A program made the translations under genes and the position numbers. Below, in pieces: positions 1 to 64,000 of a stretch of DNA of 64,000 nucleotides. Within the stretch, counting starts at the first letter, position 1. Each line of letters starts with the position of its first letter. Origin of the DNA: Clostridiales bacterium (GTDB lineage: Bacteria > Bacillota > Clostridia > Christensenellales > UBA3700). The notes beneath the pieces were generated by a model. The model saw nothing but the letters and a program-made list of their open reading frames with translations. It ran no database searches and was not told the origin of the DNA. The stretch is from the NCBI GenBank assembly GCA_014799645.1, contig JAAVHQ010000004.1:5925-69924 (forward strand). Reading direction: 5' to 3'.

Positions 1-45
1 GTAGTAAAAAGCGAAAGCAAAGAAGTAAGCAACTTCAATGCAAGC

Positions 46-687
46 GTGAACCTCGGCGAACTTTTTGCCGAAGAAATGGACGGCTTGACGCCGATGTTCG
101 AGAGAATCAGAATACCCGCAGGCGGTGGCATCGCATTCGAGATTCCAAGCGAAGATCCCGAAAGTCCTGACCTCGTCAAAGAGTTCAAGGCGGTAGTGGT
201 GTATCACCATCCTATCTCTTGTTACTATGCGGAAGAGTACACGGGCGGCAACACTCCGCCAGACTGCGCGTCAATGGACGGTAAGGTTGGTATCGAAGCG
301 GAGAGCGGAGAAATCAAGCAGTGCGCGGAATGCGAGTACAACAAATTCGGTAGCGGTAAGAACGGTGCGAAAGCGTGCAAGCAAAAGCGCAGAATCTATT
401 TGTTGAGAGAGGGCGAAACCTTGCCGACCATACTCTCGCTGCCGACGGGAAGTCTCGGAGAGTTCAGTAAGTACGTAATGAGACTTTTGTCCAAGGGCAA
501 GAAGACGAATTCGGTCGTGACGAAGTTCTCGCTTAAGAAGGCTCAAAACAGCGGCGGTATTAACTACTCGCAGGCGGTGTTCGCAGTAGACAGAGATTTG
601 GACGAGAACGAACTTCAAAACATCTTGCCGATGAGCGAGCAGGTCAAAGTAATGGCAAACAAAGTAACGGCGCTTGAAGAAGAATAA
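46..687 (+). CDS. Phage replication-module protein with a Cys-rich motif, function unknown. Possibly 5'-truncated by the window edge.
   Basis: Track ORF with a GTG start. The same frame has no stop from nt 1. Motifs PDCASMDG, CAECEYNKFGSG and KACKQKRRIYL. Lies directly upstream of the primase-helicase. Confidence 0.5.
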   Translation: MNLGELFAEEMDGLTPMFERIRIPAGGGIAFEIPSEDPESPDLVKEFKAVVVYHHPISCYYAEEYTGGNTPPDCASMDGKVGIEAESGEIKQCAECEYNKFGSGKNGAKACKQKRRIYLLREGETLPTILSLPTGSLGEFSKYVMRLLSKGKKTNSVVTKFSLKKAQNSGGINYSQAVFAVDRDLDENELQNILPMSEQVKVMANKVTALEEE

Positions 688-725
688 GCAACCAAGGACG
701 GTGGCAACGCCGTCCTAAAACAGAG

Positions 726-2693
726 GTGGAAATGGACATTTTTGAAAAGGTCAAAGAGCAAACGAACATAGCCGATGTAGTAGAGAGTTTCGGCGTACAA
801 CTTAATAACAAGGATAAAGGTCTATGCCCTTTTCATAACGAGAAGACGCCGTCATTTTCCGTGGACCGCAAGAGCAATATTTTCAAGTGCTTTGGCTGTG
901 GAGAAACGGGCGACGCTATAGCGTTTGTGTCGAAGATAAAGAACATAGAGCCGTTGAACGCGGCGAAATGCATTGCGGATATGTATCGCCTAGACTTGGG
1001 AGACTGCCCAAATCGTGTGAGTATCAAAGACTATCTCAAGGCGTGTATACGCGACGTAGAGAAAACGGACTACTTTGCCAAACGCGGAATTGCTGCCGCC
1101 ACGGTCAAAAAATATTGTTTGGGGTATGATGTAAAGCGGAACGCAATCGTCTTGCCGTATTCGAGCGAATTGAGATACTACCAAACAAGAAGCATTGTCG
1201 ACAAGAAGTTCTTCAAGCCTACGACCGAAGAAGCGGGAGCGGAGCCGCTGTTCAACCGCAACGCATTATGGGGAGCAAGCAAAGAGCCAGTCTTCATTGT
1301 GGAGAGTCCTTTGTGCGCTTTATCCGTAATGCAATGCGGAAGTCCCGCCGTATCGTTGTGCGGAGTAGGTGGAACGAACAAACTTGTCAAAGAAGTCAAA
1401 GACAAGAAGCCAAACGCTCCGCTCGTGCTGTGCTTGGACAACGATGAGCCAGGCAAGAAAGCGTCAAAGAGTTTGGCGGACGAATTGTCGAAGCTCAAAG
1501 TACCTTACATAGTTTACAACATAGCGGGAGAAAAGAAAGATCCAAACGAATTGCTGATGGAAGATGCAAAGGCTCTTGCAAGCAACGTGCAGTTGGCGAA
1601 GAAGGAAGTCAAGAAGTTCTACAAGCGAGGCGTAGGGAGCATAGTCGCAAGCGATCTTCTCACGGCTGAGTTCGATCCACCAGAGTGGCTTATCCCAGAC
1701 GTGTTGCCTCAAGGACTCGCAATTTTGTGTGCCTCTTCCAAGGTCGGAAAGTCTTGGATGGCAATGCAAATGTGCCTTGCGGTAAGTCGTGGCAAAGAGT
1801 TCCTAGACTACGTGACGAATCAAGCGGGATGTTTGTACCTTGCATTGGAAGACGGAGTATACCGCTTGCAAGACAGATTGAAAAAACTTCTTTGCAAAGA
1901 GAAATCGCCAGACAACTTTTATTTATCTGTAAAGGCTGACGTATTGGACGGTGGACTTATTAAGCAACTTGACGAAGAGTTCGAAGAACATCCCGACATT
2001 AAGCTCATTATCATAGACACATTGCAAAAGGTACGCGGTTCGGTAAAGCGAAATGAGATAGCCTACGCAACGGATTACAGAGAACTCGGCGCTTTGAAAG
2101 AGTACGCTGACAAACGAAAAGTGTGTATCTTCTTGATCCATCACCTTCGCAAGATGGCTGACGAGAACGACGTGTTCAATATGATATCGGGAAGTAACGG
2201 TATCATGGGCGTGTGCGACACGATATACATTATCTACAAGAAAAAGCGTCAAGACGAGAATGCAACAATGTTCATGACAGGGCGTGACATTAAACAGCAA
2301 GACATTGTCGTGCATTTCAATGAATCGAAGTATCGTTGGGAGTTGGTCGGCAGCGCCGAAGACGAAGAACGCAAACGCAAGAAACGTGAGTACGAAAACA
2401 ATCCTCTTGTCATTACGATAAAAGAGATATTGAAGAATCCGCCGTATGCTTGGAAGGGAACTGCGTCCGACATGCTAAAAGCAATTTACGACGTTACAGG
2501 GCAACCGTGTCCTATGGACACGAGAGCGTTGGGCAAAGCCATTACGGACGTGAAAACTCAACTCTACTATGACGGCATAGAACACAATATGAAGCGCAAC
2601 GGACAGAGCAGGACGCATTATTTCAGCAAGAGACAGAAGTATATGCAATATGCTCAAAGGTCATTTTTAGACAATGAGAATGACGAAGAGTGA
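726..2693 (+). CDS. Bifunctional DNA primase / RecA-like helicase-type ATPase (zf-CHC2 + TOPRIM + AAA_25-like).
   Basis: CHC2 finger CPFHNEKTPSFSV...FKCFGCGETGD. TOPRIM-like acidic motifs (VESPL, LDNDEPG). Walker A SSKVGKSW and Walker B LIIIDTLQ in the C-terminal half. Confidence 0.9.
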   Translation: MEMDIFEKVKEQTNIADVVESFGVQLNNKDKGLCPFHNEKTPSFSVDRKSNIFKCFGCGETGDAIAFVSKIKNIEPLNAAKCIADMYRLDLGDCPNRVSIKDYLKACIRDVEKTDYFAKRGIAAATVKKYCLGYDVKRNAIVLPYSSELRYYQTRSIVDKKFFKPTTEEAGAEPLFNRNALWGASKEPVFIVESPLCALSVMQCGSPAVSLCGVGGTNKLVKEVKDKKPNAPLVLCLDNDEPGKKASKSLADELSKLKVPYIVYNIAGEKKDPNELLMEDAKALASNVQLAKKEVKKFYKRGVGSIVASDLLTAEFDPPEWLIPDVLPQGLAILCASSKVGKSWMAMQMCLAVSRGKEFLDYVTNQAGCLYLALEDGVYRLQDRLKKLLCKEKSPDNFYLSVKADVLDGGLIKQLDEEFEEHPDIKLIIIDTLQKVRGSVKRNEIAYATDYRELGALKEYADKRKVCIFLIHHLRKMADENDVFNMISGSNGIMGVCDTIYIIYKKKRQDENATMFMTGRDIKQQDIVVHFNESKYRWELVGSAEDEERKRKKREYENNPLVITIKEILKNPPYAWKGTASDMLKAIYDVTGQPCPMDTRALGKAITDVKTQLYYDGIEHNMKRNGQSRTHYFSKRQKYMQYAQRSFLDNENDEE

Positions 2694-2846
2694 CATGAGA
2701 ACAGGGAAAATATCCCCTTATAATAACTATATGTCACTATGTCACACACGTCACAAAACGTCAGAAAATACCAATTACAGAAGAGAGATATATGTCACTA
2801 TGTAAATTAGTGTAGTAGTGACATATGTGACATGTATGACGTGAGT
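2689..2846. repeat. Field of direct and inverted GTGACAT/ATGTCAC repeats. Candidate origin iterons or operators.
   Basis: TATGTCACTATGTCACACACGTCACAAAACGTCA and TATATGTCACTATGT on one side; GTGACATATGTGACATGTATGACGTGAG in inverted orientation on the other. Non-coding gap right after the primase-helicase. Confidence 0.6.
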
Positions 2847-2863
2847 ATTTATATAGGGCAAAT

Positions 2864-3151
2864 ATGAAAGAGAGAGATTTGGTACGAAAGATAAGCGAGT
2901 ACCTGAAAAAGGTTCAAGGCTTATTCTATTGGAAAGAACACGGCGGACAATACGGAACGGCAGGCATTCCTGATATTATAGTCTGCTATAAGGGAAGATT
3001 TATCGCATTCGAATGCAAAGTGGGAAATAACAAGCCGACCGTACTGCAAGAGATGACGATAAAACAAATATCCAAAGCGGGCGGATACGCCACGATAGTA
3101 AGAAGTCTTGAAGAGGTAAAAGAAGCAATAGAGGCAATAGGCAGGGAGTAA
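2864..3151 (+). CDS. VRR-NUC domain nuclease.
   Basis: 95 aa. PD-(D/E)xK core GIPDIIVCYKGRFIAFECK, then LQEMTIKQISKAGG as in VRR-NUC proteins of phage replication modules. Confidence 0.8.
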   Translation: MKERDLVRKISEYLKKVQGLFYWKEHGGQYGTAGIPDIIVCYKGRFIAFECKVGNNKPTVLQEMTIKQISKAGGYATIVRSLEEVKEAIEAIGRE

Positions 3152-3153
3152 GA

Positions 3154-3741
3154 ATGGCAACGGATAGAGTAATCAACAAAGTGCTGATAACGGAAGAAGC
3201 CGAATTCGACTATGAAATAATGTTTGGTCGGCAGATACCTAAAGCAGACATAAAGCAAGAATCCGAAACTTATATAGACAACAGAATAGGCAAAGGCAAC
3301 TTGCAAGGTTACTATATCCGCGCCAAGTATTATGACGAAACTGCCGACCAGATGCTGATGCTGTTTTTCTATAAGGGGAAAAAACTCTGCAGAATGCAGT
3401 TGTGGGAACTTGTCGGTATATGCCAAGCTGCCGCCTGGGATGAAGAATTGGAAGAAAGCGGAAGAATAAGAGCTTGGCTTACAAGCAAGTTGAATCCCCA
3501 AGAAAGTATAGATTGGGTATTGAATTTAAGAGAAGCCGAAAGGCGTGGAGTAATGGGCGGTATGCCAACATATAGACTTATAGGATTATCTAGGGAGGCG
3601 GAGAATGCAATATACAACGGAACAGATACTGAAATACTTGAAAGATTATCACATATACAAAGGAAAGGTGGAGATTGGAGTGGCTACCGAAAGTATCTGC
3701 CAAGACGTAGAAAGATTGGAAAAAGCAATAAGCGTCCTTGA
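3154..3741 (+). CDS. Hypothetical phage protein.
   Basis: Track ORF of 195 aa, tightly packed after VRR-NUC. No recognisable motifs. Its 3' end overlaps the next ORF by 137 nt. Confidence 0.45.
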   Translation: MATDRVINKVLITEEAEFDYEIMFGRQIPKADIKQESETYIDNRIGKGNLQGYYIRAKYYDETADQMLMLFFYKGKKLCRMQLWELVGICQAAAWDEELEESGRIRAWLTSKLNPQESIDWVLNLREAERRGVMGGMPTYRLIGLSREAENAIYNGTDTEILERLSHIQRKGGDWSGYRKYLPRRRKIGKSNKRP

Positions 3742-3889
3742 CGAAATGAGTTACGGGATAATCTCCGATAGATACCTTGACAAGTTACCTGCCGAAAAGA
3801 TTGCAAGAAAGTACGGATACCATAGAAACGGAATCCTATATAAGTCCAAATGCATAATAAAAAACCTTGCCCAGATAATGAGCGACTAA
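3605..3889 (+). CDS. Candidate late-gene transcriptional regulator (sigma-70 region-4-like HTH, in the RinA/ArpU-type position).
   Basis: Strong SD GGGAGG 6 nt upstream of the ATG. C-terminal HTH-like LPAEKIARKYGYHRNGILYKSKCIIKNL. Located immediately upstream of the HNH/TerS packaging genes. Confidence 0.5.
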   Translation: MQYTTEQILKYLKDYHIYKGKVEIGVATESICQDVERLEKAISVLDEMSYGIISDRYLDKLPAEKIARKYGYHRNGILYKSKCIIKNLAQIMSD

Positions 3890-3894
3890 AAGTT

Positions 3895-3958
3895 TGTGCA
3901 AATCTGTGCGTGTACTGTGCAAAATTGTATCGAAATTGTGCAAACCATACGCTATAAT
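3895..3958 (+). promoter_or_regulatory. Late-promoter-like region: three TGTGCAAA direct repeats at 21-bp phasing, followed by TATAAT.
   Basis: TGTGCAAA at 3895, 3916 and 3937, exactly 21 nt apart. TATAAT at 3953-3958 with no properly spaced -35. Lies between the regulator gene and the HNH gene. Confidence 0.5.
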
Positions 3959-3977
3959 AAAAGTGAGGGGAAGAGAA

Positions 3978-4337
3978 ATGCCAAGAAAACCAAAGAGACC
4001 ATGCAGTTATCCAGGCTGTCCTAAACTTGTAGATGGACAATATTGTGAAGAGCATAAGAAGTTAACCGATAGCCAATATAACAAATACGGTAGAGATGAT
4101 TTCACAAAGTATTTTTATAAGACACCCGAATGGAGATACGCAAGAAAGAAACAATTGGATACTCATCCATTTTGTGAGAAATGCCTAAAAGAAGGCAAGC
4201 GAACAAAAGCAACTATGGTAGACCATATAGTCCCCATAAAGCAAGGCGGAGATAAATTCGCACCTAGTAACTTACAAAGCCTGTGTTGGAGTTGCCACAG
4301 CAGGAAGTCTGTGCTAGAAGGTAGTAGATGGCATTAA
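3978..4337 (+). CDS. HNH endonuclease (packaging-associated).
   Basis: Start moved to the ATG at 3978, behind GTGAGGGGAAGAG. Motif CEKCLKEGKRTKATMVDHIVPIKQGGDKFAPSNLQSLCWSCHSRKS. Position next to a P27-type TerS. Confidence 0.85.
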   Translation: MPRKPKRPCSYPGCPKLVDGQYCEEHKKLTDSQYNKYGRDDFTKYFYKTPEWRYARKKQLDTHPFCEKCLKEGKRTKATMVDHIVPIKQGGDKFAPSNLQSLCWSCHSRKSVLEGSRWH

Positions 4338-4346
4338 GACCATTAC

Positions 4347-4487
4347 TTACCATTCGCAATCACAATCTCCACACCAATGGATACCAGATTCGGCATCAAA
4401 GTAGGTGTTATAGCATCCACATTGAGGACATTTGCCACCATAGGGTTTGTAATCCATACGGTATTTTTCTTTAAGAAGTGAAAACAT
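4347..4487 (-). CDS. Small zinc-ribbon protein of 46 aa (below the track's size cut-off).
   Basis: Minus strand AGGAGG-N6-ATG at 4487. Translation MFSLLKEKYRMDYKPYGGKCPQCGCYNTYFDAESGIHWCGDCDCEW, with stop at 4347-4349. Lies downstream of the 259-aa minus-strand gene. Confidence 0.55.
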   Translation of the reverse strand: MFSLLKEKYRMDYKPYGGKCPQCGCYNTYFDAESGIHWCGDCDCEW

Positions 4488-4563
4488 AAAAATACCTCCT
4501 TTTGTATAATTATAATACACTAAGGTAGGAAAGTCAATATGGCAATCAATTCGCAGAAGTGAT

Positions 4564-5343
4564 TCAATAAACGATTAGGTCATTTATGTTGACTCCTTCG
4601 AAAGAAAAAAACAACTCCATAGGCTTAAGAAAAAGGGAAGAGATTCTAATAGTTTCTATTTGGCCATAAGTGTAATTTCTAAAGGATGATATATCATACA
4701 ACTTTGTTGACAAAACGGAAGAAGGCGAAAGATTTAAAATAAAGCCAAAAGGCGGAGAGATAAATTCGGCTACAGTAAGATGCGTTATAGTATCTATTTT
4801 TGTATAGGTAATAGCGGTAGTATGTCTGGAACAACTATCAATAGGAACAAGGTACATATAGATATTAAAATCTTTTCCTTTCGGAGTAGATGTTGTTTTA
4901 TCCAATACAAAATCACCCAAGCCAAGCATCGAAACGGTTTCGGGCTCTAACACGCTACAAAAAATAGATGCAACTTGTTTATAAAAATTTAATGGTCTAA
5001 TAGTGCAATCGAATTCTATTATGGTATTTATCTTTTTAGAGTCTATTGCTTTTAATGCTGAAACCATCGATTTGGAGAAATCAGTATAGGAACGCACATA
5101 GTATGAGCCCATAGTATTATTGCAATTCTCACAAATGGTGGCGAGCTGATAACCACCTTGTGATTGAGAATATTTGCAAGAGGTCAATGGCTGTTTTCCT
5201 GAAAGATACGCTTGCAAGAGATCGTCATGGTCGTAACATTTAATATTGCCTTTATTACCTGTCGAACGTGGTGGTAAATGCTCAAATGTTAATTCTTTTG
5301 TTTGACCGCAAATATGGCAGATGCCTATTGGTTTTTTATTCAT
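4564..5343 (-). CDS. Moron protein with an N-terminal HNH-like Cys/His motif and a C-terminal domain of unknown function.
   Basis: 259 aa. CHICGQTKELTFEHLPP ... ATICENCNN resembles a CxxC...EH..P...CxxCN HNH finger. Opposite strand to all flanking phage genes. AT-rich, with its own promoter. Confidence 0.6.
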   Translation of the reverse strand: MNKKPIGICHICGQTKELTFEHLPPRSTGNKGNIKCYDHDDLLQAYLSGKQPLTSCKYSQSQGGYQLATICENCNNTMGSYYVRSYTDFSKSMVSALKAIDSKKINTIIEFDCTIRPLNFYKQVASIFCSVLEPETVSMLGLGDFVLDKTTSTPKGKDFNIYMYLVPIDSCSRHTTAITYTKIDTITHLTVAEFISPPFGFILNLSPSSVLSTKLYDISSFRNYTYGQIETIRISSLFLKPMELFFSFEGVNINDLIVY

Positions 5344-5360
5344 AGGTGTCCTCCAAAACT

Positions 5361-5390
5361 ATTATACCATAGTTAGGAGCGTACTGCAAA
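5361..5390 (-). promoter_or_regulatory. Sigma-70-type promoter for the minus-strand moron.
   Basis: Minus strand reads TTTGCA-18 nt-TGGTATAAT (extended -10), about 15 nt upstream of GGAGG-ATG of the 259-aa gene. Confidence 0.55.
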
Positions 5391-5507
5391 TGCCTAATGA
5401 AGAATAACAAGAGAGCGAACTTGCGTCCACGCTTGTACGGGTAGGGGGAGTCGAATCTCTGGGGATTTTACGCCCAAGAGCGGGGCCGCAGTCAAACGCG
5501 AATTTTC

Positions 5508-5636
5508 GCAAAATCAAAAATCAAACGTAAAAATCAAACAATCAAAATTCTTTAACAAAGTTAAAGGGGCGGGAAACCGCTCCTTTTTGATTTCAAAGCG
5601 AAATCAAAATAAATCAAATATTCAAAAAATCAAAAG
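5508..5636 (+). repeat. ATCAAA repeat field upstream of terS. Candidate terminase-binding part of the cos region.
   Basis: At least 7 exact ATCAAA copies plus 2 TTCAAA copies within about 130 nt, split by a hairpin. Preceded by a GC-rich stretch at 5420-5507. Confidence 0.5.
5563..5588 (+). terminator. Rho-independent terminator-like hairpin inside the cos-like region.
   Basis: AAAGGGGCGG-gaaa-CCGCTCCTTT followed by TT(T). Confidence 0.5.
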
Positions 5637-5644
5637 GAGGAATT

Positions 5645-6142
5645 ATGGCAAGCGGAGGAGCAAGAGCGGGAGCAGGTAGACCGAAGAAAGCCGCAACCCA
5701 GAAGATGCTTGAAGGCAACCCAGGCAGGCGTCCCGTCGAAGTCGTAAACTTCGGAGCGGAAGGCGTAGAACTGCCAAGTGAGCCGCCTACCTATTTATCG
5801 GATAAGGCAAAAGACATATACCGCACGGTGTACACATGGCTCAAAGGCATAGGGTGTACTTCGGGCATACTTCCATACAACTTGGAAGAGTATGCGTTTT
5901 GCAAGGCTAGGTGGCTTGAATGCGAAGAGATGAACACCAAACACGGACTGCTCGTAAAAGATCCAACAAACGGCAAAGCAATGCCGTCCCCATTTGTGGC
6001 AATGGCACAGCAATACTTAAAGCAGACCAATGACGTATGGGGAAAGATTTATCTCGTAGTACGCGAGAGCAAATTGTCGAAGTGGGATGAGAAAAATCCC
6101 AATGACGATATTATGGAAAAATTGTTGGGAGGTGGAACTTAA
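5645..6142 (+). CDS. terS: Terminase small subunit, P27 family.
   Basis: N-terminus GGARAGAGRPKKAATQKMLEGNPGRRP is typical of P27-family TerS. SD AAAGGAGG. Preceded by an HNH gene and the repeat field. Confidence 0.85.
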   Translation: MASGGARAGAGRPKKAATQKMLEGNPGRRPVEVVNFGAEGVELPSEPPTYLSDKAKDIYRTVYTWLKGIGCTSGILPYNLEEYAFCKARWLECEEMNTKHGLLVKDPTNGKAMPSPFVAMAQQYLKQTNDVWGKIYLVVRESKLSKWDEKNPNDDIMEKLLGGGT

Positions 6143-7998
6143 TGGAATACACAGAACGAAGTACATTGCGACTTATTGAATTGTTCGCAGGTATTGGCAG
6201 TCAAACGCAGGCTTTGACAAATATCGGTGTGCCGCACGAAGTGGTGGCGATATCCGAAATAGACAAGTATGCTATTAAGAGTTACGAGGCAATGCACGGA
6301 CCAGTCAATAACCTGGGAGATATAAGAGCAATCAAGGAATTGCCGAGCGCGGATATGTGGACATATTCTTTTCCTTGTCAGGATATCAGTGTAGCGGGCA
6401 AAGGCGCAGGTATAAAGGAAGGTACAAGGAGCGGACTGCTGATGGAAGTAGAGAGGCTCTTGAGAACCGCAGCCGAAACCGCTACACTGCCTAAATACTT
6501 ATTACTTGAAAACGTGAAGAACCTTGTGAGTAAGAAATTTAAAGCCGACTTTGACCGTTGGCTTTCTTTTTTGTCTTCGCTTGGGTACACGAACTATTGG
6601 CAAATACTCAACGCCAAAGATTACGGAATACCGCAGAACAGAGAGCGAGTATTTTGCGTGTCGATATTAGGCGAGCATAAGCCTTACGTATTCCCAGAAA
6701 AGCAGGAATTGAAACTGCGACTCAAAGATATGATAGACGCAGTAGTCGATGAAAAATACTACTTGAAAGAAAGTACGATTCGCAGTATTTTGCGGTCGAC
6801 ATTCAATTCGCGTCGTACTAGTATAAAGTCAAGCGAAGGAGTGGCTAGTACGTTGTTGGCGAGAGATTGGCGTGGACCTCAATGCGTTCAAGTTGGAGAA
6901 GTAGTCGGCGAAAAATGGGATAAGATGCACGATATAAGCAAACGTGTATACGAGCCAAGCGGAATATCTCCAACGATACATTGCGCAGGCGGTGGAAATA
7001 CCGAGCCTAAAATTGCGGAGAACTTTGTTCTTGGCGGTTTGCAAAAACACCAAACACCGAGAACCGACGGCATAAGCCCGGCGCTTACTGAGGCAATGGG
7101 AAAAGGTGGCGGTCAAACTCCAATTATTATCGACACCAAAGAAACGGGCGAAGAGCGGTTCTTCAAGCAAGCAGTAGAGGCTGTATTGGAAAACGAATGC
7201 GGAGTCGGAGATACGGTAGACGCATTTAACAAGAAAGTCAACCGCAGCGGAGTATGTCCGACGATTACAACTCGCCCAGAAGGATTCAAGACGGCAATAT
7301 TGCCAATAGTGGAAGATAAGACGGACAATCCGATCATTGTGGCAATGAGAGGTCGCAACCCAGACTATCCGTCGGATAGAACACCAGGCAAGCACTTGGA
7401 ACAAAGACTTGAACCTAACGAAAACGGATTATGCAACACGTTGACTTCGGTACAAAAAGACAACCTTGTATTGGAGAACAAGAGAGGCTCGAAAGAGTAT
7501 GTTGCTCGAAGATATAGGGAATTCATAGAAGTACACGGGTATATGCCAAAGAACTTCGTTGCCTATAACAAAACGGAAGTAAAGGACATTGCTCCGACGC
7601 TTACCGGGCAGTGTTCTTGTCCAAGCGGTAGTTCGGCAGTTTTGATGATGGAAGAGCCGATACAAATCAAAGTCGCAACAAAGCAAGGATACGAGGAAGC
7701 GGAGAAAGGAGATTATGTGAACATAACCTATCCAGGAAGTAACACCAAGCGCGGACGTGTTGGTAAGGGCATAGCTCATACGCTTACTTGTGGAGACGGC
7801 AACGCAGTAATTACGGAAAACATAAGAATCCGCAAGCTCACGCCGAAAGAGTGCTTGAGACTTATGGGATGGAAAGACGAGCAAATCAATAAAATCCAGG
7901 CGGCAAAGATTAGCGGTACACAACAGTACAGGCAAGCGGGAAACGGCATAGTAGTACAGGTCTTGGAGGCAATATTCAAGGCTTTATTTTTTTGTTAG
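6142..7998 (+). CDS. DNA (cytosine-5) methyltransferase with an unusually long, repetitive target-recognition region.
   Basis: Motif I ELFAGIGS, IV FPCQDIS, VI ENVKNL, VIII QNRERVF, IX/X LTPKECLRLMGW...QAGNGIVVQV. About 360 aa lie between motifs VIII and IX, with seven G-x-x-x-T-L/I-T-like blocks. Confidence 0.9.
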   Translation: MEYTERSTLRLIELFAGIGSQTQALTNIGVPHEVVAISEIDKYAIKSYEAMHGPVNNLGDIRAIKELPSADMWTYSFPCQDISVAGKGAGIKEGTRSGLLMEVERLLRTAAETATLPKYLLLENVKNLVSKKFKADFDRWLSFLSSLGYTNYWQILNAKDYGIPQNRERVFCVSILGEHKPYVFPEKQELKLRLKDMIDAVVDEKYYLKESTIRSILRSTFNSRRTSIKSSEGVASTLLARDWRGPQCVQVGEVVGEKWDKMHDISKRVYEPSGISPTIHCAGGGNTEPKIAENFVLGGLQKHQTPRTDGISPALTEAMGKGGGQTPIIIDTKETGEERFFKQAVEAVLENECGVGDTVDAFNKKVNRSGVCPTITTRPEGFKTAILPIVEDKTDNPIIVAMRGRNPDYPSDRTPGKHLEQRLEPNENGLCNTLTSVQKDNLVLENKRGSKEYVARRYREFIEVHGYMPKNFVAYNKTEVKDIAPTLTGQCSCPSGSSAVLMMEEPIQIKVATKQGYEEAEKGDYVNITYPGSNTKRGRVGKGIAHTLTCGDGNAVITENIRIRKLTPKECLRLMGWKDEQINKIQAAKISGTQQYRQAGNGIVVQVLEAIFKALFFC

Positions 7999-8006
7999 GA
8001 GGAAAG

Positions 8007-9125
8007 ATGACGAATAGAATCATAACAGCGGAGTCCGTGACGAGCGGACACCCAGACAAACTTGCGGATCTTATAGCGGACAGCATTCTCGACGAGTGCT
8101 TGGCGCAGGACGAGAACAGCAGAGTGGCTTGCGAAGTTGTGCTTGCTCACAACAAATGTTTTATCAGCGGAGAGATAACGACTTCCGCAAAGGTGGACTA
8201 CAAGGACGTAGCGAAGGCCGTAATCGAACAAGTCGGCTACGACACAGCGGATATTGAGTTCGAGGCTAGAATTCATACGCAAAGCGAAGACATATCTCAA
8301 GCCGTTAGCAAGGAAGAGCAAGGCGCAGGAGATCAAGGCATTGTGTACGGATATGCATGCAACGAAACGGCTCATTATATGCCGCTTGCAATCGAACTTG
8401 CTCATAGACTTACGGATAGGCTCGAAGAGTGTAGATGCAAAGGCATAATCAAAGGACTTCGCCCAGATGGTAAGAGTCAAGTATCAATTCAATACAACGG
8501 CGATAAGTTTGACAAGATTACCTCGGTTGTGGTATCGACGCAACACAGCGAATCGAAGAACCTTGCGGAGTTGACCAAGGAAATACATGAAAAGGTAATT
8601 GGTCAAGTGCTTGCGGGATATGACTTGACGGAAACGGAAATTCTCGTCAATCCATCCGGCAGATTTGTACTTGGGGGATTTGAAGCTGACACAGGACTCA
8701 CGGGACGCAAATTGATGGTTGACTCATACGGCGGAGTAGCGCATCACGGCGGTGGAGCAATGAGCGGTAAGGACGCAAGCAAGGTGGACCGTAGTGGCGC
8801 TTACCTTGCAAGATATATCGCAAAGAACATTGTAGCCGCAGGCTTGGCAGACAAGTGCGAAGTTTCGCTCTCGTATGCCATAGGCGTACCCAAGCCGACT
8901 GCCATTGACGTGAATACTTTTAATACGTCGGCAGTTGACGAGCAACTTATCATAAAGGCGGTGGAAAAGGTGTTTGACCTCTCGGTCGCAGGTGCGATAA
9001 AGAAACTTGACCTTCGCAGTCCTGCATTTTCTCAAACTGCGGTCGGTGGACACTTTGGAAAAGGTTTCTTTATTTGGGAACTGACGGATAAAGTCGAAGC
9101 ATTAAAGGCGGCAGTCAGCGACTAA
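8007..9125 (+). CDS. metK: S-adenosylmethionine synthetase (phage-encoded MetK).
   Basis: Start at the ATG at 8007, behind AGGAGG. Motifs SVTSGHPDKLAD, GAGDQGIVYGYA, DGKSQV, GGGAMSGKDASKVDRSGAY. Confidence 0.9.
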   Translation: MTNRIITAESVTSGHPDKLADLIADSILDECLAQDENSRVACEVVLAHNKCFISGEITTSAKVDYKDVAKAVIEQVGYDTADIEFEARIHTQSEDISQAVSKEEQGAGDQGIVYGYACNETAHYMPLAIELAHRLTDRLEECRCKGIIKGLRPDGKSQVSIQYNGDKFDKITSVVVSTQHSESKNLAELTKEIHEKVIGQVLAGYDLTETEILVNPSGRFVLGGFEADTGLTGRKLMVDSYGGVAHHGGGAMSGKDASKVDRSGAYLARYIAKNIVAAGLADKCEVSLSYAIGVPKPTAIDVNTFNTSAVDEQLIIKAVEKVFDLSVAGAIKKLDLRSPAFSQTAVGGHFGKGFFIWELTDKVEALKAAVSD

Positions 9126-9158
9126 AAAAGCAATTTATTTATTCTCCAAAATAGTCGC

Positions 9159-9198
9159 GTTTTTCTCTGGACTTCGTGCGTAGGGTACGGTATTGTTT
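9159..9198 (+). promoter_or_regulatory. Conserved promoter-like element, short form (copy D).
   Basis: GTTTTTCTCTGGACTT-N13-TACGGTATTGTT, i.e. TGGACT-17 nt-TATTGT. Same architecture and spacing as the copy at 28826-28862. Confidence 0.55.
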
Positions 9199-9217
9199 GA
9201 AAAAAGGGAGGTAGGTA

Positions 9218-9418
9218 ATGGCTAAACCAACAGTATACTTCGAAAGTAGAGGCGAAAGCGGAAATATATACGCTTTGCTCGGAAGAGTAAGTCAAGCCAT
9301 GAATGACGAAAAAGCATTCAATGAATTATGGGAAAAGGTACAGCAAGGTACATATCCCCAAGCAATCGAATTAATCAAGCAACGAGTGACTCTCATAGAT
9401 GCCGATGGGCTTTATTAG
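9218..9418 (+). CDS. Hypothetical small protein (66 aa).
   Basis: SD GGGAGG upstream of the ATG. First gene behind promoter-like copy D. Confidence 0.5.
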   Translation: MAKPTVYFESRGESGNIYALLGRVSQAMNDEKAFNELWEKVQQGTYPQAIELIKQRVTLIDADGLY

Positions 9419-9429
9419 AAGGGGGAAGA

Positions 9430-9651
9430 ATGGATAGATTTTTCAGTCAAGAGTTTTGCGATAGGTGTGGCAAATCTTTAAAGGACGGACGCATTATGTC
9501 GATGTACAACACCGACTGCATTTGTATGGAATGTAAGCGAAAGGAAAGAGAAAACGCCGACTACAAAACAGCGTGTGAAGCTGAACAAAATGCCGTGAAA
9601 AATGGTAACTTAAACTACCACGGAATAGGCTTAAAAACACCGAAAAAATAG
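9430..9651 (+). CDS. Small Cys-rich (zinc-ribbon-like) protein, 73 aa.
   Basis: Start moved to the ATG at 9430, behind GGGGGAAG. Motif CDRCGK...CICMECKRK. The longer track ORF (9328) overlaps the previous gene. Confidence 0.5.
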   Translation: MDRFFSQEFCDRCGKSLKDGRIMSMYNTDCICMECKRKERENADYKTACEAEQNAVKNGNLNYHGIGLKTPKK

Positions 9652-9676
9652 TTGAAAATTCTTTCAAAATTCTTTC

Positions 9677-9775
9677 GTTTTTCTACGCAATTTCGCTGGG
9701 CTCTTGTGTGTTTTTACGGTATTGTTGTGTTGTAAAACAAAAGAGGCAAGCGCCTCAAAAAGGAGAACACGCAAC
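9677..9775 (+). promoter_or_regulatory. Conserved promoter + 5' leader element, long form (copy A).
   Basis: GTTTTTCTACGCAATTTCGCTGGGCTCTT...TACGGTATTGTTG (TGGGCT-17 nt-TATTGT), then ACAAAA, hairpin GAGGC-aagc-GCCTC, and AAGGAG. Confidence 0.6.
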
Positions 9776-10672
9776 ATGAAAAATCAAACATTCGGAATCG
9801 AAATCGAACTCACAGGCATCACGAGAAAAGATGCGGCAAAGGTAATCGCAGATTACTACGGAACGACATCCTACTACGCAGGTAGCGTATACGAAACCTA
9901 CGAAGCAACCGATAGGCAAGGACGCAAATGGAAAGCAATGAGCGACTCAAGCATCCGCGCCGAAAGAAAGAACGGACAAACAGCAACAGCCGAATACAGA
10001 TGCGAGATCGTAACACCAGTATGCAAATGGGAAGACATCGCAGACATACAGGAAATCGTAAGACAACTGAGACACAAAGGCGCGATAGCAAACAGCAGCT
10101 GTGGAATACACGTACACGTCGGAGCGGAGAGACATACGGCAAAGACCTTACGAAACCTAGTCAACATAATGACAAGCAAAGAAGACATACTGTTCAAAGC
10201 AATAGGGGTAACACCAGATAGAGCAAACAGATGGTGCAAAAAAACGGAGCAAAGGTTCGTAGAAGAGATGAACCGCACAAAACCAACAACGACAGCAAAC
10301 GTCGAGAGAATATGGTACAACGGAAGTTCGCATAGATACGAACACTACGACAGCAGTCGCTACCGCGCCCTCAACCTACACAGCCTCTGGCAAGGAAAAG
10401 GAATCGAGTTCAGATGCTTTAACGGTACGACGCACGCAGGCAAGATTAAGACCTACATACAATTATGCCTAGCAATATGCAACCAAGCCTTAACGCAAAA
10501 CGGAGCAAGCGCCAAGAAGACGGTAACGGCAAACGAAAAGTACACCTTCCGCACATGGCTCCTAAGACTAGGAATGATAGGCGATGAGTTCGAAACGGCT
10601 AGAAAGTTTTTACTCGAAAACTTAAGCGGAGACATAGCGTTCAAAAACGGAAGACCTGGGGTAGCGGCCTAA
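9776..10672 (+). CDS. Putative amidoligase (Amidoligase_2 / carboxylate-amine ligase-like).
   Basis: Start moved to the ATG at 9776, behind AAGGAG. N-terminal FGIEIELTG and central CGIHVHVG blocks as in the phage/plasmid amidoligase family. The 24-codon N-terminal extension in the track covers the conserved leader. Confidence 0.6.
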   Translation: MKNQTFGIEIELTGITRKDAAKVIADYYGTTSYYAGSVYETYEATDRQGRKWKAMSDSSIRAERKNGQTATAEYRCEIVTPVCKWEDIADIQEIVRQLRHKGAIANSSCGIHVHVGAERHTAKTLRNLVNIMTSKEDILFKAIGVTPDRANRWCKKTEQRFVEEMNRTKPTTTANVERIWYNGSSHRYEHYDSSRYRALNLHSLWQGKGIEFRCFNGTTHAGKIKTYIQLCLAICNQALTQNGASAKKTVTANEKYTFRTWLLRLGMIGDEFETARKFLLENLSGDIAFKNGRPGVAA

Positions 10673-10701
10673 CCGCTCCCTAGAAAATGGAGGATAAATA
10701 A

Positions 10702-11136
10702 ATGGAAAACAAACTTTATGTAGCATACGGTAGCAACTTAAACCTTACGCAAATGGCAAGACGGTGTCCTATGGCAAAGGTCGTAGGTATAGGCAAACTC
10801 AAAGACTACCAACTTACATTCCGTAGGGTAGCAACAATAGAACAAGTTAATGGCACGGAGACGCCCGTCGGAGTATGGGAAATTACACCGAATGACGAGT
10901 TGGCACTCGATAGGTACGAAGGATACCCACACTTATACCGCAAGGAAACGGTCACGGTGGAAATGAAAGACGGAGCAGTCGAAGCTATGGTGTACATTAT
11001 GAATAGCGGTAAACCAAGCATGCCATACCAAGAGTATTACAACACAATACTCAAAGGATACGAGGATGTAGGGCTCGATACAAAATACCTACAAGCGGCT
11101 CTCGATGACACACAAAAAAGAATGAGAGCGAAATAA
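10702..11136 (+). CDS. Gamma-glutamylcyclotransferase-like (AIG2/GGCT fold) protein.
   Basis: LYVAYGSNLNLTQM N-terminal motif and LDRYEGYPHLYRKE. SD GGAGG. Confidence 0.8.
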   Translation: MENKLYVAYGSNLNLTQMARRCPMAKVVGIGKLKDYQLTFRRVATIEQVNGTETPVGVWEITPNDELALDRYEGYPHLYRKETVTVEMKDGAVEAMVYIMNSGKPSMPYQEYYNTILKGYEDVGLDTKYLQAALDDTQKRMRAK

Positions 11137-11157
11137 AAACAAACAAGTGCGTGTTCA

Positions 11158-11186
11158 AAGGGAGAGCTTCGGCTCTCCTTTTATTA
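11158..11186 (+). terminator. Rho-independent terminator after the amidoligase-GGCT pair.
   Basis: AAAGGGAGAGC-ttcg-GCTCTCCTTTT followed by a T-rich run. Confidence 0.75.
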
Positions 11187-11205
11187 TTGGCAAATGGAGG
11201 TAGGA

Positions 11206-12756
11206 ATGGCATACAACAAACAACTTGCCGACCGCGCCGTTGCCTTTATAAACTCGCTCAAGCACACCAAAGGTACTTGGCACGGAGTACCATTCGAGTT
11301 ATTGCCGTGGCAGGACAAAATCATAAGAGATATATTCGGCACGGTAAAAGACAACGGATATAGGCAGTACAACACCGCTTACGTAGAGATACCAAAGAAG
11401 CAAGGCAAGAGCGAGATAGCGGCGGCAATAGCTCTTTATCTTTTAGCGGGAGATGGAGAGTGGGGAGCGGAAGTCTATGGATGCGCCGCCGACCGACAGC
11501 AAGCAAGTATCGTGTTCGACGTGGCTTGTAATATGGTAGAACAATGTCCAGCATTGAAAAAGAGAATCAAGCCAATTATGAGCCAGAAAAGGCTAGTATA
11601 TAAACCGCTTAATTCGTTCTACCAAGTGCTGTCGGCTGAATCGTATACAAAGCACGGACTCAACGTACATGGCGTTGTGTTCGATGAATTACATGCACAG
11701 CCGAACCGAGCATTATACGACGTAATGACGCTTGGTTCGGGAGATGCAAGAAAGCAACCGCTATTCTTCTTGATTACCACAGCGGGAACGGATAGAAACT
11801 CAATATGTTGGGAAGTGCATCAAAAGGCAAAGGATATAATCGAAGGGCGAAAGCACGATAGATCGTTCTACCCAGTCATATACGGCGCGGACGATGATGA
11901 CGATTGGGGAGATGAAAAAGTGTGGGCAAAGGCAAACCCATCACTTGGCATAACGGTAGATATAGATAAACTGAAAACTGCCTATGAGTCAGCAAAAGAG
12001 AACCCGGCGGAAGAGAACTTGTTCCGACAACTCCGCCTAAATCAATGGGTAAAGCAAAGTGTCCGTTGGATGCCTATGGATGCATGGGATAAATGTGATT
12101 TTGAAGTTGACGCTGAAAAATTGAAAGGTAGAGAGTGCTACGGCGGACTAGACCTTTCGTCAAGCACCGACATAACGGCTTTTGTGCTTGTATTTCCGCC
12201 ATTGCATGAGGAAGATAAATACATTGTGTTGCCGTTCTTTTGGATACCAGAAGATACGATAGATTTGCGAGTTCGACGCGATCACGTGCCATACGACGTT
12301 TGGCAGGCGAAAGGGCAAGTAATAACCACGGAGGGCAATGTAATCCATTACGGATACATTGAGAACTTTATCGAAGACCTTGGCACGAAATACAACATAA
12401 AAGAAATAGCATTCGATAGATGGGGAGCAGTACAAATGACACAAAATCTTGAAGGAATGGGATTCACGGTAGTGCCATTTGGTCAAGGCTTTAAGGATAT
12501 GAGTCCACCGACAAAAGAACTAATGAAACTTGTTCTTGAGCAAAAGATAGCGCACGGCGGGAACGTACCATTGCGATGGATGATGGACAACGTATACGTA
12601 AGAACTGATCCTGCCGGGAACGTCAAGATGGACAAAGAAAAATCCACAGAACGTATAGACGGAGCAGTCGCACTTGTTATGGCTTTGGATAGAGCAATTC
12701 GCAATAAGGGAACGACAGAAAGCGTGTATAACGGCAGGGGAATTATTGTGATATAG
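11206..12756 (+). CDS. terL: Terminase large subunit.
   Basis: Start at the ATG at 11206, behind GGAGG. Walker-like IPKKQGKSEIAA, VVFDELH, and C-terminal nuclease-like GGLDLSSSTD...DGAVALVMAL. 516 aa. Confidence 0.9.
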   Translation: MAYNKQLADRAVAFINSLKHTKGTWHGVPFELLPWQDKIIRDIFGTVKDNGYRQYNTAYVEIPKKQGKSEIAAAIALYLLAGDGEWGAEVYGCAADRQQASIVFDVACNMVEQCPALKKRIKPIMSQKRLVYKPLNSFYQVLSAESYTKHGLNVHGVVFDELHAQPNRALYDVMTLGSGDARKQPLFFLITTAGTDRNSICWEVHQKAKDIIEGRKHDRSFYPVIYGADDDDDWGDEKVWAKANPSLGITVDIDKLKTAYESAKENPAEENLFRQLRLNQWVKQSVRWMPMDAWDKCDFEVDAEKLKGRECYGGLDLSSSTDITAFVLVFPPLHEEDKYIVLPFFWIPEDTIDLRVRRDHVPYDVWQAKGQVITTEGNVIHYGYIENFIEDLGTKYNIKEIAFDRWGAVQMTQNLEGMGFTVVPFGQGFKDMSPPTKELMKLVLEQKIAHGGNVPLRWMMDNVYVRTDPAGNVKMDKEKSTERIDGAVALVMALDRAIRNKGTTESVYNGRGIIVI

Positions 12757-12783
12757 AGCCTAAATATTTCATAAAAAATGTGT

Positions 12784-12880
12784 GTTTTTCTACGCAATTT
12801 CGCTGGGCTCTTTGACTTGTTTACGGTATTGTTGTAGTAGAAAACAAAACAAGGGCAAGCCGCCCAAAAAGGAGAGAAAA
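12784..12880 (+). promoter_or_regulatory. Conserved promoter + 5' leader element, long form (copy B).
   Basis: Near-identical to copy A over GTTTTTCTACGCAATTTCGCTGGGCTCTT and TTACGGTATTGTTGT. Hairpin here is GGGC-aagcc-GCCC, then AAGGAG. Confidence 0.6.
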
Positions 12881-13348
12881 ATGGCAAGTGCAATTAAAGT
12901 AACAGCAGAAGTAACAAGCAAAAAAGGATTTTATGTAGGCGACATATGTTACCAGATGACAGACGAAAATTACTACGCAGATTGGAGTAACGACTTCAAC
13001 GACTTCGAAGGGGAACACGAAATCCATGGATACAAGTTCGGAGTCGGCGGAACGAAATACGGAGACGGATGCTACGAAGACCAATACGGACACACATACG
13101 GAGTAGACGCAGGAAACATCGGAATACTGCCATACGAAATATGCGAGAGCAAGAACGTAGAAGAAATCGCAAAATATGGAAGATTTATCGAAGCAACGAA
13201 AGCAACATTCACAGCGGAAGACGGTATAATCGAAATCGAGTTCGACAACGGCGAGTACATATACATCAACACAGGAGACTATGACGAAGAAGACGAAGAA
13301 TACTACGATGAAGAGTATGATGACGAGTACGACGATGACGAAGATTAA
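12881..13348 (+). CDS. Acidic protein with a poly-D/E/Y tail. Candidate DNA-mimic anti-restriction protein.
   Basis: Start moved to the ATG at 12881. 155 aa ending in DYDEEDEEYYDEEYDDEYDDDED. Has its own promoter-like element and terminator. Confidence 0.55.
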   Translation: MASAIKVTAEVTSKKGFYVGDICYQMTDENYYADWSNDFNDFEGEHEIHGYKFGVGGTKYGDGCYEDQYGHTYGVDAGNIGILPYEICESKNVEEIAKYGRFIEATKATFTAEDGIIEIEFDNGEYIYINTGDYDEEDEEYYDEEYDDEYDDDED

Positions 13349-13369
13349 AAGCAGAAAAAGAGAGATAAT

Positions 13370-13397
13370 CGCACAGCAATGTGCGGTTTTATTTTTG
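13370..13397 (+). terminator. Rho-independent terminator.
   Basis: CGCACA-gcaa-TGTGCG followed by GTTTTATTTTT. Confidence 0.65.
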
Positions 13398-13399
13398 AA

Positions 13400-13525
13400 T
13401 TTGTAAACAAGCAAAAAGCGCCACATGTAAACTAAAGTTAACACAATGTAAAACAAAGTTGACAAAATTTAGCGTGTAAGTTTACATAATGTTAACTAAA
13501 GTTGACAAGATGTAAACTAAAATAT
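13400..13525. repeat. TGTAAAC(T/A)AAAGTT(A/G)ACA repeat field upstream of the ParB-methyltransferase gene.
   Basis: ATGTAAACTAAAGTTAACA, ATGTAAAACAAAGTTGACA, GTGTAAGTTTACATAATGTTAACTAAAGTTGACA and AGATGTAAACTAAAAT. Contains TTGACA boxes. Confidence 0.6.
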
Positions 13526-13548
13526 TTCAGCAAATATAGGAGAACAGA

Positions 13549-14886
13549 ATGCAGATAGAAAAAAGAGCGGTGGCAGATTTGAAAGCCGCCGAGTACAATC
13601 CACGTAAGGATTTACAGCCAGGGGATGCGGAATACGAGAAACTCAAGAGAAGTATTCAAGAGTTCGGCTACGTAGAACCTGTTATATGGAACAAACGCAC
13701 AGGAGTAGTCGTTGGCGGTCACCAAAGACTGAAAGTCATGAAAGACCTTGGGTATGATGAAGTAGATTGCGTAGTAGTTGATCTTGACGAAAGCAAAGAA
13801 AAAGCCTTGAACATCGCATTGAATAAAATCAGCGGCGAGTGGGATAACGACTTATTGGCAAGCCTTTTGAAAGATTTGGACGGTAGCGGTTACGATATCA
13901 CTCTTACAGGTTTTGACCTTGCCGAGGCTCAAGAGCTGTTCGGTAGCGGTTCAATGGAGAATGTTCACGAAGACAATTTCGACGCAGATTCAGCAATAGA
14001 GGAAATAGCCGAGCCAAAGACAAAAGAGGGAGATTTGTGGATACTCGGACAGCATAGATTGTTGTGTGGAGATTGCACTCAAAAAGAGAATGTGGAGAAG
14101 GTGCTTGACGGCAGAGTGGCAGATATTATGGTTACCGATCCGCCGTACAACGTGGACTACGGCTCGGCAGTTAACGGCAAGCATAAATCACAGACAAGAG
14201 CAAATAGCACGATAGCCAATGACAATCTCTCCGACGACGAATTCTATCAGTTCCTTTTGGCGTTCTACAAGGCGGCTGAAAGCGGACTGAAAAAGGGAGC
14301 GCCTATCTATGTGTTCCACAGCACGAAAGAGACCGTGAACTTTACGAATGCAATGACAGGCGCAGGATTAAAGTATTCGCAAACGCTTATATGGTTAAAG
14401 AACCATTTCACTTTGGGACGTCAAGATTATCAATGGAAGCATGAACCGATACTCTACGGGTGGAAAGAAGGAGCAGGCCATTATTTCATTAATGACCGCA
14501 CGTTGTCGACCGAATTGGAAGCCATTGCCCAAAACATCAAGAAGATGAGTAAAGCGGAATTGTTGGAACTCTTGGAAAAGATACTCAACTTACCATCGAC
14601 GGTAATAGAAGACAATAAGCCTGCCAAGTCTCCAGACCATCCTACAATGAAACCCGTAACATTGTGCGCCAAACTTATATACAACAGCTCTCATGAGGGA
14701 GACTTGGTATATGAGCCTTTTGGCGGCAGCGGTTCTGTATTGATTGCTTCGGAGCAGTTGAATCGCAAGTGTTGCGCTATTGAACTTGAACCGAAATACT
14801 GCGACGTTATAGTCCGTAGATATAGGGAAACGTGTCCCGAAGCGGAAATTAGACATATCCGTGACGGCATAGAAATATTCGATTAA
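13549..14886 (+). CDS. ParB-like N-terminal domain fused to an N6-adenine/N4-cytosine DNA methyltransferase.
   Basis: ParB box VVGGHQRLKVMKDLG. Motif IV TDPPYN. Motif I EPFGGSGSVLIA near the C-terminus (beta-class order). Confidence 0.85.
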   Translation: MQIEKRAVADLKAAEYNPRKDLQPGDAEYEKLKRSIQEFGYVEPVIWNKRTGVVVGGHQRLKVMKDLGYDEVDCVVVDLDESKEKALNIALNKISGEWDNDLLASLLKDLDGSGYDITLTGFDLAEAQELFGSGSMENVHEDNFDADSAIEEIAEPKTKEGDLWILGQHRLLCGDCTQKENVEKVLDGRVADIMVTDPPYNVDYGSAVNGKHKSQTRANSTIANDNLSDDEFYQFLLAFYKAAESGLKKGAPIYVFHSTKETVNFTNAMTGAGLKYSQTLIWLKNHFTLGRQDYQWKHEPILYGWKEGAGHYFINDRTLSTELEAIAQNIKKMSKAELLELLEKILNLPSTVIEDNKPAKSPDHPTMKPVTLCAKLIYNSSHEGDLVYEPFGGSGSVLIASEQLNRKCCAIELEPKYCDVIVRRYRETCPEAEIRHIRDGIEIFD

Positions 14887-14903
14887 TTATGAAAAAAACT
14901 TGT

Positions 14904-14998
14904 GTGTTTCTACGCAATTTCACTGGGCTCTTTGAAGTAATTACGGTATTGTTGTAATAGAAAACAAAACAAGGGAAACAACCCGAAGGAGACACAAA
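14904..14998 (+). promoter_or_regulatory. Conserved promoter + 5' leader element, long form (copy C).
   Basis: GTGTTTCTACGCAATTTCACTGGGCTCTT...TTACGGTATTGTTGT. Hairpin GGG-aaacaa-CCC, then GAAGGAG. Confidence 0.6.
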
Positions 14999-15310
14999 AT
15001 GGAAAAGACAAAAGCAACAAAAAAGAATATCTTCAGAACCTTAAAAGATTATAGCCACGGATACCACGAACACGCAAGTGAAGAAGAGAACAAAGTCTAC
15101 GACCAAAAGGTCGAAGCTCTCAAAGCAAGAATCATAGCGGACGTAGAACATGCGCCAGAGATTATAGCAGAAGAGTTCGCAACGCACAATGCGAAAATGT
15201 ATAGGGCTCAAATGCAAGGCAAGTATGCAACATTAATCTGCAATGCGGAATGGAAAGCAATAGACAACGTGTATATGGCACTCATAGATAGCAAGCCATT
15301 AAAAGGTTAA
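14999..15310 (+). CDS. Hypothetical protein (103 aa), a moron between the ParB-MTase and portal genes.
   Basis: ATG behind GAAGGAG. Bracketed by promoter-like copy C and a terminator. Confidence 0.5.
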   Translation: MEKTKATKKNIFRTLKDYSHGYHEHASEEENKVYDQKVEALKARIIADVEHAPEIIAEEFATHNAKMYRAQMQGKYATLICNAEWKAIDNVYMALIDSKPLKG

Positions 15311-15333
15311 ATCAAATAGAAAAACAATCAAGA

Positions 15334-15359
15334 CCGTCCGCAAGGGCGGTTTATTTATT
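15334..15359 (+). terminator. Rho-independent terminator.
   Basis: CCGTCC-gcaa-GGGCGG followed by TTTATTTATT. Confidence 0.6.
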
Positions 15360-15369
15360 GGAGAAAAAT

Positions 15370-16632
15370 ATGAGAATACTAGGACGGAACAGAGACTCCC
15401 CAAAGAGGGAAAAAAGAAATGCGCCAAGTAGAGAGATGCAAGACTTTATACGTGGAATCGACGTAGACTTTGGCGGGAACAGCAATAGCGGCGTAAGAGT
15501 TGACGAGTTAAGAGCAATGCAAACTTCTGCGGTATATGCGTGTGTGAAAATACTTGCGGAGACGGTGGCAAGTTTGCCGTTGCACTTATTCCGAAAAGGC
15601 AAAGACGGAAAGAACGAAACAGCGGACCAACATCCGCTGTTTTCTTGTTTGTACGAAATGCCGAATGAAGAAATGACGAGTTTTGAATTTAGAGAGATTA
15701 TGATGACCTCATTGCTTTTGTGGGGAAATGCGTATGCTCGAATAATTCGACGCAAAGGACACGTTGAGCAATTATGGTATATGAAACCGCAAAACGTAAC
15801 GGTTGAGAGAGATACACAAACAGGCAAGATAAAATACACATACACCGATGATATCACCAACCAAACCTATGTGTATCGCGCCGACCAAGTATTCCACGTT
15901 AAAGGCATGTCGTTGGACGGAGTAAAGGGATTAAGTCCCATATCTCAAGCAAGAGAAGCTGTCGGCTTATCGCTTGCTACGGAAGAGTACGGAGCAAAGT
16001 TCTTTGGCAACGGAGCAAGACCGGGCGGTGTGCTTGAGCATCCAGGAATACTTAAAGATCCAGAGAAACTGCGTGAGTCATGGAATAAGGTCTATCAAGG
16101 TACAAGGAATAGCCACAAAGTAGCGGTGCTTGAAGAAGGTATGAAATATCACACGATAGGCATCGCGCCAGAAGACGCGCAATTCTTGGAGACACGCAAA
16201 TACCAAGTCAATGAGATATGCCGAATATTCCGTGTTCCGCCGCACTTGGTCGGAGATTTGGAAAGGGCTACGTTCAGCAACATAGAACACCAATCTATAG
16301 AATTTGTACAACACACAATAAGACCGTGGCTTGTGAGATGGGAGCAAGCAATAAGCCGTTCGCTTTTAGATGAGGGTGAGCGGCTTTTGTATTTTGCAAA
16401 GTTCAACGTAGACGGGCTGTTGCGTGGCGATTACAAGTCTAGAATGGAAGGCTATGCCATAGGACGACAGAACGGATGGCTGTCAATCAACGACATAAGA
16501 AGGCTTGAAGATATGAGCCTTGTTCCGACGGATAAAGGTGGAGACGATTATCTCGTCAATGGCAATATGACAGCAGCCAATGTAGTAAATGACAAGGAGG
16601 ATAAGAAAGAAAAAGGGAATGGAAAAAAGTAA
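15370..16632 (+). CDS. Portal protein, HK97 family.
   Basis: ATG at 15370, behind GGAGAAAAAT. About 420 aa, with conserved blocks LLWGNAYA and FRVPPHLVGD. Followed by the protease and capsid genes. Confidence 0.9.
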   Translation: MRILGRNRDSPKREKRNAPSREMQDFIRGIDVDFGGNSNSGVRVDELRAMQTSAVYACVKILAETVASLPLHLFRKGKDGKNETADQHPLFSCLYEMPNEEMTSFEFREIMMTSLLLWGNAYARIIRRKGHVEQLWYMKPQNVTVERDTQTGKIKYTYTDDITNQTYVYRADQVFHVKGMSLDGVKGLSPISQAREAVGLSLATEEYGAKFFGNGARPGGVLEHPGILKDPEKLRESWNKVYQGTRNSHKVAVLEEGMKYHTIGIAPEDAQFLETRKYQVNEICRIFRVPPHLVGDLERATFSNIEHQSIEFVQHTIRPWLVRWEQAISRSLLDEGERLLYFAKFNVDGLLRGDYKSRMEGYAIGRQNGWLSINDIRRLEDMSLVPTDKGGDDYLVNGNMTAANVVNDKEDKKEKGNGKK

Positions 16633-17251
16633 AAGAGAAGTCCGTATGTTGCCAATGACGGAATTACGAATAGCGGACGTTGACGAAAGCAATGCGGTAA
16701 TCGAAGGACACGCGGCGGTGTTCGACTCTTGGAGCGAGACGCTTGGCGGAATCTTTCCGTTCAAAGAGATTGTGAGAAAGGGTGCATTTGTAGAGAGTAT
16801 CGGCAAGGACGATATTCGCGCATTGTTCAACCACGATCCTAATTACGTACTTGGAAGAAACCGAGCGGGAACGCTCGAACTTGTCGAAGACGAAGTAGGA
16901 CTTCGTGTGCGAATCACACCGCCAAATACAAGTTGGGCAAAAGACTTGCAGGCAAGTATCAGGCGCGGAGATATTTCGCAGATGTCTATCGGATTTATCG
17001 TTGAAGAAGACAAGTGGTCGACTGAGAACGGAATGGACGTGCGAGAAATTCGCAAGGTTCAGTTGTTCGACGTAAGTCCCGTAACGTTCCCCGCTTATAC
17101 GGCAACCGATGTCGGTGTTCGCGCAATGCAAGAATACGACGGATATAAAGCGGAGCAAAGAAGTAAAGCAGAAAAGCAAGAGTCGGCAGCTAAGAGAGCA
17201 AAAGAGCAAGCCAGACTTGAGAACTTAAAAAGGAAATTCAGAAATATATAG
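16619..17251 (+). CDS. Prohead protease, HK97 (S78/U35) family.
   Basis: IEGHAAVFDSWSE, LFNHDPNYVLGR and DVSPVTFPAY blocks. Start uncertain: 16619 or 16646. Confidence 0.85.
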   Translation: MEKSKREVRMLPMTELRIADVDESNAVIEGHAAVFDSWSETLGGIFPFKEIVRKGAFVESIGKDDIRALFNHDPNYVLGRNRAGTLELVEDEVGLRVRITPPNTSWAKDLQASIRRGDISQMSIGFIVEEDKWSTENGMDVREIRKVQLFDVSPVTFPAYTATDVGVRAMQEYDGYKAEQRSKAEKQESAAKRAKEQARLENLKRKFRNI

Positions 17252-17262
17252 GAGACATGTAG

Positions 17263-18546
17263 ATGACAATAAAGAAAATATTGGAAATGAAAGCGAAAAG
17301 AGAAGATGCAAGGTTGAAGGCTATGGCGGTCTTGACAAAAGCGGAATCCGAAGATAGATTCCTTACGGATGACGAGCAGAAAGAGATAGACAAATACGAG
17401 TCCGACATCCGCTCTTGGGATGAGAGCATAAGCAGAGCGGAAAGATTGTTGGCGGCTGAACCCGAAGACAGGGGAATTGAAAAACCCGAAGTCAAGCCGA
17501 GTCCTGCAAAAACGGAAGAGAAGAGATTCAATACTTTTGGCGAACAACTTATGGCGGCGTACAGAGCGGCGGCGCCGGGCGGAAAGATTGACGAGAGATT
17601 GACCACTAGAGCGGCAAGCGGACTCAACGAAACCAACCCGTCCGACGGCGGCTTTTTGGTTCAGCAAGATTTCGTGTCCGAACTTCTCAAGCGTACATAT
17701 GAGACGGGTATACTCGCAAGCCGTGTCAAGCGCATACCGATAACAACCAACAGCAACGGCTTGAAGATAAATGCGGTTGACGAAGATTCGAGAGCCAACG
17801 GTTCGAGATGGGGTGGCGTTCAAACCTATTGGGAGTCGGAGGCGGCAGAACTTACGGGTAGCAAGCCGAAATTCAGACAAATGGATTTGTCTCTTAAGAA
17901 GTTGACGGGACTTTGCTATGCGACCGATGAACTCTTGCAAGACGCATCGGCATTGGAATCGGTAATCCGTCAAGCGTTTGCGGAAGAGTTCGGTTTCAAG
18001 ATAGACGACGCAATTCTTTCGGGTTCGGGTAGTGGCGAACCGCTCGGCATACTTAACAGCGGAGCAATGGTAACCGTAGCAAAAGAAGCCGACCAAACGT
18101 CGAAGATTACGGTAGAGAATCTCATCAAAATGTGGAACAGGCTTTGGGCAAGGTCGAGAGCGAATGCGATATGGTACATCAACCAAGAACTTGAACCGTA
18201 CCTTTATACTTTGAAAATCGACGATAAGCCTGTGTACATTCCTGCGGGCGGTTTGTCCGAGAAACCTTACGCTACGTTGTTCGGTAGACCTGTCATTCCG
18301 CTTGAGCAATGTAACGCCGCAGGAGAAGTCGGAGACATTATCCTTGCGGACATAGGTCAGTACCTTATGATTGACAAAGGCGGAGTAAAGGCGGCATCGT
18401 CAATCCACGTGAGATTTTTGTACGATGAGAATGTGTTCCGCTTTATTTATCGTTGCGACGGTCAACCTATTTGGAATAAACCGCTTGCTCCTTACAAAGG
18501 TAGCGCAACGGTCTCGCCGTTTGTAGGCCTTGCAAAGAGGAACTAA
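17263..18546 (+). CDS. Major capsid protein, HK97 family, with an N-terminal scaffold-like coiled coil.
   Basis: 427 aa. Charged helical N-terminal delta domain, then GGFLVQQDF..., KRIPITTNS, and KLTGLCYATDELLQDA. Confidence 0.9.
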   Translation: MTIKKILEMKAKREDARLKAMAVLTKAESEDRFLTDDEQKEIDKYESDIRSWDESISRAERLLAAEPEDRGIEKPEVKPSPAKTEEKRFNTFGEQLMAAYRAAAPGGKIDERLTTRAASGLNETNPSDGGFLVQQDFVSELLKRTYETGILASRVKRIPITTNSNGLKINAVDEDSRANGSRWGGVQTYWESEAAELTGSKPKFRQMDLSLKKLTGLCYATDELLQDASALESVIRQAFAEEFGFKIDDAILSGSGSGEPLGILNSGAMVTVAKEADQTSKITVENLIKMWNRLWARSRANAIWYINQELEPYLYTLKIDDKPVYIPAGGLSEKPYATLFGRPVIPLEQCNAAGEVGDIILADIGQYLMIDKGGVKAASSIHVRFLYDENVFRFIYRCDGQPIWNKPLAPYKGSATVSPFVGLAKRN

Positions 18547-18547
18547 T

Positions 18548-18958
18548 ATGGCATCGATGATAAACCCAATAGAGAAGATAAAAGGGCTCGGCACTATATT
18601 TTCAAGCGATATAGAATCCGAGCCCGTTTTGCTCAACAATTACAGATATGTAGACTTTCTCATATTTTCGGGTAGCGGAATAAACGGCGATTTGACCGTC
18701 ACGATACAAGGCAAATGCGGAGAGAACGGAGAATGGAAAGACATTCCGTTCTTCAAAGTCGTGGATAGCATACTCGTGAAAATGGAAAGTGACAAGATGA
18801 CCATAGGCAAAGAGTCGGAATCAAGATACCGCATTGACGTCGACTTGCTTGAAGATACGGCAATAGACAGAGTAAGGTTGCATACAACGAAAGTTACTTT
18901 GTCGGTCGTAAGCGGATTGATTGTCTTCGTGCAGGGAGATCCTAGGTACACCAAATGA
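18548..18958 (+). CDS. Hypothetical head-associated protein.
   Basis: ATG at 18548, 1 nt after the capsid stop. Position between the capsid and connector genes. Confidence 0.5.
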   Translation: MASMINPIEKIKGLGTIFSSDIESEPVLLNNYRYVDFLIFSGSGINGDLTVTIQGKCGENGEWKDIPFFKVVDSILVKMESDKMTIGKESESRYRIDVDLLEDTAIDRVRLHTTKVTLSVVSGLIVFVQGDPRYTK

Positions 18959-19245
18959 TAGACCTTGAGAAAGTAAAGAGTTTTTTACGAGTCGACGCAG
19001 ATGACGAAGACGAACTCATTCAATCTCTCATAACAACGGCAAGCGAGCTCACGGCAGATATACTGCGTAGACCGCTTGCCGATTTTGAACCGATGCCAGA
19101 AACAATCCAACAGGCAATTTGTATATTGGTCGCAACGCTGTATGAAGAAAGACAAGCGTCCAAAGACAAGACAGGATTGGATATGGCTCAAATACTTGAC
19201 CTCATACGGCGAATGCTGTTTGCGTATCGAAAGGATAGGTTCTAA
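18955..19245 (+). CDS. Head-tail connector (gp6-like, DNA-packaging type).
   Basis: LEKVKSFLRVDADDEDELIQSLITTASE N-terminus typical of the Phage_connect_1 family. Overlapping ATGA junction. Confidence 0.8.
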   Translation: MIDLEKVKSFLRVDADDEDELIQSLITTASELTADILRRPLADFEPMPETIQQAICILVATLYEERQASKDKTGLDMAQILDLIRRMLFAYRKDRF

Positions 19246-19616
19246 TGAATATAGGGGATTTGAACAGACGAATCGAAGTCTTGCAGTTTTTCGAGGAAAG
19301 AGACGATTACGGCGGAGTAGACGGAGAGTGGTTGCCCGTAGGTAGAGTATGGGCAAAGATAGAACCAGGTAGCGGAACGGAGTATTTCGCCAAACAGCAA
19401 GTCAATGCAGAAAACGAAACAAAGATAACGATAAGGTTCTATGCGGGGATAAGCGTTATGAATCGCATTCGTTACGGCGAAAAGGTGTACGAGATTTTGG
19501 GCATAGCAGACCATAGGACTGCTCACAATATGACAATTATAAATTGCAAGGAGATGGTAAGCGATGGGCTACAGCGCAAGGCAAAAGAAAGTAAGAACAA
19601 CAATACAAGGCGCTAA
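19245..19616 (+). CDS. Head closure / head-tail adaptor (SPP1 gp16-like).
   Basis: LNRRIEVLQ ... RVWAKIEP ... ITIRF pattern, plus position. Confidence 0.75.
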   Translation: MNIGDLNRRIEVLQFFEERDDYGGVDGEWLPVGRVWAKIEPGSGTEYFAKQQVNAENETKITIRFYAGISVMNRIRYGEKVYEILGIADHRTAHNMTIINCKEMVSDGLQRKAKESKNNNTRR

Positions 19617-19965
19617 CGCAATCGTGAAAGACCTAAAAGCAATGGAAGAGGCGGCAGCCAACGTGATGATGGCGGGAGCGAAAGCAGGCGGTAAAATCGC
19701 ATTAGAAGATGCAAAGCGGAATTGCCCAGAAGACACGGGAGCATTAAAACAAAGCCTGCATCTCGTTGAAGGCAAAGCAACCTCGACTAAGGCAACGGTT
19801 CAAGTAGATTACGATAAGTCGTTAAAGTATGGAACTCACGTCGAGCTTGGAGCCAGGGGTAGACCTGCCAATCCGTTTTTACGAAATGCGGTAGACGGAA
19901 ATCTCGAAAAAATAAACAATGCAATAGTGTCGGAAATATCCAAAGCGGTAGGGAGAAAGATATGA
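19564..19965 (+). CDS. HK97 gp10-like tail-completion protein.
   Basis: NCPEDTGALKQSL and GARGRPANPFLRNA blocks. Confidence 0.75.
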   Translation: MGYSARQKKVRTTIQGANAIVKDLKAMEEAAANVMMAGAKAGGKIALEDAKRNCPEDTGALKQSLHLVEGKATSTKATVQVDYDKSLKYGTHVELGARGRPANPFLRNAVDGNLEKINNAIVSEISKAVGRKI

Positions 19966-20372
19966 AAGATATATGCCAGGCAGTCTATGAAAAGATGTGT
20001 GCGGACAAAAGCATATCCAAATGTGTAGGCGATAGAATCTATCCAATTATGTTGCCAGAAGATGCGCCGTTGCCTGCAATAGTATATTCGCCGACACTTG
20101 CAAACTACGACTCGGCTCTACAGGGAGATACGGGATACGTGCGACAGACAATGCAGTTTGTGTGTCATGACAAAACATACAAGAGAGCGCGAGAATTGTC
20201 TCGCAAGGTCAAGAAATTATTTCAAGATTACAAGGGAGATATGTGCGGACTTGTAATACAAGCGGTATTCATAAAATCTGACTATGAATACAACTCAAAC
20301 ACGGCGCTCAAATTCGATATGGATGAGTATATGTCGAGCATTGAATTTGAGTTCCACTTCAATGAAAAATAG
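19962..20372 (+). CDS. Tail terminator-like protein (gp11/DUF3168-like).
   Basis: Position between the gp10-like and major tail genes. 136 aa. Confidence 0.5.
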   Translation: MKDICQAVYEKMCADKSISKCVGDRIYPIMLPEDAPLPAIVYSPTLANYDSALQGDTGYVRQTMQFVCHDKTYKRARELSRKVKKLFQDYKGDMCGLVIQAVFIKSDYEYNSNTALKFDMDEYMSSIEFEFHFNEK

Positions 20373-20381
20373 GAGGAATAT

Positions 20382-20783
20382 ATGGCAATAGCGGGTAAGA
20401 ACGGCAAAGTAGTTGTCGGCGCTAGTGGTAGCAAGAAAGTAGTCGGCATAAAGAATTGGTCGTTGGAACTTTCTTTGGATACGCTCGAAACCACGGCGCT
20501 CGGCGATGATTGGAAGAACTACATAACGGGACTTAAAGAATGGTCGGCGTCGAGCGAGGGCGACTATGAAGTCCCAGTGGATACGGAAGGACAAAGAGCG
20601 TTGCAGGACGCCTTCTTGAAAGGCGAGACTGCGACGGTAAAATTGTACGTAGACGATAAGAATTACTATATGGGAGAGGCATACATTAACAGCCTTTCAA
20701 TCGAAGATCCCGTAGACGATGTAGTCTCAATAAGCATTGAGTTCACAGGCACGGGACAATTGACATTTGAAACAGGCGAATAA
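20382..20783 (+). CDS. Major tail (tube) protein.
   Basis: 133 aa. IKNWSLELSLDTLETTALGDDW and TGLKEWSASSEG blocks typical of phi13/TP901-type major tail proteins. Confidence 0.8.
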   Translation: MAIAGKNGKVVVGASGSKKVVGIKNWSLELSLDTLETTALGDDWKNYITGLKEWSASSEGDYEVPVDTEGQRALQDAFLKGETATVKLYVDDKNYYMGEAYINSLSIEDPVDDVVSISIEFTGTGQLTFETGE

Positions 20784-20797
20784 AGGGAGGAAGAGAT

Positions 20798-21109
20798 ATG
20801 AAACAAGGAATTACGATAACGTTGGATAAGCCAAGAACACTCCGATACGGAATGAATGCATTGGCGAAGATTGAAGACTTGACAGGCAAATCGATATTGG
20901 CGCTTGACCTTAACCAAGTCGGTATCAAGGATTTGCTTGCCATTGTGTACAGCGGACTTTATCACGAAGATAAGGCATTGACCATACAAAAAGTTGGAGA
21001 CCTTATAGACGAATATTCCGACCTTACGGAAATAGCGGAAAAGATAGGCGAAGCCCTTACGGTTGCTTTTGGCAAAGAAAAGAAAAGCGATAGCCAGGGG
21101 GAAAACTAG
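20798..21109 (+). CDS. Tail assembly chaperone (G-like).
   Basis: Position between the tube protein and tape measure. 103 aa, acidic C-terminus. Confidence 0.65.
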   Translation: MKQGITITLDKPRTLRYGMNALAKIEDLTGKSILALDLNQVGIKDLLAIVYSGLYHEDKALTIQKVGDLIDEYSDLTEIAEKIGEALTVAFGKEKKSDSQGEN

Positions 21110-21126
21110 CCGCCAAAGACTTTGAG

Positions 21127-21423
21127 TTGTTTTCCTTATGCGAGCAAGCGGTAGTTCAATTCGGAGTAGATCCGCTTATAGTGGGAGAGTACACGCCTTA
21201 TGAGTTGGTGTTGCTATCCAAACAAAAGATGGCAAGAGAGCAAAAGGATTTTGAAAGTCTATTATGTTTGGCATGGCACACGGAAGCATTCGCAAGACAG
21301 AAGAAGTTGCCGAGCCTAGAAAAGATATTGAGAGATTCAAGGAAGAAACCCAAGCAAAGGCAAAACAACAAAAGTGACGCCATATTGAGGGCAATGGCGG
21401 CGGAAAAGGGAGTAAAAATATAA
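21127..21423 (+). CDS. Tail assembly chaperone extension (T-like). Probably expressed by a -1 frameshift from the previous ORF.
   Basis: Lies in the -1 frame relative to 20798..21109. That frame is open from 21094, across the GGGGGAAAAC tract at 21097-21106. Has only a TTG start and no SD. Confidence 0.5.
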   Translation: MFSLCEQAVVQFGVDPLIVGEYTPYELVLLSKQKMAREQKDFESLLCLAWHTEAFARQKKLPSLEKILRDSRKKPKQRQNNKSDAILRAMAAEKGVKI

Positions 21424-21450
21424 AAAGTTTTCATATAACTCTTTATTTCC

Positions 21451-21479
21451 TTGAAAAATACTGTACTATATTATATAAA
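21451..21479 (+). promoter_or_regulatory. Sigma-70-type promoter of the AbiH-like moron.
   Basis: TTGAAA-17 nt-TATAAA, 20 nt upstream of GTGAGGA-ATG. Confidence 0.5.
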
Positions 21480-21499
21480 GAAAGTGAGGATAAAGATTT

Positions 21500-22411
21500 A
21501 TGGATAAACTTTTTATAATAGGCAATGGCTTTGATAGTGCGCATAATTTTCCAACAAAATACAAACATTTTCGAAAATACTTAATTAAAGAATACGACAA
21601 CCCTTATAGTTACATTCCAGAGGAGGCAATAGGACCAGATGGCGAGACCGCTAACTATAGACACGTTGCAGGGCTATTAATAAATTTGTTTGATGGCTAT
21701 TACAATGATGAAGATTGGGGAGATGTTGAGGCCGCTTTGCCAGACCTTGATTATAGACAATTCTTAGAAGATGTCAACATGGAGAATGATGATAGAAATA
21801 TATACCATACAATATACTCAAATGAAGACGCGATTAATAATTTGGGAACATGTATGCCAATAATGAAAGAACTTATTCACGAATGGCTTGAGACGGTTGT
21901 GATTAATGCAAATACGAAGAAAGCATTCCCAAATTTAATTGACAAAGATGGGATTGTCTTAACGTTTAATTACACTGATACATTAGAAAAAGTGTATAAA
22001 ATCAATCCTAAAAACATTTGTCACATTCATGGTATGATTGGGCAAGATATCGTATTTGGTCATGGCAAAATAGATAATTTGCTTGAAGGGGCGTATAGTA
22101 GGTACTTTATATCAGAGGTCAAACTACAAGATGTAATTAACTCTATGTTAAAAGACGTTGACGGCTGTATAGCAAAGCATAGTACATTTTTTGTCAATCT
22201 ATCCAAAGAACCAATTCGGGATATCTATTCAATAGGCTTCTCTTTTGCGAATGTCGATTTGGAATATATAATTGAAATTTGTAGAAGAATAGATACATCC
22301 AGTGTTGTTTGGCACTTGACTCAATTTGATAAAAGCAAAGGCAACATTAAAAGATTTGAACAAGTAATTAGAGGTTGCGGATTTAAAGGAACATTCGGTC
22401 AATTAATTTAA
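21500..22411 (+). CDS. AbiH-family abortive-infection-like protein.
   Basis: N-terminus MDKLFIIGNGFDSAHNFPTKYKHF, plus FNYTDTLEKVY and CHIHG blocks as in lactococcal AbiH-family proteins. AT-rich, with its own promoter and terminator. Confidence 0.75.
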   Translation: MDKLFIIGNGFDSAHNFPTKYKHFRKYLIKEYDNPYSYIPEEAIGPDGETANYRHVAGLLINLFDGYYNDEDWGDVEAALPDLDYRQFLEDVNMENDDRNIYHTIYSNEDAINNLGTCMPIMKELIHEWLETVVINANTKKAFPNLIDKDGIVLTFNYTDTLEKVYKINPKNICHIHGMIGQDIVFGHGKIDNLLEGAYSRYFISEVKLQDVINSMLKDVDGCIAKHSTFFVNLSKEPIRDIYSIGFSFANVDLEYIIEICRRIDTSSVVWHLTQFDKSKGNIKRFEQVIRGCGFKGTFGQLI

Positions 22412-22431
22412 TTACATAAGGAAAACATCCA

Positions 22432-22462
22432 AAGCAAGCGTTGAAAAGACGCTTGCTTTTTT
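22432..22462 (+). terminator. Rho-independent terminator after the AbiH-like gene.
   Basis: AAGCAAGCGT-tgaaaag-ACGCTTGCTT followed by TTTT. Confidence 0.8.
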
Positions 22463-22549
22463 CATGCCAAAATAGGGGGTGAGAATATAGCAGTAATAAG
22501 AAACCTTGTAGTTAAGATAGCGGCGGATATTTCATCATTATCGAAAGGT

Positions 22550-25177
22550 TTGCAAACTGCGCAGAAACAAATCCAAAAAGTATCGGCGGGATTTACAAAA
22601 GTCGGTTCAAAGCTCACGGCAAGTATAACGGCTCCGCTTGTAGCGTTAGGCTCGGCGGCAGTCAACGTATCGCAAAAGTTCGAGCAATCGATGGCGAATG
22701 CGGCGTCGGTAGCGGGAGCGTCAAGCGAAGAACTTGCTAGGATGACTTCGATAGCAAGAGACATGGGAAGTAAGACAGTATTCTCGGCATCAGAGGCGGC
22801 TGACGCATTGTACTACATGGCGTCGGCAGGTTACAAAGTCGACCAAATGGCAGACTCAATACAAGCAACTTTGAATCTTGCATCGGCAACGCAAAGCGAC
22901 CTTGCATTTACTACAAGTACCGTTATATCAACCCTTAACCAATTTGGACTTGAAGCAAACCAAGCGGAAAGAGTCACTAACGTATTTGCATCGGCAATCG
23001 GCAATTCAATGGCGAGTTTGGATAAGTTGTCCAACTCAATGGGATACGTCGGTCCGGTTGCGAATAGTTTGGGCTATTCGGTTGAAGAAGTAACGGGAGC
23101 ATTGTCCGTCTTGTATAACGCAGGCTATGACGGCTCTACAGCAGGTACGGCATTGCGTCAATCGTTGGTTTCGCTGATGAATCCAACATCTACCGCTCTT
23201 GGTGTGTTCGAGGAATTGGGCGTATCGTTTGAAGATGTAAACCCTGCGACCAATGATCTTGCCACGATTATAGATAGACTTGGCGAAGCGGGAATGGACA
23301 CATCTCAAGCAATGAAAGTGTTTGGAGCAAGAGCAGGTCCAGGAATGTTGGCGTTGTTATCCGCAGGCGGAGATGCTGTGCGAGATATGACCGAGTCCAT
23401 TACGGGAACGAACAAAGCAACGGAGATGGCTGACACCCAGCTCAATACACTGCAAGGACAGGTAAAAATCTTAAAGTCGGAGTTGGAAGAGATAGCCATA
23501 TCGTTTGGCGATGTGTTAATACCGATAATCCGACAGTTCATCCAAAAGTACATATCCCCGTTGACTGCGAAGCTGATGGGGTTGTCTATGGGAACGAAGA
23601 AGAACATAGTAACTATAGCATTATTGGCTGCGGCAATCGGACCGCTCCTTATGGTAGTGGGAAAATTCATTGGAAGTTTAGGCGGTGTTCTCAAGGTGGG
23701 CAAACTGCTTTTCTCAAAAGTCGGACTGATTATCGCTGTAATCGCTGCGGTGGCAGGAGTAATTGCTTATCTATGGAAAAACAACGAAGACTTCCGCAAC
23801 GCCGTAACGAAGATATGGGAGAAAGTCAAAACCACCATATTGAAAGCGGTCGAGGCAATAAAGGAGTGGTGGTCTAAAAACGGACAGCGACTCATAAGCC
23901 AAACGATATCCGCACTAAAAGAGATATGGAAATCAATCAAGACCATATTCGGCAAAATCAAGCCGTATGCCTTAAAAGTTTGGAACTTCGTCAAGGACGT
24001 CGTAATTGACGTGGTAAGCGGAATCAGGAAGTTTTGGCAAGAGAACGGCGAGAAGATTTGGAATACGGTCAAGGTTGTGTTCACTAATATTTGGACGTGC
24101 ATAAAGACCGCATACGGGATCATAGGGAATGCGTTGGCTAAATTCTTCTCATACGCAAGACCGATTTGGGAGAAGTTAAAGACGCTGTTTGCATCGCTGT
24201 GGGATACGATAAAGCAATTATATGAGACGCTGAAACCCATATTCCTTCTTATCGGTGGACTGCTTGTGTCTTTATACGGAGTTGCGTCGAGCGTCTTGGG
24301 CGGAATAATCCAAGCATTAGGACCGTTCATTGAAGCGGTTATTGACGTAGCGAATTCAATACTCGATATCATCAAGATTGTGTGCGCGGTTTTGCGTGGC
24401 GACTGGTCGGCAGCTTGGGAATATATGCAAGACTTTGCAACGCATATTTGGTCTGGCATAAAGAACATATTATTGACCTTGAGCGAGTTTTTCAAAGGCT
24501 TTGGAGAGAACCTTGTGTCTTTCTTTGGCAACTGCGGAGAGACGGTAAAGAATGCGTTCAACAAAGTGTGGGAGAGCGTCAACGGATTTTTCTCAAACGT
24601 AAAAAGTGGAATCACGTCGGCTTGCGACAAGATATGGGATGCAATTACGATCAAGTTTAACAGCATAAAGGAATACTTCGAAAACCTTTGTAAGGAAGGA
24701 TTCAATTGGGGCAAGAACCTAATATCCAACATAAGCGAAGGAATCAAGAAAGCCTGGAATAGCGTAGTAGACGGAGTCAAAAGCATAGGACAATCAATAA
24801 AGGACTTCTTGGGATTTGGTTCGCCAACGAAGAAAGGACCGGGACATACCGCTGATGAGTGGATACCAAACCTTATGAATATGATGGCGGACGATATGTA
24901 TGCTAACGTACCAATGATGGAGAGAGCCGCAATACAAGTAGCGGAGACGCTGAACCTTTCAGCCTCGCCGAATCGAGCAATGATAGGTGCGGGTACTAGT
25001 CCCAACGGAGATTTGCTCAACGGATTGTTGCAAGGTATGGCAATGATGAACGGAGTAAGCAATGACGAGAGCAAAGAACTCGTTATGCAAATAGACGGAC
25101 AAACACTTGCGCGGATAATGATGCCAAAGTTATCTAAAGAGTATAAGCGCCATGGTGTGAATTTAACGGAGGTATAG
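22550..25177 (+). CDS. Tail tape measure protein. The true start is probably upstream, near 22487.
   Basis: 875 aa, Ala/Gly-rich with a hydrophobic central segment and W/K-rich repeats. The frame is open from 22445 and encodes IAVIRNLVVKIAADISSLSKG behind a GGGGGTGA SD. Confidence 0.85.
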   Translation: MQTAQKQIQKVSAGFTKVGSKLTASITAPLVALGSAAVNVSQKFEQSMANAASVAGASSEELARMTSIARDMGSKTVFSASEAADALYYMASAGYKVDQMADSIQATLNLASATQSDLAFTTSTVISTLNQFGLEANQAERVTNVFASAIGNSMASLDKLSNSMGYVGPVANSLGYSVEEVTGALSVLYNAGYDGSTAGTALRQSLVSLMNPTSTALGVFEELGVSFEDVNPATNDLATIIDRLGEAGMDTSQAMKVFGARAGPGMLALLSAGGDAVRDMTESITGTNKATEMADTQLNTLQGQVKILKSELEEIAISFGDVLIPIIRQFIQKYISPLTAKLMGLSMGTKKNIVTIALLAAAIGPLLMVVGKFIGSLGGVLKVGKLLFSKVGLIIAVIAAVAGVIAYLWKNNEDFRNAVTKIWEKVKTTILKAVEAIKEWWSKNGQRLISQTISALKEIWKSIKTIFGKIKPYALKVWNFVKDVVIDVVSGIRKFWQENGEKIWNTVKVVFTNIWTCIKTAYGIIGNALAKFFSYARPIWEKLKTLFASLWDTIKQLYETLKPIFLLIGGLLVSLYGVASSVLGGIIQALGPFIEAVIDVANSILDIIKIVCAVLRGDWSAAWEYMQDFATHIWSGIKNILLTLSEFFKGFGENLVSFFGNCGETVKNAFNKVWESVNGFFSNVKSGITSACDKIWDAITIKFNSIKEYFENLCKEGFNWGKNLISNISEGIKKAWNSVVDGVKSIGQSIKDFLGFGSPTKKGPGHTADEWIPNLMNMMADDMYANVPMMERAAIQVAETLNLSASPNRAMIGAGTSPNGDLLNGLLQGMAMMNGVSNDESKELVMQIDGQTLARIMMPKLSKEYKRHGVNLTEV

Positions 25178-25178
25178 A

Positions 25179-25535
25179 ATGGAATTCTTCAAGATAAACG
25201 GAAAGATAATAAGAGCGCCGACTGAACTATCGGTGTCATTTGAGACGTTGGATAAGGCGGAGCGGACCGTGGACGGAACGATGGTTGTGGATATTATTGG
25301 CACGAAACGGAGAGTGGACGTGAGTTGGGATTATCTTTCAAAAGAAGATATGACTATACTTTCAAAGTCGGTCAGCGGAAATAAGTTTGCGGAGATAACC
25401 TACCCAGACGATAAGACTGGGGAATTGATAACAATGACCGCAAGATCCGAAGGACTAAAGTACCAACCACATTACGATTGGGCGAAGAGCCAAATCATGT
25501 GGAAGAGCGTGTCGGTCACGTTCACGGAGAGGTAG
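25179..25535 (+). CDS. Tail protein (in the distal-tail position, but small).
   Basis: 118 aa, immediately after the tape measure. Confidence 0.45.
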   Translation: MEFFKINGKIIRAPTELSVSFETLDKAERTVDGTMVVDIIGTKRRVDVSWDYLSKEDMTILSKSVSGNKFAEITYPDDKTGELITMTARSEGLKYQPHYDWAKSQIMWKSVSVTFTER

Positions 25536-25537
25536 CA

Positions 25538-27331
25538 ATGGAATATTCAGACAACCCACGTAGAGTATACGGCAAGGTAGACATTGTGTATGCTGACGAA
25601 GAATTAAGTCGAGACATAAAGATACAAGTCAGCGCCAACTCCGAAATAAGCCATCCAACGGAAGTTTATAAACTACAAGACGAACCGACGGTAAAGGCTT
25701 GCACTATGGACGGCAACTCAACTATGGACGGAAGTTATCAAATGATGACGGACGATTGCGTTGTCGGATGGTGGGGCGGCAGCTTGGCGGATAGCAACGG
25801 AGTCTTTGCAACCGAGCCGTATATCGAGATGTCGTTTGCTATGCGACCGATAATTTATTGGCGAATAGTTGGAGACAAGAAACTCAACCAATATCCAGAA
25901 GAATTCACGTTGGAATACAAGAGAAACGGAGTTGTTGTCAAGACGGAACGGATAATTGGGAATACGGACGTAGAAATGATAGTTGAGCCGAAAGTAGCGG
26001 ACATAACTTCGGTACGAATGACGATAAGCAAATGGAGTGTGCCAAACGCTTGCGCTAAAATACTGCGGTTTTTCGAGAGAGTATATGAATCGTACACGGG
26101 AAAAGATTTGTTGAATTTTGAAGTTAGCGAAGAACTTTGTTCAGCCGAGGATAACTACAACATAAATTCGGACACGATGACGGTCAGCATATACAATGAA
26201 GATCGCAAGTTCGATAAAGGATATTTGCGGACGTTAATGTTGCTTGACAGGAAGCTGATGCCGTATGTAGGAATCGAGAGAAACGGCAAGATAGAGTATT
26301 CGCCTTTAGGCACGTTTTACTCCGATGAGTGGGATATACCGCAAGACAGCCAATGGGTAAAGTGTACCGCAACTGATAGGCTTATGAGATTTCAAATCAA
26401 GACATACGTGGGCTTTCCGTTGGTGGACAACGTATCGCTATACGAAATAGCCGAAGATATTTTGCGAAAGGCAGGCTTGACGGCAAAGGAATACATAATC
26501 TCACCCAAACTCAAAGACATAGTTGTGGAGATGGCATTCCTACCAAAGACAACGGTATGGAACGCATTGCAAGAGATAGCCAACGCAGGCCTATGCAAAG
26601 TGTTCATAGATAGGCAAAACCGAGTCGTAATACTATGCGAAGAAGATGCTCCGAAAGAAAGCGGTAGGAACGTAAACCCAAGCAATACATTCTCATACAC
26701 GTCGAACATAACATTGACGGATTTCTCTAATTGTGTGTCAGTTGAGTATTACGACATATCCATAGCGGACGATATTATCGACGTTGCGGAGTCGGAGATA
26801 CGATTGGACGGAAAAGAGCTAAGGACCGTGACAATAGACTTCACGACTGAGATTGCTTATCCGTATGCGGTATCGGATAATCCGTCAATAAGGATAAAGG
26901 CATTCGAGAGCGGAGTCAACTCATGCGTGTGCATCGTTGAGAATTCGTTGGATACACCGCAGATGGCAATTATAAAAGCGTCGGGCAATGCAATTGAGAT
27001 AAACTCAAGAACGGTAACGATCCGAGACGAAGACAGCATAAGAGAGTACGGCATAGTTGAGTACACCCACACCGCAAGCGAGCTTGTGCAGTCCTACGAA
27101 CAAGCGGAGTACATGTCGAGAGTGCTTTTGAGTAGAATGAAAGCGGGAGAAGGTAGTATTACGGCGGTATGGCGCGGAGACCCAGAACTAGAAGTCGGAG
27201 TAGCCTACGATTGTACGGATCGTTTCGGCGATACGGAAAGGCTGTTGTGCGAATCCAATAAGTTTTCATACGATGGCGGATTGCGACAAGAAAGTAGGGG
27301 AAGAAAGATAAAGGAGGTAAATGATGGCTAG
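25538..27331 (+). CDS. Tail tip / baseplate protein (Tal-like).
   Basis: Start moved to the ATG at 25538. 597 aa. Position after the tape measure and small tail protein. Confidence 0.6.
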   Translation: MEYSDNPRRVYGKVDIVYADEELSRDIKIQVSANSEISHPTEVYKLQDEPTVKACTMDGNSTMDGSYQMMTDDCVVGWWGGSLADSNGVFATEPYIEMSFAMRPIIYWRIVGDKKLNQYPEEFTLEYKRNGVVVKTERIIGNTDVEMIVEPKVADITSVRMTISKWSVPNACAKILRFFERVYESYTGKDLLNFEVSEELCSAEDNYNINSDTMTVSIYNEDRKFDKGYLRTLMLLDRKLMPYVGIERNGKIEYSPLGTFYSDEWDIPQDSQWVKCTATDRLMRFQIKTYVGFPLVDNVSLYEIAEDILRKAGLTAKEYIISPKLKDIVVEMAFLPKTTVWNALQEIANAGLCKVFIDRQNRVVILCEEDAPKESGRNVNPSNTFSYTSNITLTDFSNCVSVEYYDISIADDIIDVAESEIRLDGKELRTVTIDFTTEIAYPYAVSDNPSIRIKAFESGVNSCVCIVENSLDTPQMAIIKASGNAIEINSRTVTIRDEDSIREYGIVEYTHTASELVQSYEQAEYMSRVLLSRMKAGEGSITAVWRGDPELEVGVAYDCTDRFGDTERLLCESNKFSYDGGLRQESRGRKIKEVNDG

Positions 27332-28079
27332 TTGGAAAGAGCCAAAAGACGATTACACGGCGGAGAATCAGGTAACTCCTGACATATTCAATACTTTGGC
27401 AAGCAATGAGAAGTATCTTCAAGAAAAGAAGATAACAACGGAGCAAGTGCAAGACGCCGTGATAAACAGCAATCCAAGTGAGCAAAGGAGCAACATAGAG
27501 AATATGGACAGCGTAAAAAGTGTATTCGGCAAGATAAGAAAGTGGTTTGCGGATTTAAAAAGCGTGGCATTTTCGGGAAGTTACAACGACTTATCCAATA
27601 AGCCAAACATAACGAAGGAGTCGATAGGACTTGGCAACGTGGCGAATGAAAGGCAATACTCGTCAGCCAATCCACCGCCATACCCAGTCACGTCGGTCAA
27701 CGGCAAGACGGGAGCGGTACAACTTCCTTTGGGCGACGTTAATTGGAAGAACGAATCGGGCGTACTGAAAACAGATGAATATGTCGTAGAGAAAAAGAAG
27801 TTGCTGTGGGAAGGTAAATGGAATCTCATGACGGCAAGATCAAAAGAGATAAGCGGTTTGGATTTCACAAAGCCGTATGAAGTATGGTTCGATTGTTCTT
27901 TTGACACGATGGAGATTGTCATAGGCAGATTTATGGGAGACGAATTTGTCTTAAGCGGAAGATACATAGATGTGCAAATGTATACGGAAAATAGAAGAGA
28001 ACTGCAAGTAGGAAGAATTACGCCAGACGATTATCCAGAGTATGTTTATATTACGAAGATATATCAAATTATTACATAA
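27321..28079 (+). CDS. Tail fiber / receptor-binding-like protein.
   Basis: N-terminus WKEPKDDYTAENQVTPDIFNTLASNEKYL resembles conserved phage fiber N-termini. Last structural gene before the lysis genes. Confidence 0.55.
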   Translation: MMASWKEPKDDYTAENQVTPDIFNTLASNEKYLQEKKITTEQVQDAVINSNPSEQRSNIENMDSVKSVFGKIRKWFADLKSVAFSGSYNDLSNKPNITKESIGLGNVANERQYSSANPPPYPVTSVNGKTGAVQLPLGDVNWKNESGVLKTDEYVVEKKKLLWEGKWNLMTARSKEISGLDFTKPYEVWFDCSFDTMEIVIGRFMGDEFVLSGRYIDVQMYTENRRELQVGRITPDDYPEYVYITKIYQIIT

Positions 28080-28091
28080 AAGGAGAGAACA

Positions 28092-28388
28092 ATGGTAGCA
28101 ATTATAATAAGTATTGCATCGAGCATCGTGAGTGGCATGGTGCTTTTTTTATTGCAACACTATTTCAAGAAGAAGACAAAGAAAGACGAAGAAAGGGATA
28201 TGGCGAAAGCCAAGGAAAATATCCTTATCATTAAGAGTATTGACGCGGTCGGCAAACTTACGTACGCTAATGCAATCGCAATCCGTGACGGAAAGACCAA
28301 CGGAGAGATGCACGAAGCAATGGAAAGTTACAACGAAGCAAAGCAAGAGATGTACGATTATCTTCTCGAACAAAATTCTAAAAAATAA
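28092..28388 (+). CDS. Membrane-anchored protein of the lysis region (single N-terminal TM segment).
   Basis: IIISIASSIVSGMVLFLLQHYF followed by a charged helical tail. Confidence 0.45.
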   Translation: MVAIIISIASSIVSGMVLFLLQHYFKKKTKKDEERDMAKAKENILIIKSIDAVGKLTYANAIAIRDGKTNGEMHEAMESYNEAKQEMYDYLLEQNSKK

Positions 28389-28400
28389 CGGAGGGACAAT

Positions 28401-28700
28401 ATGGAACAATATTTGAACATTATCAGCGTGCCTGCAATAGCGGCAATAGTTTACTTTGTAATCAGCATAATAAAATATGCAGTCAACGGCAACGAAAAAT
28501 TCAAGAGATTTATCCCAGTGGTGGCGGCAGCTTTGGGCATAGTTCTCGGCATCGTAGCATTTTACGCAGTACCAGGAATAATCCCGGCGGACAATGTTTT
28601 CACCGCAATACTTATAGGTGGAGCGAGCGGATTAACTGCGACCGGTGCAAATCAAATAATTAAGCAATTGGGCAAAGGGGATGAAGATGACGGGAAATAA
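28401..28700 (+). CDS. Holin.
   Basis: 99 aa with predicted TM segments (VPAIAAIVYFVISII, FIPVVAAALGIVLGIVAFYAV, AILIGGASGLTATG) and a charged tail KGDEDDGK. Confidence 0.7.
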   Translation: MEQYLNIISVPAIAAIVYFVISIIKYAVNGNEKFKRFIPVVAAALGIVLGIVAFYAVPGIIPADNVFTAILIGGASGLTATGANQIIKQLGKGDEDDGK

Positions 28701-28824
28701 GGCTTTCATACTTGCTTATGCAAATGCCATAGTTGAAAGGCTGTGGTTAAAAGGTTTAATATCCGAAGATGAAAAGAATAGACTCTATGAGAAAAATACT
28801 TTGAAAATAATTCAAATTAATTAG
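28681..28824 (+). CDS. Possible small ORF of 47 aa, overlapping the holin 3' end (not in the track).
   Basis: ATG at 28681. Translation MKMTGNKAFILAYANAIVERLWLKGLISEDEKNRLYEKNTLKIIQIN, stop at 28822-28824. No family recognised. Confidence 0.3.
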   Translation: MKMTGNKAFILAYANAIVERLWLKGLISEDEKNRLYEKNTLKIIQIN

Positions 28825-28825
28825 G

Positions 28826-28862
28826 TTTTTCTCTGGACTTTGAATTTTTATTACGCTATTGT
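28826..28862 (+). promoter_or_regulatory. Conserved promoter-like element, short form (copy E), upstream of the recombinase genes.
   Basis: GTTTTTCTCTGGACTT-N13-TTACGCTATTGTT: TGGACT (28834-28839), 17 nt, TATTGT (28857-28862). Collinear with copy D. Confidence 0.5.
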
Positions 28863-28863
28863 T

Positions 28864-28898
28864 TGTCCTGCCCGACGAGGGTAGGACAAATTTTTTTT
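28864..28898 (+). terminator. Rho-independent terminator ending the late (structural/lysis) operon.
   Basis: TGTCCTGCCC-gacga-GGGTAGGACA followed by AATTTTTTTT. Confidence 0.75.
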
Positions 28899-28944
28899 AT
28901 ACTACATTCAAGTCCATAAACAAAGCATAGTGTAAAGGAGCAAA

Positions 28945-30438
28945 ATGGTAAAGAAAAAGGCAGTAGCATACATAAGAGTATCAACTCAAAGCGATGCACA
29001 ATTACATAGTTTCGAATACCAGGTTGATTATTGGAAAAATACCATAAACGAAATAGATGGCTGCGAATATGTAGGTATATATGCAGATAAAGGAATAAGT
29101 GGCAAAGCGTTGGCAAAAAGACCGCAACAACTAAAGTTGATTGCGGACGCAAGGATGCATAAGTTTGATATGGTATTTACTAAATCCGTATCGAGATTCG
29201 CTCGTAATACTGAAGAGTTGCTAGAAATCGTGAGAGAGTTACGCGAACTAGGAATAAAAATATGGTTTGAGAAAGAGCAGATAGACACATTCAATCCATC
29301 GGCAGAGACATATCTCATAATAGCGGCATCAATAGCAGAGAACGATTTGAAAATATATTCGGAGAATATGAAGTGGTCTATTCGCCAGCGATACAAGAAA
29401 GGTTGGATATCTATAGGCAATGGGATGTTCGGCTATAGAATGATCGAAGGAACAAACGATTTGGAAATAGTCCCAGACGAAGCCGATACGGTAAGACGAA
29501 TATATGAGCTTTACCTGGAAGGGCGAGGATTAAAGACCATAGCGGACATATTAAAGAAAGAAAATAGAAAGAATAAGTCGGGCGAAATAGATTGGAACTT
29601 GCGGACCATAAGTTATGTATTATCTAATGAAAAGTACAAGGGATGCGTACTAAATCAAAAAAGAGTCGTTAACCTTGGCGTCTATGAGATAAATAACAAC
29701 TTAGCGCCTAAATATTATATGGAAGGTACGCACGAAGCAATTATCTCCCCAGATGTTTTTGATAAGGTACAAAGGGAACTCGAAAGACGAACCAACGTAA
29801 GGCTAAAAGGCGGACATGTTCCAAGTTATGGATTTTCAAAGTTAGTGCAATGCGCAGTCTGTAAAAAGGCTGCGTTTGCTCATAAAATACAGAATTGTGG
29901 AAAGCCTTGGCAAACTGAAATATGGGTATGTCAAAACCAAAACCTTCATGGGATTAAGAGTTGCTCAAATAAGCGAATCAAGGATACGGTGCTGAAAGAG
30001 AAGTTCGTTGAATGCTATAACGAATTTATAACGCACCACCTAGACAATGATAAATTAAAAGTTCTTAAGAACAAATTAACAGAACTAGTTAATGCGGAAA
30101 GAGAACTGAAAATGTTATATGTCAATCGCATGCTAAATAGCGAAGACTACAAAAAGGAAAATACAAATATTCGGAATGAGATTGCTTATATTAATGATCA
30201 AATTGCTGCAAATGAAATGCGAGGTTTATCTAGGTCGGATTATAAGCCAATAGAAGAGTATGATGAAGATAAAGTAAATAAATTTATAGAGTCGGTATCT
30301 ATAAACCATAGCATCGTATCATTCAAGTTTATTAATGGCGTGGAAATAAGTAGAGAGTTTACAAATGGTTCGCCAGGAAATAAAAAGGGATGGTATGAAC
30401 GCTACCTTGATCAACAAAGAAACAATACGGAGGTGTAA
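28945..30438 (+). CDS. Large serine recombinase 1.
   Basis: AVAYIRVSTQSD (catalytic Ser region), TKSVSRFARNTEE, a recombinase domain, Cys cluster CAVCKK...C, and a C-terminal coiled coil. 497 aa. Confidence 0.9.
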   Translation: MVKKKAVAYIRVSTQSDAQLHSFEYQVDYWKNTINEIDGCEYVGIYADKGISGKALAKRPQQLKLIADARMHKFDMVFTKSVSRFARNTEELLEIVRELRELGIKIWFEKEQIDTFNPSAETYLIIAASIAENDLKIYSENMKWSIRQRYKKGWISIGNGMFGYRMIEGTNDLEIVPDEADTVRRIYELYLEGRGLKTIADILKKENRKNKSGEIDWNLRTISYVLSNEKYKGCVLNQKRVVNLGVYEINNNLAPKYYMEGTHEAIISPDVFDKVQRELERRTNVRLKGGHVPSYGFSKLVQCAVCKKAAFAHKIQNCGKPWQTEIWVCQNQNLHGIKSCSNKRIKDTVLKEKFVECYNEFITHHLDNDKLKVLKNKLTELVNAERELKMLYVNRMLNSEDYKKENTNIRNEIAYINDQIAANEMRGLSRSDYKPIEEYDEDKVNKFIESVSINHSIVSFKFINGVEISREFTNGSPGNKKGWYERYLDQQRNNTEV

Positions 30439-30445
30439 CAGCACA

Positions 30446-32035
30446 ATGCCAATCGCAAAAAGAGTAGTAAAGGAAATACCTGCATTAAATCGCCAAAATG
30501 TGGCGGTAATAAGCAAAAAGGAAAATGTTACTTATTACGCAAGAGTTAGTACCGAAAATGAAGAACAGGAAGATTCTTACGAAAGACAAAAAGAACATTT
30601 CGAGCAGAAAATAAAAGCCTGCCCAGAATGGAATTATGTTGAAGGATACTCCGATTGGGGAGTAACGGGAACTAATGCAGAAGCTCGTAAAAATTTCATG
30701 CGAATGATAGCAGACTGCCGAGCAGGGAAAATCAATAAAATATTAGTGAAGTCAATATCAAGATTCGGTAGAAATACGGTCGACACACTAAAATACATAA
30801 GGGAATTAAAAGAGCTTGGAATCAGCATATACTTTGAAACACAAAACATAGATACATTGACTCCTGGCGGAGAAGTCCTTATAACAATACTTGCAGCAAT
30901 GGCAGAACAAGAAAGCAGAACAATGTCCACAAATATAAAATGGGCATATCAAAAGAGATTTAAAGATGGCAATGTGTTAATAAATTATACAGGTTCGCTT
31001 GGATATACAAAAGAAAATGACGAATATATCATAGTCGAGAAAGAGGCTGAAATAATACGAAGAATTTATAGAGAATACTTAACAGGCAAGTCATTACGTC
31101 AAATTGCCGAAGGCTTAAATGAAGAAGGCATAACTACAAAGCGAGGATACAAATGGCATCCTAATAGTATAGAAGGGGTGCTGGATAATGAGCGATACAC
31201 GGGTAACGCTATACTAGGCAAATCGTTCAAGGCAGATGTGTTAAGTAAAAGTCGCCAAAAGAATGAAGGGCAAGCGCCAATGTACTATGTGGAGAATAGT
31301 CACCCAGCGATAATAAGCCAAGAAATATTCGATATGGCAAAAGCGGAGAGATTACGCAGAGTGGAGTTAAGAAGTTCGGTAAAAACAGGAAATGGTAGAT
31401 ATAGTAGCAGATATCCATTTAGCGGACTCCTAGTATGCTCAAAGTGCGGAGGTAAGTTTAGGAGATTCGGCAGAAAAATTGCAAGTGGGGAGTTTGTCCC
31501 AACATGGATATGTGTAACGCATCAGAAACACCCAGAAATATGCGATATGCTACCTATCAAAGAGAGAGACTTGGAAAATGCATATAAAACTGCTGTAGAG
31601 CGATTTTTGGGCAATGTCGAAGAGGTTAACGATATGATAATGAAAACAATCGAAGACGAAATATTAATCGAACGTGAGACCGATTTGACAGCCGTACAAC
31701 AATCTATCGAAGTAGCGCAACAAGACATATTAGAGTTATTCCAAAGACGACGCCGAAACGAAATAACGATAGATGAATACGAGCAACAATATACTGCCAT
31801 TAGCACAAGAGTAGTAGATCTACAAGAACAAGAAGATAATCTCAAGGCTAATAAAGTAAGTAACCAAATCGCAAAGCGAAGGATGGATGAGATAAGAAAA
31901 GTATTGCAAGATGACCAAGTGGACTATATGGATGGAATGATAATGCGGTTGCTGTTGAATGATATTAAAATTATTAACAAAAAAGAAATAGAGTTTCAAT
32001 TCGAGAGTGGAGTGAAAATTCTATTAAAAGTATAA
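30446..32035 (+). CDS. Large serine recombinase 2.
   Basis: Start moved to the ATG at 30446. YYARVSTENEEQ, VKSISRFGRNTVD, CSKCGGKF...C zinc ribbon, and a coiled-coil tail. Confidence 0.9.
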   Translation: MPIAKRVVKEIPALNRQNVAVISKKENVTYYARVSTENEEQEDSYERQKEHFEQKIKACPEWNYVEGYSDWGVTGTNAEARKNFMRMIADCRAGKINKILVKSISRFGRNTVDTLKYIRELKELGISIYFETQNIDTLTPGGEVLITILAAMAEQESRTMSTNIKWAYQKRFKDGNVLINYTGSLGYTKENDEYIIVEKEAEIIRRIYREYLTGKSLRQIAEGLNEEGITTKRGYKWHPNSIEGVLDNERYTGNAILGKSFKADVLSKSRQKNEGQAPMYYVENSHPAIISQEIFDMAKAERLRRVELRSSVKTGNGRYSSRYPFSGLLVCSKCGGKFRRFGRKIASGEFVPTWICVTHQKHPEICDMLPIKERDLENAYKTAVERFLGNVEEVNDMIMKTIEDEILIERETDLTAVQQSIEVAQQDILELFQRRRRNEITIDEYEQQYTAISTRVVDLQEQEDNLKANKVSNQIAKRRMDEIRKVLQDDQVDYMDGMIMRLLLNDIKIINKKEIEFQFESGVKILLKV

Positions 32036-32044
32036 CGCAATAAG

Positions 32045-32073
32045 TTGTGTTTTTTTCATAGTTATGCTATAAT
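32045..32073 (+). promoter_or_regulatory. Sigma-70-type promoter with an extended -10, downstream of the recombinase genes.
   Basis: TTGTGT-17 nt (ending in TGC)-TATAAT at 32068-32073. Confidence 0.5.
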
Positions 32074-32182
32074 ATAAATACAAAGAATTTAAATGGGACG
32101 CAAACTATTTGCTACGGAAAAGAGAGTCATAGAAACTAATTAGAAGCCGAGAGTTTTTATGAATATTCTATTTGCAAATCAT

Positions 32183-32282
32183 AAAACGATTGATATTGTC
32201 CTAACCACTCTGCCTCGGTTCAGATTTCGTCACCCGCACACAAGTGTATTGGTCTAAAAGTATTCTAGCTTTCAGACCAATA
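32183..32282 (+). repeat. Cassette-end composite repeat, copy 1 (two half-repeats + GGTCTAAAAG hairpin).
   Basis: TGATATTGTCCTAACCAC...AGATTTCGTCACCCGCACACAAG, then ATTGGTCTAAAAG-tattctag-CTTTCAGACCAAT. Confidence 0.7.
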
Positions 32283-32416
32283 TTGTTATGTAATTTAGAC
32301 TAATTTTAGTTGTAATAATGTTTCAATTGTACTATTCTTGGTACATTTGGCCATTTACAATATCTTGAAAGTGTGCCATAATATAGAAAATACTATAAAG
32401 AAAGGAGACAAATTAT

Positions 32417-32692
32417 ATGTTTCATAGATCTTACTATACGAAAGAGGGATATAAACAAATCTATAGACCTAATAGTTCGGAAGCAAGAGAAACTGGATAT
32501 GCACCAGCACATCGTGTTATTGCGAGTAAAAAAATTGGAAGACCGTTATTGCCAAACGAAGTAGTACATCATATTGATGGCAACAAAAAAAACAATCGTC
32601 CTAAAAATTTGCAAGTAATGACTCGTGCCGAACATAATAATTTGCATGGATTAAATTTTAGGGGAAAGGGTAATAGACGTGGTCGCCATTGA
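32417..32692 (+). CDS. Small HNH endonuclease (91 aa).
   Basis: HHIDGNKKNNRPKNLQVMTRAEHNNLH. SD AAAGGAG. Confidence 0.8.
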   Translation: MFHRSYYTKEGYKQIYRPNSSEARETGYAPAHRVIASKKIGRPLLPNEVVHHIDGNKKNNRPKNLQVMTRAEHNNLHGLNFRGKGNRRGRH

Positions 32693-34337
32693 TGAATATA
32701 CACAAGAAAAAGATTGTATTTACAAACAAGAACATTATTCAGTTAGGGATAATGGTGCTGTTTTACGACATAATCCCAAAGGTCAAAACCCACGACCGTT
32801 AGATAATCAATGGACATTTGGCAAACTAAATGAAAAGACTGGTTATTTAGGAATAGCTTCAGTTCCTATACATAGGATAGTTGCTACTGCATTTCATGGC
32901 GAAGCGCCTACTAAACAACATGTCGTTGACCATATTGATACAAATAAGCATAACAATCGCCCAGAAAATCTAAGATGGTTAACAAGATTAGAGAATATAC
33001 TATTAAATCCAATAACAGCTAAAAGAATTGCAATGGTTTGTGGTAGTGTAGTAGCATTTTTAGAAAATCCCTCTAGGTATAGGGATGAATTTAAAGATCC
33101 AAATTATAGTTGGATGGGGAGAGTTAGCCAAGAGGAAGCAAAGGTTTGTTTGGAACATTTGTTGTCGTGGGCAGAAAGCGATAAGAAGCCATCAGGAGGT
33201 ACGTTGGGGGATTGGATATTTGAAAGAAATTCTAATAGGAATATAGAGAAAAAAGAAAACTTAAGTGCTACAGCAGATAAAGAGATAGTTGCCTCAAAGC
33301 AAGAATTACAAAAGGTAAGGACTAGGCAGGATATAAGGAGCAATCCGTTTGGTTTTGCTAGACCTGGCGAATCGGATATGGATAGTTCTATAGTTATGTA
33401 TAAAAAACGAGATGAACTATTTGATAAGATTAAAAAGAGGCTAGATTTTGACAAAAAGTTGAGATTCCCCGAAATCAAAGTACCTACGGCAGGTAAAGGA
33501 ATAACGATAAAAGAGTCTTGGATAGAAGAGATTCAGGACAGTGAAATTCACTACGAAATGACGAAAAGGTCGCCTAAATCTATAATTTTGCATTGTGCTG
33601 GCAAGTCGTTTGCGCTAATAGTTCAAGTGCAAACTAATATAGATACAAATGAGATAGGGAGACTAAAAAAAGAGGGTCTAAACATAGTCGTGATTGATTT
33701 TTCATGGGCAAAAAAAGGTGTCACAGTAGAAGAAATAAAATATATATTGGAAGATGATATCACTAAAAAGCGCTGGATATATCATGAAATGATTCAAAGA
33801 GAGGAAAAACGATTGCAGGATATTAGCGAGCCGATAAGTGACGCAGGGCAAGGAGTGTTACATTCTTATTATGCTTGTCCACTTATTTCAAATGGAGTTG
33901 AAGATGTTGAGTGTTGGTATTGTGATTATAGGATAAAGAGCAAAGATTACGCGCCTTATGATTATTGTTTTGCAAAGTCGGGTGTTCAAACTTATCAAGA
34001 CCTTTTATCTATTACAAACGTTGAAAAAGAAGACGGAAAAATAGTAAGTATTTCTTATAATAAAAACGGTGAAATGATTGTCAAAAAGTTTGACAAAGAA
34101 GTACAACTTCCTGGCAAAACAATGTTCCAATTATGGGGAGAAAGAACTACAGATAAATTGGTTTGTCACAACATATATAGTGATTGGTATGTTTTAATAG
34201 AAGAAAACCCTAAATTGAGTTATGAAAAAAATGAAAAAGTATATGGCAAATTGGGAAGGAATCTGCAAACTTTAGAGCATTGCGAAATGCGAGAAATTTT
34301 TGGTGCAGATAGTTGTTATTGGGAGACTATTAAATAG
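32679..34337 (+). CDS. Fusion protein: N-terminal NUMOD4/HNH_3-type endonuclease module and a ~430-aa C-terminal region of unknown function.
   Basis: YSVRDNGAVLRH, IHRIVATAFHG, VDHIDTNKHNNRPENLRWLTRLEN. C-terminal part has ALIVQVQTN...IVVIDFSW (possible PD-(D/E)xK-like) and a Cys cluster CPL...CWYCDY...C. Confidence 0.65.
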   Translation: MVAIDEYTQEKDCIYKQEHYSVRDNGAVLRHNPKGQNPRPLDNQWTFGKLNEKTGYLGIASVPIHRIVATAFHGEAPTKQHVVDHIDTNKHNNRPENLRWLTRLENILLNPITAKRIAMVCGSVVAFLENPSRYRDEFKDPNYSWMGRVSQEEAKVCLEHLLSWAESDKKPSGGTLGDWIFERNSNRNIEKKENLSATADKEIVASKQELQKVRTRQDIRSNPFGFARPGESDMDSSIVMYKKRDELFDKIKKRLDFDKKLRFPEIKVPTAGKGITIKESWIEEIQDSEIHYEMTKRSPKSIILHCAGKSFALIVQVQTNIDTNEIGRLKKEGLNIVVIDFSWAKKGVTVEEIKYILEDDITKKRWIYHEMIQREEKRLQDISEPISDAGQGVLHSYYACPLISNGVEDVECWYCDYRIKSKDYAPYDYCFAKSGVQTYQDLLSITNVEKEDGKIVSISYNKNGEMIVKKFDKEVQLPGKTMFQLWGERTTDKLVCHNIYSDWYVLIEENPKLSYEKNEKVYGKLGRNLQTLEHCEMREIFGADSCYWETIK

Positions 34338-34344
34338 TGTTCCA

Positions 34345-34446
34345 AAATCGATAGATTTTGTCATACACACTATCGTAAATGCGAGATTTTGTAATATACA
34401 CACAAGTGTATCGGTCTAAAAGTCTTTTGACTATTAGACCTTTTTC
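34345..34446 (+). repeat. Cassette-end composite repeat, copy 2.
   Basis: AGATTTTGTCATACACAC-13 nt-AGATTTTGTAATATACACACAAG, then GGTCTAAAAGTC-tttt-GACTATTAGACC and TTTTT. Confidence 0.75.
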
Positions 34447-34527
34447 TTGATAATTTGAGCAAACCTTCAATTGAAGAGATATGATTAAGCTTAAATATAT
34501 TTATATTTGTATAATTTTATAAAATAA

Positions 34528-34556
34528 TTGATTTAATTTATGTTTTTTGCTATAAT
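34528..34556 (+). promoter_or_regulatory. Strong sigma-70-type promoter of the Mrr/helicase/DarT/ARH cassette.
   Basis: TTGATT-17 nt (ending in TGC)-TATAAT, 30 nt upstream of the Mrr ATG. Confidence 0.6.
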
Positions 34557-34585
34557 TTAAAAGAAAATTCGTATCGAGGTGTAGC

Positions 34586-35467
34586 ATGGCAGTTAAAGTA
34601 CCGACATTTGATAGTTTGATTAATCCTTGTTTTATGGCAATTAAAGCATTGGGTGGCTCAGCGTCCAATGACGAAATATATGATGAGGTTGTAAGGCAGT
34701 TGGCATTATCTGAAACCGTATTAGCGGTACAACAACCCGGTCATTTGGCGATGTCAAAAGTTGCTTATAACCTTGCGTGGGCACGTACGTATTTGAAAAA
34801 ATTTGGTGCTATTATTAATACTACACGTTCAATTTGGACAATTACTTCGGAATTTTCTGACGTCAAAGATGTTGACGCTCGTAAAGTTGTTGAATTTGTT
34901 AGAAATTTGGAAGCACAGTCTACAAACAAAAAGGCTCAACTAGAACAAAGAAAAATAGAGAAGGATTTAGTAGTCAGCGAAGATGAACAACCCGAAGAAA
35001 TTTCTTCGTGGCGAATTCGGATGTTGGAAATATTGCAGAATATGAATCCTTATGGATTTGAGCGATTTGTTCAATTACTGTTACGTAATTGCGGAATTGA
35101 TAATGTAGAAGTGACAAAGAAATCTGGTGATGGTGGTATTGACGGTACAGGACAATACAAATTAAGTGGCATTTTTAGTTTTAAACTTGCTTTTCAATGC
35201 AAAAGATATATTGGGAATGTTGGAAGTGGGGAAATAAGAGATTTCCGTGGTTCACTTTCAACGGATATTGAAAAAGCAATTTTTGTAACTACGGGAAATT
35301 TTAGTCCTGCTGCGAAAAGCGAAGCAAAGGCGCCGGGGAAGAAGTCGATAGATTTGATGGATGGTGAAATGCTCATTGACAAAATAGCTGAGTTGAAATT
35401 GGGAGTTTCACCTAAAACAGTATACGAAATAGATGACAAGTTCTACGCACAATATAACGAAGCGTAA
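34586..35467 (+). CDS. mrr: Mrr-type (type IV, modification-dependent) restriction endonuclease.
   Basis: N-terminal winged-helix-like Mrr_N (MAIKALGGSASNDEIYDEV). C-terminal catalytic core GDGGIDGTGQYKL...FQCKRY...IRDFRGSL. Confidence 0.8.
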   Translation: MAVKVPTFDSLINPCFMAIKALGGSASNDEIYDEVVRQLALSETVLAVQQPGHLAMSKVAYNLAWARTYLKKFGAIINTTRSIWTITSEFSDVKDVDARKVVEFVRNLEAQSTNKKAQLEQRKIEKDLVVSEDEQPEEISSWRIRMLEILQNMNPYGFERFVQLLLRNCGIDNVEVTKKSGDGGIDGTGQYKLSGIFSFKLAFQCKRYIGNVGSGEIRDFRGSLSTDIEKAIFVTTGNFSPAAKSEAKAPGKKSIDLMDGEMLIDKIAELKLGVSPKTVYEIDDKFYAQYNEA

Positions 35468-35573
35468 GTATTGTTGAAATCGCTAAAAAGCTGACTAGGG
35501 GTATCTTATTTGTGGTCAGCTAATATGTATTATAGGAAGTAAAATGAAAAAGTAAGACATCATAGCATTTATC

Positions 35574-37046
35574 TTGAAATTAGTGAAAGAATATGATAAA
35601 ATATGTAAAACAGTATTTAACGCATTTGGAGAAATATTTTTAATGGAACCTAAAGGGAAGCAAAAAGATGTAGTTGATTTACCAGATAGTGGGCATTTCG
35701 TTGTACTAGGAACTGCAGGGAGTGGCAAAACTACGATGGCGCTTTTGAGAGCGAAGCATTTGGGAATTAAGTATCCTAATGCTTGCATTTTGCTTGTTAC
35801 TTTTAATAGAGCGCTTATTTCTTATATGAAGAACCTAGGACTTAAGATGCCTACAAATGTTAATATAGAAAATTATCATCATTTTGCGCGCGGATATCTT
35901 AATAGTCGAAGTAAAATGAATTTCAATTGTATTATTGATACAAATGAAAAGGAAAGTCTCGTAAGTGAAATTCTACTTGAATTTAGGAGCGCAAATCCTC
36001 AAATATCAACGTATAATCGTCCTGCAGAAGATTTTTTCAGCGAAATAATCTTTATTCAGCAACAAGGCTTATCGGAATTGGAGTATCTTACAAAAGAGAG
36101 AATTGGGCGGGCTTCAGTAAATATTAGAAAAGAGAATCGTAAGTATTTTTACGAAGTGTATAAAGAATATATGTATAGACGGAGACTGCTTGGTAAGCTA
36201 TATGATTGGGATGATATTGCTTCGGCAGTATTGGATGAGTTTAAGATAGATTTATCAAGCCGAAAATATATGCATGTAGTGTTGGATGAGGGGCAGGATT
36301 TTTCGCCGCAAATGTTACGTTCGCTTATTGCTGCGATTCCACAAGAAGGAAGTTTTATATTTTTTGGTGATGTTAACCAACAAATTTATGGAAGCAGATT
36401 GTCATGGCGAGATGCAGGAATCAACATAAATCAATCGACTATTTGGCGGTTTAAGGATAATTTTAGAAACAGTTATGAAATATCTGCATTCGCATCTGCG
36501 CTTACAGAAAGTGAATATTGGCAAAAATCTGAAGATGCAGTTCTACCAGCAACGTCGCGTGCGGCAGGGCCATTGCCTGCTGTTATGCATTTTGACAATG
36601 AGAGTTTTGAAATAAAAACAGTTTGCGAATTAGCTCAAAAGCAAGCGATTTCGGCAACAGTTGCGATAATTGTTCGCGATAGGACTGATGTTGCAAGAAT
36701 TACTTCTTTAACTCGAAAAGCCAAAGAAATAAAAAGCGATAAGATTATAGACTATTCATCTCCCGGTGTTTATGTAACTACATACCATTCGGCTAAGGGG
36801 TTAGAGTTTGATTATGTGTTTGTACCATTGTTGAGTTCAGACTATTTACCAAGCAAAGAAAAAGTAGAATTAATGCCTAACAATAAAATAGAGATATTTG
36901 GGGATGAAATCAAATATTTGTATGTAGCTGTTACGCGAGCAAAGTATGGTTTATTTTTGTCGTATTCAGGAATGCCATCATGCTTTATTCCGAAAGTTAA
37001 AGGCATATTTAATTTTAAGTATATGGGTGGAGATAGCAACAGATGA
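35574..37046 (+). CDS. SF1 (UvrD-like) helicase / P-loop ATPase.
   Basis: GTAGSGKTT, VVLDEGQDFSP, TYHSAKGLEFDYVFVP and LYVAVTRAK. Start uncertain: TTG at 35574 or ATG at 35643 behind GGAGA. Confidence 0.8.
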   Translation: MKLVKEYDKICKTVFNAFGEIFLMEPKGKQKDVVDLPDSGHFVVLGTAGSGKTTMALLRAKHLGIKYPNACILLVTFNRALISYMKNLGLKMPTNVNIENYHHFARGYLNSRSKMNFNCIIDTNEKESLVSEILLEFRSANPQISTYNRPAEDFFSEIIFIQQQGLSELEYLTKERIGRASVNIRKENRKYFYEVYKEYMYRRRLLGKLYDWDDIASAVLDEFKIDLSSRKYMHVVLDEGQDFSPQMLRSLIAAIPQEGSFIFFGDVNQQIYGSRLSWRDAGININQSTIWRFKDNFRNSYEISAFASALTESEYWQKSEDAVLPATSRAAGPLPAVMHFDNESFEIKTVCELAQKQAISATVAIIVRDRTDVARITSLTRKAKEIKSDKIIDYSSPGVYVTTYHSAKGLEFDYVFVPLLSSDYLPSKEKVELMPNNKIEIFGDEIKYLYVAVTRAKYGLFLSYSGMPSCFIPKVKGIFNFKYMGGDSNR

Positions 37047-37720
37047 GAATAGCATATGAGGTTTTGTTGAATCATAATGTGAATAGGTTATGTCATTTTA
37101 CAAGATTTGTAACGCTAAAACATATTTTGGGAAGTGACGATGGAATTAAGGCACGCAATTTCGTAGATGGATTAGTGTCACGGCCTACGGATGGTGAAAG
37201 GTTTGATAGGGAAGAAGATTATATTTGTTGCTCAGTCGAATATCCCAACACTTGGTATTTGGACAAAGTTCGCAATGATGACCCCATTTTCAAAGAATGG
37301 GCGGTTTTGTGTATTGATCCAAAGGCTCTATTAAATGCAACAGTTAAGTATAGTGCGTGTAATGCTGCTAGAGAATGTGGTGCTTATGTACATGATGAAT
37401 CTTATGCTATCTCAGAACTGTATAATTCTCGATCGGTATTAGGATTTGAACGCTCAAGTGATATGTTGAAGTGCTGTCCTACAGACGGACAAAGCGAAAT
37501 ATTATTATATAAGAATATTCCGCGACAATATATAACTGGGATTTTATTGCGTTCTGAAAATGCTGCAAAACAATTAATAGTGAGCTTTAAAACGTTAGAG
37601 ATATCAGATACAGTTATTCCTCAAATATGGATAGCTCCTGAAGTTTTTGAGAAAAAAACTTGGAGTAATCTGGCGCGAATCGGGAAGCGACCAGAAGAAA
37701 AAATATATCGGAGGTTCTAA
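37043..37720 (+). CDS. DarT-like (DUF4433-like) ADP-ribosyltransferase candidate.
   Basis: Ordered blocks LCHFTR, DYICCSVEYPNTWYL, YSACNAA, QSEILLYKNIPRQYITGILL. ATGA overlap with the helicase stop. Confidence 0.6.
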   Translation: MRIAYEVLLNHNVNRLCHFTRFVTLKHILGSDDGIKARNFVDGLVSRPTDGERFDREEDYICCSVEYPNTWYLDKVRNDDPIFKEWAVLCIDPKALLNATVKYSACNAARECGAYVHDESYAISELYNSRSVLGFERSSDMLKCCPTDGQSEILLYKNIPRQYITGILLRSENAAKQLIVSFKTLEISDTVIPQIWIAPEVFEKKTWSNLARIGKRPEEKIYRRF

Positions 37721-37722
37721 TT

Positions 37723-39255
37723 ATGTCAATTTTATATAACGATAAATGTACTGGAGCTTTGCTTGCGGCAGCAATAGGTGATGCATTAGGATGGCCATTT
37801 GAGACTCGCGCAGGAAATAAGTGTAAAAAACCTGTTGCTAATGGACAATTCCAAACATGGACAAGGCAGTCTGGAGGACGATTTTGGTCACACACCGAGA
37901 CAATAGAGCGTGGTGAATACAGCGATGATACGCAGCTATTACTTGCTGTTGCTCGCAGTCTTCAATATGGAGATAAATGGAATCAATATTTTGTTAGGCA
38001 AGAATTACCATTTTGGTTGTCCTATGAACGTGGTGGTGGCAATGCCATTAAGACGGCGGCAAGATTTTGGGAAAGGCACGGATGTCCTTGGAGCGAAACA
38101 AACGATTCAAAGGACGTTATAGCTTATTTCAATGCTGGGGCAAACGGCGTCGCTATGCGTATATTGCCGCACGTTATATATGGATTGGCTGATGATGATG
38201 TTGATTCATTGATGTCGGTGGTTATAAGAAACGGTATGTACACTCACGGACATCCGCGTGCTTTGCTTGGCGCCACATGTTACGCTTACGCGCTATATAT
38301 TGCAGGAAGAAAAACTGATTCTCTTGAATATGGTGAACTTGTTGATGCTGTATTGCAAGGACAAAGATACTGGGGTAAATTTCATAACGTGCTTCCAGAA
38401 TGGATTGAAATTGGAAGCAAATCTTTACGAAGTGATTATATGTTTTTGTGGGAGGATACTGCAAGACAAATATGCGAAAACTTAAGACGAATGCAAACGG
38501 CTTTACAATCAGGGCTTTTGGATAATAGTGAAGAATTTTTAAAATCTATAGGCTGTTTTTCACCTGCAACGAATGGCGCAGGTGATGTAAGCGCATTAAC
38601 TGCAATCTACCTTGCATCTAAATATGCGGCAAATCCAAAACAGGGTATTATGGTAGCAGCTTATCTAAAGAACTCAGATACAGATACAAACGCTTCAATG
38701 ACAGGGGCTCTCTTGGGAATGATACAGGGTGTAGATTGGATTCCTTACGAATGGCAAAAAGTACAAGACAATGAATATATATTAGAATTGTCGAATAAAT
38801 TGTTGCAACATAGAGAAGATTCTATAGCATATACGAATAGCCAGCAAAATAATATCCAAGTACCAATCGGTAGTATATTTCCAATAGAACAGCCAAAGAA
38901 ATGTCGTGGTTCAAATTATACTGTTACTATTCAAAAATATAAGACCGCATGGGGACAGACGCTTTATATAAAAAACTTCGATAAAAATAAAAACAAGCAA
39001 GAAGTTGAACAGTTGTCTTTTGATTTTAAGGAACTTCAATCAATCGAATCGGGACATACTCAAAAAGCTATAAACAATGATGTTTTATTAATTTTGCAAG
39101 AATTGTTGTATATTGATAAAAAGATGTCATTGCCAAAACTTGTTAAAATTTTGTCATTAATTTTGTCTACGGACTTATTAGATTCAGAAATTGCGGCACA
39201 AACGAAAACTAAAGAGAAAACTGTAACAAAAATTCGTGAAAATTGTCACAAATAA
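37723..39255 (+). CDS. ADP-ribosylglycohydrolase (ARH/DraG fold) with a ~170-aa C-terminal extension.
   Basis: GALLAAAIGDALGWPFE, YSDDTQLLLAVARSL, SDTDTNASMTGALLGMIQG. SD GGAGG lies inside the end of the previous ORF. Confidence 0.85.
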   Translation: MSILYNDKCTGALLAAAIGDALGWPFETRAGNKCKKPVANGQFQTWTRQSGGRFWSHTETIERGEYSDDTQLLLAVARSLQYGDKWNQYFVRQELPFWLSYERGGGNAIKTAARFWERHGCPWSETNDSKDVIAYFNAGANGVAMRILPHVIYGLADDDVDSLMSVVIRNGMYTHGHPRALLGATCYAYALYIAGRKTDSLEYGELVDAVLQGQRYWGKFHNVLPEWIEIGSKSLRSDYMFLWEDTARQICENLRRMQTALQSGLLDNSEEFLKSIGCFSPATNGAGDVSALTAIYLASKYAANPKQGIMVAAYLKNSDTDTNASMTGALLGMIQGVDWIPYEWQKVQDNEYILELSNKLLQHREDSIAYTNSQQNNIQVPIGSIFPIEQPKKCRGSNYTVTIQKYKTAWGQTLYIKNFDKNKNKQEVEQLSFDFKELQSIESGHTQKAINNDVLLILQELLYIDKKMSLPKLVKILSLILSTDLLDSEIAAQTKTKEKTVTKIRENCHK

Positions 39256-39281
39256 AATATTCTTGTGTTAAATTAGTTGGG

Positions 39282-39372
39282 TATAGATTTTGTCATACAC
39301 ACATTTCAAAACGATAGATTTCGTAATATACACACAAGAATAACGGTCTAAAAGTCGGAAGACTTTTAGACC
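39282..39372 (+). repeat. Cassette-end composite repeat, copy 3.
   Basis: AGATTTTGTCATACACAC-13 nt-AGATTTCGTAATATACACACAAG, then the perfect hairpin GGTCTAAAAGTC-ggaa-GACTTTTAGACC. Confidence 0.75.
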
Positions 39373-39525
39373 ATGTTTCTTTATATAGTTAGTTGGAGAC
39401 AACAATTTCTAATATATAATATAAATTAGAATTAATATTGATAAATTATTATCATTGTGATAATATGTAAATATTAAGATGGGTAATGTCGAAAATCGAC
39501 TATACGTTTTGAAAGGAATCATCTA

Positions 39526-40428
39526 ATGAACAAAATGGAAAACGACAAAGGATATGATAAAGAATTAGACTATCTTGATCTAGATGACGAACTTGATCAA
39601 GATGGCAACATATTGCCGGAAAAGACAGAGTTGACGGAAGATTTAATCAGCGGAGACAAAGACGCAAAAAAAATCGTAGAGTCATTATATAAAAATCTAA
39701 GTTTCGCATATGGTATTTATGAACCACAACACCTTCTAGGAGCGTTGAAATATTTATCGTATTCAGTATCAATATTGTTTTTTCTAACGAGTATATTTTT
39801 AGTCGTTTCTATGCTGGTGATAAGAATAGATCGATCTCAAATTCCAATGATGGTAGCTCCGGCAATATTATGTTTATTTTTCGGGATATTTTCTATGTAT
39901 TTTTTTATAACAAGAGATCAAGCCCGAAAAGTATGGTGGTATAAAGATTCGAAAAAAACTATAGCAATATATAAGTCTGCGAGAAAATCGGAAGAAAGTG
40001 ATATTATTATATACGTAAATAAGAATTATCAATACCGTTATTATCACAAAAAGCAGGAGTGGAAGAAGAATAGGTCGCAGTGTATGGATACGAGATTGTT
40101 ATTCAAGCATCTAAACGGCAAATTGAGAATAGAAAATCATAAGAACGGTGACGTGGAGATATATACGCGCAATCCATCCTTGTATTCATTTTACAACGAA
40201 GAAGCCAAGCAAAAATCTGCAAGTATATTAATTCGTGATGGGATTCCTAATTATATTGAGCATTGGTATGACTCGGCAGAACAAGGTAGAAGTAACGTGA
40301 GCGAACGTTTTGAATTTCTTGAAATCAACACTGATAGATACGTAGAAATACCAAAATCATTTATTACGTTTTGTCAAGTGCAAAGAATAGAGCCATTACA
40401 AGAAAATGAACATTTACGTTATGTATAA
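39526..40428 (+). CDS. Membrane protein of unknown function (acidic N-terminus, two TM segments). May be phage cargo or host.
   Basis: 300 aa. YLSYSVSILFFLTSIFLVVSMLVI and MVAPAILCLFFGIFSMYFFI. AT-rich. Confidence 0.5.
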   Translation: MNKMENDKGYDKELDYLDLDDELDQDGNILPEKTELTEDLISGDKDAKKIVESLYKNLSFAYGIYEPQHLLGALKYLSYSVSILFFLTSIFLVVSMLVIRIDRSQIPMMVAPAILCLFFGIFSMYFFITRDQARKVWWYKDSKKTIAIYKSARKSEESDIIIYVNKNYQYRYYHKKQEWKKNRSQCMDTRLLFKHLNGKLRIENHKNGDVEIYTRNPSLYSFYNEEAKQKSASILIRDGIPNYIEHWYDSAEQGRSNVSERFEFLEINTDRYVEIPKSFITFCQVQRIEPLQENEHLRYV

Positions 40429-40500
40429 TAATTATAAAAAACTTAATATTATGCTATACTCATTTTGCAAGATAACTTATTTTAACAAATGGGAGGAAAT

Positions 40501-41217
40501 ATGATATACACAAAGAATGGAATGGTAAGCGGAAGTCTTATTGATACGAGCACGAATTTATCGGTTATCGGGACGTTCCAAATAGTTGAAGATGCGCTAA
40601 CGGAACTTATGGGGGAGTTGAAGATTGACGGTATAACTGCAAAAAAGTTGTACAACGCAATGTGGGTGTATACTAAAAATAGGATAAAATTCTTAAAGCC
40701 GTTGGCGTGGGGAGAGGGTTACACAGTCGAAAGTTTTGTATCGCTAATTTCTTTGGCAAAAATCAATATTGACACTGCTATAAAAGATAATAATGGAGAG
40801 ATAGTCGCGTACTCCAAAGTCGAGCTTTGCGCTTTGGATTTAGAGACCGGCAGAATAAGAAAAACGGCGACTGTCGGCGTAGATGAGAGTATAGTTAAGG
40901 AAAACTCGCAAATCCAAATAGATTTTACAAAATTTGAAGCCCTTGAAATGGATAAGGTAGAGAGCGTTGTCGTTCGCTCGACCAACATAGATTTTTGCCA
41001 TCATTGCAATAACGTTGAGTACCTAAGATTTTTACTCAATACATATTCAGTGGCTGAATTGGAAAACAATCCAATTAAAGAATTCGAAATATGTTATGCA
41101 AATCAATCGTTTGAAGGGGATACGCTGGATATTTTCAAGATGCAAAATCAGGACAAAGATATTTTAATAATTCAAAAAGAAGACAAAGTGATAATCAAGT
41201 GTGAAATTTTGCGTTAA
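40501..41217 (+). CDS. Acyl-ACP thioesterase-like (hotdog fold) protein.
   Basis: Start at the ATG at 40501, behind GGGAGG. Pattern of two hotdog halves. Assignment from overall resemblance only. Confidence 0.45.
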   Translation: MIYTKNGMVSGSLIDTSTNLSVIGTFQIVEDALTELMGELKIDGITAKKLYNAMWVYTKNRIKFLKPLAWGEGYTVESFVSLISLAKINIDTAIKDNNGEIVAYSKVELCALDLETGRIRKTATVGVDESIVKENSQIQIDFTKFEALEMDKVESVVVRSTNIDFCHHCNNVEYLRFLLNTYSVAELENNPIKEFEICYANQSFEGDTLDIFKMQNQDKDILIIQKEDKVIIKCEILR

Positions 41218-41224
41218 AAATTAA

Positions 41225-41282
41225 TTGACAAATACTTAATAGGATGATATATTAATTGTGCACAATCGAATTGTGTGCAATT
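41225..41282 (+). promoter_or_regulatory. Promoter plus tandem AATTGTG-type operators upstream of gpx (OhrR/MarR-box-like).
   Basis: TTGACA-17 nt-TATATT, then AATTGTGCACAAT (palindrome ATTGTGCACAAT) and AATTGTGTGCAATT. Confidence 0.5.
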
Positions 41283-41300
41283 AATATTTTGGAGGTTTTT

Positions 41301-41774
41301 ATGTCTATCTACGATTTCACAGCAAAAGATGCTCAAGGGGCAGACGTTGATTTGTCGGGCTATAAGGGCAAAGTTCTTTTAATTGTCAATACGGCTACGG
41401 GGTGCGGGTTTACTCCGCAATATGAAGGATTGCAAGATTTGTATGAGAAATATCAATCGCAAGGTTTTGAAATACTTGATTTTCCTTGCAATCAATTCGC
41501 ATTTCAAGCGCCTGGCTCTGATGCGAGAATAGTTGATTTTTGTCAATCTCGTTACGGAGTTACCTTTAAGCAATTTTCTAAAATAAAAGTCAACGGAAAA
41601 GATGCGCATCCTATATACAAATATCTTAAATCGCAAATAGGAGGCTCGATGGGCGGCAGAATAAAATGGAATTTCACTAAGTTTCTTTTAGACCGTACTG
41701 GCGCGGTAGTAAAGCGTTATGCGCCTACCGTTACCCCCGCCAAAATGGATAGCGATATAAAGGAGTTGATTTAA
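41301..41774 (+). CDS. gpx: Glutathione peroxidase.
   Basis: KGKVLLIVNTATGCGFTPQYEGLQ, FPCNQF, and WNFTKFL motifs. Confidence 0.9.
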   Translation: MSIYDFTAKDAQGADVDLSGYKGKVLLIVNTATGCGFTPQYEGLQDLYEKYQSQGFEILDFPCNQFAFQAPGSDARIVDFCQSRYGVTFKQFSKIKVNGKDAHPIYKYLKSQIGGSMGGRIKWNFTKFLLDRTGAVVKRYAPTVTPAKMDSDIKELI

Positions 41775-42031
41775 TGAAATACTCATATAAGACGAAAAAC
41801 GTTTGTGCGATGGAAATTACGTTCAAGATAGACGGCAATATAATATCAGATATTAAATTTGAGGGAGGTTGTAACGGTAACTTGAAAGCAATAGCAAAAT
41901 TAGTTGACGGTTGGACTGTTGAGCAGATAGAGGAAAAGCTGGCGGGTAATCTTTGTGGAAGGAGACCTACCTCTTGTGCCGATCAATTGGCTATTGCAGT
42001 AAGACAAGCATATAACGCTTATAATAATTGA
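41774..42031 (+). CDS. TSCPD-domain small protein (TIGR03905-like).
   Basis: 85 aa. GGCNGNLKAIAKL and CGRRPTSCADQLA. Confidence 0.7.
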   Translation: MKYSYKTKNVCAMEITFKIDGNIISDIKFEGGCNGNLKAIAKLVDGWTVEQIEEKLAGNLCGRRPTSCADQLAIAVRQAYNAYNN

Positions 42032-42084
42032 TTTTTTAGTTTAGTTTTGGTAAAATTAGATTGATTCAATTAGAGAGGTATTTT

Positions 42085-42531
42085 ATGAAGAATCAAGAAT
42101 TTGATAGCTTAAAATTGCAAAATCAATTATGTTTTCCTTTATACGTAGCATCAAAAGAAGTAGTAAAAAAATATCGTCCGTATCTTGATAGTGTTGATTT
42201 AACCTATACGCAGTATATCACAATGATGGTTTTGTGGGAAAGGAAAGAGATAAGCGCAAAAGATTTGGGTGATATTCTATATTTAGATTCCGGCACTCTA
42301 ACCCCCGTCCTGAAAAGCCTTGAAAAAAAGAGCTTAATCACGAGGACAAGAGGCGCGAACGACGAAAGACTACTCATAGTCGGCATAACGCAAAATGGAG
42401 AAGACTTGAAAAAACAAGCGGTAGAAATTTCCCGCGCTATCGCAAATTGCGTAAATCTCAATGAAAGTGAGGCAGTGGAATTGTATAGGTTACTATATAA
42501 AATTATAGGCAAGAATGATAATGCAAAATAA
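42085..42531 (+). CDS. MarR-family regulator, OhrR-like.
   Basis: LKLQNQLCFPLYVASKEV (reactive Cys context) and a winged HTH LDSGTLTPVLKSLEKKSLITR. Confidence 0.8.
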   Translation: MKNQEFDSLKLQNQLCFPLYVASKEVVKKYRPYLDSVDLTYTQYITMMVLWERKEISAKDLGDILYLDSGTLTPVLKSLEKKSLITRTRGANDERLLIVGITQNGEDLKKQAVEISRAIANCVNLNESEAVELYRLLYKIIGKNDNAK

Positions 42532-42960
42532 AAAGCAAGAGCAATTGTTGATATGTATAAGGAAGTTCCAAATCGAACTTTCTTTTTATTGGGATATAAG
42601 TGATGGATATAAGAGATGAAGCAAATTTACTATATTATCTACAAATAAATATAAATTAATGAGCGGAAATAATTGATTTTCTGTTGGCTATAATGTATAA
42701 TAAATACGAAAATTTTTTCGGTAAAGTATTACGGGAAGTGTTTTTATAAAAGAAATCGTCAAAAACGTTCGTAGGCGATGGACTCGACAGCAGGACGGTT
42801 GAGCATAGAAGATTTTTGGGGTTCGTGTCTAAAATTGGGCTCGAATCGGCGAAGCGCACGGTATTTGCGCTTAAAACCTTTTGTTGCGATATCGTCAGTA
42901 GAAAGAATATAATTTCACTTGTTACAACGTAATCTATTTCGAGAAACGGGGAGTTTTATA

Positions 42961-44499
42961 ATGAAAAGAATTTGCAAAATATTGGTTCTTTGCCTTGTTG
43001 TATGTATGGCGGTAGGAGCATTTGCTGCGTGTACTAAATTCGGGCCTATCGGCTCAACGGATTTTAAGGACAGCGAAGTAGTCAACAACGGCTCTTTGGT
43101 TGTTCAACAAGGCGGATATTTATATTACGTCAACGGAATGGACGACACGTCCAACATTACCAAGCCGTCGGACAATGAATTCGGTAAGGCTTCGGTCAAG
43201 GGTAGCATTATGAAGAGCGAAATCAAAGAAGACGGCTCTCTCGGCAAGACGGAAGTTGTCGTACCGAAAATGTTCTACACCACGGCTACCAACGGCGGTT
43301 TTTACATTTACGGCGAGTGGATTTATTATCTTTCGCCAAGTACGAAGACTGATAATAAGAGCAACGTATTGACTTCTCAACTCGTTGCATTCCGCACGAA
43401 AATCGACGGAACGAAGACGCAAGAAATTGCGAATTTGTCGAGTAGTTCTACTCAATACGTTTTCACAGACAGCGCGTTTATCTACTATGCGGACAACAAG
43501 CTTACCAAAGTAAGTTATGATAATTCCAAAGTAGATAAGAAGGCGGTTGACCTTGCGGAAGAAGTATCCTCGGTTCTCTTCACTGCAAAGACTTCAACGA
43601 TATTCTTTATTAAGTCGTCGGAAGACAACACTCGTCGCAACAATAATATTTTCGTATGCGTAAACGGGGAAGTAAAAGAAGTCACGACGGACGCGACCTA
43701 TCCTAACAGCGCAAAAAATCTCAATGAGCAATTCACTTATTCGCTCGTATCTTACGACGTGAACGAGAACGTGTTGTTCTATACGAAATCCAACAATTCC
43801 AACGATGCGTCAAAGACGACTTCGACGTACGGATATAAATTTGGAGAAGACTTCTCTTTTGCTCCGTCAAATGAAAAGAAATTTGCGGTAAGCTCTTTGT
43901 CCAGCATCGTCAATTTGGGCTTTGACAAGGGCGTCATGGATATGTCGAGCGCAACGCTTACTTTGTACAAGCCTTTGGCAAGCGAGGCGAACGTAAACGA
44001 TACGCAGACGCTCGCAACTCTTTCTTCGACGGGCGCAAAGATTGTCAAGATGGACGACAAGGAGATGTACTTCGTACTCAGCAATGCGCTTTGGAAGATT
44101 TCTTATACGGATAAGGACGCTTTCGCAGAGCAAGTTGGCGAGAGTAGCGCAATCAACAGCAGTTGGTTGACGATATCGATAGTAGGCGAGTATATGTACT
44201 ATATCGAAAATACTTATAACTATATGAGTAGACTTAAATTCAGCGATTTCGTCTTCGAGCCTAACAACGTAGTTAATGCAAAGGGAGAAATCTTGGGCGG
44301 AACTCGTAAGGCTAAAATCACTGAAAATGAGACCGATAGCGACGATGATGAAAATGCAAGTACGGTTCGCATAGAGTACGTTGCGGATGACGCCAACGAA
44401 GAAGGAGTAGATTATTTCTATATACCGAAATTCATGAGCGAAGATGACGCGCAGAAATACGCAGAAGCATTGTATGAAGAGTACGAAAATAACAAATAA
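42961..44499 (+). CDS. Lipoprotein with repeated YY-containing beta-propeller-like motifs.
   Basis: Start at the ATG at 42961. Signal peptide and lipobox LVVCMAVGAFAAC. Repeats GGYLYYVNG, GEWIYYLSP, SAFIYYADN and EYMYYIEN. Confidence 0.6.
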   Translation: MKRICKILVLCLVVCMAVGAFAACTKFGPIGSTDFKDSEVVNNGSLVVQQGGYLYYVNGMDDTSNITKPSDNEFGKASVKGSIMKSEIKEDGSLGKTEVVVPKMFYTTATNGGFYIYGEWIYYLSPSTKTDNKSNVLTSQLVAFRTKIDGTKTQEIANLSSSSTQYVFTDSAFIYYADNKLTKVSYDNSKVDKKAVDLAEEVSSVLFTAKTSTIFFIKSSEDNTRRNNNIFVCVNGEVKEVTTDATYPNSAKNLNEQFTYSLVSYDVNENVLFYTKSNNSNDASKTTSTYGYKFGEDFSFAPSNEKKFAVSSLSSIVNLGFDKGVMDMSSATLTLYKPLASEANVNDTQTLATLSSTGAKIVKMDDKEMYFVLSNALWKISYTDKDAFAEQVGESSAINSSWLTISIVGEYMYYIENTYNYMSRLKFSDFVFEPNNVVNAKGEILGGTRKAKITENETDSDDDENASTVRIEYVADDANEEGVDYFYIPKFMSEDDAQKYAEALYEEYENNK

Positions 44500-44524
44500 T
44501 TTAATCTAAATAAATTATTGTGAA

Positions 44525-44560
44525 AGCCCTATCGCGCGTTAAGCGCATAGGGCTTTTTTT
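44525..44560 (+). terminator. Rho-independent terminator.
   Basis: AGCCCTATCGCGC-gttaa-GCGCATAGGGCT followed by TTTTTTT. Confidence 0.8.
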
Positions 44561-44671
44561 GACGCTTTACCTTATCTTACCAGTGGGCAAAACAGCAAAT
44601 GCTGAATAAGTCGTTGCAAGGGGAGGATATTGTTAAATATATAAAAGGATGAAGATTACCGTTGTTTTGAA

Positions 44672-47512
44672 TTGGCGGTAATATGGGAAAACAAAGTGGC
44701 AAAATACAAATCAAAAATTTTTACTTTATGTTTATTTACAATTCTATTTTTAACGTTTTTTATTAGTTTTTATAGCAACGATTGCGCAACTTACTACGAC
44801 AAAACAGTCTATACAGAAACTTATTCAAATTATCAATTATTATCCAACTCATTTGTCAGTTCAAGTGATGACTTGCCCGAAGGCGCTGTTAAGATAAGCG
44901 ACGCTGAAGGCTTGAAAAATTTCTTGTCCGGCGACGAACCGTATGGTTACGTAGTAGCGGATATTTTACTCGATTGGGAGAACGTCGGTTCGCCGATAAA
45001 CTTCGCAAACGGAAGAACTATTGACGGTAGAGGTCACGTACTTACTTTGACGGACAAGCAGGCTTGCGCGGACGTTTACGATGATGAGTTTGAAGCATTT
45101 TCCGACGGCGAAGGCGAGGCAAGCGAGTGTAATTACGGACTATTTGTCAGCGTAAATTATGGCGTGATAAAGAATTTCAAGTTTGCATACGCCGACGAAA
45201 TTTGCGCGGTCAACAACGGCGACGTAGAGATAAACGGTGTAGGCATAGTATGCGGAGAAAACAACGGTGCGATTACTAATTGCGAACTTAGCGCTAAGGG
45301 TAAGTTTTCATATTTCTATATCAATGGCGAGGCGGACTACGGAGACGGATTTCAAACGCATTTCGGAGGTTTTGCCGGCATAAATAGAGGTAGTATCGAC
45401 AAAGTGTCGGCAAGTTACGATATGTTTACTTTGAGATTAAGAACTACGGCTCATAGTTGGGACTATTTCGGCGATGGTATGGATGCAAAGACTTTTGCAG
45501 GCGGAGTGGCAGGAAGTATATCCGATAGCGGAGAATGTACCAATTCGATAATCTTTGGAAGCGACGTTATTTTTAATCTCACCGCCGACAAATTAGGCAA
45601 TAGAGAAAGTTGCGTCTATTCGGGCGCAGTAGCCGCGTATAGCGAAGGCAAGGTAGACAATATTATCATAGACTTTTCACCCGAGTACCAGTTTGCGGAC
45701 GAGATATCTATCCTTTCGAAAAACGCGGTAGTACATTGCGGATCGGCGACAAACGTCACTGCGCTCAATGACTTCGGCGGTGGGATAAACTTGTTGAGCA
45801 ATAATTGCGATTGCGCGGAACATATAGGTTATTGCAATACTATAACGACGGATAGGTTTACGCAAGCAGTCGTTTATATAGATGATGATAACAATCAAGT
45901 AGTCACGCTTTTGCCTATCAAGGGCTCATTGGAAAGTGTGTCGTTTACAAAACTTGCAGTTGATAGTAGCGGTAAAATCATTGATGACACCTCTTTATAC
46001 GAAAATTCGCCCGAAAATTTCAACTCGCAAGACTTTGCTAGCGAATGGATTTACGGTAAGACTTTTCAAATTGCGCCTTATCAAAATTCAAGCGATTGCT
46101 TTTGGGAAATAGAAGCGCGCTCTTGGCAAAAAGTCGAGATAGATTTTTCTCCAAACGCGTACTTCAATTATACCGGACAAGATATGTTGCAAGAGATAGT
46201 CAAACTTAAACCGAGCGACGGCGAAAGTAATTTGAATTGCGATTTTACAAAGATGAATTTGTTAAACGGGAGTGATAAAATTTACGAGGCAATAAATTTC
46301 GGTAGATATAATCTTTCGATTCGTCCTATTGAGATAGGCGATAGAAAGCTTTTGTACTACGATGAAGAAAACCATATAATGTCTATTGCGCCCGAGGATT
46401 ACTATAGCGAAGTACACGAGTATTATATTGTTAAATATTTAGTAGTGACGGCAGATTGGTTGGAGATAGAGGACAGGGGCAAGGAGTATGACGGAACTGA
46501 TGAATTCGACGTCGGCAAAATTAAATGGAATAGTAAAAATGAAAACGTGATAGAAAATCTATCTTTACTCCGCGAGGCGATAGAAATTAAAGCTTGTTAT
46601 TCGCAAATCAATGCAGGCGAAGAAATTGAAATTATTATAGAGTTACGTACGCAAGCGGAAGAGATTGTTATAGACAACCAAGTGAGCGAAGTGAAAGGAA
46701 CAATTTTAAGAAAGAAAGTTAATCTTACTTTGAAATATGCCGAAACGACTTACGGAGATACGTTTATCGAATATCATTATGAGACGGACAACGTCATTGA
46801 TGGCGATAGCGTTGACATTGTATTTTGTTCCAATATTTCAATGCCCGACGCGCAAAAGTTTAGATTTTGGATAGAAGAGAGCGAGTTCGGGAATTATTCT
46901 ATCGCCAACTTTGACGAATGTTACGGCTATGAAAACGGCGCGCCCTTGATAATGCATAAGGCAGTAATTTCTCAACTTGTCAACGGTGAAGAAGATTTTA
47001 CCGATTTGAATACTCAAAACGTGAAAGATTTACAAATAAAGTTCAGGGACGTAATAGATGACAAAGTTTTTCACATACTTGATATTCTATATTATGATTC
47101 AGTAGAAAATACGTATTTGCCAATCAAGAAAATTAGCATTGCGGGCAAGTATAAGATTAGTTTGAGCATACCGAAGGAGTTGCAATTGATATATGAGTTG
47201 GACGAAAGCATAGTAGAAATGGAAATAAGCGTGGCGCAAGCCGACACGTCGCATAATGAAAATAATGACGGCGACAGCGATAATCCTTCAAGCGAAATTC
47301 CCAACGAACAAGACAACGATAAAACAGAGATTGGCGATAATATCGGCAATGACAATTCTCAAAACGAATATAGTGAGTATCGTCCAAGCGGCGTCGAAGA
47401 AAAATCCTACGGCGGTATTGCCATTGCGGTTGGCGCGACGTCAACGGCTTTGATTGCCGTGGGAATTCTGAAAAGAGTATTATCAAAGAGAAAATTAAAG
47501 CCGAGAAAATAA
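44672..47512 (+). CDS. Large surface protein with GLUG-like repeats, an N-terminal signal/anchor and a C-terminal TM anchor.
   Basis: 946 aa. GGFAGINRGSI and AGGVAGSISDSG (GLUG-like). C-terminal GGIAIAVGATSTALIAVGIL followed by KRVLSKRKLKPRK. TTG start. Confidence 0.6.
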   Translation: MAVIWENKVAKYKSKIFTLCLFTILFLTFFISFYSNDCATYYDKTVYTETYSNYQLLSNSFVSSSDDLPEGAVKISDAEGLKNFLSGDEPYGYVVADILLDWENVGSPINFANGRTIDGRGHVLTLTDKQACADVYDDEFEAFSDGEGEASECNYGLFVSVNYGVIKNFKFAYADEICAVNNGDVEINGVGIVCGENNGAITNCELSAKGKFSYFYINGEADYGDGFQTHFGGFAGINRGSIDKVSASYDMFTLRLRTTAHSWDYFGDGMDAKTFAGGVAGSISDSGECTNSIIFGSDVIFNLTADKLGNRESCVYSGAVAAYSEGKVDNIIIDFSPEYQFADEISILSKNAVVHCGSATNVTALNDFGGGINLLSNNCDCAEHIGYCNTITTDRFTQAVVYIDDDNNQVVTLLPIKGSLESVSFTKLAVDSSGKIIDDTSLYENSPENFNSQDFASEWIYGKTFQIAPYQNSSDCFWEIEARSWQKVEIDFSPNAYFNYTGQDMLQEIVKLKPSDGESNLNCDFTKMNLLNGSDKIYEAINFGRYNLSIRPIEIGDRKLLYYDEENHIMSIAPEDYYSEVHEYYIVKYLVVTADWLEIEDRGKEYDGTDEFDVGKIKWNSKNENVIENLSLLREAIEIKACYSQINAGEEIEIIIELRTQAEEIVIDNQVSEVKGTILRKKVNLTLKYAETTYGDTFIEYHYETDNVIDGDSVDIVFCSNISMPDAQKFRFWIEESEFGNYSIANFDECYGYENGAPLIMHKAVISQLVNGEEDFTDLNTQNVKDLQIKFRDVIDDKVFHILDILYYDSVENTYLPIKKISIAGKYKISLSIPKELQLIYELDESIVEMEISVAQADTSHNENNDGDSDNPSSEIPNEQDNDKTEIGDNIGNDNSQNEYSEYRPSGVEEKSYGGIAIAVGATSTALIAVGILKRVLSKRKLKPRK

Positions 47513-47536
47513 TTTTGGTTTTTTTGTGAAAAACTC

Positions 47537-47565
47537 TTGACATGAATAGTCATATTCAATATAAT
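47537..47565 (+). promoter_or_regulatory. feoAB promoter with an overlapping Fur-box-like palindrome.
   Basis: TTGACA-17 nt-TATAAT. The spacer contains TGAATA-gtca-TATTCA. Confidence 0.55.
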
Positions 47566-47658
47566 GTTAGCGTAAACTAACTTAGCAGGACGTCATTTGC
47601 TTGAAATATAAAGTTAGCATAGTGCAACATTTTATAGTAAAAAGTAAAAGGAGAGTAT

Positions 47659-47877
47659 ATGAGGTTGATAATTGCCCCGATAGGGAAACAAGGCAGGGTG
47701 GTAAAAATAGATACCGACGAAAAGACTAAAAACAGATTGCAAAACATAGGTATTATCGAGGGCGGTAATATCGAACTTATGCAGTCTAATTTCGGCGACG
47801 TGATAGTCAAAGTGAGAGATTGTAGAATTGCAATGAACAAAGACGTCGCAAGCAAGATTACCGTGGAGATAAACTGA
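47659..47877 (+). CDS. feoA: FeoA.
   Basis: 72 aa SH3-like protein directly upstream of feoB. GRVVKIDTDEKTKNRLQNIGIIEG. Confidence 0.85.
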   Translation: MRLIIAPIGKQGRVVKIDTDEKTKNRLQNIGIIEGGNIELMQSNFGDVIVKVRDCRIAMNKDVASKITVEIN

Positions 47878-50219
47878 TGAGAAAGAGTAAGATAGATAAT
47901 AGAGAGAAAATAAAGATTGCCTTAGCAGGCAACCCCAACTGCGGTAAGACGACGCTCTTCAACGCATTGACGGGCGCGACCGCTCACGTGGGCAACTGGA
48001 CTGGCGTTACCGTCGAGAAGTTGGAAGGAACTTATAGGGATAAAAAGGCGGATTTGAGAATAGATATAGTCGACTTGCCTGGTATATATTCGCTTTCGCC
48101 ATATTCGCCGGAAGAGATTATATCGAGAGATTACTTGCTCTCTGGCGACGCCGATTTGATACTCAATATCATTGACGCTACCAACTTAGAGAGAAATCTA
48201 TATTTGACCACTCAACTTTTGGAGATAGGTATGCCTATCGTAGTTGCGCTCAATATGGAAGACTGTCTTAAAGCCAACGGCGAGAGCATAGACGTATATA
48301 AGTTGTCGGATAGATTGGGCGTACCCGTAGTAAGCATTTCCGCGCTTAAACAAAAGGGTCTTAAGGAACTTATGCAAACGGTCAAGGACAATTATTCTCA
48401 AAAGAGAAACGCTATTTCCTTGATTTCCAATACCATTCTCAAAGACAGCGTGGATAAAGTTATGTTGTTGCTTGACGACAGCAAGCAAAAACTCTTTGAG
48501 AGCGTTAAACTCGTCGAGGGAGATAAAATAATAGCGCAAAAGTATTCTTCTCTTGAAAAAGAAATACAAGCGATAAAGGACGAAAACCAAGAGGTAAAGA
48601 AAAAGTACAACGGCAATTTCGAGTCGTGCGTAGCCGATTGCAGATATAATGTGATCAACGAGAAGTTTGCCGATTTGATTACCCGAGATAGGGAAAAGCC
48701 CGACGTATCCAAGAGCGACAAAGCCGACAAGGTCTTGACGCACAGAATATGGGGTATACCTATTTTCCTCGTGATAATGTTGGTTATTTTCCACATTACT
48801 TTCAGTAGCAACTTCTTGTATCTGTCGGTTGTAATTCCGGATGGCGCTTTTGCCGACGTAGACCCGATCTCGGCACTGTTTGTGGACACAGAGTACGAAG
48901 TCGACGAAGAGGGCAATATATCGGGCGCAAACGCGTTGAAATCGCCCGGCGTATTCTTGCAAGGACTTGTCGAGGCTTTGGGCGAAGTCGTCAACGGCGA
49001 ACGCGTTGTCGAAGACGTAGTTGATGAAAACGGCGAAGCGGTCTTGGACGAAGAAGGCAACGCTTTAAGCGAAGTTGTAGAAGAGGGCGGATGGATTCCT
49101 CGCTTGCTTGCGAATGCCCCAGATTGGGCGTACGGAGTGATTTGCGACGGAATTTTGGCAGGCGTATTCGGCGTGCTATCATTCATACCGCAAATAATGG
49201 TATTGTTCCTATTCCTCACTATTTTGGAAGATACGGGATATATGGCGCGTGTCGCATTCATAATGGACAAAGCGTTTAGACGCATAGGACTTTCGGGCAA
49301 ATCATTTATGCCACTGCTTATGTGCTTCGGTTGCGCCGTTCCTGGTATTATGGCAACCCGTACTATAGAAAACAACAGAGAAAGAAAATCGACGATTTTG
49401 CTTGCGCCGTTCTTCTCGTGCGGAGCAAAGAGTCCGATTTGGTATGCGTTTGCCGCGGTACTTGCTTCGACAGTGGGATGGAACGAAGAGTTGACGGTAT
49501 TCAGCGTCTATCTCGTCGGAATATTGGTGGCTATGATAGCGGCTTTGATACTCAAAAAGATAAGCGGACAAAAAGGCGTTACGCCGTTTATAATGGAACT
49601 TCCGACTTACCATACGCCGCAGTTTAAGAGCGTGAGCATACATATTTGGCAGAAACTCAAACACTTCGTTTTCAGAGCAGGTACTGTCATTGCCGCGTCG
49701 ACTGTCATCATATGGTATCTTCTCAACTTCAACTTTACGTTCCATATGGTTGAAGAAAGCCAAAGCATTCTCGCTACCGTAGGCGGTTGGTTCGAATGGC
49801 TCTTCAAACCGCTCGGTTTTGGCAACTGGAAATTTATCGTCGCATCCGTCACGGGCTTGATTGCTAAGGAAGAAGTCATATCGTCAATCGAAGTTCTTGC
49901 GGGCAGCGTGGAAGCATTCGTCGCGGAGAGCGGAGTTTCGACGGCAGGTATATTCGCATTTATGTCGTTCAACTTGTTGACCATTCCTTGTATGGCGGCG
50001 GTAGGCGCGGCGGCAAGCGAATTAGGCTCGACAAAACGCACTATGCTCGCAATACTTTTCTGGATACTCACGTCCTATATCGTGGCAATGACGATATATC
50101 TCGTAGGCACGTATTGGTGGACGGTATTCATATTCGCCGCTCTCGTCGCGATAATAATAACCGTAGCCCACTTTGTTCAGAAGAATAGAGCAAACAAAAT
50201 GCCTTTGGAGGTTAAGTAA
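47877..50219 (+). CDS. feoB: Ferrous iron transporter FeoB.
   Basis: G-domain GNPNCGKTTLFNALTG and DLPGIYSL, followed by a polytopic membrane domain. 780 aa. Confidence 0.95.
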   Translation: MRKSKIDNREKIKIALAGNPNCGKTTLFNALTGATAHVGNWTGVTVEKLEGTYRDKKADLRIDIVDLPGIYSLSPYSPEEIISRDYLLSGDADLILNIIDATNLERNLYLTTQLLEIGMPIVVALNMEDCLKANGESIDVYKLSDRLGVPVVSISALKQKGLKELMQTVKDNYSQKRNAISLISNTILKDSVDKVMLLLDDSKQKLFESVKLVEGDKIIAQKYSSLEKEIQAIKDENQEVKKKYNGNFESCVADCRYNVINEKFADLITRDREKPDVSKSDKADKVLTHRIWGIPIFLVIMLVIFHITFSSNFLYLSVVIPDGAFADVDPISALFVDTEYEVDEEGNISGANALKSPGVFLQGLVEALGEVVNGERVVEDVVDENGEAVLDEEGNALSEVVEEGGWIPRLLANAPDWAYGVICDGILAGVFGVLSFIPQIMVLFLFLTILEDTGYMARVAFIMDKAFRRIGLSGKSFMPLLMCFGCAVPGIMATRTIENNRERKSTILLAPFFSCGAKSPIWYAFAAVLASTVGWNEELTVFSVYLVGILVAMIAALILKKISGQKGVTPFIMELPTYHTPQFKSVSIHIWQKLKHFVFRAGTVIAASTVIIWYLLNFNFTFHMVEESQSILATVGGWFEWLFKPLGFGNWKFIVASVTGLIAKEEVISSIEVLAGSVEAFVAESGVSTAGIFAFMSFNLLTIPCMAAVGAAASELGSTKRTMLAILFWILTSYIVAMTIYLVGTYWWTVFIFAALVAIIITVAHFVQKNRANKMPLEVK

Positions 50220-50434
50220 TGATTAGCGCATTGTCGGTCAACGTAAGCGGAGTAGTCGTGGGCATAGTCGTCGCCCTAGTGGTAGTAGGCGGTTTCGGCG
50301 CATACTTCTACCGCAAAATTAAAGCCAAAAAGAGCGGGAAAGGCTGTTGCTGTTCGGGCGATTGTTCGTCGTGTTCGTGTTGCTCTTTCTCCTTCAAGAG
50401 CAAAAAAGAAGAAGATACCGATAAAAAGAATTGA
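50219..50434 (+). CDS. FeoB-associated Cys-rich membrane protein.
   Basis: One TM segment, then GKGCCCSGDCSSCSCC. ATGA-type overlap with feoB. Confidence 0.8.
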   Translation: MISALSVNVSGVVVGIVVALVVVGGFGAYFYRKIKAKKSGKGCCCSGDCSSCSCCSFSFKSKKEEDTDKKN

Positions 50435-50465
50435 AATTTTCCTAAGTGATTAAATATGCCAAAGA

Positions 50466-50495
50466 GCGACCGCTAATGATTAGCGGTCGCTTTTT
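50466..50495. terminator. Bidirectional rho-independent terminator between convergent genes.
   Basis: GCGACCGCTA-atgat-TAGCGGTCGC, flanked by AAAGA on one side and TTTTT on the other. Confidence 0.8.
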
Positions 50496-50518
50496 ATTAG
50501 TTTATAAATTAAATTTAG

Positions 50519-52444
50519 TTATTGTTGAAACAGTCGACATAAACAACAACCGCATAGACAATTTTTGCATTGATTGCGCTGGCAGCAGTTGCAATGGCAG
50601 CAAGGGCAATACAGCGTGATTGTCGGCGTCGTTGGGTCAGGTCGATTTATAATCGTGATGACCGGATTGCTGATAATCGTCACAGGTTGTTCGTCTACTA
50701 CGAAACTTACGTTGGAATAGTTGGTGACGGTGTTTACCGCATTAGTGACAACTACGTCAAACTCTACTATTACCGCACCGCCGACGGCAAGGTCGGGAAG
50801 AGGAAATCCCGTTTGCGGATTGTACGCAGGGTAGGGCGTTCCGTTGATTTTCACGCTTCCCGCTGTAAATGCCGTACCTGTCGGGATTGGGTCGGTGAAG
50901 ACCAAATCAGTCTTTTCAAGCGTACCGGTATTGGTGATTACCGAAGTATAGTGCAAGGTGTCGCCCTGCTCGGCGAAAGCCTTATCCACACTCTTTACGT
51001 TAGTAAGTCCGTTGGATACGATTAGTACGGATATCGGATTTGAGAGGGAAAAGCTCGAAGCAGGGAATCCCGCAAAGGGGAAGAAGTTATAGTCCGCTCT
51101 CGCTATATTGATTATAGGGTTTATCGCGGGAATTGAATTTGCCGTGACTTGGAAGGTGATCGTTACCGTTTGATTAGGCGCAATCGTTGCTATTTCGACT
51201 GGCAACGCGCCAGCGTACGGAGAGCCGTCCACGGTTATCGAATTAGGGACGATGACAGTCTCGGGCGGTAGCATATCGCCTATCGTAGTGTTCAACGCTT
51301 CGACCGTACCAGTATTCTCGATTTGCAAAGTATAAGTTATCACTTCTCCCACTTCCGCGGTAGTCTTGTCAGCCGATTTGGTTACGACAAGATTTGCGCC
51401 CTTGCTGTCGATTTGCAGAGCAAGCGCATTGGGGACGTACAAGTCGCCGTCGCTCGTGAATCTTATGACAGCGCTGTTTTGATTTGCTTCCAATTTATCC
51501 GACACGTCGACTGCGGTAATGTCCCAACCTTGACGGCAAGCGGACGTATTCGTTCCCGCGCTTGCGTTTGCGTTACGAGTGCCGAAAGTACCCGTTGTGT
51601 CGAGTATGCCGTTTTCGTCGTTTATTTGCGAAGCGAAGAAGTTGTCTTCGGGATTGTTAGGTCCTGACAAGACTTCAAGCGTGGGTATCGTCTGACCGAA
51701 CAGCATTTGATCGCCCGTGAGTACAGCGTCGCCCTCTTGCGCCGAGACGAATATTTTGCCCGTAATCGGCAATACGTCGGGGGTAAGAAAATTCAGTACC
51801 GTTATCGTCGTACTTCCCGTGTTGGGGGATACGACAGCTCCGCCCGCCCAAAGGGTGAGATCACGCAAAGTTTGGTTTGGGTTTTCGTACGCTATCGCGA
51901 GCGTCCAACCTGCGTGGTTGGTGTCTGCCGTACGGTTGTCTAACGCTTCTATCAGCGCAGGTACGCCTTGTACGGAATACGTTCCGTTCAGCGCGGATTG
52001 TACCAATGACGTGACGTTTGCCGACCTGACGTAGAAGCCTACGGTAATGTTGTCGGCAGGTATATTGAAGTCCTGCGCCGTCGCAGGGTCGGGCGCAATC
52101 GAGAAAGCGCCGAGAGGGGTAGTAAACGTGACGTTGTTGTTAATCAGCGCGGAGATGTTGTTGACGGACGAACGGAACAATCCGCCCCATACGAGTTCCG
52201 CGTACAACACGGTTGAGCCGACGGGCAAATTGAGATTTGCGCTAGACCCGTTCTGCGCGTAATTGAGCGTAGTTCCCATAGGGAAGGTGCTTACTTGCAA
52301 AGCCGTGTTTAGACTTGTGAAAGCGCCTATCGAGCCTTCCGTGCCCGGAGCGTTTTGATTGGACGCTTTACTCAATCCGAGCGTGTTGCCCGTGAAAACT
52401 ATTCCGCCTTTTTTGACGTCGGAATATCTTTGAATGAAAGGCAT
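50519..52444 (-). CDS. DUF11-repeat surface or spore-associated protein with an extreme Cys-rich C-terminus.
   Basis: VTKSADKTTAEVGEVITYTLQIENTGTVEALNT and a second DUF11-like repeat. Tail CPCCHCNCCQRNQCKNCLCGCCLCRLFQQ. Confidence 0.7.
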   Translation of the reverse strand: MPFIQRYSDVKKGGIVFTGNTLGLSKASNQNAPGTEGSIGAFTSLNTALQVSTFPMGTTLNYAQNGSSANLNLPVGSTVLYAELVWGGLFRSSVNNISALINNNVTFTTPLGAFSIAPDPATAQDFNIPADNITVGFYVRSANVTSLVQSALNGTYSVQGVPALIEALDNRTADTNHAGWTLAIAYENPNQTLRDLTLWAGGAVVSPNTGSTTITVLNFLTPDVLPITGKIFVSAQEGDAVLTGDQMLFGQTIPTLEVLSGPNNPEDNFFASQINDENGILDTTGTFGTRNANASAGTNTSACRQGWDITAVDVSDKLEANQNSAVIRFTSDGDLYVPNALALQIDSKGANLVVTKSADKTTAEVGEVITYTLQIENTGTVEALNTTIGDMLPPETVIVPNSITVDGSPYAGALPVEIATIAPNQTVTITFQVTANSIPAINPIINIARADYNFFPFAGFPASSFSLSNPISVLIVSNGLTNVKSVDKAFAEQGDTLHYTSVITNTGTLEKTDLVFTDPIPTGTAFTAGSVKINGTPYPAYNPQTGFPLPDLAVGGAVIVEFDVVVTNAVNTVTNYSNVSFVVDEQPVTIISNPVITIINRPDPTTPTITLYCPCCHCNCCQRNQCKNCLCGCCLCRLFQQ

Positions 52445-52708
52445 ATTAACCTCCTTTTGTAAAAATACTACATATCGTCTCTCGCCTTAGCAAGAGAAAG
52501 AATATGTAGCATTATCGTTCAGTTCGGTATATGTCTTCACTGCATTGTATGAGGCAATAGCGCGTTTTGGTTACTATAGTAAAATCTTTGTTAAATCAAT
52601 TAGAAAACGACATTTTTAGGCTTAATGGTGTGGTTTTCCTGAAAAATATATGTTAAACTTTAAGGGCAATCAAGAGAATGTCAATTTATAAAGAGGTAAA
52701 TTCAAGAG

Positions 52709-53509
52709 ATGATATTAGTCGCAATAGCCGCAATTTCGCTTGTTATCGCTTTGTCGGTCTTTTTTATTTGTTTTAAGAAAGTTTCGCAAATTTATTGGAT
52801 AGCAGTTGTTTTTGCGGGAAGTTTTTGGGGATTGATTTTGCTGTGGGCGCTACCAGTAATTATTTGTTCGTTGTTCGTAGATCTAAAAAAGCCTTGCAGA
52901 AAACACAATCCGTTTTACCGCTTTTATGCAAATTGCTTAATCGATTTGGCTATTAGACTAATGCGGATAAAAATTCACGTGACGGGAGAGGAAAAACTGC
53001 CAAAAGAGAAGTTTTTGTTGGTGGGCAATCACTTATCGTATTTTGACCCGGGGGTAGCGATGTTGGCATTGCGCTCGTACAGAATGGGTTTTGTAGGCGC
53101 TACCGAGGTACTTTATAAATTTCCCGTGCTCAAAAAAATCGGACACAAAGTTTTTTGCATTCCGCTTGACAGACAAAGCGCGCGCGACGGCGTGCGTATG
53201 GTAAACGAGGCGGCTGAAATTATAAGTAGTCAGTTGGCTTCAATCGGAATTTATCCTGAGGGTAGAAGAAACCTTGAAGGCGGAGAACTTTTGCCGTTCA
53301 AAAACGGTGCGTTTAAGATTGCTAAAAAGGCAAACTGCCCGATAGTTGTCGCGCAAATTAGAAACATTGAGAACGTTAAGAAGAATATGCCGTTTAGACG
53401 TACGCACGTATATCTTGATTTCGTTGCAGTGATTAAGCCGGAAGAGATAGAAGGAAATACTACGCAAGAAATTGGAGATCTCGTGCGCAAAACGTTGGAA
53501 GAGAAGTAA
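52709..53509 (+). CDS. plsC: 1-acyl-sn-glycerol-3-phosphate acyltransferase.
   Basis: VGNHLSYFDP (HxxxxD motif) and IYPEGRR. Confidence 0.85.
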   Translation: MILVAIAAISLVIALSVFFICFKKVSQIYWIAVVFAGSFWGLILLWALPVIICSLFVDLKKPCRKHNPFYRFYANCLIDLAIRLMRIKIHVTGEEKLPKEKFLLVGNHLSYFDPGVAMLALRSYRMGFVGATEVLYKFPVLKKIGHKVFCIPLDRQSARDGVRMVNEAAEIISSQLASIGIYPEGRRNLEGGELLPFKNGAFKIAKKANCPIVVAQIRNIENVKKNMPFRRTHVYLDFVAVIKPEEIEGNTTQEIGDLVRKTLEEK

Positions 53510-53612
53510 ATTCTTTTTGTACACGGATTATTGCTTTACTAAATAAATATCTTTTTATATAATAAATATGTTGAACGTGTTTTGACAATAAGCAATAATA
53601 GGAATTGATAAT

Positions 53613-54086
53613 ATGAGAAGAAAAGATCGCGCTGTAACCGATCCTTCAAAGATCAAGGAAATAATCGAAAAAAGTGAAGTTATAAGAATTGGGTATTATG
53701 ATAACGGCGAAGTTTATATAGTTCCCGTTAATTTCGGCTATGTGGAAACCAACGGCGAATACACGTTCTATTTTCACGGCGCGAATGCCGGCAGAAAATA
53801 TGAGTTGTCAAAAAACGGTTGCGAAGTTGGATTTGAGTTGGAATCGCGGGCAAATATCGTTATTGACGACGTAGTATCTTGTCGCTCTACGTGTTACTTT
53901 AATAGCGTAATCGGCAACGGAAAGATTTCAGTAATTACAGACGTACAAGAAAAAGAGAAAGCATTAAATATTATTATGAAGCATTTCACAGGTAAGGATA
54001 TTCATACATTTGACGAAAAATGGCTGGGCGTCGTAGCTATCTTTAAGTTGGACGTTGAAAAACTGACTTGCAAAGCAAGGGTATGA
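53613..54086 (+). CDS. Pyridoxamine 5'-phosphate oxidase-family (flavin-binding split-barrel) protein.
   Basis: MRRKDRAVTD...IRIGYYDNGEVYIVPVNFGY pattern. 157 aa. Confidence 0.7.
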   Translation: MRRKDRAVTDPSKIKEIIEKSEVIRIGYYDNGEVYIVPVNFGYVETNGEYTFYFHGANAGRKYELSKNGCEVGFELESRANIVIDDVVSCRSTCYFNSVIGNGKISVITDVQEKEKALNIIMKHFTGKDIHTFDEKWLGVVAIFKLDVEKLTCKARV

Positions 54087-54107
54087 GATTAAAAGTGGGG
54101 GATAATT

Positions 54108-54465
54108 ATGAAAAAATTTCACGGTATTATAGTTGCTATACTTTTGTGCGTATTGCTTGCATTTGCGGGCTGTGGCGGAATCGGTTCAAAGAAAGTATAT
54201 AGCTATTTGAAAACGCAACAGGATTTTGTGGGAAATCCAAATTACAACGCATTGGACAACTTATACGCACGTAGTCAAATTACCTGAGGCGACGGTGGAG
54301 CTCAATGATAATGTGCTAGCTTTTTATTTGCTTGCAGAAAGCGATTCTAAGTATGCCGATACGTTTTCTTTGAAACTTGTAGTTGCGAATTCGACGTATA
54401 CCGAAAGCGACATCTCGAATATAGGTACAAGTTTTTCTAGTGGGTATGCGATCAAAAAAGCATAA
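54108..54465 (+). pseudogene. Lipoprotein gene split over two frames (frameshift or sequencing error).
   Basis: ATG at 54108 gives MKKFHGIIVAILLCVLLAFAGCGG... and stops at 54285-54287. The reading continues in another frame (track ORF 54226..54465). Confidence 0.4.
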
Positions 54466-54561
54466 TTTCTATTGAAAGCAAGAACAAACCGTAGTCCTTG
54501 CTTTTTCATTACTGTTTTGCTATAATGAAATCGCGATAAACAGTAACTTGTAGGCGAGTAT

Positions 54562-55041
54562 ATGAAACAAGATTCAAACAAAACAAACGTAATGAGAATA
54601 TTGGATCATAAAAAAGTAAAATATGAAAGTCATTATTATACGGATACCGACGCTATAAGCGGTATAGAAGTAGCTACCGTGTTGGGACAAAATCCAAATC
54701 AAGTTTTTAAAACTTTAGTTACAATAGGAAAGACGAAAGAGAATTACGTTTTTCTAGTTCCCGTTAATCAAGAATTAGATTTAAAGAAAGCGGCTAATGT
54801 AGTAAAAGAAAAAAATATCGAAATGATAAAGTCAAAAGAATTATTACCGTTAACAGGTTATATACACGGAGGGTGTTCTCCGATAGGTATGAAAAAACAG
54901 TTTAAAACGATAATTGATGCATCTGCTCAAAATTTCCAAACAATCATTTTCAGCGGAGGAAAAATCGGTTATCAAGTGGAAGTATCATTAGATGATTTAA
55001 AAAAGGTTATTACTTTTGATATAAAAGATATAATAAAATAA
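54562..55041 (+). CDS. ybaK: Cys-tRNA(Pro) deacylase YbaK.
   Basis: 159 aa. TNVMRILDHKKVKY, FKTLV, GGCSPIGMKKQF. Confidence 0.85.
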   Translation: MKQDSNKTNVMRILDHKKVKYESHYYTDTDAISGIEVATVLGQNPNQVFKTLVTIGKTKENYVFLVPVNQELDLKKAANVVKEKNIEMIKSKELLPLTGYIHGGCSPIGMKKQFKTIIDASAQNFQTIIFSGGKIGYQVEVSLDDLKKVITFDIKDIIK

Positions 55042-55059
55042 TGAAAACCTAAAAAACAA

Positions 55060-55102
55060 ACACACGCTTTTTGGGATACGCTCCTTTTGCGTGTGTCTTT
55101 TT
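55060..55102. terminator. Terminator-like hairpin between convergent ybaK and the XRE gene.
   Basis: ACACACGC-21 nt-GCGTGTGT, flanked by an A-run and a T-run. Confidence 0.5.
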
Positions 55103-55148
55103 GTCTATGATGAACAAAATAGGGGATAGCCGAAGTCGGGACTTGTAC

Positions 55149-55457
55149 CTATAAACTATTTAAAAATGCGTTTAAGAGTTCTTTTTGTTCTGCTGTAAGA
55201 GAGGAAAGTTTATCGGAAGTTCTTTTTTCTGAATTTCCTTTTGTACTAAAAAATTCTTCGATTGATATTCCTAATCCCCAACAAATGTGGTCAAGATATT
55301 CTATCGTAGGGCTCTTTTCGCCTTTTTCTAATTGATATATATAAGTAGGCGAAACGCCTGCGCTATTTGCTAAAGCATTTTGAGTTAATTTTTTTGCTTC
55401 ACGTAAACTTTTTATACGTTTTGCAACGTCAAATTTATCCATAAATATATCCGCCAA
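55149..55457 (-). CDS. XRE-family HTH regulator, likely the RM controller (C) protein.
   Basis: LTQNALANSAGVSPTYIYQLEKGEKSPT. Divergent from the methyltransferase gene, with palindromic boxes between them. Confidence 0.75.
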   Translation of the reverse strand: MADIFMDKFDVAKRIKSLREAKKLTQNALANSAGVSPTYIYQLEKGEKSPTIEYLDHICWGLGISIEEFFSTKGNSEKRTSDKLSSLTAEQKELLNAFLNSL

Positions 55458-55560
55458 ACATAACTATAGTTATAGTATATGTACTATAGTTATGTTTTAT
55501 TAAAACTATGGTGTTGACTATTTTAAACTATTGTGTTATCATAGTATCACTATAATTGAA
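55457..55560. promoter_or_regulatory. C-box-like operators and divergent promoters of the RM island.
   Basis: 14-bp perfect inverted repeat AACATAACTATAGT / ACTATAGTTATGTT. Five ACTATnGT/ACTATAAT boxes. TTGACT-17 nt-TATCAT. Confidence 0.6.
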
Positions 55561-55704
55561 TTACTTTAGTATTAGGTATAACGCAATGGCAGGCAATTCG
55601 AGTTTAAGAAAAGCAAACAAAGCAAAACATAACCAGTTTTATATACAGATTACAGATTTTGAATTTTGATACGATAAGAAAAAAAAGACTGCGAGGGAAT
55701 AAAA

Positions 55705-57570
55705 ATGGCAAACGAAAGATATTCTGAGAATTTAGTTTTAGTAGAAATGGGTGTTGGATTAGGTAAGAATGATTTTGGCTATGTTTTTCCACAGGGCGAA
55801 ACTGGTAATTTTGAAGATATTGAAAAACGGTTAAGAGAAATGGGTGGAAAACCAACTAATTGCAAGCTTGACGATTTTTCAACAACTGGTACTGGTAAAG
55901 CAAAACCTGAATACATCGTAACATTTGATGATGACAAAAATACAATCTTACTTGTAGAATGCAAAAAATATGTAAAAGACCACGAAAGCCTAAATAGAGA
56001 TATGCCACAAAAATATGCTGTAGATGGTGCTTTGTTTTATGCAAAGCACTTGAAAGAAGATTATAATGTTTTGGCAGTTGCAGTTAGTGGAACATCAAAA
56101 GAAAATGTAAAAGTAAATACTTTTTATTGGAAAAAGGGCTTTGAAACTCCTCAGGAATTAAAAAAGGCGAAGGATACTATTCTTGAGCCATTAAATTATT
56201 TAAATCTTGCAAACGGCAAAAAGATGGAAAGGAAATTCTCTTTACAAGAAATTCGCGAACTTTCTCAAATAATGCACGAAAAATTAAGACAAATTAAAAT
56301 ATCAGAGAAAGATAAACCTATCTTTGTTGCAGGTATTTTAATTGCTCTACAAAATACAGATTTTAGAAATAATTGGAATAATATTAACTCTTTTAATAGT
56401 TTAGTAAAACTAATGATTGATTCTATTGAAGAAACTCTTGATAATAGTGACATAAAGAGAGAAAAGATAGAAGCAATTAAGAGTTCATTCAGAAGGATTA
56501 AAAGTAACGAAAAAATCAAGTCTATTCTTTTGGGAGAAAGTGGTTCGCTCGCTTGGTTCATTGAACAACTTGAAATGCGTATTTTGCCAATGATGAATCA
56601 TTATGAATATACAGAGGATGCTTTAAGTATTTTTTATCACGAATTTATCAAATATAGTGCTACAGACGGCAAAGGCTTAGGAATAGTTCTGACTCCTAAA
56701 CACTTAACAGATTTTATGTGTAAACTTGGAGAAATAAATAAACAAAGTAAAGTAGTAGATATCTGTTGTGGTTCTGGTTCCTTTCTAGTGACGGCTATGG
56801 GTTTGATGTGTAAAGATGCTAACGAAACTCAAATATTAGACATAAAGAAAAATGGTCTATATGGGGTAGAGCTTGACACGGATTTATATACATTGGCAAT
56901 TACAAATATGATTATAAGAAAGGATGGAAAATCTAATATTGTTTGTGGAGACTGCTTTTCACAAGAAATATACAATAATTTAAGAAACAAACATTTATCT
57001 TTAGGTTTAATAAATCCACCTTATTCGCAAGAAGATAAATGTGAATTAGAGTTTGTTGAACAACTTTTAAGTATTCTTGAAACAAGAGGTTTAGCAGTTG
57101 CAGTTGTTCCTATGAGCTGTGCAATAGGAACAAAGTTTAAAGAAGTACGTGAAAGATTGTTTAAATACCATACTTTAAAAGCGGTTTTTAGTATGCCTGA
57201 TGACATTTTCTATCCTACTGGGGTTAATGTTTGTGTAATGGTATGGGAGGCACATAAGACTCACGATTCTTCTAAGCCCACTTTCTTTGGTTATTGTAAA
57301 GATGATGGATTTGTGAAGAGAAAGAAAATGGGAAGAATCGACTATTACAATAAATGGGATGATATCGAGAAACAATGGTTATATTTGTATGAGAACAAGA
57401 AAGTTGTTGACGGAAAATCAGCTTTACAATGCGTAACAGCAAATGACGAGTGGCTTTGTGAAGCATATATGAAGACAGATTATTCAACATTGACACAAAA
57501 AGATTTTCAACAAACCATAAACGATTATTTAGCTTATTTGGTTAAAAATGGTGATGTTTATGAAAATTAA
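55705..57570 (+). CDS. N6-adenine DNA methyltransferase (NPPY class) with an N-terminal PD-(D/E)xK-like domain. Resembles a BcgI-A-like (type IIB) or HsdM-like subunit.
   Basis: CCGSGSFLV (motif I) and LINPPYSQ (motif IV). N-terminal KPEYIVTFDDDKNTILLVECKKY looks like an HSDR_N/nuclease core. 621 aa. Confidence 0.75.
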   Translation: MANERYSENLVLVEMGVGLGKNDFGYVFPQGETGNFEDIEKRLREMGGKPTNCKLDDFSTTGTGKAKPEYIVTFDDDKNTILLVECKKYVKDHESLNRDMPQKYAVDGALFYAKHLKEDYNVLAVAVSGTSKENVKVNTFYWKKGFETPQELKKAKDTILEPLNYLNLANGKKMERKFSLQEIRELSQIMHEKLRQIKISEKDKPIFVAGILIALQNTDFRNNWNNINSFNSLVKLMIDSIEETLDNSDIKREKIEAIKSSFRRIKSNEKIKSILLGESGSLAWFIEQLEMRILPMMNHYEYTEDALSIFYHEFIKYSATDGKGLGIVLTPKHLTDFMCKLGEINKQSKVVDICCGSGSFLVTAMGLMCKDANETQILDIKKNGLYGVELDTDLYTLAITNMIIRKDGKSNIVCGDCFSQEIYNNLRNKHLSLGLINPPYSQEDKCELEFVEQLLSILETRGLAVAVVPMSCAIGTKFKEVRERLFKYHTLKAVFSMPDDIFYPTGVNVCVMVWEAHKTHDSSKPTFFGYCKDDGFVKRKKMGRIDYYNKWDDIEKQWLYLYENKKVVDGKSALQCVTANDEWLCEAYMKTDYSTLTQKDFQQTINDYLAYLVKNGDVYEN

Positions 57571-58537
57571 TACTTTAAACTGGAAAGAATTTAAAATTGA
57601 CTCTCTATTTAATATTGAACGTGGCAAAATATCAAATTTAAATGAGTTAGAAATTGGGAAATGCCCAGTAGTTTCAGCTTATGGAGAAAATCAAGGGATC
57701 TCATTTTTTGGTAATATAACCCCACAATACTCAAATTGTATAACCGCATCTTTTAATGGTTCTAAAACAGGTTATTTTTCGTATCATGAGTATGCATTTA
57801 ACGCAAATGCAGACTGTGGTATTTTGTTGCCTAAATTTCCAATAAATAAATGTATTGGATTGTTTATGTGTGTGGTTTTGAATAGAATGTCCATAAAATA
57901 TCAATATGGAAGAAAACTTACTATAGATAGACTAAGAGATGAAGCAGTTTTATTACCTTGTAAAAATGAAGAACCTAATTTTGAATATATGGAAGATTAT
58001 ATAAAAACATTAAAATACAAAGAAATAAAAACTAATAATGTTGAAAATAAAAACCTAAATTTAAATGTTGATAGTTGGCAGGAATTCGAAATAGGAAAAT
58101 TATTTCAATTAAAGAAATGTAAATGTGGAAATGCAGGTGCGCTTGAAGATGGAAATGGCGTACCATATATAGGAGCAAAAAAATCAGAAAATGGAGTTAT
58201 GAAAACCGTGAATATAGACAACTCTCTCTTAACCAAAGGTAACTGTATTGTTTTTATATGTGATGGGCAAGGCTCAGTTGGCTATTCGAATTATATGGAA
58301 AAAGATTTTATAGGGAGTACAACTCTTACAGTAGGTTATAATAAAAATCTAAATAAATACAATGCTTTATTTATAGTTTCTGTTTTGGATAAAGAAAGAT
58401 ACAAATACTCTTACGGAAGAAAATATGGGCCGCATTTGGCTAATTCTATTATTAAATTACCAACGAAAGATAATAATCCTGATTGGAATTTTATGGAAGA
58501 TTATATAAAATCATTACAATTTGCTGATAGAATCTGA
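57548..58537 (+). CDS. Specificity (S) subunit with two target-recognition domains.
   Basis: Two halves starting WKEFKIDSLFNIERGK and WQEFEIGKLFQLKK, each ending (M)EDYIK(T/S)L. 329 aa. Confidence 0.85.
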   Translation: MVMFMKINTLNWKEFKIDSLFNIERGKISNLNELEIGKCPVVSAYGENQGISFFGNITPQYSNCITASFNGSKTGYFSYHEYAFNANADCGILLPKFPINKCIGLFMCVVLNRMSIKYQYGRKLTIDRLRDEAVLLPCKNEEPNFEYMEDYIKTLKYKEIKTNNVENKNLNLNVDSWQEFEIGKLFQLKKCKCGNAGALEDGNGVPYIGAKKSENGVMKTVNIDNSLLTKGNCIVFICDGQGSVGYSNYMEKDFIGSTTLTVGYNKNLNKYNALFIVSVLDKERYKYSYGRKYGPHLANSIIKLPTKDNNPDWNFMEDYIKSLQFADRI

Positions 58538-58613
58538 AACCATCAGGACTCTATCATCCTAGAGTTATAAAAAATGAACTTAGAAATCTCTAGGTTCATT
58601 TTAGGTTCTAAAT

Positions 58614-58700
58614 TGGTGCCGAAGGCGGGACTTGAACCCGCACGATGTCGCCATCACCGGATTTTGAGTCCGGCGCGTCTGCCAATTCCACCACTTCGGC
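58614..58700 (-). tRNA. tRNA-Leu(CAA), class II with a long variable arm and encoded CCA.
   Basis: Minus strand GCCGAAG...CCGGA-CTCAAAA-TCCGG...GCGGGTTCAAGTCCCGC-CTTCGGC-ACCA. Acceptor, anticodon and T arms all pair. Confidence 0.9.
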
Positions 58701-58848
58701 AAGGGTAAATTGTTATGTGCTTTATTATATTAGCATACTATTTGGCTATTTGCAATCAAATTTTTCAAAAAATAATGAAAAAAATCTAGATTTATAGAAG
58801 GTTATGTTGTACAATAGAAATATAAACGGAATAGGGGAAGGATGAGTT

Positions 58849-59382
58849 ATGAATATTTGGCACGATATCAGCAAGGACAGAATAAATTCCGAGGACTTTA
58901 TAAGTTGTATTGAAATTCCCAAAGGCTGCAAGAACAAATACGAAGTTGACAAGCAGACGGGTATGCTTATATTGGATAGAATTTTGTACACGGCTACGCA
59001 CTATCCTGCAAATTACGGTTTTATTCCTCGCACGTACGCAGACGACGGCGACCCGTTGGACGTGCTTGTAATATGTTCGGAAGAGATTGCGCCTCTTGCG
59101 CTCGTGAGATGCTATCCTATTGGTCAAATCTCAATGATAGACGATGGAAGAGAGGATATTAAGATTCTTGCCGTACCGTTCAAAGACCCCAACTGGAACG
59201 TATATCAGGACGTAAGAGAATTGCCCCAGCACATCATAGAAGAAATGAGACACTTTTTCGGTGTATACAAGCAGTTGGAAGGCAAGAAGATGGAAGTGCT
59301 TGAACTCTCGGGAAGAGAAGTTGCGGTCGAGTCGATACAAAAAGCCATTCAACTCTACAACGAAGTATTTTTGAAAGACTGA
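58849..59382 (+). CDS. ppa: Inorganic pyrophosphatase (family I).
   Basis: IEIPKGCKNKYEVD, YPANYGFIPRT, DGDPLDVLV. Confidence 0.9.
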   Translation: MNIWHDISKDRINSEDFISCIEIPKGCKNKYEVDKQTGMLILDRILYTATHYPANYGFIPRTYADDGDPLDVLVICSEEIAPLALVRCYPIGQISMIDDGREDIKILAVPFKDPNWNVYQDVRELPQHIIEEMRHFFGVYKQLEGKKMEVLELSGREVAVESIQKAIQLYNEVFLKD

Positions 59383-59398
59383 TAAAATCTAATCACAA

Positions 59399-61549
59399 AT
59401 GAAAAGACTTTTTAATTTCAGAATAATGCCACTTTGTTTACTCGGCATTGTTTTGGCGATTTGCGTCGTAACTTTCTGCGACGTTCCGCTTGCGATAGTT
59501 TTTGCCGTCGCCGCGCTCGTATTGGGAGCAGCGGCTATTTTTGTCAAACGGTTTTGCAAGGCAAGAGCAAAGTTGACAGTCTTATGCTTTGTATTTTTGT
59601 TGGCGATGGGCATTACTTCTCTTGCGCACGTGAGGGTAGAAAATGCAAAGATTTATGCAAGCGATTGCATTGTCGAGGGTAGCGTATCTATGATGACGGA
59701 CAGTGACGAGGACGGCAACTTTGTCAATACCAATTCAAGCGTGGCGTACGTTTATATCGAGGACGTAAAGGTAAACGGAAGCAAGATTAAAGGCGAAGCG
59801 CAAGTATGTTTTTCTTCAAAGCAATTGGCGGACGGCTTGCGTATCGGCGATAGAATAAAATTCAAAGGCAATATCTCGCCGAAGAATTTGTGCGTGACGG
59901 ATTCTTACAGTATCTATGCATACAAAAACAATATTTATCATTACGTGACATGCTCTGAAAATCCCAACGACGAAGAAAAGGTATTTCAAGTAATCGAAAA
60001 CAAAGTCAAGTTTGGCGACAAGGTGAGATTGAAAATTAAAAGCGCGATATATTCCAACGTCAAGAGCGAAACGGCAGGCTTTCTCTACGCAATGACCTTG
60101 GGCGATAAGTCGGGACTTGACAAAGAGATAAAGACTGATTTCCAAAGGACGGGAGTGGCGCATATTTTTGCAGTATCGGGTCTGCACGTCGGAATTATCG
60201 CAGGCGCATTGCTATGGCTTTTGAAAAAGTTGAAAGTCAAGAAATATTACGTTAAATTCATAGTAGTCGCTGCGGTGCTAATTCCATTCTGCGCGTTGTG
60301 CGGATTTTCGGCGTCTACCGTAAGAGCGACGGTAATGACTTTGGTAGCGTTGGGCGCAAGGACTTTGGCGTATAGAAGCGATAGCCTATCCAATTTGTCT
60401 TTGGCAGGTTGCGCGATTTTGCTAGTCAATCCGTTGTATCTTTTCGACGTGGGTTTCTTGATGAGTTTTGTTGCGGTATACGGCTTGATTACTATATCCG
60501 CGCCGATACAAAAGCTTTTCCCAAAGAAGATGCCGAGAAAACTTGCTTTTCTTCTTTCAGCGACTATCTCCGTCAATGTCGCATTGTTGCCGATTATGAT
60601 AATGACGTTCGGCGGTCAAACCCTGTTGTCGATCGTCGCGAACTTGATTGTTATACCGATTGTGAGTATAATATTTCCTATCTATCTCATCGTGTTGGTT
60701 GTCGTGTGTATACTTCCGTTCTCGGGAATATTGCTATCTATTGTCGGCGCGCCGTTTACGGTGATGATTGCGCTTGTCGGTAAGTTGAGCGAGTTGGAAA
60801 CACCGGTGATATATTTCCGTTCAGGCGCAATATTTATAGTACTTTCTATCGTCGTAATGCTTTTGCTGTCCAAATACTTTTTCGCCGACAAGAAAATCAA
60901 GAAAGTCACGGCGGTTGCGCTTGCGATCTGTCTATGTCTTGGAGTAGTGACGAATATCACCAAGTGGGGCAATGAGAACGCGATAGTGTATTGCTATGAA
61001 GACAAATACGACGCGCAGTACGCTTTCGTCGAAAACGCAGACGGAGGAAGATATATGATTGTCAACGGTAGACTTACAGACGACACCGTGTCTTCAGCGT
61101 TGAACTTTATCAATAGAAAAGGATTTGCAAAAGTGGACGGAATTGCGGTAGTCGGCGAAGACGTCAACGGCAACGTTTTGCAAAAACTAGCGCAAAACTT
61201 GAATTGCTCTGATATTTACGCTTTCAACGTCGACGAGTTTATAGACGTGTCGTTGTATGCAAAGTCATTCGTGATAGAAGACGGGCTGACGCTCACTTAT
61301 TTTAATAGCGGAACTCTCGAAATTATAGCGGGCAAGAGTGTGATTAGAGTAATTGCCGAGGACTACAATTCGCTCGACGATAATTATGATATACTCATTT
61401 CCTATGACGCGCAAACTTCGCTAAAAGAGGGGCAATATGCAGTGTGCAAGACAGGAAATGAAAATTCTTTGAAAAATAATCTGCCCTCGACGTTTACTTT
61501 TAGGCTAAACAATGGTAAAATACTAATAAATCCTAGTTGGAGATACTGA
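59399..61549 (+). CDS. comEC: ComEC/Rec2 DNA internalization channel protein.
   Basis: Polytopic protein with the competence-domain block FQRTGVAHIFAVSGLHVG. Conserved comEC-holA synteny. Confidence 0.85.
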   Translation: MKRLFNFRIMPLCLLGIVLAICVVTFCDVPLAIVFAVAALVLGAAAIFVKRFCKARAKLTVLCFVFLLAMGITSLAHVRVENAKIYASDCIVEGSVSMMTDSDEDGNFVNTNSSVAYVYIEDVKVNGSKIKGEAQVCFSSKQLADGLRIGDRIKFKGNISPKNLCVTDSYSIYAYKNNIYHYVTCSENPNDEEKVFQVIENKVKFGDKVRLKIKSAIYSNVKSETAGFLYAMTLGDKSGLDKEIKTDFQRTGVAHIFAVSGLHVGIIAGALLWLLKKLKVKKYYVKFIVVAAVLIPFCALCGFSASTVRATVMTLVALGARTLAYRSDSLSNLSLAGCAILLVNPLYLFDVGFLMSFVAVYGLITISAPIQKLFPKKMPRKLAFLLSATISVNVALLPIMIMTFGGQTLLSIVANLIVIPIVSIIFPIYLIVLVVVCILPFSGILLSIVGAPFTVMIALVGKLSELETPVIYFRSGAIFIVLSIVVMLLLSKYFFADKKIKKVTAVALAICLCLGVVTNITKWGNENAIVYCYEDKYDAQYAFVENADGGRYMIVNGRLTDDTVSSALNFINRKGFAKVDGIAVVGEDVNGNVLQKLAQNLNCSDIYAFNVDEFIDVSLYAKSFVIEDGLTLTYFNSGTLEIIAGKSVIRVIAEDYNSLDDNYDILISYDAQTSLKEGQYAVCKTGNENSLKNNLPSTFTFRLNNGKILINPSWRY

Positions 61550-62550
61550 TGCAAGCATTACAGTTGAAGCAGACTTTCAAGACGAATATTTCGGATATCT
61601 ACGCAATCTTCGGCGACGACGAAGGCTTGATATTGTACGCTCTTGAAAAGTTCTACGATTTGATACCGCAGGATATGCGAGATTTTTGTGTGCAGAAGTT
61701 CGAGGGCAACGAGATAACGAGCGAGGACGTAATATCCGCATTGTCTTACAGTTCAATGTTCGGCGACAGAAGGCTTGTTATCGTAAAGGATTTCAACAGG
61801 AAACTTTCGGTTGCGGAGACGGAAAGTTGGCTTGATTACGTAGGCAATATCGTGGACGGCAATATCCTCGTGCTTGTCAACTGTCCTACGGTAAAGAATG
61901 CGATAAGTCAGTTTGTCGTCGAGGTAGATTGCAATAAGATGAGCCTTATCGACTACGTGAATTATATCGAGACTCTTTTCAAATTCTACAAGATAAATTA
62001 TGACAAATCTTCACTTTCGGAGATAGTGCATAGATGCAACAAAGATTTTGGCAAGATAAACAACGAAGTCAACAAAATAATGCTTTACGCAAAAGACGGT
62101 AGCGAGGTCAACAAAGCGTTGATAGAGGACTTAGTTCCCACCGATACGGAAACGCAGGTATTCGAGTTTATTTTCGCAATACAGGACGGCGATTACGACA
62201 AGGCGATGAGCATAATCGACGTGCTTCTCGAAAGGGGCGACAAGCCGTCAATGATACTCGCCACGATAACGTTGACGTACAAGCGTACGTTTGCGATAAT
62301 GACCAATGAAGGCGACGACGATTTTCTTTGCGAGAGTTTGGGTATGCGCAAGCCCGCGTTGTTTATGGCAAGGAAGAAAATAGATATGGCAAAGCGTCGC
62401 GCGCCCGGCTTTTTGTCGAGACTGAAAAACACCGTCTATTATCTTTATTCTTTGGAATACGACTTCAAGAGCGGAAAGATTTCTCAGGAAAACGCGCTTG
62501 ATTTGGCAATAACATATTTGATAGGAAAGACCAATGCAAAACGAACCTAG
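61537..62550 (+). CDS. holA: DNA polymerase III delta subunit.
   Basis: IYAIFGDDEGLILYAL N-terminus. About 335 aa. Position after comEC. Confidence 0.75.
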   Translation: MEILMQALQLKQTFKTNISDIYAIFGDDEGLILYALEKFYDLIPQDMRDFCVQKFEGNEITSEDVISALSYSSMFGDRRLVIVKDFNRKLSVAETESWLDYVGNIVDGNILVLVNCPTVKNAISQFVVEVDCNKMSLIDYVNYIETLFKFYKINYDKSSLSEIVHRCNKDFGKINNEVNKIMLYAKDGSEVNKALIEDLVPTDTETQVFEFIFAIQDGDYDKAMSIIDVLLERGDKPSMILATITLTYKRTFAIMTNEGDDDFLCESLGMRKPALFMARKKIDMAKRRAPGFLSRLKNTVYYLYSLEYDFKSGKISQENALDLAITYLIGKTNAKRT

Positions 62551-63166
62551 ACAAATCATTTACACACGTCCGCCGGCAACGCCGAAATTGAAAAACGATT
62601 GGCTTACGATAGTTGTCAAACTATTGCTTTTCGGCAGTATATTTTTTTGCAACTATTTCAGCGGTATAGGCAACTATAATTCACTTTTCGCATACGTTAT
62701 CGACGCGACGTACGGCTATACTTTCACGCAAGCGACAGGTATGAGCATAATGCAACTTATGTCGATGTTTGAGAGCGGAGCAATGGCGGCGGCTATCAAG
62801 GTAGTGTCGCCTCTCGTTACTTCTCTTATCGTATTTTTGTTCTATATTTTATACGCAAAGTTTTTTGCGTACTTGGTATTCAATCAAAGCAGAGTACTTG
62901 AAATGTCTTTCGATATACGCAAATTCAGAATATGCCTTGACTGCTCAATCGTGTTGCTTGCTCTTCTAATGGGCGTGAGCAGATATATATTCTATTGCTA
63001 TCCGCTTGCAAGCAATATGGGCGAAGTGATAGTAGACCCTTTGATTGCGATAATTGCGCTTGCTACGTTCTTCTTCGCTTATACGAGAGGAATGGAAAAG
63101 AAGTATTATCCCATACTTCTCAACGTAATGCTTGTTCCTGCCATTATTTTGGTAATAGTCGTGTGA
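62534..63166 (+). CDS. Integral membrane protein, function unknown.
   Basis: 210 aa with several hydrophobic segments. Confidence 0.5.
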   Translation: MQNEPRQIIYTRPPATPKLKNDWLTIVVKLLLFGSIFFCNYFSGIGNYNSLFAYVIDATYGYTFTQATGMSIMQLMSMFESGAMAAAIKVVSPLVTSLIVFLFYILYAKFFAYLVFNQSRVLEMSFDIRKFRICLDCSIVLLALLMGVSRYIFYCYPLASNMGEVIVDPLIAIIALATFFFAYTRGMEKKYYPILLNVMLVPAIILVIVV

Positions 63167-63173
63167 GGTGGGT

Positions 63174-64000
63174 ATGGAAAGAGTAGTTTCGCGCAGAAAA
63201 GTTTTGATAGCGATTATCGCATTGTTGGGCGTACTCGTATTGAGTATGCTGACGGGCTGTTCCCAAGTTGACCCTGAATACGATTTGGTAAAGAATCGCG
63301 GAGAGTACGGAGATTTGGTCTTTGAGAATATGCAGTATTTGGCGGACAATCATTCCGATAGGTCTATGGGCACGGAAGGGGAATTGAATGCGGCGCAATA
63401 TCTCGCATCCAAATTATCGTCATTTGGATATACGAGCGAGTATTCTTCCGACGAGGGAGTAGTCTTGCAAAGATTTAGAATAAACAACACAAGATACGAC
63501 GGCACGACAATGTCGGATATAAACGTATACAACGTAATCTTCACAAAGAAAGCAGTGTGCGAGTCCAAGGGCGTAATATTGCTTTCGACGCAGTATGACA
63601 ATCTCTATCAAGAGAAGACGGGTGACGAGATATGGAGAGCCGACGGCAGTTACGAGAGCGGAAGCGGTACGGCTACGTTGCTTGCGCTTGCCGAGTTAAT
63701 GAGCAATATAGACTGTTCTTACGACGTAACTTTTGCTTTCTTCACAGGCGGTAGTTACGGCTGGCAAGGGGCGAGCCAATACGTCGACAACTTAAAGAGC
63801 GCCGACCTTGAAAACATTAGACTCAATATCGATTTTTCAATGTTGGGCGGGGGCGACAATCTATATTTGTATTCGGGCGAGTACGCGACGGATTTCGGCG
63901 GATATATGCGTAGCGCAAGCGACGGACTTACGCTCAACCCAAAGGACAAAAACGTCGCTCCTTTTATCATGGAAAATTATCCTATGTACGCATTTTCCAA
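63174..64000 (+). CDS. Lipoprotein, M28-like peptidase candidate. 3'-truncated by the window end, so not in the track.
   Basis: ATG at 63174, behind GAGGTGGG. Lipobox LSMLTGC. GTEGELNAAQYL and SGSGTATLLALAEL blocks. The frame stays open to nt 64000. Confidence 0.5.
   Translation, partial: MERVVSRRKVLIAIIALLGVLVLSMLTGCSQVDPEYDLVKNRGEYGDLVFENMQYLADNHSDRSMGTEGELNAAQYLASKLSSFGYTSEYSSDEGVVLQRFRINNTRYDGTTMSDINVYNVIFTKKAVCESKGVILLSTQYDNLYQEKTGDEIWRADGSYESGSGTATLLALAELMSNIDCSYDVTFAFFTGGSYGWQGASQYVDNLKSADLENIRLNIDFSMLGGGDNLYLYSGEYATDFGGYMRSASDGLTLNPKDKNVAPFIMENYPMYAFS

Follow-up and report, generated by a model that had tools for sequence, protein, structure and literature searches.

A terminase region divided by methyltransferase genes and putative moron-type cassettes in a Ca. 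Heliusvirales-type prophage

The reference genomes of the Ca. Heliusvirales encode large terminase subunits (TerL) 65–79% identical to the one studied here. The genes for the small (terS) and large terminase subunits are split in the Heliusvirales type genome NatCom_991 and in Erysipelothrix phi1605, Gardnerella vB_Gva_AB1 and Streptococcus Javan422, among at least 24 phage records with this arrangement, which also include the experimentally active Terrisporobacter prophage TPDSL_ph1.

In the 64 kb stretch of DNA analysed here (the window), terS lies 5,063 nt upstream of TerL, and the portal gene starts 2,613 nt downstream of TerL. Nine genes besides TerL occupy the interval from terS to the portal gene: a C5-cytosine methyltransferase (C5-MTase), MetK, two small ORFs, an amidoligase, a GGCT, orf155, a ParB-domain methyltransferase (ParB-MTase) and orf103 (Table 1). 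Upstream, the packaging gene set is bounded by an HNH endonuclease gene, and nearly all relatives have an HNH gene at this position. The called portal, head protease and major capsid genes match PF04860, PF04586 and PF05065, and the contig end truncates the prophage on its left side. These gaps confirm the distances of about 5 kb and 2.6 kb in the original prediction. Its gene identities and coordinates were borne out, and hairpin plus T-tract sites were present at all three of its terminators (11158, 13370 and 15334). We hold with moderate confidence that the region is an accessory zone beside the packaging genes of a temperate siphovirus, HK97-like and of the Ca. Heliusvirales type, and that it is made of a methylation core and a second layer of three moron-type cassettes (amidoligase with GGCT, orf155, and orf103), each with a promoter-like element at the 5' end and an intrinsic terminator at the 3' end. 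The probable host is a Christensenellales-like bacterium within the Clostridia.

Table 1. Features in and around the divided packaging region (window coordinates).
Feature	Coordinates	Strand	Evidence or description
HNH endonuclease	3894..4337	+	PF01844 E=1.6e-13
terS, small terminase subunit (P27 family type)	5645..6142	+	phrog_83 E=3.4e-32, full length
Orphan C5-cytosine DNA methyltransferase, 618 aa	6142..7998	+	PF00145 1.4e-66
MetK, S-adenosylmethionine synthetase	8007..9125	+	TIGR01034 equivalog E=5.6e-146, above cut-off
orf66, small conserved protein (c2 / phrog_1933 family)	9218..9418	+	phrog_1933 E=9e-5
Zinc-ribbon protein, 73 aa	9430..9651	+	phrog_27033 E=1.6e-31
Cassette element copy 1, before amidoligase	9677..9777	+	nhmmer E=1.7e-26
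Amidoligase (PF12224)	9776..10672	+	PF12224 E=1e-70
GGCT, gamma-glutamyl cyclotransferase-like (AIG2/GGACT family)	10702..11136	+	PF06094 1.2e-11; phrog_2520 1.2e-40
Intrinsic-terminator-like hairpin, end of amidoligase–GGCT cassette	11157..11186	+	GGAGAGC-TTCG-GCTCTCC then TTTTATTATT
TerL, large terminase subunit	11206..12756	+	PF20441 2e-50; PF03354 4e-21; phrog_9 2e-192
Cassette element copy 2, before orf155	12784..12883	+	nhmmer E=2.3e-30
Acidic orf155	12881..13348	+	beta-rich domain, function unassigned; disordered D/E/Y tail
Intrinsic-terminator-like hairpin, end of orf155 cassette	13367..13395	+	9-bp stem + T-tract
Palindrome array	13425..13521		3–4 copies of TGTwAAC-N4-GTTrACA, 21-bp spacing
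Orphan ParB-domain N6-adenine/N4-cytosine MTase	13549..14886	+	PF01555 1.5e-27; PF02195 1.9e-6; phrog_498 8e-158
Cassette element copy 3, before orf103	14904..15001	+	nhmmer E=6.1e-26
orf103, small protein	14999..15310	+	found in roughly half the close relatives
Intrinsic-terminator-like hairpin, end of orf103 cassette	15331..15358	+	8 nt before portal RBS
Portal protein	15370..16632	+	called gene; head protease + major capsid protein downstream

Comparison with relatives indicates that a packaging region split by methyltransferases and cassettes is the normal, long-conserved layout of a large phage lineage and not a recent insertion. The terS/TerL split is present in 47 of 47 close viral loci (IMG/VR loci holding both genes, TerL at least 81% identical), with a distance of 2.8–8.0 kb (median 6.1); these IMG/VR counts are descriptive only because the loci are redundant and many come from a single metagenome. 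Neither these 47 loci nor the genome loci at the same TerL identity contained a contiguous terS–TerL–portal arrangement with intact flanks. About 31 of 72 species-level Bacillota genomes are split; in the remaining 41, terS and TerL are contiguous, and the ParB-MTase and amidoligase genes lie between HNH and terS–TerL. One relative (L196, TerL 98% identical) has exactly the gene order of the window. A sigma-factor gene between MetK and TerL, found in 30 of the 47 relatives, is missing from the window.

The methylation core is tied closely to the terminase genes. The genes terS, C5-MTase and MetK are translationally coupled: terS and C5-MTase share a TAATG stop/start overlap, and the MetK start codon follows that of the C5-MTase stop by 8 nt, with the MetK RBS lying over this stop. 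In L199, which lacks the orf155 cassette, the ParB-MTase ATG is 12 nt past the TerL stop, and the junction is similar in L074, L197, L207, L219 and L045. Because of this coupling and this spacing in relatives, the methylation genes are part of the packaging operon rather than units of their own. MetK, with matches to all three Pfam domains, occurs in 45 of the 47 close relatives, and the ParB-MTase in essentially every relative. The C5-MTase contains the FPCQDIS and ENV motifs, and its best solved relative is M.MpeI (4dkj). Its PF00145 match falls into two parts (aa 10–224 and approximately 500–615), and the variable (target-recognition) region of approximately 380 aa shows block indels of 30–90 aa between relatives; its size and these indels suggest that the enzyme may be multispecific. 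The ParB-MTase has an N-terminal ParB-like domain and belongs to the DPPY motif class (TDPPYN in the sequence). Both enzymes are orphans, as had been proposed: no nuclease partner was found nearby, and PADLOC matched the methyltransferases alone. Anti-restriction through methylation is plausible. The palindrome array that follows the orf155 terminator and precedes the ParB-MTase gene is shared with L196, which carries the same orf155 cassette, and was absent upstream of ParB-MTase in 63 relatives checked.

Each cassette opens with a lineage-specific element of approximately 100 nt, which combines a promoter-like part with a 5' leader and carries the bipartite motif CTGGGCTC-N12-ACGGTATnnT. The pattern CTGGGCTC-N(9-15)-ACGGTAT occurs three times in 64 kb, always at a cassette, and was matched in none of 100 shuffles. 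The window has 3 copies, the viral loci have 113 and the genome loci 106. Every copy is in sense orientation, and the 219 from the loci run up to and include the RBS and start codon belonging to the next gene. The amidoligase gene is preceded by the element in 28 relatives, and a degenerate copy retaining ACGGTATTGTT lies upstream of orf66. Among located copies, the element never precedes TerL, the portal gene, the methyltransferases or MetK. It may be read as a promoter (TGGGCT-17 nt-TATnnT) of predicted activity and timing; alternatively, it could serve as a site for an activator or an alternative sigma factor, or as a recombination box. It showed no conserved RNA structure. At the other end of the amidoligase–GGCT cassette, the hairpin lies approximately 20 nt before the TerL RBS; a hairpin with a T-tract within 160 nt upstream of TerL was found in 54 of 62 distinct relatives versus 3 of 166 control windows. 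The original prediction had most of these genes in mini-operons with their own promoter-like elements and terminators, possibly expressed independently of late transcription. The three cassettes have this organisation, which makes expression apart from the late transcript plausible for them; neither proposal suits the methylation genes, which are coupled to the packaging operon. Classical morons are compositionally foreign, and the three cassettes differ from them in this respect.

The amidoligase is a carboxylate–amine ligase of the glutamine-synthetase/GCS2 superfamily with more than 7,500 unnamed homologues. Its AF2 model (pLDDT 93.9) is closest among solved folds to YbdK, glutamine synthetases and Dop (probability 0.98–1.0, TM 0.38–0.43). 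The GGCT aligns with human GGCT (2pn7, E=1e-6), and retains the YGSNL motif and the residue that aligns with catalytic Glu98. In the close loci the two genes occur together in 28, singly in 0 and not at all in 19, and throughout Bacillota there is a strict association between the long amidoligase and GGCT. On these comparisons, we consider the pair a unit, which may write and erase a gamma-glutamyl-type amide on some amine. All contiguous-type genomes sampled have an amidoligase, which suggests that it belongs to the core functions of the phage and is not moron cargo that can be dispensed with. The zinc-ribbon ORF upstream, missed by the automatic gene caller, matches the C-terminal part of phrog_27033; the N-terminal part of that family is GGCT, a gene fusion in other phages, and zinc-ribbon homologues adjoin amidoligase/GGCT in many Bacillota prophages.

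The orf155 protein (pI 4.05, net charge about −34; AF2 pLDDT 84, tail below 50) has a domain, GFYVGDxCY..GDGxY..VDAGNIG, common to 48 homologues with variable acidic tails. Its cassette is cleanly present or absent, and is absent in close relatives where TerL and ParB-MTase abut. The fold had no match in the PDB, and its BFVD matches were uncharacterised phage proteins only. The proposal of an acidic DNA mimic found nothing beyond acidity in its favour, with no likeness in sequence or fold to any known mimic. orf103 had no match in Pfam, PHROG, NCBIfam or PADLOC.

The original prediction read the locus as an approximately 9 kb anti-defence island inserted into a contiguous terS–terL–portal operon, a self-protection arsenal of independent mini-operons. 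The three units with their own element and terminator, the orphan methyltransferases and the strong acidity of orf155 agree with it, and the slot content does vary among relatives, as its proposed check against related prophages anticipated. We nevertheless judge it distinctly unlikely. A deep clade shares the split and most of the genes, G+C is normal (0.42–0.49 in the region versus 0.43–0.48 in the head genes), terS, C5-MTase and MetK, and ancestrally also TerL and ParB-MTase, are translationally coupled, and orf155 is unlike any known mimic. Because the architecture is conserved in the whole Heliusvirales-type branch, the methyltransferases, MetK and the amidoligase largely show what that prediction had itself named as contrary evidence. 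The same slots in relatives carry toxin–antitoxin, Fic and phosphoesterase genes, which are defence or addiction cargo rather than anti-defence, so the hot spots are accessory sites of a general kind, with no specific tie to anti-defence. It is extremely improbable that the gene at 5645–6142 encodes a paralogue that resembles TerS but has a different role, the true small terminase being a small protein encoded adjacent to TerL, such as the orf66 (c2) family (66–73 aa). That family is the last gene before TerL or the amidoligase cassette in 44 of 47 relatives, and the window terS scores under the curated cut-offs of PF05119 (Terminase_4, 3.4e-5) and TIGR01558 (P27 family, 5e-7). However, its phrog_83 match is full length, it is 37–42% identical to terS of split-type phages and homologous (31–35%) to the terS genes abutting TerL in contiguous-type relatives, and no genome compared had two copies. 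The c2 family matches only phrog_1933, of unknown function (8e-8 for a relative's orf66), and is half the known small terminase size; the 155-aa ORF after HNH in contiguous-type genomes is phrog_2308, not terS.

The element might instead be a recombination or linker sequence for cassette exchange between phages, conserved through recombination. It stands at the 5' limit of exchangeable units, in front of at least 20 unrelated gene families, is confined to one phage clade and fits the sigma-70 consensus poorly (7/12); a sigma-70 scan of the intergenic regions returned nothing convincing and did not report the element. We consider this unlikely, given the uniform sense orientation and the ending at an RBS and start codon. 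Moreover, conservation lies in two short invariant blocks at fixed spacing around a variable spacer, and the invariant TATnnT matches a −10 hexamer at its best-conserved positions, as in a promoter rather than a homology box; promoter and recombination roles can also coexist. The chance that C5-MTase, MetK, amidoligase, GGCT and the zinc-ribbon protein form one DNA hypermodification pathway, starting from a methylated or activated base, seems to us slim. The genes lie together beside packaging genes in prophages across Bacillota, no substrate has been assigned to the amidoligase, and gene clusters for thymidine hypermodification in phages have been noted to include amidoligase and amidotransferase Pfam domains (PMC8989533). 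Yet amidoligase and GGCT occur both with and without C5-MTase and both with and without MetK (examples are L049-52, L065, L072 and every contiguous-type genome, the last group lacking MetK), in this clade the two genes come with a promoter-like element and a terminator of their own, and the window has no base kinase, hydroxymethylase, TET/JBP or glycosyltransferase. GGCT-type enzymes cleave gamma-glutamyl amides, an activity in keeping with turnover and not with a lasting mark on DNA.

The two-layer accessory zone suggests how such a phage may work. The long-TRD C5-MTase coupled to terS, with MetK, and the ParB-MTase behind TerL form a lineage-conserved core wired into the packaging/late operon. 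The cassettes occupy hot spots and are gained and lost among relatives, and the late transcript would have to pass their terminators on its way to TerL, the ParB-MTase and the portal gene. Progeny DNA would be methylated at several motifs shortly before or during packaging, with MetK keeping up the SAM supply. Once injected into the next host, the methylated genome may withstand the restriction systems there, and a silent prophage would leave the DNA of its lysogen unmethylated.

Domain searches matched every gene that the original prediction had named around the packaging module, and the splitting of the packaging genes that it described is real. The gap from terS to TerL is 5,063 nt, and that from TerL to the portal gene is 2,613 nt. 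All genes between 3.9 and 19 kb except one lie on the + strand, and an S78 protease and an HK97-type capsid protein are encoded 3' of the portal gene. The prophage extends past the left contig end and has its right end near 32 kb, at two large serine recombinases (a tandem pair at 28945-32035; Resolvase, Recombinase and Zn ribbon). The tail module carries, directly 5' of the tape-measure gene, a gene for a 303-residue protein with an AbiH (abortive infection) domain (21500-22411; G+C 0.37). Beside the prophage, the stretch from 32679 to 39255 (G+C 0.30-0.39) encodes a UvrD-like helicase, an ADP-ribosylglycohydrolase and a 552-residue HNH_3 protein; this stretch may represent a defence island or some other mobile element. 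Host genes, FeoB for example, begin near 47.9 kb, and there is a tRNA-Leu at 58614-58700. The Zn-ribbon ORF was left uncalled by the automatic gene caller behind the public assembly.

Genes of the packaging region, with positions in the window and the supporting matches
Gene or product	Position	Match or family
HNH endonuclease	3894-4337	PF01844
terS	5645-6142	phrog_83 E=3e-32; P27 family
C5-cytosine methyltransferase, 618 aa	6142-7998	PF00145
MetK	8007-9125	TIGR01034 equivalog, 6e-146
orf66	9218-9418	phrog_1933, family without known function
Zn-ribbon ORF, 73 aa	9430-9651	phrog_27033 (PHROG match 2e-31)
Amidoligase	9776-10672	PF12224
GGCT/AIG2 protein	10702-11136	PF06094
TerL	11206-12756	PF20441, PF03354
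Acidic protein orf155	12881-13348	without family match
ParB-N6/N4 methyltransferase	13549-14886	PF02195 + PF01555
orf103	14999-15310	without family match
Portal	from 15370	PF04860

The separation of terS from TerL is shared by the relatives of this prophage. We compared the window with a close viral set of 80 IMG/VR loci with TerL proteins 81-97% identical. In all 47 loci that hold both genes, the window included, terS lies 2.8-8.0 kb 5' of TerL (median 6.1 kb); IMG/VR loci are redundant, and counts drawn from them are descriptive. The GTDB set, with one genome per species, is more independent. Of its 72 loci, about 31 show the split, and in the other 41, the contiguous type, terS abuts TerL (gene orders were read by eye). 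At least 24 annotated phage records are split by 3.4-9.6 kb, among them the Heliusvirales type genome NatCom_991, Erysipelothrix phi1605, Gardnerella vB_Gva_AB1, Streptococcus Javan422 and Terrisporobacter TPDSL_ph1, and terS abuts TerL in about 20 others. The backbone of the close loci runs HNH - terS - (C5-MTase or ParB-MTase) - MetK - (sigma factor) - orf66 family in its 5' part and [amidoligase-GGCT] - TerL - variable - ParB-MTase - variable - portal in its 3' part. Gene order in a Clostridia MAG locus (L196; TerL 98% identical) is the same as in the window throughout, and among the hosts, Christensenellales-type MAGs and isolates from the mouse gut (Pumilibacter, Anaerocaecibacter and Christensenella sp.) are the nearest. 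The G+C content over 6-16 kb is 0.42-0.49, compared with 0.43-0.48 in the head genes. An island inserted into the packaging module, as originally proposed, does not agree with a layout that is conserved in three independent data sets and has the same G+C as the head genes. The split layout is an ordinary, ancient arrangement of a major branch of gut phages.

In the contiguous type, the ParB-MTase, at least one amidoligase and often a GGCT and a Zn-ribbon gene all lie between HNH and terS. The modification genes are thus found between HNH and TerL in both layouts, and the position of terS is the sole difference. Both layouts appear to be old because identity to the window terS is 37-42% for split-type and 31-35% for contiguous-type proteins. 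Two candidates for a hidden second terS were rejected: the 155-aa ORF after HNH in contiguous-type genomes belongs to phrog_2308, not terS, and the orf66 family belongs to phrog_1933.

Along its full length, the window TerL shares 65-79% identity with those of all 50 Ca. Heliusvirales reference genomes listed (PV0364xx), which are its best matches in the phage collection. By the authors' criterion, Ca. Heliusvirales are recognized by a TerL HMM bit-score above 700 and nine markers, namely TerL, portal, major capsid protein, head protease, DNA polymerase, exonuclease, ssDNA-binding protein, endonuclease and helicase (de Jonge et al. 2024, Nat Commun, PMC11283538). Of these, the window holds TerL, portal, S78 protease, capsid and a primase-helicase (726-2693), and the replication genes fall beyond the left contig end. 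The head module (portal, S78 protease, HK97-type capsid), the HNH gene and the serine recombinases at the prophage end are further likenesses. The paper gives a C5-methyltransferase in 67% of the genomes, MetK in 58.9% and a common DNA methyltransferase cluster, and it classes the methyltransferase and MetK genes as auxiliary metabolic genes; methyltransferases and MetK are thus already known for the group (PMC11283538). A term search of the same paper found no mention of an amidoligase or cyclotransferase, and the passages searched contain neither the terS/TerL split nor the two architectures nor the cassette element, a promoter-like repeat of about 100 nt that heads each of three cassettes in the window.

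Terrisporobacter TPDSL_ph1 (PP197246) has the order HNH - terS - hypothetical - DNA methyltransferase - hypothetical - amidoligase x2 - GGCT - TerL - portal. It resembles the window in the order from HNH/terS to TerL and has a 75% identical TerL, but it differs in having two amidoligase paralogues and a contiguous TerL-portal pair. MetK is not annotated within the stretch examined, and nhmmer found no copy of the cassette element in the TPDSL_ph1 loci (L084, L086). Sequencing of particle-protected DNA showed it to be an active prophage (PMC11253131). The literature searched reports neither the two architectures nor the translational coupling that links methylation genes with terS and TerL, and neither the cassette element shared by the three units nor the strict pairing of amidoligase with GGCT.

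The methylation genes are closely tied to the packaging genes. The terS stop and the C5-MTase start overlap as TAATG, with the RBS within terS, and MetK starts 8 nt past the C5-MTase stop, which the MetK RBS spans. In L199, an isolate genome without the orf155 cassette, the ParB-MTase ATG is about 12 nt past the TerL stop, and the two genes are similarly close in L074, L197, L207, L219 and L045. Since these junctions are coupled or abutting, there is no space for promoters of their own, and the methylation genes are translationally coupled to terS and, in the relatives without the orf155 cassette, to TerL. Just 5' of terS, at 5500-5640, there is an AATCAAA repeat array with inverted repeats (TTTTGATTTC / GAAATCAAAA) that surround a strong hairpin (5563-5586). 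The relatives have a comparable hairpin followed by TTGATTTC, about 84 nt 5' of terS. This region could be a late-operon control region or a cos/terS binding site.

The C5-MTase matches PF00145 (1.4e-66) and TIGR00675 (8e-65) and retains the motifs FAGIGS, FPCQDIS, ENV, QNRERVF and GNG; its closest solved enzyme is M.MpeI. A variable region of about 380 aa lies between the catalytic motifs, and block indels of 30-90 aa distinguish the relatives there. The large size and modular nature of this region suggest several target-recognition domains, by analogy with the multispecific enzymes of Bacillus phages. Work from the Trautner laboratory reportedly described such C5-methyltransferases in phages SPR, phi3T, rho11s and H2. 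Those enzymes share with the window protein the orphan phage setting, the standard catalytic motifs around an enlarged modular variable region and the block indels that set relatives apart; the variable region of the window enzyme is larger than theirs, however, and none of them is among the 40 best matches listed for it. The ParB-MTase matches PF02195 (1.9e-6) and PF01555 (1.5e-27), both above cut-off, and phrog_498 (8e-158), and it retains TDPPYN. It is thus assigned to the phrog_498 type, with an N-terminal ParB/Srx-like domain fused to an N6/N4 MTase with a DPPY motif. MetK is present in 45 of the 47 close loci and missing from contiguous-type genomes. Neither methyltransferase has a nuclease neighbour, and PADLOC returned only methyltransferase models. 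Progeny DNA would be methylated in step with packaging, with SAM supplied by the phage MetK, and a silent prophage would leave host DNA unmethylated.

The genes of the three cassettes (amidoligase and GGCT, orf155, orf103) are arranged differently. The cassette element, discovered by eye and then searched with nhmmer, precedes the amidoligase (9677-9777), orf155 (12784-12883) and orf103 (14904-15001), and a degenerate copy lies 5' of orf66. The pattern CTGGGCTC-N(9-15)-ACGGTAT has three matches in the 64-kb window, all at cassettes and all with a 12-nt spacer, and was found in 0 of 100 shuffles. With nhmmer, we identified 113 copies in viral loci and 106 in genome loci; a locus holds between 1 and 12 copies, and all are in sense orientation. 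The element is restricted to the Christensenellales-associated clade (TerL identity at or above about 88%). Scanning IMG/VR for the exact pattern gave 108 stretches, most of them on contigs already in the set. It stands 5' of at least 20 unrelated gene families, including orf155, orf103, DUF6900 and the families c19, c30 and c74, and it precedes the amidoligase in 28 relatives. Among the nhmmer copies in relatives, it never occurred 5' of TerL, portal, methyltransferases, MetK or toxin-antitoxin cassettes.

Alignment of 35 distinct copies showed CTGGGCTC.T and ACGGTAT..T to be invariant and the spacer to be variable. TATnnT lies 17 nt after TGGGCT, and its invariant positions are the best conserved ones of -10 hexamers. 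A sigma-70 promoter scan over 4.3-19 kb gave no convincing + strand sites in intergenic regions, and the element scored under threshold. We also considered that the element acts as an RNA. RNAalifold on the 35 distinct copies gave -1.78 kcal/mol with 0 covarying pairs, that is, no conserved structure, and Rfam and ARAGORN searches were empty across the island. These features suggest that the element is a promoter whose -35 region is unusual, or else a site for an activator or alternative sigma factor. We rejected dependence on the clade's own sigma-factor gene in cis, as elements occur without that gene in several genomes, the window among them. This phage sigma factor (Sigma70_r2 and a region-4-like HTH, 174 aa; L038:4276-4800) lies between MetK and TerL in 30 of the 47 close relatives; in the window it is missing, and orf66 directly follows MetK. 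As a predicted promoter or regulator site, CTGGGCTC-N12-ACGGTATnnT may define a dedicated transcription programme for small accessory genes, at least 20 in number, that can be swapped. Directly 5' of the RBS, each window element has a short hairpin (9743-9756, 12853-12865 and 14974-14985). These vary in sequence yet keep their pairing (GAGGC/GCCTC, GGGC/GCCC and GGG/CCC, in three copies that are not well aligned), and on the opposite strand the hairpins at 9743-9756 and 12853-12865 score as terminator-like. They may be 5' mRNA stabilisers or terminators against antisense transcription.

Each window cassette is closed by a hairpin and T-tract (11157-11186, 13367-13395 and 15331-15358). TerL and portal start 8-20 nt past the preceding hairpin, and terminators at this distance mean that both genes need read-through. 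The arrangement is common to the relatives: a hairpin and T-tract lie within 160 nt 5' of TerL in 54 of 62 distinct relatives, compared with 3 of 166 control windows, and the median distance from an element to the next terminator-like site is 934 nt. When relatives were aligned to find variable insertions, as the original prediction had proposed, all three cassettes proved to be present in some and absent in others, and the slot contents varied. The orf155 unit is a clean insertion between TerL and ParB-MTase, as seen from L199, which has no such cassette, against L196 and the window. TerL abuts ParB-MTase in L199, L197, L074 and L207, from which the cassette is missing. The amidoligase-GGCT pair is missing from 19 of 47 close loci and orf103 from about half.

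A classical moron is a promoter-gene-terminator unit inside a late operon, with a composition unlike that of the neighbouring phage genes; such units reportedly occur in the late operons of lambdoid and HK97-like phages. The cassettes resemble these morons as extra genes among conserved late genes, with promoter-like sequence 5', an intrinsic terminator 3' and presence or absence among close relatives with clean junctions. They differ in that one conserved, lineage-specific, non-consensus element is common to all, rather than individual sigma-70 promoters, and in that the G+C of the window cassettes is not foreign. The amidoligase-GGCT cassette is also conserved far more widely than a typical moron. 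The description of the inserted genes as mini-operons is therefore apt for the three cassettes, with their promoter-like element and terminator, but not for the methylation genes, which have no room for their own promoters. Between HNH and terS, a 259-aa antisense ORF (4564-5343, - strand; local G+C 0.36) is preceded by a sigma-70-like promoter of its own, in which the -10 is extended (5390 to 5361, 10/12). It is a singleton in the clustering of 83 loci, has two weak matches (HNH_5 and LmuC-like) and has the look of a recent moron.

The interval from the orf155 terminator to the ParB-MTase RBS holds three to four palindromes (TGTwAAC-N4-GTTrACA) with 21-bp spacing, at 13425-13521. We rejected these as ParB-binding iterons: they are absent 5' of ParB-MTase in 63 relatives and present in L196, which carries the same orf155 cassette. 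The palindromes thus go with that cassette and do not mark the ParB-MTase gene in general; they may act as an operator, or as a restart promoter moving with the cassette.

The orf155 protein combines a beta-rich domain, which is conserved, with a D/E/Y tail that varies and is predicted to be disordered. It has a pI of 4.05, with 43 D+E against 9 K+R, and the tail holds 18 D/E among 23 residues. It has no match in Pfam, NCBIfam or PADLOC and no PDB sequence match by profile. A fold search gave a best PDB match with E=0.57 and TM 0.16, and BFVD returned solely uncharacterised phage proteins. The protein is strongly negative, but it lacks sequence or fold likeness to Ocr/ArdA-type mimics, and with no PDB fold match the original suggestion of an acidic DNA mimic is left with charge as its basis. 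Pfam, NCBIfam and PHROGs returned nothing for orf66, orf103 and orf155 beyond families without assigned function, and neither orf66 nor orf103 had an informative match.

In relatives, the slot between TerL and ParB-MTase holds RelB/ParE, MNT/HepT, HTH-DUF3990, Fic, metallophosphoesterase or unknown genes. The RelB/ParE, MNT/HepT, HTH-DUF3990 and Fic cassettes (examples at L026:11684-12429, L037:11582-12476, L032:11774-13055 and L044:11626-12570) take the place that orf155 has in the window, and the cassette element precedes none of them. DUF6809, DUF6900 and several uncharacterised small proteins are found between ParB-MTase and portal, and the sigma-70 r2/r4 factor, a PAPS-reductase-like gene and a radical-SAM gene between MetK and TerL. 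By their gene content, the three slots are general accessory sites, and some of the cargo is of a kind usual for host defence or addiction, not for anti-defence. The proposed self-protection role is plausible for the orphan methyltransferases; the defence and addiction cargo of the slots in relatives speaks against a specifically anti-defence island.

The amidoligase matches PF12224 above cut-off (1e-70). Its AF2 model (pLDDT 93.9) matches YbdK, glutamine synthetases and the depupylase Dop with a probability of 0.98-1.0 and TM-scores of only 0.38-0.43, and thus predicts a glutamine-synthetase/GCS2-like fold; no solved structure was found among its sequence relatives. The GGCT matches PF06094 and PF13772 above cut-off, aligns with human gamma-glutamyl cyclotransferase and retains YGSNL and the residue aligned with the human catalytic Glu98. 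The chemistry of the pair is most likely the making and removal of a gamma-glutamyl-type amide. The two genes occur together in 28 close loci, singly in none, and are both absent in 19. Across Bacillota, the long amidoligase paralogue is present if and only if GGCT is, and the short paralogue occurs without GGCT. The Zn-ribbon family phrog_27033 includes a fusion to GGCT. In Arthrobacter phage Salgado, the right end carries the amidoligase-GGCT pair and a glutamine amidotransferase, and in Porphyromonas phages an amidoligase lies within the head module.

Gene neighbourhoods of Amidoligase_2 (PF12224) and AIG2-GGCT were reportedly described earlier for Firmicutes phages, and in the window too the amidoligase adjoins an AIG2/GGCT-family protein. 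Beyond those neighbourhoods, we found the strict pairing, a short paralogue that lacks GGCT, the Zn-ribbon partner that is sometimes fused to GGCT and a position between HNH and TerL that is fixed across Bacillota prophages. The literature searched contained no experimental work on the pair and no characterised member. Published papers quote a predicted role in cell-wall modification for such genes (PMC11253131, PMC11318856) or treat them as metabolic. A single hypermodification pathway with the methylation genes is argued against by presence/absence patterns, which rule out dependence of the amidoligase on C5-MTase or MetK. We define the amidoligase module as the short and/or long PF12224 paralogue, the long form with GGCT and the Zn-ribbon partner. 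Every contiguous-type Bacillota prophage sampled has at least one paralogue between HNH and TerL, always accompanied by the ParB-MTase; the long paralogue pairs strictly with GGCT; and in those phages of Arthrobacter and Porphyromonas that we checked, PF12224 genes adjoin genes for terminase or head proteins. These findings suggest a packaging-coupled covalent modification system of the phage supergroup rather than disposable cargo, a reading we consider unlikely at present. The module would place a gamma-glutamyl-type amide on phage DNA, a packaging or virion protein or a co-packaged amine, and GGCT would allow its removal; we put this forward as a long shot.

Heliusvirales-type phages rank among the most widespread in the guts of humans and animals, and no gene located between their packaging genes has had prior experimental study. 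The strict pairing and fixed position make a 17-year-old bioinformatic prediction of a phage amidoligase system tractable, and cultured lysogens exist (Pumilibacter, Anaerocaecibacter and Terrisporobacter). The shared element provides a sequence handle for the accessory-gene repertoire of the whole phage clade and permits a direct test of cassette-gene expression in lysogens. The methylation genes, hard-wired to terS and TerL, offer a concrete, testable model of the timing of self-methylation in a temperate gut phage, in which self-methylation would occur solely on induction, alongside packaging.

Follow-up and report, generated by a model that had tools for sequence, protein, structure and literature searches.

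The window (the whole stretch of DNA analysed, 64,000 nucleotides) contains the right end of a prophage, where two large serine recombinase genes are followed by blocks of cargo genes; all features described here lie on the plus strand. Recombinase 1 (497 aa, 28945..30438; Pfam Resolvase, Recombinase and Zn_ribbon_recom) has phage tail, lysis and holin genes upstream. Recombinase 2 (529 aa as called, 30446..32035; Pfam and gene call) is followed, after a gap of 150 nt, by the first copy of a repeated element. Cargo module 1 (32417..34337), identified with Pfam and the PADLOC homing-endonuclease model, is a pair of HNH_3 genes encoding proteins of 91 aa (32417-32692) and 552 aa (32679-34337), after which comes copy 2. 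Cargo module 2 (34586..39255; Pfam and PADLOC) encodes an Mrr-type restriction endonuclease (34586-35467), a UvrD-like helicase (35583-37046), DarT (37043-37720) and an ADP-ribosylglycohydrolase (ARH, 37723-39255), and is followed by copy 3. This gene context agrees with that given in a first-pass annotation of the DNA. The 300-aa protein encoded right of copy 3 (39526-40428) matched no Pfam or PADLOC family. A consensus scan placed a promoter-like site before the HNH_3 genes (32354..32382, TTTACA-17-CATAAT with TG), before the Mrr gene (34528..34556, TTGATT-17-TATAAT with TG) and before the 300-aa gene (39438..39466, TTGATA-17-TAATAT with TG). By eye, the last ~50 nt before the HNH_3 ATG resemble the upstream region in another locus, L101, whose HNH_3 gene is 88% identical; an alignment search returned no match.

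Three copies of a composite element

A repeat search of the window recovered gap-free direct copies of 95 nt, at coordinates within a few bases of the three ~100-nt copies annotated earlier. Copy 2 (34351-34445) serves as the reference of the repeat family, to which copy 1 (32189-32283) is 66% and copy 3 (39283-39377) 80% identical. All share strand and orientation, and each consists of two direct half-repeats, then CACACAAG, then a hairpin opening GGTCTAAAAG. Pattern and repeat searches support the half-repeat modules, and MFE structures support the hairpins. The module of copy 1 (32191..32244) comprises TGATATTGTCCTAACCAC and AGATTTCGTCACCCGCAC (32191-32208 and 32222-32239) plus ACAAG, and its hairpin is GGTCTAAAAGTATTCTAGCTTTCAGACC (32251-32278; z = -3.1). 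Copy 2 has AGATTTTGTCATACACAC and, 31 nt on, AGATTTTGTAATATACAC (34353-34370 and 34384-34401) plus ACAAG within 34353..34406, and the hairpin GGTCTAAAAGTCTTTTGACTATTAGACC (34413-34440; 34413..34448 with its T-run; z = -3.7). In copy 3, AGATTTTGTCATACACAC and, 31 nt on, AGATTTCGTAATATACAC (39285-39302 and 39316-39333) plus ACAAG make up the module (39285..39338); the hairpin GGTCTAAAAGTCGGAAGACTTTTAGACC, a perfect 12 bp (39345-39372; z = -5.7), scored terminator-like on both strands. Three-way alignment found no indel inside the element. The start-to-start half-repeat spacing is 31 nt in every copy and the hairpin 5' arm, GGTCTAAAAGT, is the same throughout, with variable loop and 3' arm, which confirms the first-pass observation. 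The half-repeat pattern has five exact matches in the window, every one within the three copies. With up to three mismatches it matched eight times, against 1.75 +/- 1.46 in shuffled sequence (eight reached in 0 of 100), and GGTCTAAAAGT with at most one mismatch matched seven times (1.22 +/- 1.07; 0 of 100 reached seven).

Copy 1 had been called more diverged, but it is not simply a diverged copy: its second half-repeat resembles a tRNA 3' end, with agreement in 12-13 of 19 positions when aligned in the junction-anchored register (p ~1e-4 to 6e-4). Reading the copies revealed a short dyad, TACAC-AA-GTGTA, at the CACACA|AG junction, and neither whole-element terminal inverted repeats nor target-site duplications. 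The pattern scan of the window found no half-repeats beyond copy 3 on its right, and hence no end by which to define a fourth module.

Recurrence and independent assortment of the halves

A genome scan located full copies in at least eight other genomes (among them Anaerocaecibacter, Pumilibacter, a Christensenella MAG and further Clostridia MAGs). The matches are Pumilibacteraceae isolates and related MAGs, and that CACACAAG and GGTCTAAAAG do not vary across them is partly built in by the search pattern. Only one or two sites per matched genome were found with the composite pattern. Neither Rfam nor the viral, phage, plasmid and JGI metagenome collections contained the element, and the hairpin alone was likewise absent from the viral and phage collections. 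Full copies lie directly 3' of genes for AIPR (L002), Shedu SduA (L011), RtcB (L009), a HEAT-repeat protein (L004/L068, L010/L071 and L069), an alpha/beta hydrolase (L008) and an FtsX fragment (L005). Cargo of related loci includes GNAT, glyoxalase, SnoaL, isochorismatase and defence genes. The closest relative of the window array, L101, has the order HNH_3, hairpin, AIPR (in the place of Mrr-DarT in the window) and another hairpin, and the helicase-DarT-ARH triad recurs in L083-L087, there without Mrr. Half-repeat spacing is 31 nt in nearly all copies across genera and 32 nt in one. The element is neither confined to the window nor found only as an ordinary terminator without cargo variation. 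The first-pass view that it is more than a plain terminator is upheld, and different cargo lies beside or between copies. As a separate observation, related MAGs carry an integron-like cassette system whose boundaries are a 20-bp palindrome.

The anatomy of the element is modular. The hairpin half alone opens cargo arrays behind the CCA terminus of three distinct tRNA genes: in L068 (tRNA-Leu(cag)) and L069 (tRNA-Val(gac)) the CCA end is followed by AGTGTAATGG plus the hairpin, and the third case is a truncated tRNA in L084. The half-repeat half alone closes arrays before unrelated terminators (L068 11252-11385; L069 6077-6175). L068b, L069b and L071 are 100% identical over the 60 nt up to CACACA but only 78-91% past it in the hairpin and 55-77% beyond. 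Conversely, L068a and L069a share 70% upstream, where the tRNAs differ, and 96-98% downstream, and between L068b and L008a identity is 67% on the upstream side but 96% / 91% on the downstream side. The halves assort independently of each other around a breakpoint, CACACA|AG. The element appears to be a junction of two separable modules and not one unit; the half-repeats would belong with the upstream cargo and the hairpin with the downstream cargo or tRNA gene. The element had been proposed as a site at which defence cargo is accreted or exchanged. Identity comparison across loci does place breakpoints between cargo blocks within it, and recurrence, varied cargo, 31-nt phasing and internal breakpoints together fit such a role; the idea of a single unit is not supported.

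Proposed seams between stacked modules, and alternative explanations

The copies appear to mark seams between swappable blocks, mostly phage-defence genes and often stacked beside tRNA genes, in a small group of gut Clostridia. With somewhat less than even confidence, we propose that at each ~95-nt copy two modules acquired independently of each other meet in a seam, their stacking resembling the tandem accretion of integrase-less islands, the hairpin being terminator and left end and the phased repeats putative protein-binding sites at the right end. The right half (~40 nt: A(A/G)-N8, the hairpin GGTCTAAAAG...CTTTTAGACC and a T-run) would form the left end of the following module and terminate transcription of whatever is upstream, a tRNA gene in other genomes. 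The left half (~55 nt: two 18-23-nt direct repeats 31 nt, or about three helical turns, apart, ending CACACA) would be the right end of the preceding module and most likely provides phased binding sites for a recombinase or accessory protein. Modules would stack serially immediately downstream of a tRNA gene or of a hairpin that takes its place, akin to integrated elements that lost their own integrase (cis-mobilizable elements, CIMEs) or to composite SCC islands. The stack in the window would then read: prophage with two serine recombinases, HNH module, Mrr-helicase-DarT-ARH module, following genes. The seams would have been made by site-specific rather than other recombination, and the half-repeats would bind protein. 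The tRNA-like second half-repeat of copy 1 is expected if that seam derives from a tRNA|hairpin site as in L084. Several observations count against the proposal. The breakpoints do not all fall at one nucleotide, since L004 and L010 part only past the hairpin and in L101 a hairpin is fused within a truncated HNH gene at TATACAC microhomology. No tRNA gene adjoins the window array, whose contig stops short of the prophage left end, and half-repeats are lacking right of copy 3. In L002, L005 and L009 the scans found a single composite copy each, at a gene 3' end, with no following module recognised. The lack of a consistently linked recombinase, and of the element in viral loci with homologous recombinases (both described below), also speaks against it.

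A second explanation, possible but doubtful, takes the element for a conserved transcription module at gene 3' ends. Its terminator, with half-repeats binding a regulator (a roadblock, a termination/antitermination factor or an RNA-stability factor), would insulate neighbouring defence operons and spread through ordinary or illegitimate recombination, needing no site-specific machinery of its own. The hairpin is credibly an intrinsic terminator. Every copy lies directly 3' of a same-strand gene and ends in hairpin and T-run, a promoter-like site follows each window copy, and where the conserved hairpin is missing another terminator lies within 20-40 nt of the half-repeats. The sole copies found in L002, L005 and L009 suit a simple gene-end module, as do breakpoints that differ in nucleotide position. 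However, the outer stem is invariant, its sequence conserved beyond pairing alone, across genera, unrelated upstream genes and three tRNAs, which a terminator does not require; the inner stem is variable, and its changes include compensatory pairs as well as mismatches. For the half-repeat region no conserved RNA structure was predicted, and Rfam gave no match at E <= 1. Nor would selection on a single unit lead one to expect the sharp identity change at CACACA|AG, and 66-80% identity over 95 nt makes a poor substrate for homologous recombination.

We consider it unlikely that the element is an att-type site of the adjacent tandem recombinases, SCC-like, with copy 1 as the prophage attR and copies 2 and 3 as cargo capture or exchange sites of the same enzymes. 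The nearness of the recombinase pair to copy 1 and the dyad at the junction argue for it, as does the composition of copy 1, a tRNA-like arm plus hairpin, as in an attR derived from a tRNA|hairpin attB. In L011 a related, truncated recombinase (41% identical to recombinase 2) begins 263 nt past an element. On the other side, recombinases adjoin the element in only two of about ten loci (the window and L011), and most other element-bearing stretches with genes examined (2.4-20 kb each) showed no serine recombinase beside it. Fifteen viral loci encode homologues of the window recombinase (39-77% identical), and not one of them has the element, analogous repeats or similar sequence downstream of the gene; viral and phage collections lack element and hairpin alike. 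The prophage attL lies outside the available sequence. Serine-integrase att sites measure ~40-50 bp and are not known to have phased direct repeats. The link to the tandem recombinases drawn at first pass is accordingly weak, and these enzymes are weak candidates for the acting recombinase; among the loci examined we found no recombinase consistently linked to the element and no tyrosine integrase. The HNH proteins had also been suggested as partners. The 91-aa HNH_3 family occurs in L011, L009, L069, L083/84 and L101, but its small gene also occurs on its own and in defence islands that lack the element, and is therefore not a dedicated partner.

Two further explanations are very improbable. 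A selfish short repeat of REP/MITE/Correia type, inserting near gene ends with incidental terminators, would account for a 28-nt near-palindromic hairpin with conserved arms at many gene ends and after tRNAs, but copies are few and clustered (three in 64 kb, all within 7 kb; one or two sites per matched genome), lack whole-element terminal inverted repeats and target-site duplications, and have halves that occur apart at defined positions, array starts and array ends. An RNA device (a small RNA or type III antitoxin-like repeat RNA controlling the downstream gene) is suggested by two direct repeats right before a terminator and a defence or toxin-like gene, an arrangement that recalls ToxI/ToxN-type loci, and by a promoter-like TGCTATAAT ~110 nt upstream of copy 1, but is hard to reconcile with unrelated downstream genes (HNH, Mrr, the protein without assigned family, recombinase, GNAT, glyoxalase), the absence of a ToxN/AbiE-type partner, never more than two repeats and a repeat region lacking both predicted conserved structure and an Rfam match at that threshold.

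Comparison with known systems

Like intrinsic (Rho-independent) terminators, the hairpins are GC-anchored stem-loops with a T-run directly 3' of genes, with folding z-scores of -3 to -7 and, in copy 3, terminator-like scores on both strands. They differ in the sequence conservation of the outer stem, in an invariant left arm facing a mismatch-tolerant right arm and in the ~55 nt of conserved phased repeats upstream. In integron arrays (attC; the near-identical VCR repeats of Vibrio superintegrons), too, every co-oriented cassette has a conserved ~100-nt repeat at its 3' end, and the cargo of the related loci is typical of chromosomal integrons. However, IntI was not found, the copies when read showed no R''/R' core sites (RYYYAAC / GTTRRRY), the cassettes of the window appear to have their own promoters and may hold several genes, and the repeat consists of direct repeats plus a terminator whereas attC is a long imperfect hairpin. 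Composite SCC (SCCmec, pseudo-SCC, CcrA/CcrB) likewise has two tandem large serine recombinase genes adjoining direct-repeat-delimited cassettes, some without recombinases of their own. SCC integrates at the rlmH 3' end and has ~15-18-bp repeats and terminal inverted repeats; the repeats described here are ~95 nt, bipartite and tied to tRNA ends in relatives, and homologues of the window recombinases occur elsewhere without the element.

The accretion of integrated elements in tandem, CIMEs without an integrase among them, is an established process (PMC5704250). Compared with the CIMEs of ICESt1/ICESt3 in Streptococcus thermophilus, the modules described here are very small, at 2-5 kb or as little as one gene, and mostly of defence function; they are anchored at the extreme end of tRNA genes, and their junction bears a sequence-conserved terminator hairpin. 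The loci examined yielded no cognate integrase. The likeness extends to integrase-less modules between repeated att-type sequences, to head-to-tail stacks behind a conserved gene, at its 3' end, to inner junctions resembling reconstituted attachment sites and to a recombinase-bearing element, here the prophage, at one end (PMC5704250).

A composite element and its setting

A repeat search of the window returned a 95-nt family without gaps at 32189-32283, 34351-34445 and 39283-39377. Reading and alignment of the three places identify one element in three plus-strand copies, so the common layout described in the first-pass annotation stands. Half-repeat 1 is AGATTTTGTCATACACAC in copies 2 and 3. 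Half-repeat 2, AGATTTYGTAATATACAC, lies exactly 31 nt after it and runs into ACAAG; six variable bases then lead to the hairpin (GGTCTAAAAGT...AGACC), all on the plus strand. Shuffled sequences contain the half-repeat pattern, and likewise the hairpin arm, far less often than the window does.

The window corresponds to Logan contig SRR11425446_104. Prophage genes for replication, packaging, tail and holin extend up to ~28.7 kb. They are followed by two large serine recombinases (Resolvase, Recombinase and Zn_ribbon_recom domains; 28945-30438 and 30446-32035), with copy 1 next. Two HNH_3 proteins are encoded between copies 1 and 2, and Mrr, a UvrD-like helicase, DarT and an ADP-ribosylglycohydrolase (ARH) between copies 2 and 3. 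The gene after copy 3 encodes a 300-aa protein with no assigned function, beyond which lie ordinary-looking host genes (thioesterase, glutathione peroxidase, MarR, FeoAB). All modules are co-oriented and hold two to four genes, with a promoter-like site ahead of each. A strong extended -10 sequence, TGCTATAAT, is found at ~32066-32074, ~110 nt upstream of copy 1; this sequence and the copy-1 hairpin might bound a non-coding transcript of ~200 nt that includes the diverged half-repeats. The prophage carries a second repeat family, TTTCnCTGGrCT...TACGGTATTGTT, of up to 86 nt (9162-9197, 9666-9751, 12773-12858, 14893-14978 and 28828-28863), which stands before blocks of genes, the recombinase pair among them. 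Related viral contigs conserve the copy that precedes the recombinases, and the family looks like a phage-specific promoter or regulatory site. An AbiH-family abortive-infection gene (21500-22411) lies among the tail genes, just before the tape-measure gene.

Distribution and internal junction

Scanning one genome per species with the pattern CACACAAG-N6-GGTCTAAAAG gave 10 loci. The full element, with half-repeats although these lie outside the pattern, is present in seven of them (L002, L004, L005, L008 with two copies, L009, L010 and L011). Named hosts are Anaerocaecibacter muris and Pumilibacter intestinalis (both Pumilibacteraceae) and a Christensenella MAG, the remainder being Clostridia MAGs. 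The invariance of CACACAAG and GGTCTAAAAG among these matches is partly by construction of the pattern, and copies reached by other routes differ in these strings (CACACAAAG, CACGCAAG). A covariance model of the element (R1), built from 11 copies, added partial copies in L004 that leave single genes bracketed by copies. In each of these loci, a gene on the same strand directly precedes the element. The identity of that gene varies: AIPR, RtcB, a 202-aa HEAT-repeat protein, an alpha/beta hydrolase, an FtsX fragment, or Shedu SduA accompanied by WYL and a BpuSI-type restriction-modification enzyme. An XRE-type HTH gene region is 84% identical between the window (55139-55556) and L005 (4529-4945); it adjoins a type I restriction-modification locus and tRNA-Leu(caa) in the former, and lies directly downstream of an element copy in the latter, the Christensenella MAG.

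Searches of IMG/VR with two patterns found no similar DNA, and a single hairpin match there (L116) was set aside as chance because it falls inside coding-like sequence. BLAST found no match to the element in INPHARED phages or PLSDB plasmids. With nothing real in these three collections, a phage or plasmid origin of the element was rejected. A scan of JGI metagenomes with the element pattern gave chance matches only, and a literature search with its sequence strings gave unrelated primer matches only.

Comparison across loci argues that the element is a join of two separable modules, with the switch at CACACA|A(A/G). In L004/L068 the 3' end of tRNA-Leu(cag) (...CCGCACCA) runs straight into AGTGTAATGG and the hairpin, followed by a promoter-like sequence, the HEAT gene, a full element, the same promoter and a glyoxalase gene. 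The last copy of L068 keeps both half-repeats up to ...TTACACACA, beyond which the sequence is unrelated and has another terminator. The plan recurs in L069, here behind tRNA-Val(gac) instead of tRNA-Leu(cag), and the 130 nt after its CCA are almost identical to those of L068. In L084 a third tRNA, truncated, is followed by AATCAATC and the hairpin, and then by an HNH_3-WYL-...-helicase-DarT-ARH island. The tRNA|hairpin starts of L068, L069 and L084 indicate that the hairpin half can open an array without half-repeats, and the last L068 copy that half-repeats can close one without this hairpin.

Pairwise identities were taken over the 60 nt before CACACA, the 45-nt hairpin and the next 65 nt. 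Copies that follow the HEAT gene (L068b, L069b and L071) are identical upstream and diverge downstream: 100%, 78% and 77% for L068b and L069b, 100%, 91% and 55% for L068b and L071, and 100%, 80% and 57% for L069b and L071. The copies after the two different tRNAs, L068a and L069a, give 70%, 96% and 98%, and L068b gives 67%, 96% and 91% against one copy of L008 (L008a). By these identities around the junction, the half-repeats move together with the cargo upstream of them and the hairpin with whatever comes after it. Short tRNA-arm-like fragments near array ends, ...GAGTTTGAACCCTCTGCGTTAAACCA after the last half-repeats of L068 (11300-11385) and GGGGGATTCGAGTCCAC after the hairpin of L084 (190-215), may be relics of earlier integrations.

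Half-repeats are 31 nt apart in nearly every copy, about three helical turns, a spacing that would suit two protein protomers on one face of the DNA. In the register fixed by the junction, half-repeat 2 of copy 1 agrees with tRNA 3' ends in 12-13 of 19 positions (p ~1e-4 to 6e-4). Copy 1 thus has the look of a hairpin with a tRNA-like arm attached, similar to L084, where a true tRNA adjoins the hairpin. No other copy gave a significant match in the junction-anchored register, and with four tRNAs as targets, unanchored local alignment of the half-repeats reached significance in no copy; on these two tests, an origin of the half-repeats as decayed tRNA 3' ends was dropped for all but copy 1. Concerted evolution of the half-repeats was not invoked, the identity within a copy (~12-13 of 18) being in small excess over that between copies (11 of 18).

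Differing cargo and palindrome-bounded cassettes

The closest relative of the window array is L101, which holds other cargo. It starts with yabP, tRNA-Leu(cag), an IS3-family insertion directly after CCAAGTG and a gene for a 229-aa protein, followed by an HNH_3 gene 88% identical to that of the window. Behind this HNH_3 gene comes the 552-aa HNH gene's homologue, cut short and joined to a hairpin at a TATACAC microhomology. AIPR then stands in place of the window's Mrr-DarT, with another hairpin after it. Different cargo between copies in relatives, the main test proposed in the first-pass annotation, is thus found. The fusion shows that the seams are not all clean, which counts against a purely site-specific origin. 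The IS3-family insertion of L101 directly follows the four bases with which the hairpin module opens elsewhere; insertion and fusion lie at L101 941-1000 and 3380-3475.

HNH_3 genes occur near the element in five loci. The family is also found in AAA/S8-protease/SMEK islands without the element and free-standing between housekeeping genes, and was therefore rejected as a dedicated partner; distant phage HNH loci were without the element. Small HNH_3 genes elsewhere (L107 10001-10255; L094-L100) encode 84-91 aa, 61-88% identical to window 32417-32692, and this small family behaves like a free-standing selfish endonuclease gene. The UvrD-like helicase, DarT and ~510-aa ADP-ribosylglycohydrolase form a conserved three-gene block (window 35583-39255; L083-L087), with the glycohydrolase at the place expected for a macrodomain DarG antitoxin; PADLOC had no model for the DarT or ARH proteins of this block. 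Exact look-ups of five window proteins for empty sites or other contexts returned the same arrangement only. The left end of the prophage lies beyond the available contigs; a longer contig of 75.7 kb stops short of it and has neither a tRNA nor the element in that region.

Single-gene cassettes were reached through the HEAT gene of L004. The 202-aa protein has two exact variants, P0001 and P0003, and each turns up in numerous unrelated settings, the two together in at least 11. Among these are places after two tRNAs, places between htpG and ispH or following queF, and places next to AraC, YoaP, DUF6194, adh_short and other genes. The cassette ends are nucleotide-exact, (C)GATAAA[CAGT or TTTC]AATTTA|ACGTAAAG... 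on the left and ...GTTTATCGAAAGTAACGATAAATTTCAATTTA|variable on the right. The full site is a palindrome of 20 bp (16-20 bp), CGATAAATT-TC-AATTTATCG, with the variant GATAAACAGTAATTTA after promoters. Consecutive promoterless ORFs have palindromic sites on their flanks, one after each ORF, for example in L079 (1025, 1694, 2174), L073 (6957, 7626, 8123) and L068 (10626, 11199) among the HEAT cassette loci L067-L082. In ~1.06 Mb of collected loci the sites are found only in these arrays, a few chance matches aside, and the half-repeat/hairpin/promoter block lies between two of them. These palindrome arrays look like an integron-like cassette system in Clostridia MAGs, which may outweigh the element itself in importance. 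A 201-aa resolvase is encoded ~6 kb upstream of the HEAT cassette in L074. In the window no palindromic site lies near the three element copies, and there is one platform-like match (54535-54550). The surrounding sequence (54500-54560; TTTTGCTATAATGAAATCGCGATAAACAGTAACTTG), upstream of ORF 54562-55041, closely matches the promoter plus GATAAACAGTAATTTA 'platform' ahead of the MAG-array cassettes.

Proposed origin of the seams and comparison with known systems

We favour, at somewhat under an even chance, a reading of the element copies as seams of tandem accretion with integrase-less remnants, a process that has been described (PMC5704250). Serial integration at one site would produce the anatomy of these arrays: the newest module would sit right after the target gene's end, an inner junction would combine the right end of one module with the left end of the next, and the right end of the last module would abut native sequence. 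As in a CIME array, the HNH and Mrr-DarT modules of the window each lie between element copies, and L068 and L069 have the plan tRNA | hairpin - cassette - half-repeats | hairpin - cassette - half-repeats | native terminator. The only candidates for a cognate integrase are the adjacent serine recombinases, and their association is weak: a related enzyme adjoins the element in the window and in L011 alone, and that of L011 is truncated and shares 41% identity. No tyrosine recombinase or integrase domain was found in the scanned or annotated proteins of the window, L002-L011, L067-L087 and L101, which are partial genomes.

It is possible, if doubtful, that the window copies are unit seams of a previously undescribed, tRNA-anchored, integron-like capture platform in Pumilibacteraceae/Christensenellales-like gut Clostridia. 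Here a hairpin terminator, promoter and short site would be followed by promoterless cassettes ending in the 20-bp palindromic site, phased half-repeats would close the unit, and whole units would stack in tandem. It would be operated by an as yet unrecognised recombinase, perhaps one of the serine type that acts in trans.

The hairpin has the features of an intrinsic terminator, a stable GC-containing stem-loop with a U-run at a gene 3' end, and is predicted to act as one. Its folding z-scores lie between -3 and -7, with compensatory changes in the inner stem and a T-run after it. Copy 3 is terminator-like on both strands by scan criteria; copies 1 and 2 share the fold but have stem mismatches or a weaker T-run. 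However, the outer 7-10 bp do not vary across genera and upstream genes, and the right arm tolerates mismatches. Because this invariant outer stem exceeds the needs of a plain terminator, the hairpin is probably also recognised as DNA.

In our view it is rather unlikely that the element is a regulatory 3' module which ordinary recombination has spread. We consider it improbable that it is a direct site of the neighbouring recombinases, a form of the recombination site suggested in the first-pass annotation. The paired large serine recombinases do adjoin the array (28945-32035), but the covariance model found no element copy in 15 viral loci with homologues of the window recombinase, and on these loci the element was rejected as a general feature of the recombinase family. 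Seven of them were scanned without finding analogous repeats, and the downstream sequences that were read held nothing similar. A REP/MITE-like repeat is highly improbable, given three clustered copies in 64 kb, one or two sites per matched genome in the composite scan, and hairpins confined to arrays within ~1.1 Mb of collected loci. We give equally little credence to an RNA device: the genes downstream (HNH, Mrr, an unknown protein, recombinase, GNAT or glyoxalase) argue against a ToxIN-like one, and there is no Rfam match at the element (gathering threshold, whole window; E <= 1, 31900-39600). The consensus structure comprises a 28-nt terminal hairpin and a 5-bp minor stem only, the upstream 55 nt being unpaired direct repeats; conserved RNA structure in the half-repeats was rejected, since RNAalifold and single-sequence folds share only the terminal hairpin. 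DDE (Tn7/Mu-like) ends were dismissed, as the right end closes with CA but the left end lacks a conserved TG (AGAATAAC, AAGTTATA, AATCAATC) and no target duplication is seen.

Defence genes cluster and turn over quickly. Apart from integrons and a few phage/satellite hotspots, most of the DNA signals that bound defence modules open to exchange are, to our knowledge, still unknown, notably in Gram-positive gut anaerobes. The element is a concrete, searchable marker of module seams in a poorly studied clade, for which R1 is reusable, and it points to tRNA-proximal stacking as a route of island assembly. Through it, arrays were found in which one and the same single-gene cassette, with nucleotide-exact ends, occupies at least 11 contexts. 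If a dedicated recombinase is at work, Bacillota would possess an integron-like system of gene capture, from which new parts for site-specific recombination could be drawn; without one, the element is none the less a clear example of a terminator/insulator module, conserved in sequence, that defence islands share.

Composite SCC islands are a serine-recombinase analogue of tandem accretion. The paired large serine recombinases adjoining the window array recall SCC of the CcrAB type, whereas the element does not co-occur with that recombinase family in the 15 viral loci. Integron cassettes are co-oriented and mostly promoterless single ORFs; the window modules are co-oriented but hold two to four genes, with a promoter-like site ahead of each, and the related MAG arrays have promoterless single-ORF cassettes bounded by the different 20-bp site. 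An IntI, which an integron would have with attI and a Pc promoter at the array head, was not found among the proteins scanned or annotated in the window and the other loci, and on reading, the copies showed neither conserved R'' RYYYAAC and R' GTTRRRY cores nor a long imperfect hairpin. With no IntI found, no R''/R' cores seen, a repeat that is not of attC type and window modules with promoter-like sites, the element system is not an integron. On this comparison, the element would work most like CIME or SCC-type accretion, in a layout like that of integron arrays with near-identical attC sites.

Follow-up and report, generated by a model that had tools for sequence, protein, structure and literature searches.

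Three genes packed head to tail in a Clostridiales metagenome-assembled genome raise the question of whether a helicase, a DarT-like ADP-ribosyltransferase and an ADP-ribosylglycohydrolase (ARH) act together as one DNA-modifying system, and whether such a system is new. The window, i.e. the whole stretch of DNA that was analysed, comprises 64,000 nucleotides (GCA_014799645.1, JAAVHQ010000004.1:5925-69924). In a first-pass annotation made from its sequence alone the operon had been described as DarTG-like but non-canonical, with an ARH in place of the macrodomain antitoxin, and as an architecture not known as a described system. Profile searches, the predicted folds and the gene linkage corroborate the first part of this description. 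The second part did not hold, as the helicase-DarT-ARH architecture has been published as the anti-phage system DarHTG (Liu-DS3; DarH, DarT and DarG3) by Liu et al. in NAR in April 2026 (PMC13069673), with a bioRxiv preprint in December 2025 (10.64898/2025.12.08.692795).

Results

ORF calling reproduced the three reading frames at the places given in the first-pass annotation, namely ORF1 (the longest, TTG-initiated frame in a mechanical call, 35574-37046), ORF2 (37043-37720, 225 aa) and ORF3 (37723-39255), all on the plus strand, and every peptide block that had been quoted from them was found again in their translations. The overlap of the helicase stop with the ORF2 start as ATGA lies at 37043-37046, and the 2-nt gap between ORF2 and ORF3 was confirmed together with the GGAGG inside ORF2 (37710-37714), which is located 8 nt 5' of the ORF3 ATG at 37723. 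The locus is a real, intact three-gene operon for a helicase, a DNA ADP-ribosyltransferase and an ADP-ribosylhydrolase beside a prophage integrase, and the three proteins are translationally coupled.

The ORF2 protein matches the Pfam DarT family PF14487 (E 5.6e-14; 52.8 bits at a curated cut-off of 22.5). Against the PADLOC DarT model an E value of only 0.012 was obtained, indicating that the ORF2 clade is divergent from the canonical DarTs of the defence databases. The superposition on DarT structures that the first-pass annotation had proposed as a check succeeded with a high-confidence AlphaFold model (pLDDT 93), whose best PDB match was DarT1 of E. coli C7 (8BAQ; TM 0.76/0.82, E 1e-15), and the TM value for Thermus DarT was about 0.6. 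Likewise, the ORF2 family profile gave an E value of 8e-40 versus 8BAQ and of 0.007 versus the DarT2-type entry 7OMU. The assignment to DarT therefore stands by Pfam and fold, whereas the earlier comparison with DarT2-type motifs does not, since ORF2 is much nearer to the guanine-specific DarT1.

Among 58 ORF2 homologues H18, R53, N107 and E152 are invariant, including the catalytic histidine and glutamate, and D55 is conserved in at least 90%. R53, D55, N107 and E152 align to R52, D54, N104 and E152 of DarT1, which belong to its essential residues (PMC11543638); from the DarT1 set R52, D54, M71, N104 and E152 four out of five are kept, with Tyr72 in place of M71. ORF2 has the fold and the residues of a DarT1-like enzyme, and guanine-N2 is slightly favoured as its target. 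A thymidine-type DarT2 identity was rejected on the basis of the TM and profile values given above and of the invariant Asn (N107), where DarT2 has a His.

Comparison with the known DarTG systems leads to the same placement of ORF2. The transferase of DarTG1 (DarT1-NADAR) is its closest solved relative, with the Arg/Asp pair, the guanine-coordinating Asn and the catalytic Glu in common, and DarTG1 shares an anti-phage role with the DarHTG architecture. Unlike DarTG1, the locus pairs its transferase with an ARH rather than a NADAR antitoxin and with an obligate helicase, and besides the Tyr at the position of Met71 ORF2 is extended at its C-terminus by a conserved stretch of about 40 aa, in which G214 and E219 are invariant. 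DarTG2 (DarT2 with the macrodomain protein DarG; Thermus, M. tuberculosis, EPEC) has the DarT fold in common, as well as the toxin-antitoxin logic of writing and erasing DNA ADP-ribose in an abortive-infection-type defence, but ORF2 matches it weakly (12-16% identity), its thymine-coordinating His is replaced by Asn, and the locus contains neither a macrodomain nor the C-terminal DarT-binding domain of DarG.

ORF3 encodes the ADP-ribosylglycohydrolase that had been recognised in the first reading. Its DarG3-like ARH catalytic domain (residues 1-362, 37723-38808) was delimited by Pfam, model and Foldseek; ADP_ribosyl_GH (2.3e-40, residues 11-342, well over the curated cut-off) is the only family match in ORF3, and the domain is modelled with a pLDDT mostly >90. 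The metal-site motifs are intact, with D20, S67, D68, D69, D319, D321 and T322 invariant and T70 and T320 conserved in at least 90%. Foldseek neighbours comprise the archaeal MJ1187 (1T5J), Tri1 (6DRE), ARH3 and DraG, and for DarG3 the neighbours MJ1187, Tri1 and ARH3 have been reported (PMC13069673). By Pfam no macro domain was found in ORF3 or its neighbours, and no protein of the block matched NADAR.

Behind the catalytic domain, confidently modelled strands form a five-stranded beta-domain (residues 378-421, 38854-38985), which is kept in all family members (occupancy about 1.0 in 76 homologues; G411, Q412 and K417 invariant) and gave no sequence match in Pfam or PDB. A linker that is disordered in the model (residues 426-448) then leads to a C-terminal four-helix bundle (residues 452-509, 39076-39249; helices with pLDDT 83-96). 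The sequence of this tail itself had no Pfam match, aligned relatives of it gave weak matches to HTH families (Trp_repressor 7e-6, HTH_5, HTH_7, Sigma70_r4, GerE and others), and the bundle is probably HTH-like. In other clades the DarG3 tail is swapped for a glyoxalase-like or a DUF1016_N/ParB-HTH module.

For ORF1 the earlier assignment to SF1/UvrD is supported by Pfam (UvrD-helicase 3e-18 and UvrD_C 8e-17, both well over the curated cut-offs, and AAA_19), but its TTG start at 35574 is disfavoured by the N-termini of the homologues. Most likely, translation starts at the ATG at 35643, giving a DarH-like SF1 (UvrD-family) helicase of 467 aa (35643-37046), because homologous helicases have lengths of 463-480 aa and start 3-5 residues ahead of a conserved P-x-GKQ-x-EV motif, the helicase of the closest relative likewise has 467 aa, and a GGAG is located ahead of this ATG at 35628-35631. 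The helicase family profile aligns to residues 11-132, 172-369 and 550-617 of E. coli UvrD and spans UvrD 369-550 by only 17 positions, from which we concluded that the 2B domain is absent from the ORF1 family. Across the family Walker A and B and motifs III-VI do not vary, and neither do the sequences GSGKT (Walker A), DEGQD, GD..QQIYG, NYRN, T.H.AKGLEFD and YVA.TR. The best PADLOC matches of ORF1 were GajB models (2e-25). GajB of Gabija and further UvrD-like helicases of defence systems use an SF1A core in phage defence, as ORF1 does, but ORF1 is shorter than GajB, lacks 2B and is always coupled to DarT and ARH; a Gabija identity was rejected, as the block contains no GajA-like OLD/TOPRIM gene by Pfam and PADLOC.

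The recurrence of helicase and ARH genes beside ORF2 homologues, which the first-pass annotation had named as a further check, was surveyed in 80 loci drawn from 210 species-representative genomes with a relative, which span many phyla. A helicase was located upstream of the ORF2 homologue in 72 of 75 loci and an ARH downstream in 77 of 79, and in 69 of the 71 informative loci, i.e. those with enough flanking DNA, both were linked to DarT in the order helicase, DarT, ARH. The survey thus shows the triad to be very widespread and its linkage to be almost invariant, and fold match, catalytic Glu and linkage, the three sequence-based points on which the earlier reading could have failed, all came out in its favour. 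The same triad was found in Paenibacillus, Streptomyces, Opitutaceae and the closest relative; ORF2 is 43% identical to the DarT of the nearest species-representative genome. Among 2.9 million viral contigs three carried the triad. The distribution is patchy and HGT-like. Searched with blastn, 5,426 E. coli genomes gave no match to the window or to two bridge loci, and no E. coli entry was present among the top protein matches or plasmids.

In the window, prophage packaging and structural genes are followed by two serine recombinases and then by a low-GC block with HNH, Mrr and the triad, and with the block located just past the two recombinases at the prophage end the earlier term prophage cargo is plausible. 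A 95-nt intergenic repeat with a hairpin, found by repeat search, terminator scan and copy alignment, bounds the Mrr-triad cassette on the plus strand: one copy (34351-34445) follows the HNH gene and forms the left edge, and another (39283-39377, terminator-like hairpin at 39345-39372) sits just past ORF3 and closes the operon. The repeat family has three copies, and the hairpin pattern matches three times versus none expected. Restriction-type nucleases and Gabija-like genes were seen as neighbours both here and in other loci.

The operon had also been credited with its own strong promoter at 34528-34556. This TG-extended site (TTGATT-17-TATAAT) exists, but it precedes the Mrr gene and not the helicase, and a second one (TTGAAA-17-TAAAAT, TG-extended, 35574-35602) lies on the same strand downstream of Mrr, ahead of the revised helicase start. 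Both are consensus matches only, and in this AT-rich stretch such sites are not enriched (45 found versus 41.8 expected in shuffles), so that neither is evidence by itself.

The Mrr-type restriction endonuclease (34586-35467, plus strand; Mrr_cat 9e-27, Mrr_N 6e-14; PADLOC type IV mREase and PDC-S02) is separated by 175 nt from the revised start of the helicase, which follows on the same strand, and the terminator scan called no terminator between the two. Together with the shared repeat-bounded cassette, this arrangement would suit a four-component system in which Mrr cuts modified or ADP-ribosylated DNA or senses modified phage DNA upstream of DarH, so that the published triad would here lack a part; furthermore, Mrr-like genes extend over the start of the helicase in a Desulfobacterota/Verrucomicrobiota subclade, directly follow DarG3 on a viral contig and lie upstream in Paenibacillus. 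Such an integral role is nevertheless unlikely: of the 62 loci that offer space for it, only 7 have Mrr directly upstream, the closest relative is devoid of Mrr, three genes make up the working E. coli system (PMC13069673), and the N-terminal modules of Mrr vary by clade (Mrr_N versus HARE-HTH), which suits independent defence-island neighbours. Mrr-like genes adjoin the triad elsewhere too, in at least 11 further loci, and we regard Mrr as an optional neighbour, perhaps sharing a transcript with the triad.

Discussion

Likened by architecture, domains and the published descriptions of the E. coli proteins, the locus very probably belongs to the DarHTG class, whose anti-phage systems resemble toxin-antitoxin pairs. 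Common to both are three co-oriented, tightly packed genes that run helicase, DarT, hydrolase, a UvrD-like helicase with conserved ATP-binding residues and without 2B, as reported for DarH (PMC13069673), a DarT-family transferase whose active site is intact, an ARH-fold hydrolase akin to archaeal and eukaryotic ARHs instead of a macrodomain or NADAR, and a broad phyletic spread including Thermodesulfobacteriota and Bacteroidota. Unlike the E. coli system, the locus stems from a Clostridiales genome, lies at a prophage end with an Mrr nuclease upstream, and its DarG3 bears a helical HTH-like tail. E. coli DarHTG defends against T4, T5, T7 and SSL_2009a; the defence is lost in DarT active-site and DarH ATP-site mutants, and DarG3 mutants were not obtainable (PMC13069673).

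In the proposed mechanism DarT (ORF2) would transfer ADP-ribose from NAD+ onto a base of the DNA and thereby block replication of the invading DNA and, if unchecked, of the host DNA. DarG3 (ORF3), a putative metal-dependent ARH-fold antitoxin, would most likely remove this modification and might also bind DarT or DNA, for which the beta-domain and the HTH-like tail come into question. DarH (ORF1), a 2B-less UvrD-type ATPase/translocase whose E. coli counterpart is needed for defence, may engage phage replication or recombination intermediates and either expose ssDNA for DarT or deliver DarT there, whereby modification would come to outweigh erasure in infected cells. That the ARH domain reverses the modification by hydrolysis is moderately likely, and a helicase that provides ssDNA or acts as a sensor is put forward tentatively.

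For the reversal of guanine-linked ADP-ribose recent surveys name NADARs only, and ARH-fold enzymes are not known to perform it. This speaks for a protein-targeting switch modelled on DraT-DraG or Tre1-Tri1 logic, in which ORF2 would modify not DNA but a protein (e.g. the helicase or a phage protein) on Arg/Ser, and the ARH would reverse this. The classical specificity of ARH-fold enzymes is for Arg/Ser linkages in proteins, DraG, ARH3 and Tri1 are among the nearest structures of ORF3, and in the ART-ARH pairs (Tre1-Tri1; DraT-DraG; the Listeria pair 8ZA7, whose immunity protein is, like Tri1, a structural neighbour of ORF3) an ARH-fold enzyme neutralises its cognate ADP-ribosyltransferase. 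However, the transferases of these pairs are R-S-E-type enzymes without a helicase partner that modify protein arginine and not DNA, whereas ORF2 belongs to the H-Y-E-type DarT family, keeps the base-coordinating Asn and the Arg/Asp proton-relay pair of DarT1, has the DNA-bound-type DarT1 as its best fold match and a DNA helicase as obligate partner, which makes the switch improbable. Least probable of all is a housekeeping or maintenance role, in which prophage or host replication or induction would be controlled through reversible ADP-ribosylation of DNA, as has been proposed for DarTG of M. tuberculosis, or the triad would simply serve addiction and so stabilise the mobile element: in M. 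tuberculosis, replication and growth are regulated by DarTG (PMC12170906), the triad lies at a prophage end beside recombinases and its patchy spread would also suit addiction, but in E. coli this architecture confers protection against four phages in dependence on the DarT and DarH active sites (PMC13069673), its neighbours are of the restriction and Gabija-like kind, and its rarity on viral contigs argues against a standard phage lifecycle gene set.

With the architecture already published and validated as DarHTG, a claim to its discovery no longer stands. A guanine target, reversal of guanine-N2 ADP-ribose by an ARH, licensing by a helicase and Mrr partners are not addressed in the text of the DarHTG paper (PMC13069673), and the present analysis adds the conserved beta-domain and the swappable C-terminal modules of DarG3 (HTH-like, ParB-HTH/DUF1016, glyoxalase-like) as well as the recurrence of Mrr-type nucleases beside the triad. 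Furthermore, the Firmicute, prophage-borne copy could serve for testing DarHTG outside E. coli, and the DarT1-like, guanine-type residue set raises the testable question of whether enzymes of the ARH fold are able to remove ADP-ribose from a base. That all parts apply jointly, i.e. a guanine-modifying DarT, a DarG3 that is the first ARH to erase guanine-N2 ADP-ribose, a helicase as sensor or ssDNA provider and Mrr as a recurrent optional fourth component, is somewhat doubtful. If true, three unrelated folds (macro, NADAR and ARH) would have been recruited independently as DarT antitoxins.

Relation of the operon to DarHTG

The first-pass annotation had taken the arrangement of helicase, DarT-like transferase and ADP-ribosylglycohydrolase (ARH) for an undescribed one; exactly this architecture, however, has already been published for E. 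coli as the anti-phage system DarHTG (Liu et al., bioRxiv, 8 Dec 2025, 10.64898/2025.12.08.692795; NAR, 8 Apr 2026, PMC13069673). In DarHTG, DarH (a UvrD-like helicase without 2B domain) and DarT are joined by DarG3, an antitoxin similar to the ADP-ribosylglycohydrolases of archaea and eukaryotes. The system defends E. coli against T4, T5, T7 and SSL_2009a, and mutants in the DarT active site or in the DarH ATP site lose this defence (PMC13069673). Measured against this description of the E. coli system, the window shows each of the four architectural features by which DarHTG is defined. Furthermore, the system is reported as commonest in Thermodesulfobacteriota and Bacteroidota (PMC13069673), and the fit of this distribution to the clade surveyed here lends indirect support to membership. 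A "distant" blastn search of all complete E. coli genomes gave no match with the window triad, the gammaproteobacterial locus L057 or the Bacteroides locus L017, and no E. coli sequence was among the best 120 of 626 protein matches to the gammaproteobacterial DarT. Large clusters consisted of Syntrophus, Marichromatium and metagenomic sequences. Outside the Liu paper the names "DarT3" and "DarG3" led in the literature only to superscript reference numbers or unrelated matches. Membership in canonical DarTG1 or DarTG2 was rejected because the antitoxin fold is wrong, and a Gabija reading of the operon because GajA is missing.

Gene organization

As outlined in the first-pass annotation, the three genes lie on the forward strand at 35574–39255, and all peptide blocks quoted there were found in the translations. 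The helicase stop overlaps the ORF2 start as ATGA (37043–37046), ORF2 ends at 37720 and is separated by 2 nt from the ORF3 start at 37723, and a GGAGG (37710–37714) lies inside ORF2. The feature is real and intact and had been rightly read, except for two details of its upstream end. The TTG at 35574, taken as the helicase start, is merely the longest possible one and was rejected on the basis of the homologue N-termini: homologous helicases comprise 463–480 aa and start 3–5 residues ahead of a conserved P-x-GKQ-x-EV motif. Starting from the ATG at 35643, which is preceded by GGAG at 35628–35631, a protein of 467 aa results, and the helicase of the closest relative (locus L085) is likewise 467 aa long; judged from these sequences, 35643 is the likely start. 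The promoter-like site at 34528–34556, previously assigned to the operon, does match the consensus, but it sits upstream of a gene for an Mrr-type restriction nuclease (34586–35467; Mrr_N and Mrr_cat domains) and not of the helicase. A second consensus match was located at 35574–35602, between the Mrr gene and the revised helicase start. Promoter-like sites show no excess in this region (45 found versus 41.8 in shuffled sequence). Between Mrr and helicase the terminator scan predicted no terminator; it placed a strong hairpin behind ORF3 (39345–39372). An Rfam scan of 31–42 kb remained without a match up to an E of 0.1.

The helicase and the transferase

ORF1 matches the Pfam families UvrD-helicase (3e-18), UvrD_C (8e-17) and AAA_19, its best defence-database matches being GajB-type UvrD helicases. 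A ten-member family profile aligns to residues 11–132, 172–369 and 550–617 of E. coli UvrD, and as residues 369–550 are covered by just 17 profile positions, the 2B domain is absent from the ORF1 family. The SF1 ATPase and helicase motifs are all invariant.

The assignment of ORF2 to DarT, formerly based on short peptide blocks, was borne out by profile and structure: ORF2 scores 52.8 bits against Pfam DarT (cut-off 22.5), its modelled fold matches DarT, and the catalytic E152 is aligned. In a fold search with a structure model built from 58 homologues (pLDDT 93), guanine-specific DarT1 (8BAQ) was matched with TM 0.76/0.82 and E 1e-15, compared to a TM of about 0.6 at 12–16% identity for DarT2-type enzymes (Thermus, M. 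tuberculosis). The family profile gave E 8e-40 against 8BAQ and E 0.007 against the DarT2-type 7OMU. R52, D54, M71, N104 and E152 are essential in DarT1, N104 coordinating guanine, and DarT2 has His at this position (PMC11543638). In the profile alignment these residues correspond to R53, D55, Y72, N107 and E152 of ORF2, of which R53, N107 and E152 are invariant in the family and D55 is conserved in at least 90%, with Y72 being a substitution. By modelled fold, profile and residues ORF2 is consequently classified as DarT1-like, and the thymidine-type identity implied by the Pfam name was rejected. Past the DarT1-aligned region, a C-terminal extension (residues ~187–225, window 37601–37720) with invariant G214 and E219 is conserved in the clade and could serve as the surface to which DarH or DarG3 binds.

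The glycohydrolase and its variable C-terminus

ORF3 matches ADP_ribosyl_GH over residues 11–342 (2.3e-40). In its ARH metal-site motifs seven residues (D20, S67, D68, D69, D319, D321, T322) are invariant and two (T70, T320) are conserved in at least 90%. The structure model (pLDDT 88) comprises three parts, namely the helical ARH domain (residues 1–362), a five-stranded beta-domain (378–421), which is present in all members and carries the invariant G411, Q412 and K417, and, after a disordered linker, a confidently modelled four-helix bundle (452–509). Among solved structures, archaeal MJ1187, the Tri1 immunity protein, ARH3 and DraG come closest in fold.

A Pfam search with the C-terminus of the window's ORF3 gave no match, and neither did a profile of the DarG3 C-terminal region against PDB sequences. 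The aligned relatives of the tail match many HTH families weakly, the best being Trp_repressor (7e-6), and in other clades a glyoxalase-like domain or a DUF1016_N/ParB-HTH module stands in place of the helical tail. Replacement and weak HTH matches together indicate that the tail is probably a swappable DNA-binding or regulatory module. A DarG3 homologue of 627 aa (P0356) ends in a DUF1016_N/ParB-HTH module without helical tail, which supports a DNA-binding role of the variable C-terminus. In Acetivibrio thermocellus (L089–L091, 7001–8530) an orphan DarG3-like gene, 42% identical and of equal length, occurs without DarT or DarH, preceded by several IS transposase genes and immediately followed by a Gabija-like pair of OLD/TOPRIM ATPase and UvrD helicase; the gene probably represents an antitoxin left over within a defence island.

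Conservation and spread of the triad

Hundreds of ORF2 relatives of about 225–235 aa were found, and a scan of species-representative genomes yielded 210 genomes with a relative. In Paenibacillus, Streptomyces and Opitutaceae the homologues are flanked by a UvrD helicase (~470 aa) and an ARH (550–610 aa), with overlaps or gaps of a few to about 20 nt. Linkage was counted over 80 retained loci plus 4 found earlier, taking as denominators those with enough flanking DNA: the helicase lies upstream in 72/75 and the ARH downstream in 77/79 informative loci, and both are present in 69 of 71. The neighbourhood survey thus unveiled the recurrent linkage expected by the first-pass annotation.

Hosts of the triad belong to Bacillota, Actinomycetota, Bacteroidota, Thermodesulfobacteriota, Verrucomicrobiota, Chloroflexota, Cyanobacteriota and Gammaproteobacteria. 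In one subgroup of 24 loci (including L003, L046, L047, L057, L062 and L064; Thermodesulfobacteriota, Verrucomicrobiota, Victivallales, Gammaproteobacteria and Hydrogenedentes), whose DarG3 has a C-terminal glyoxalase/bleomycin-resistance-like domain (Glyoxalase_2, 3e-8), DarT is 83–94% identical across phyla, and this sequence identity points to recent horizontal transfer between phyla. The window DarT is divergent, sharing 43% identity with the nearest species representative and 71% with a metagenomic protein; the contig of the closest relative carries an overlapping triad as in the window. A metagenome-assembled genome labelled Candidatus Bathyarchaeia (L027, CAZQTZ010000055.1) contains a complete triad of Lachnospiraceae type, reflecting either misbinning or bacteria-to-archaea transfer. 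With tblastn, triad-type copies were found on plasmids of Ralstonia, Shinella, Streptomyces and Rhodococcus and nothing enterobacterial, and no relative among GenBank phages. In IMG/VR, relatives occur on just 3 of 2.9 million contigs, each with the full triad; phage carriage is rare.

Genomic context

The first 28 kb of the window carry prophage genes for packaging and structure (terminase, portal, major head protein, tape measure), followed at the prophage end by two tandem large serine recombinases (28945–30438 and 30365–32035, overlapping by 74 nt). Behind these lies a low-GC block (33–37%) with an HNH_3 protein, the Mrr nuclease, the triad, a membrane protein and a thioesterase-like protein, and from about 41.2 kb on host-like genes are found (glutathione peroxidase, MarR, FeoB). 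That the triad is prophage cargo, as proposed before, is plausible. Megablast of the integrase–HNH region against phages gave no match, so that related prophages provided no guide to the prophage boundary.

The HNH_3 protein (32679–34337, 552 aa) begins with an HNH_3 endonuclease domain followed by about 440 further residues, and its gene forms a repeat-bounded cassette of its own between recombinases and Mrr; on the contig of the closest relative, the triad is likewise preceded by an HNH_3 fragment and by a WYL protein. The bounding element is a 95-nt intergenic repeat in three copies (32189–32283, 34351–34445 and 39283–39377), each directly following a stop codon, i.e. that of the second serine recombinase, the HNH gene and DarG3. 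It contains two ~20-nt sub-repeats (AGATTTYGTMATAYACACAC) and then a hairpin GGTCTAAAAGT-N6-ACTTTTAGACC, a pattern matched 3 times where 0 matches are expected. Gene cassettes are enclosed by the copies, and the contig of the closest relative has the hairpin too (L085:~36; also L086:~73); the repeat could be a shared terminator, regulator site or recombination site. At 55705–58537 and 58614–58700 a second low-GC block (about 31%), with the methylase and the specificity subunit of a type I restriction-modification system, adjoins a tRNA-Leu(CAA) gene; it is probably another integrated defence island.

Discussion

The best-supported account of the operon is a toxin-antitoxin-like immune module. 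To this account our analysis contributes the domain identities, the intact catalytic sites and the gene linkage; that such a system defends, and which components it needs, is taken from the E. coli paper. DarT would write ADP-ribose onto DNA and DarG3 would erase it in uninfected cells; activation against phage DNA would require DarH, a 2B-less SF1A motor, which would most plausibly expose ssDNA or bring DarT to replication intermediates. Target base, reversal chemistry and helicase role are here what we infer.

Mrr-type genes are found beside the triad in several arrangements that are unrelated to one another. In a Desulfobacterota/Verrucomicrobiota subclade such a gene (2xHARE-HTH and Mrr_cat; L062:5472–6527 and about 10 similar loci) overlaps the start of the helicase, on a viral contig one comes immediately behind DarG3 (L094:8435–9505), and in Paenibacillus two precede the triad (L001:1191–3401), all of which would suit a four-component system with Mrr as a part. 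However, an Mrr-like gene lies directly upstream in just 7 of the 62 loci with room for it, and the closest relative has none by its triad, so that we consider a fourth component unlikely. An ART/ARH switch acting on proteins appears less likely still, and replication control or addiction in place of immunity is the least probable role of all.

According to PMC11833690 and Table 1 of PMC12945103, reversal of guanine-base ADP-ribosylation is known for no family other than the NADARs, which stands in real tension with a DarT1-like ORF2 that is partnered by an ARH. Human ARH3 has only marginal activity on thymidine-linked ADP-ribose (PMC12879935). The text of the DarHTG paper reports no biochemistry on ARH reversal chemistry, and construction of DarG3 mutants failed (PMC13069673). 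There are three ways out: DarG3 may have a new ARH activity, the acceptor may be another than the DarT1-like residues suggest, or neutralisation may be partly non-enzymatic. The interest of the locus lies in its DarT1-like transferase, the question of base de-ADP-ribosylation by an ARH, the modular C-terminus of DarG3 and the recurrent Mrr neighbour.
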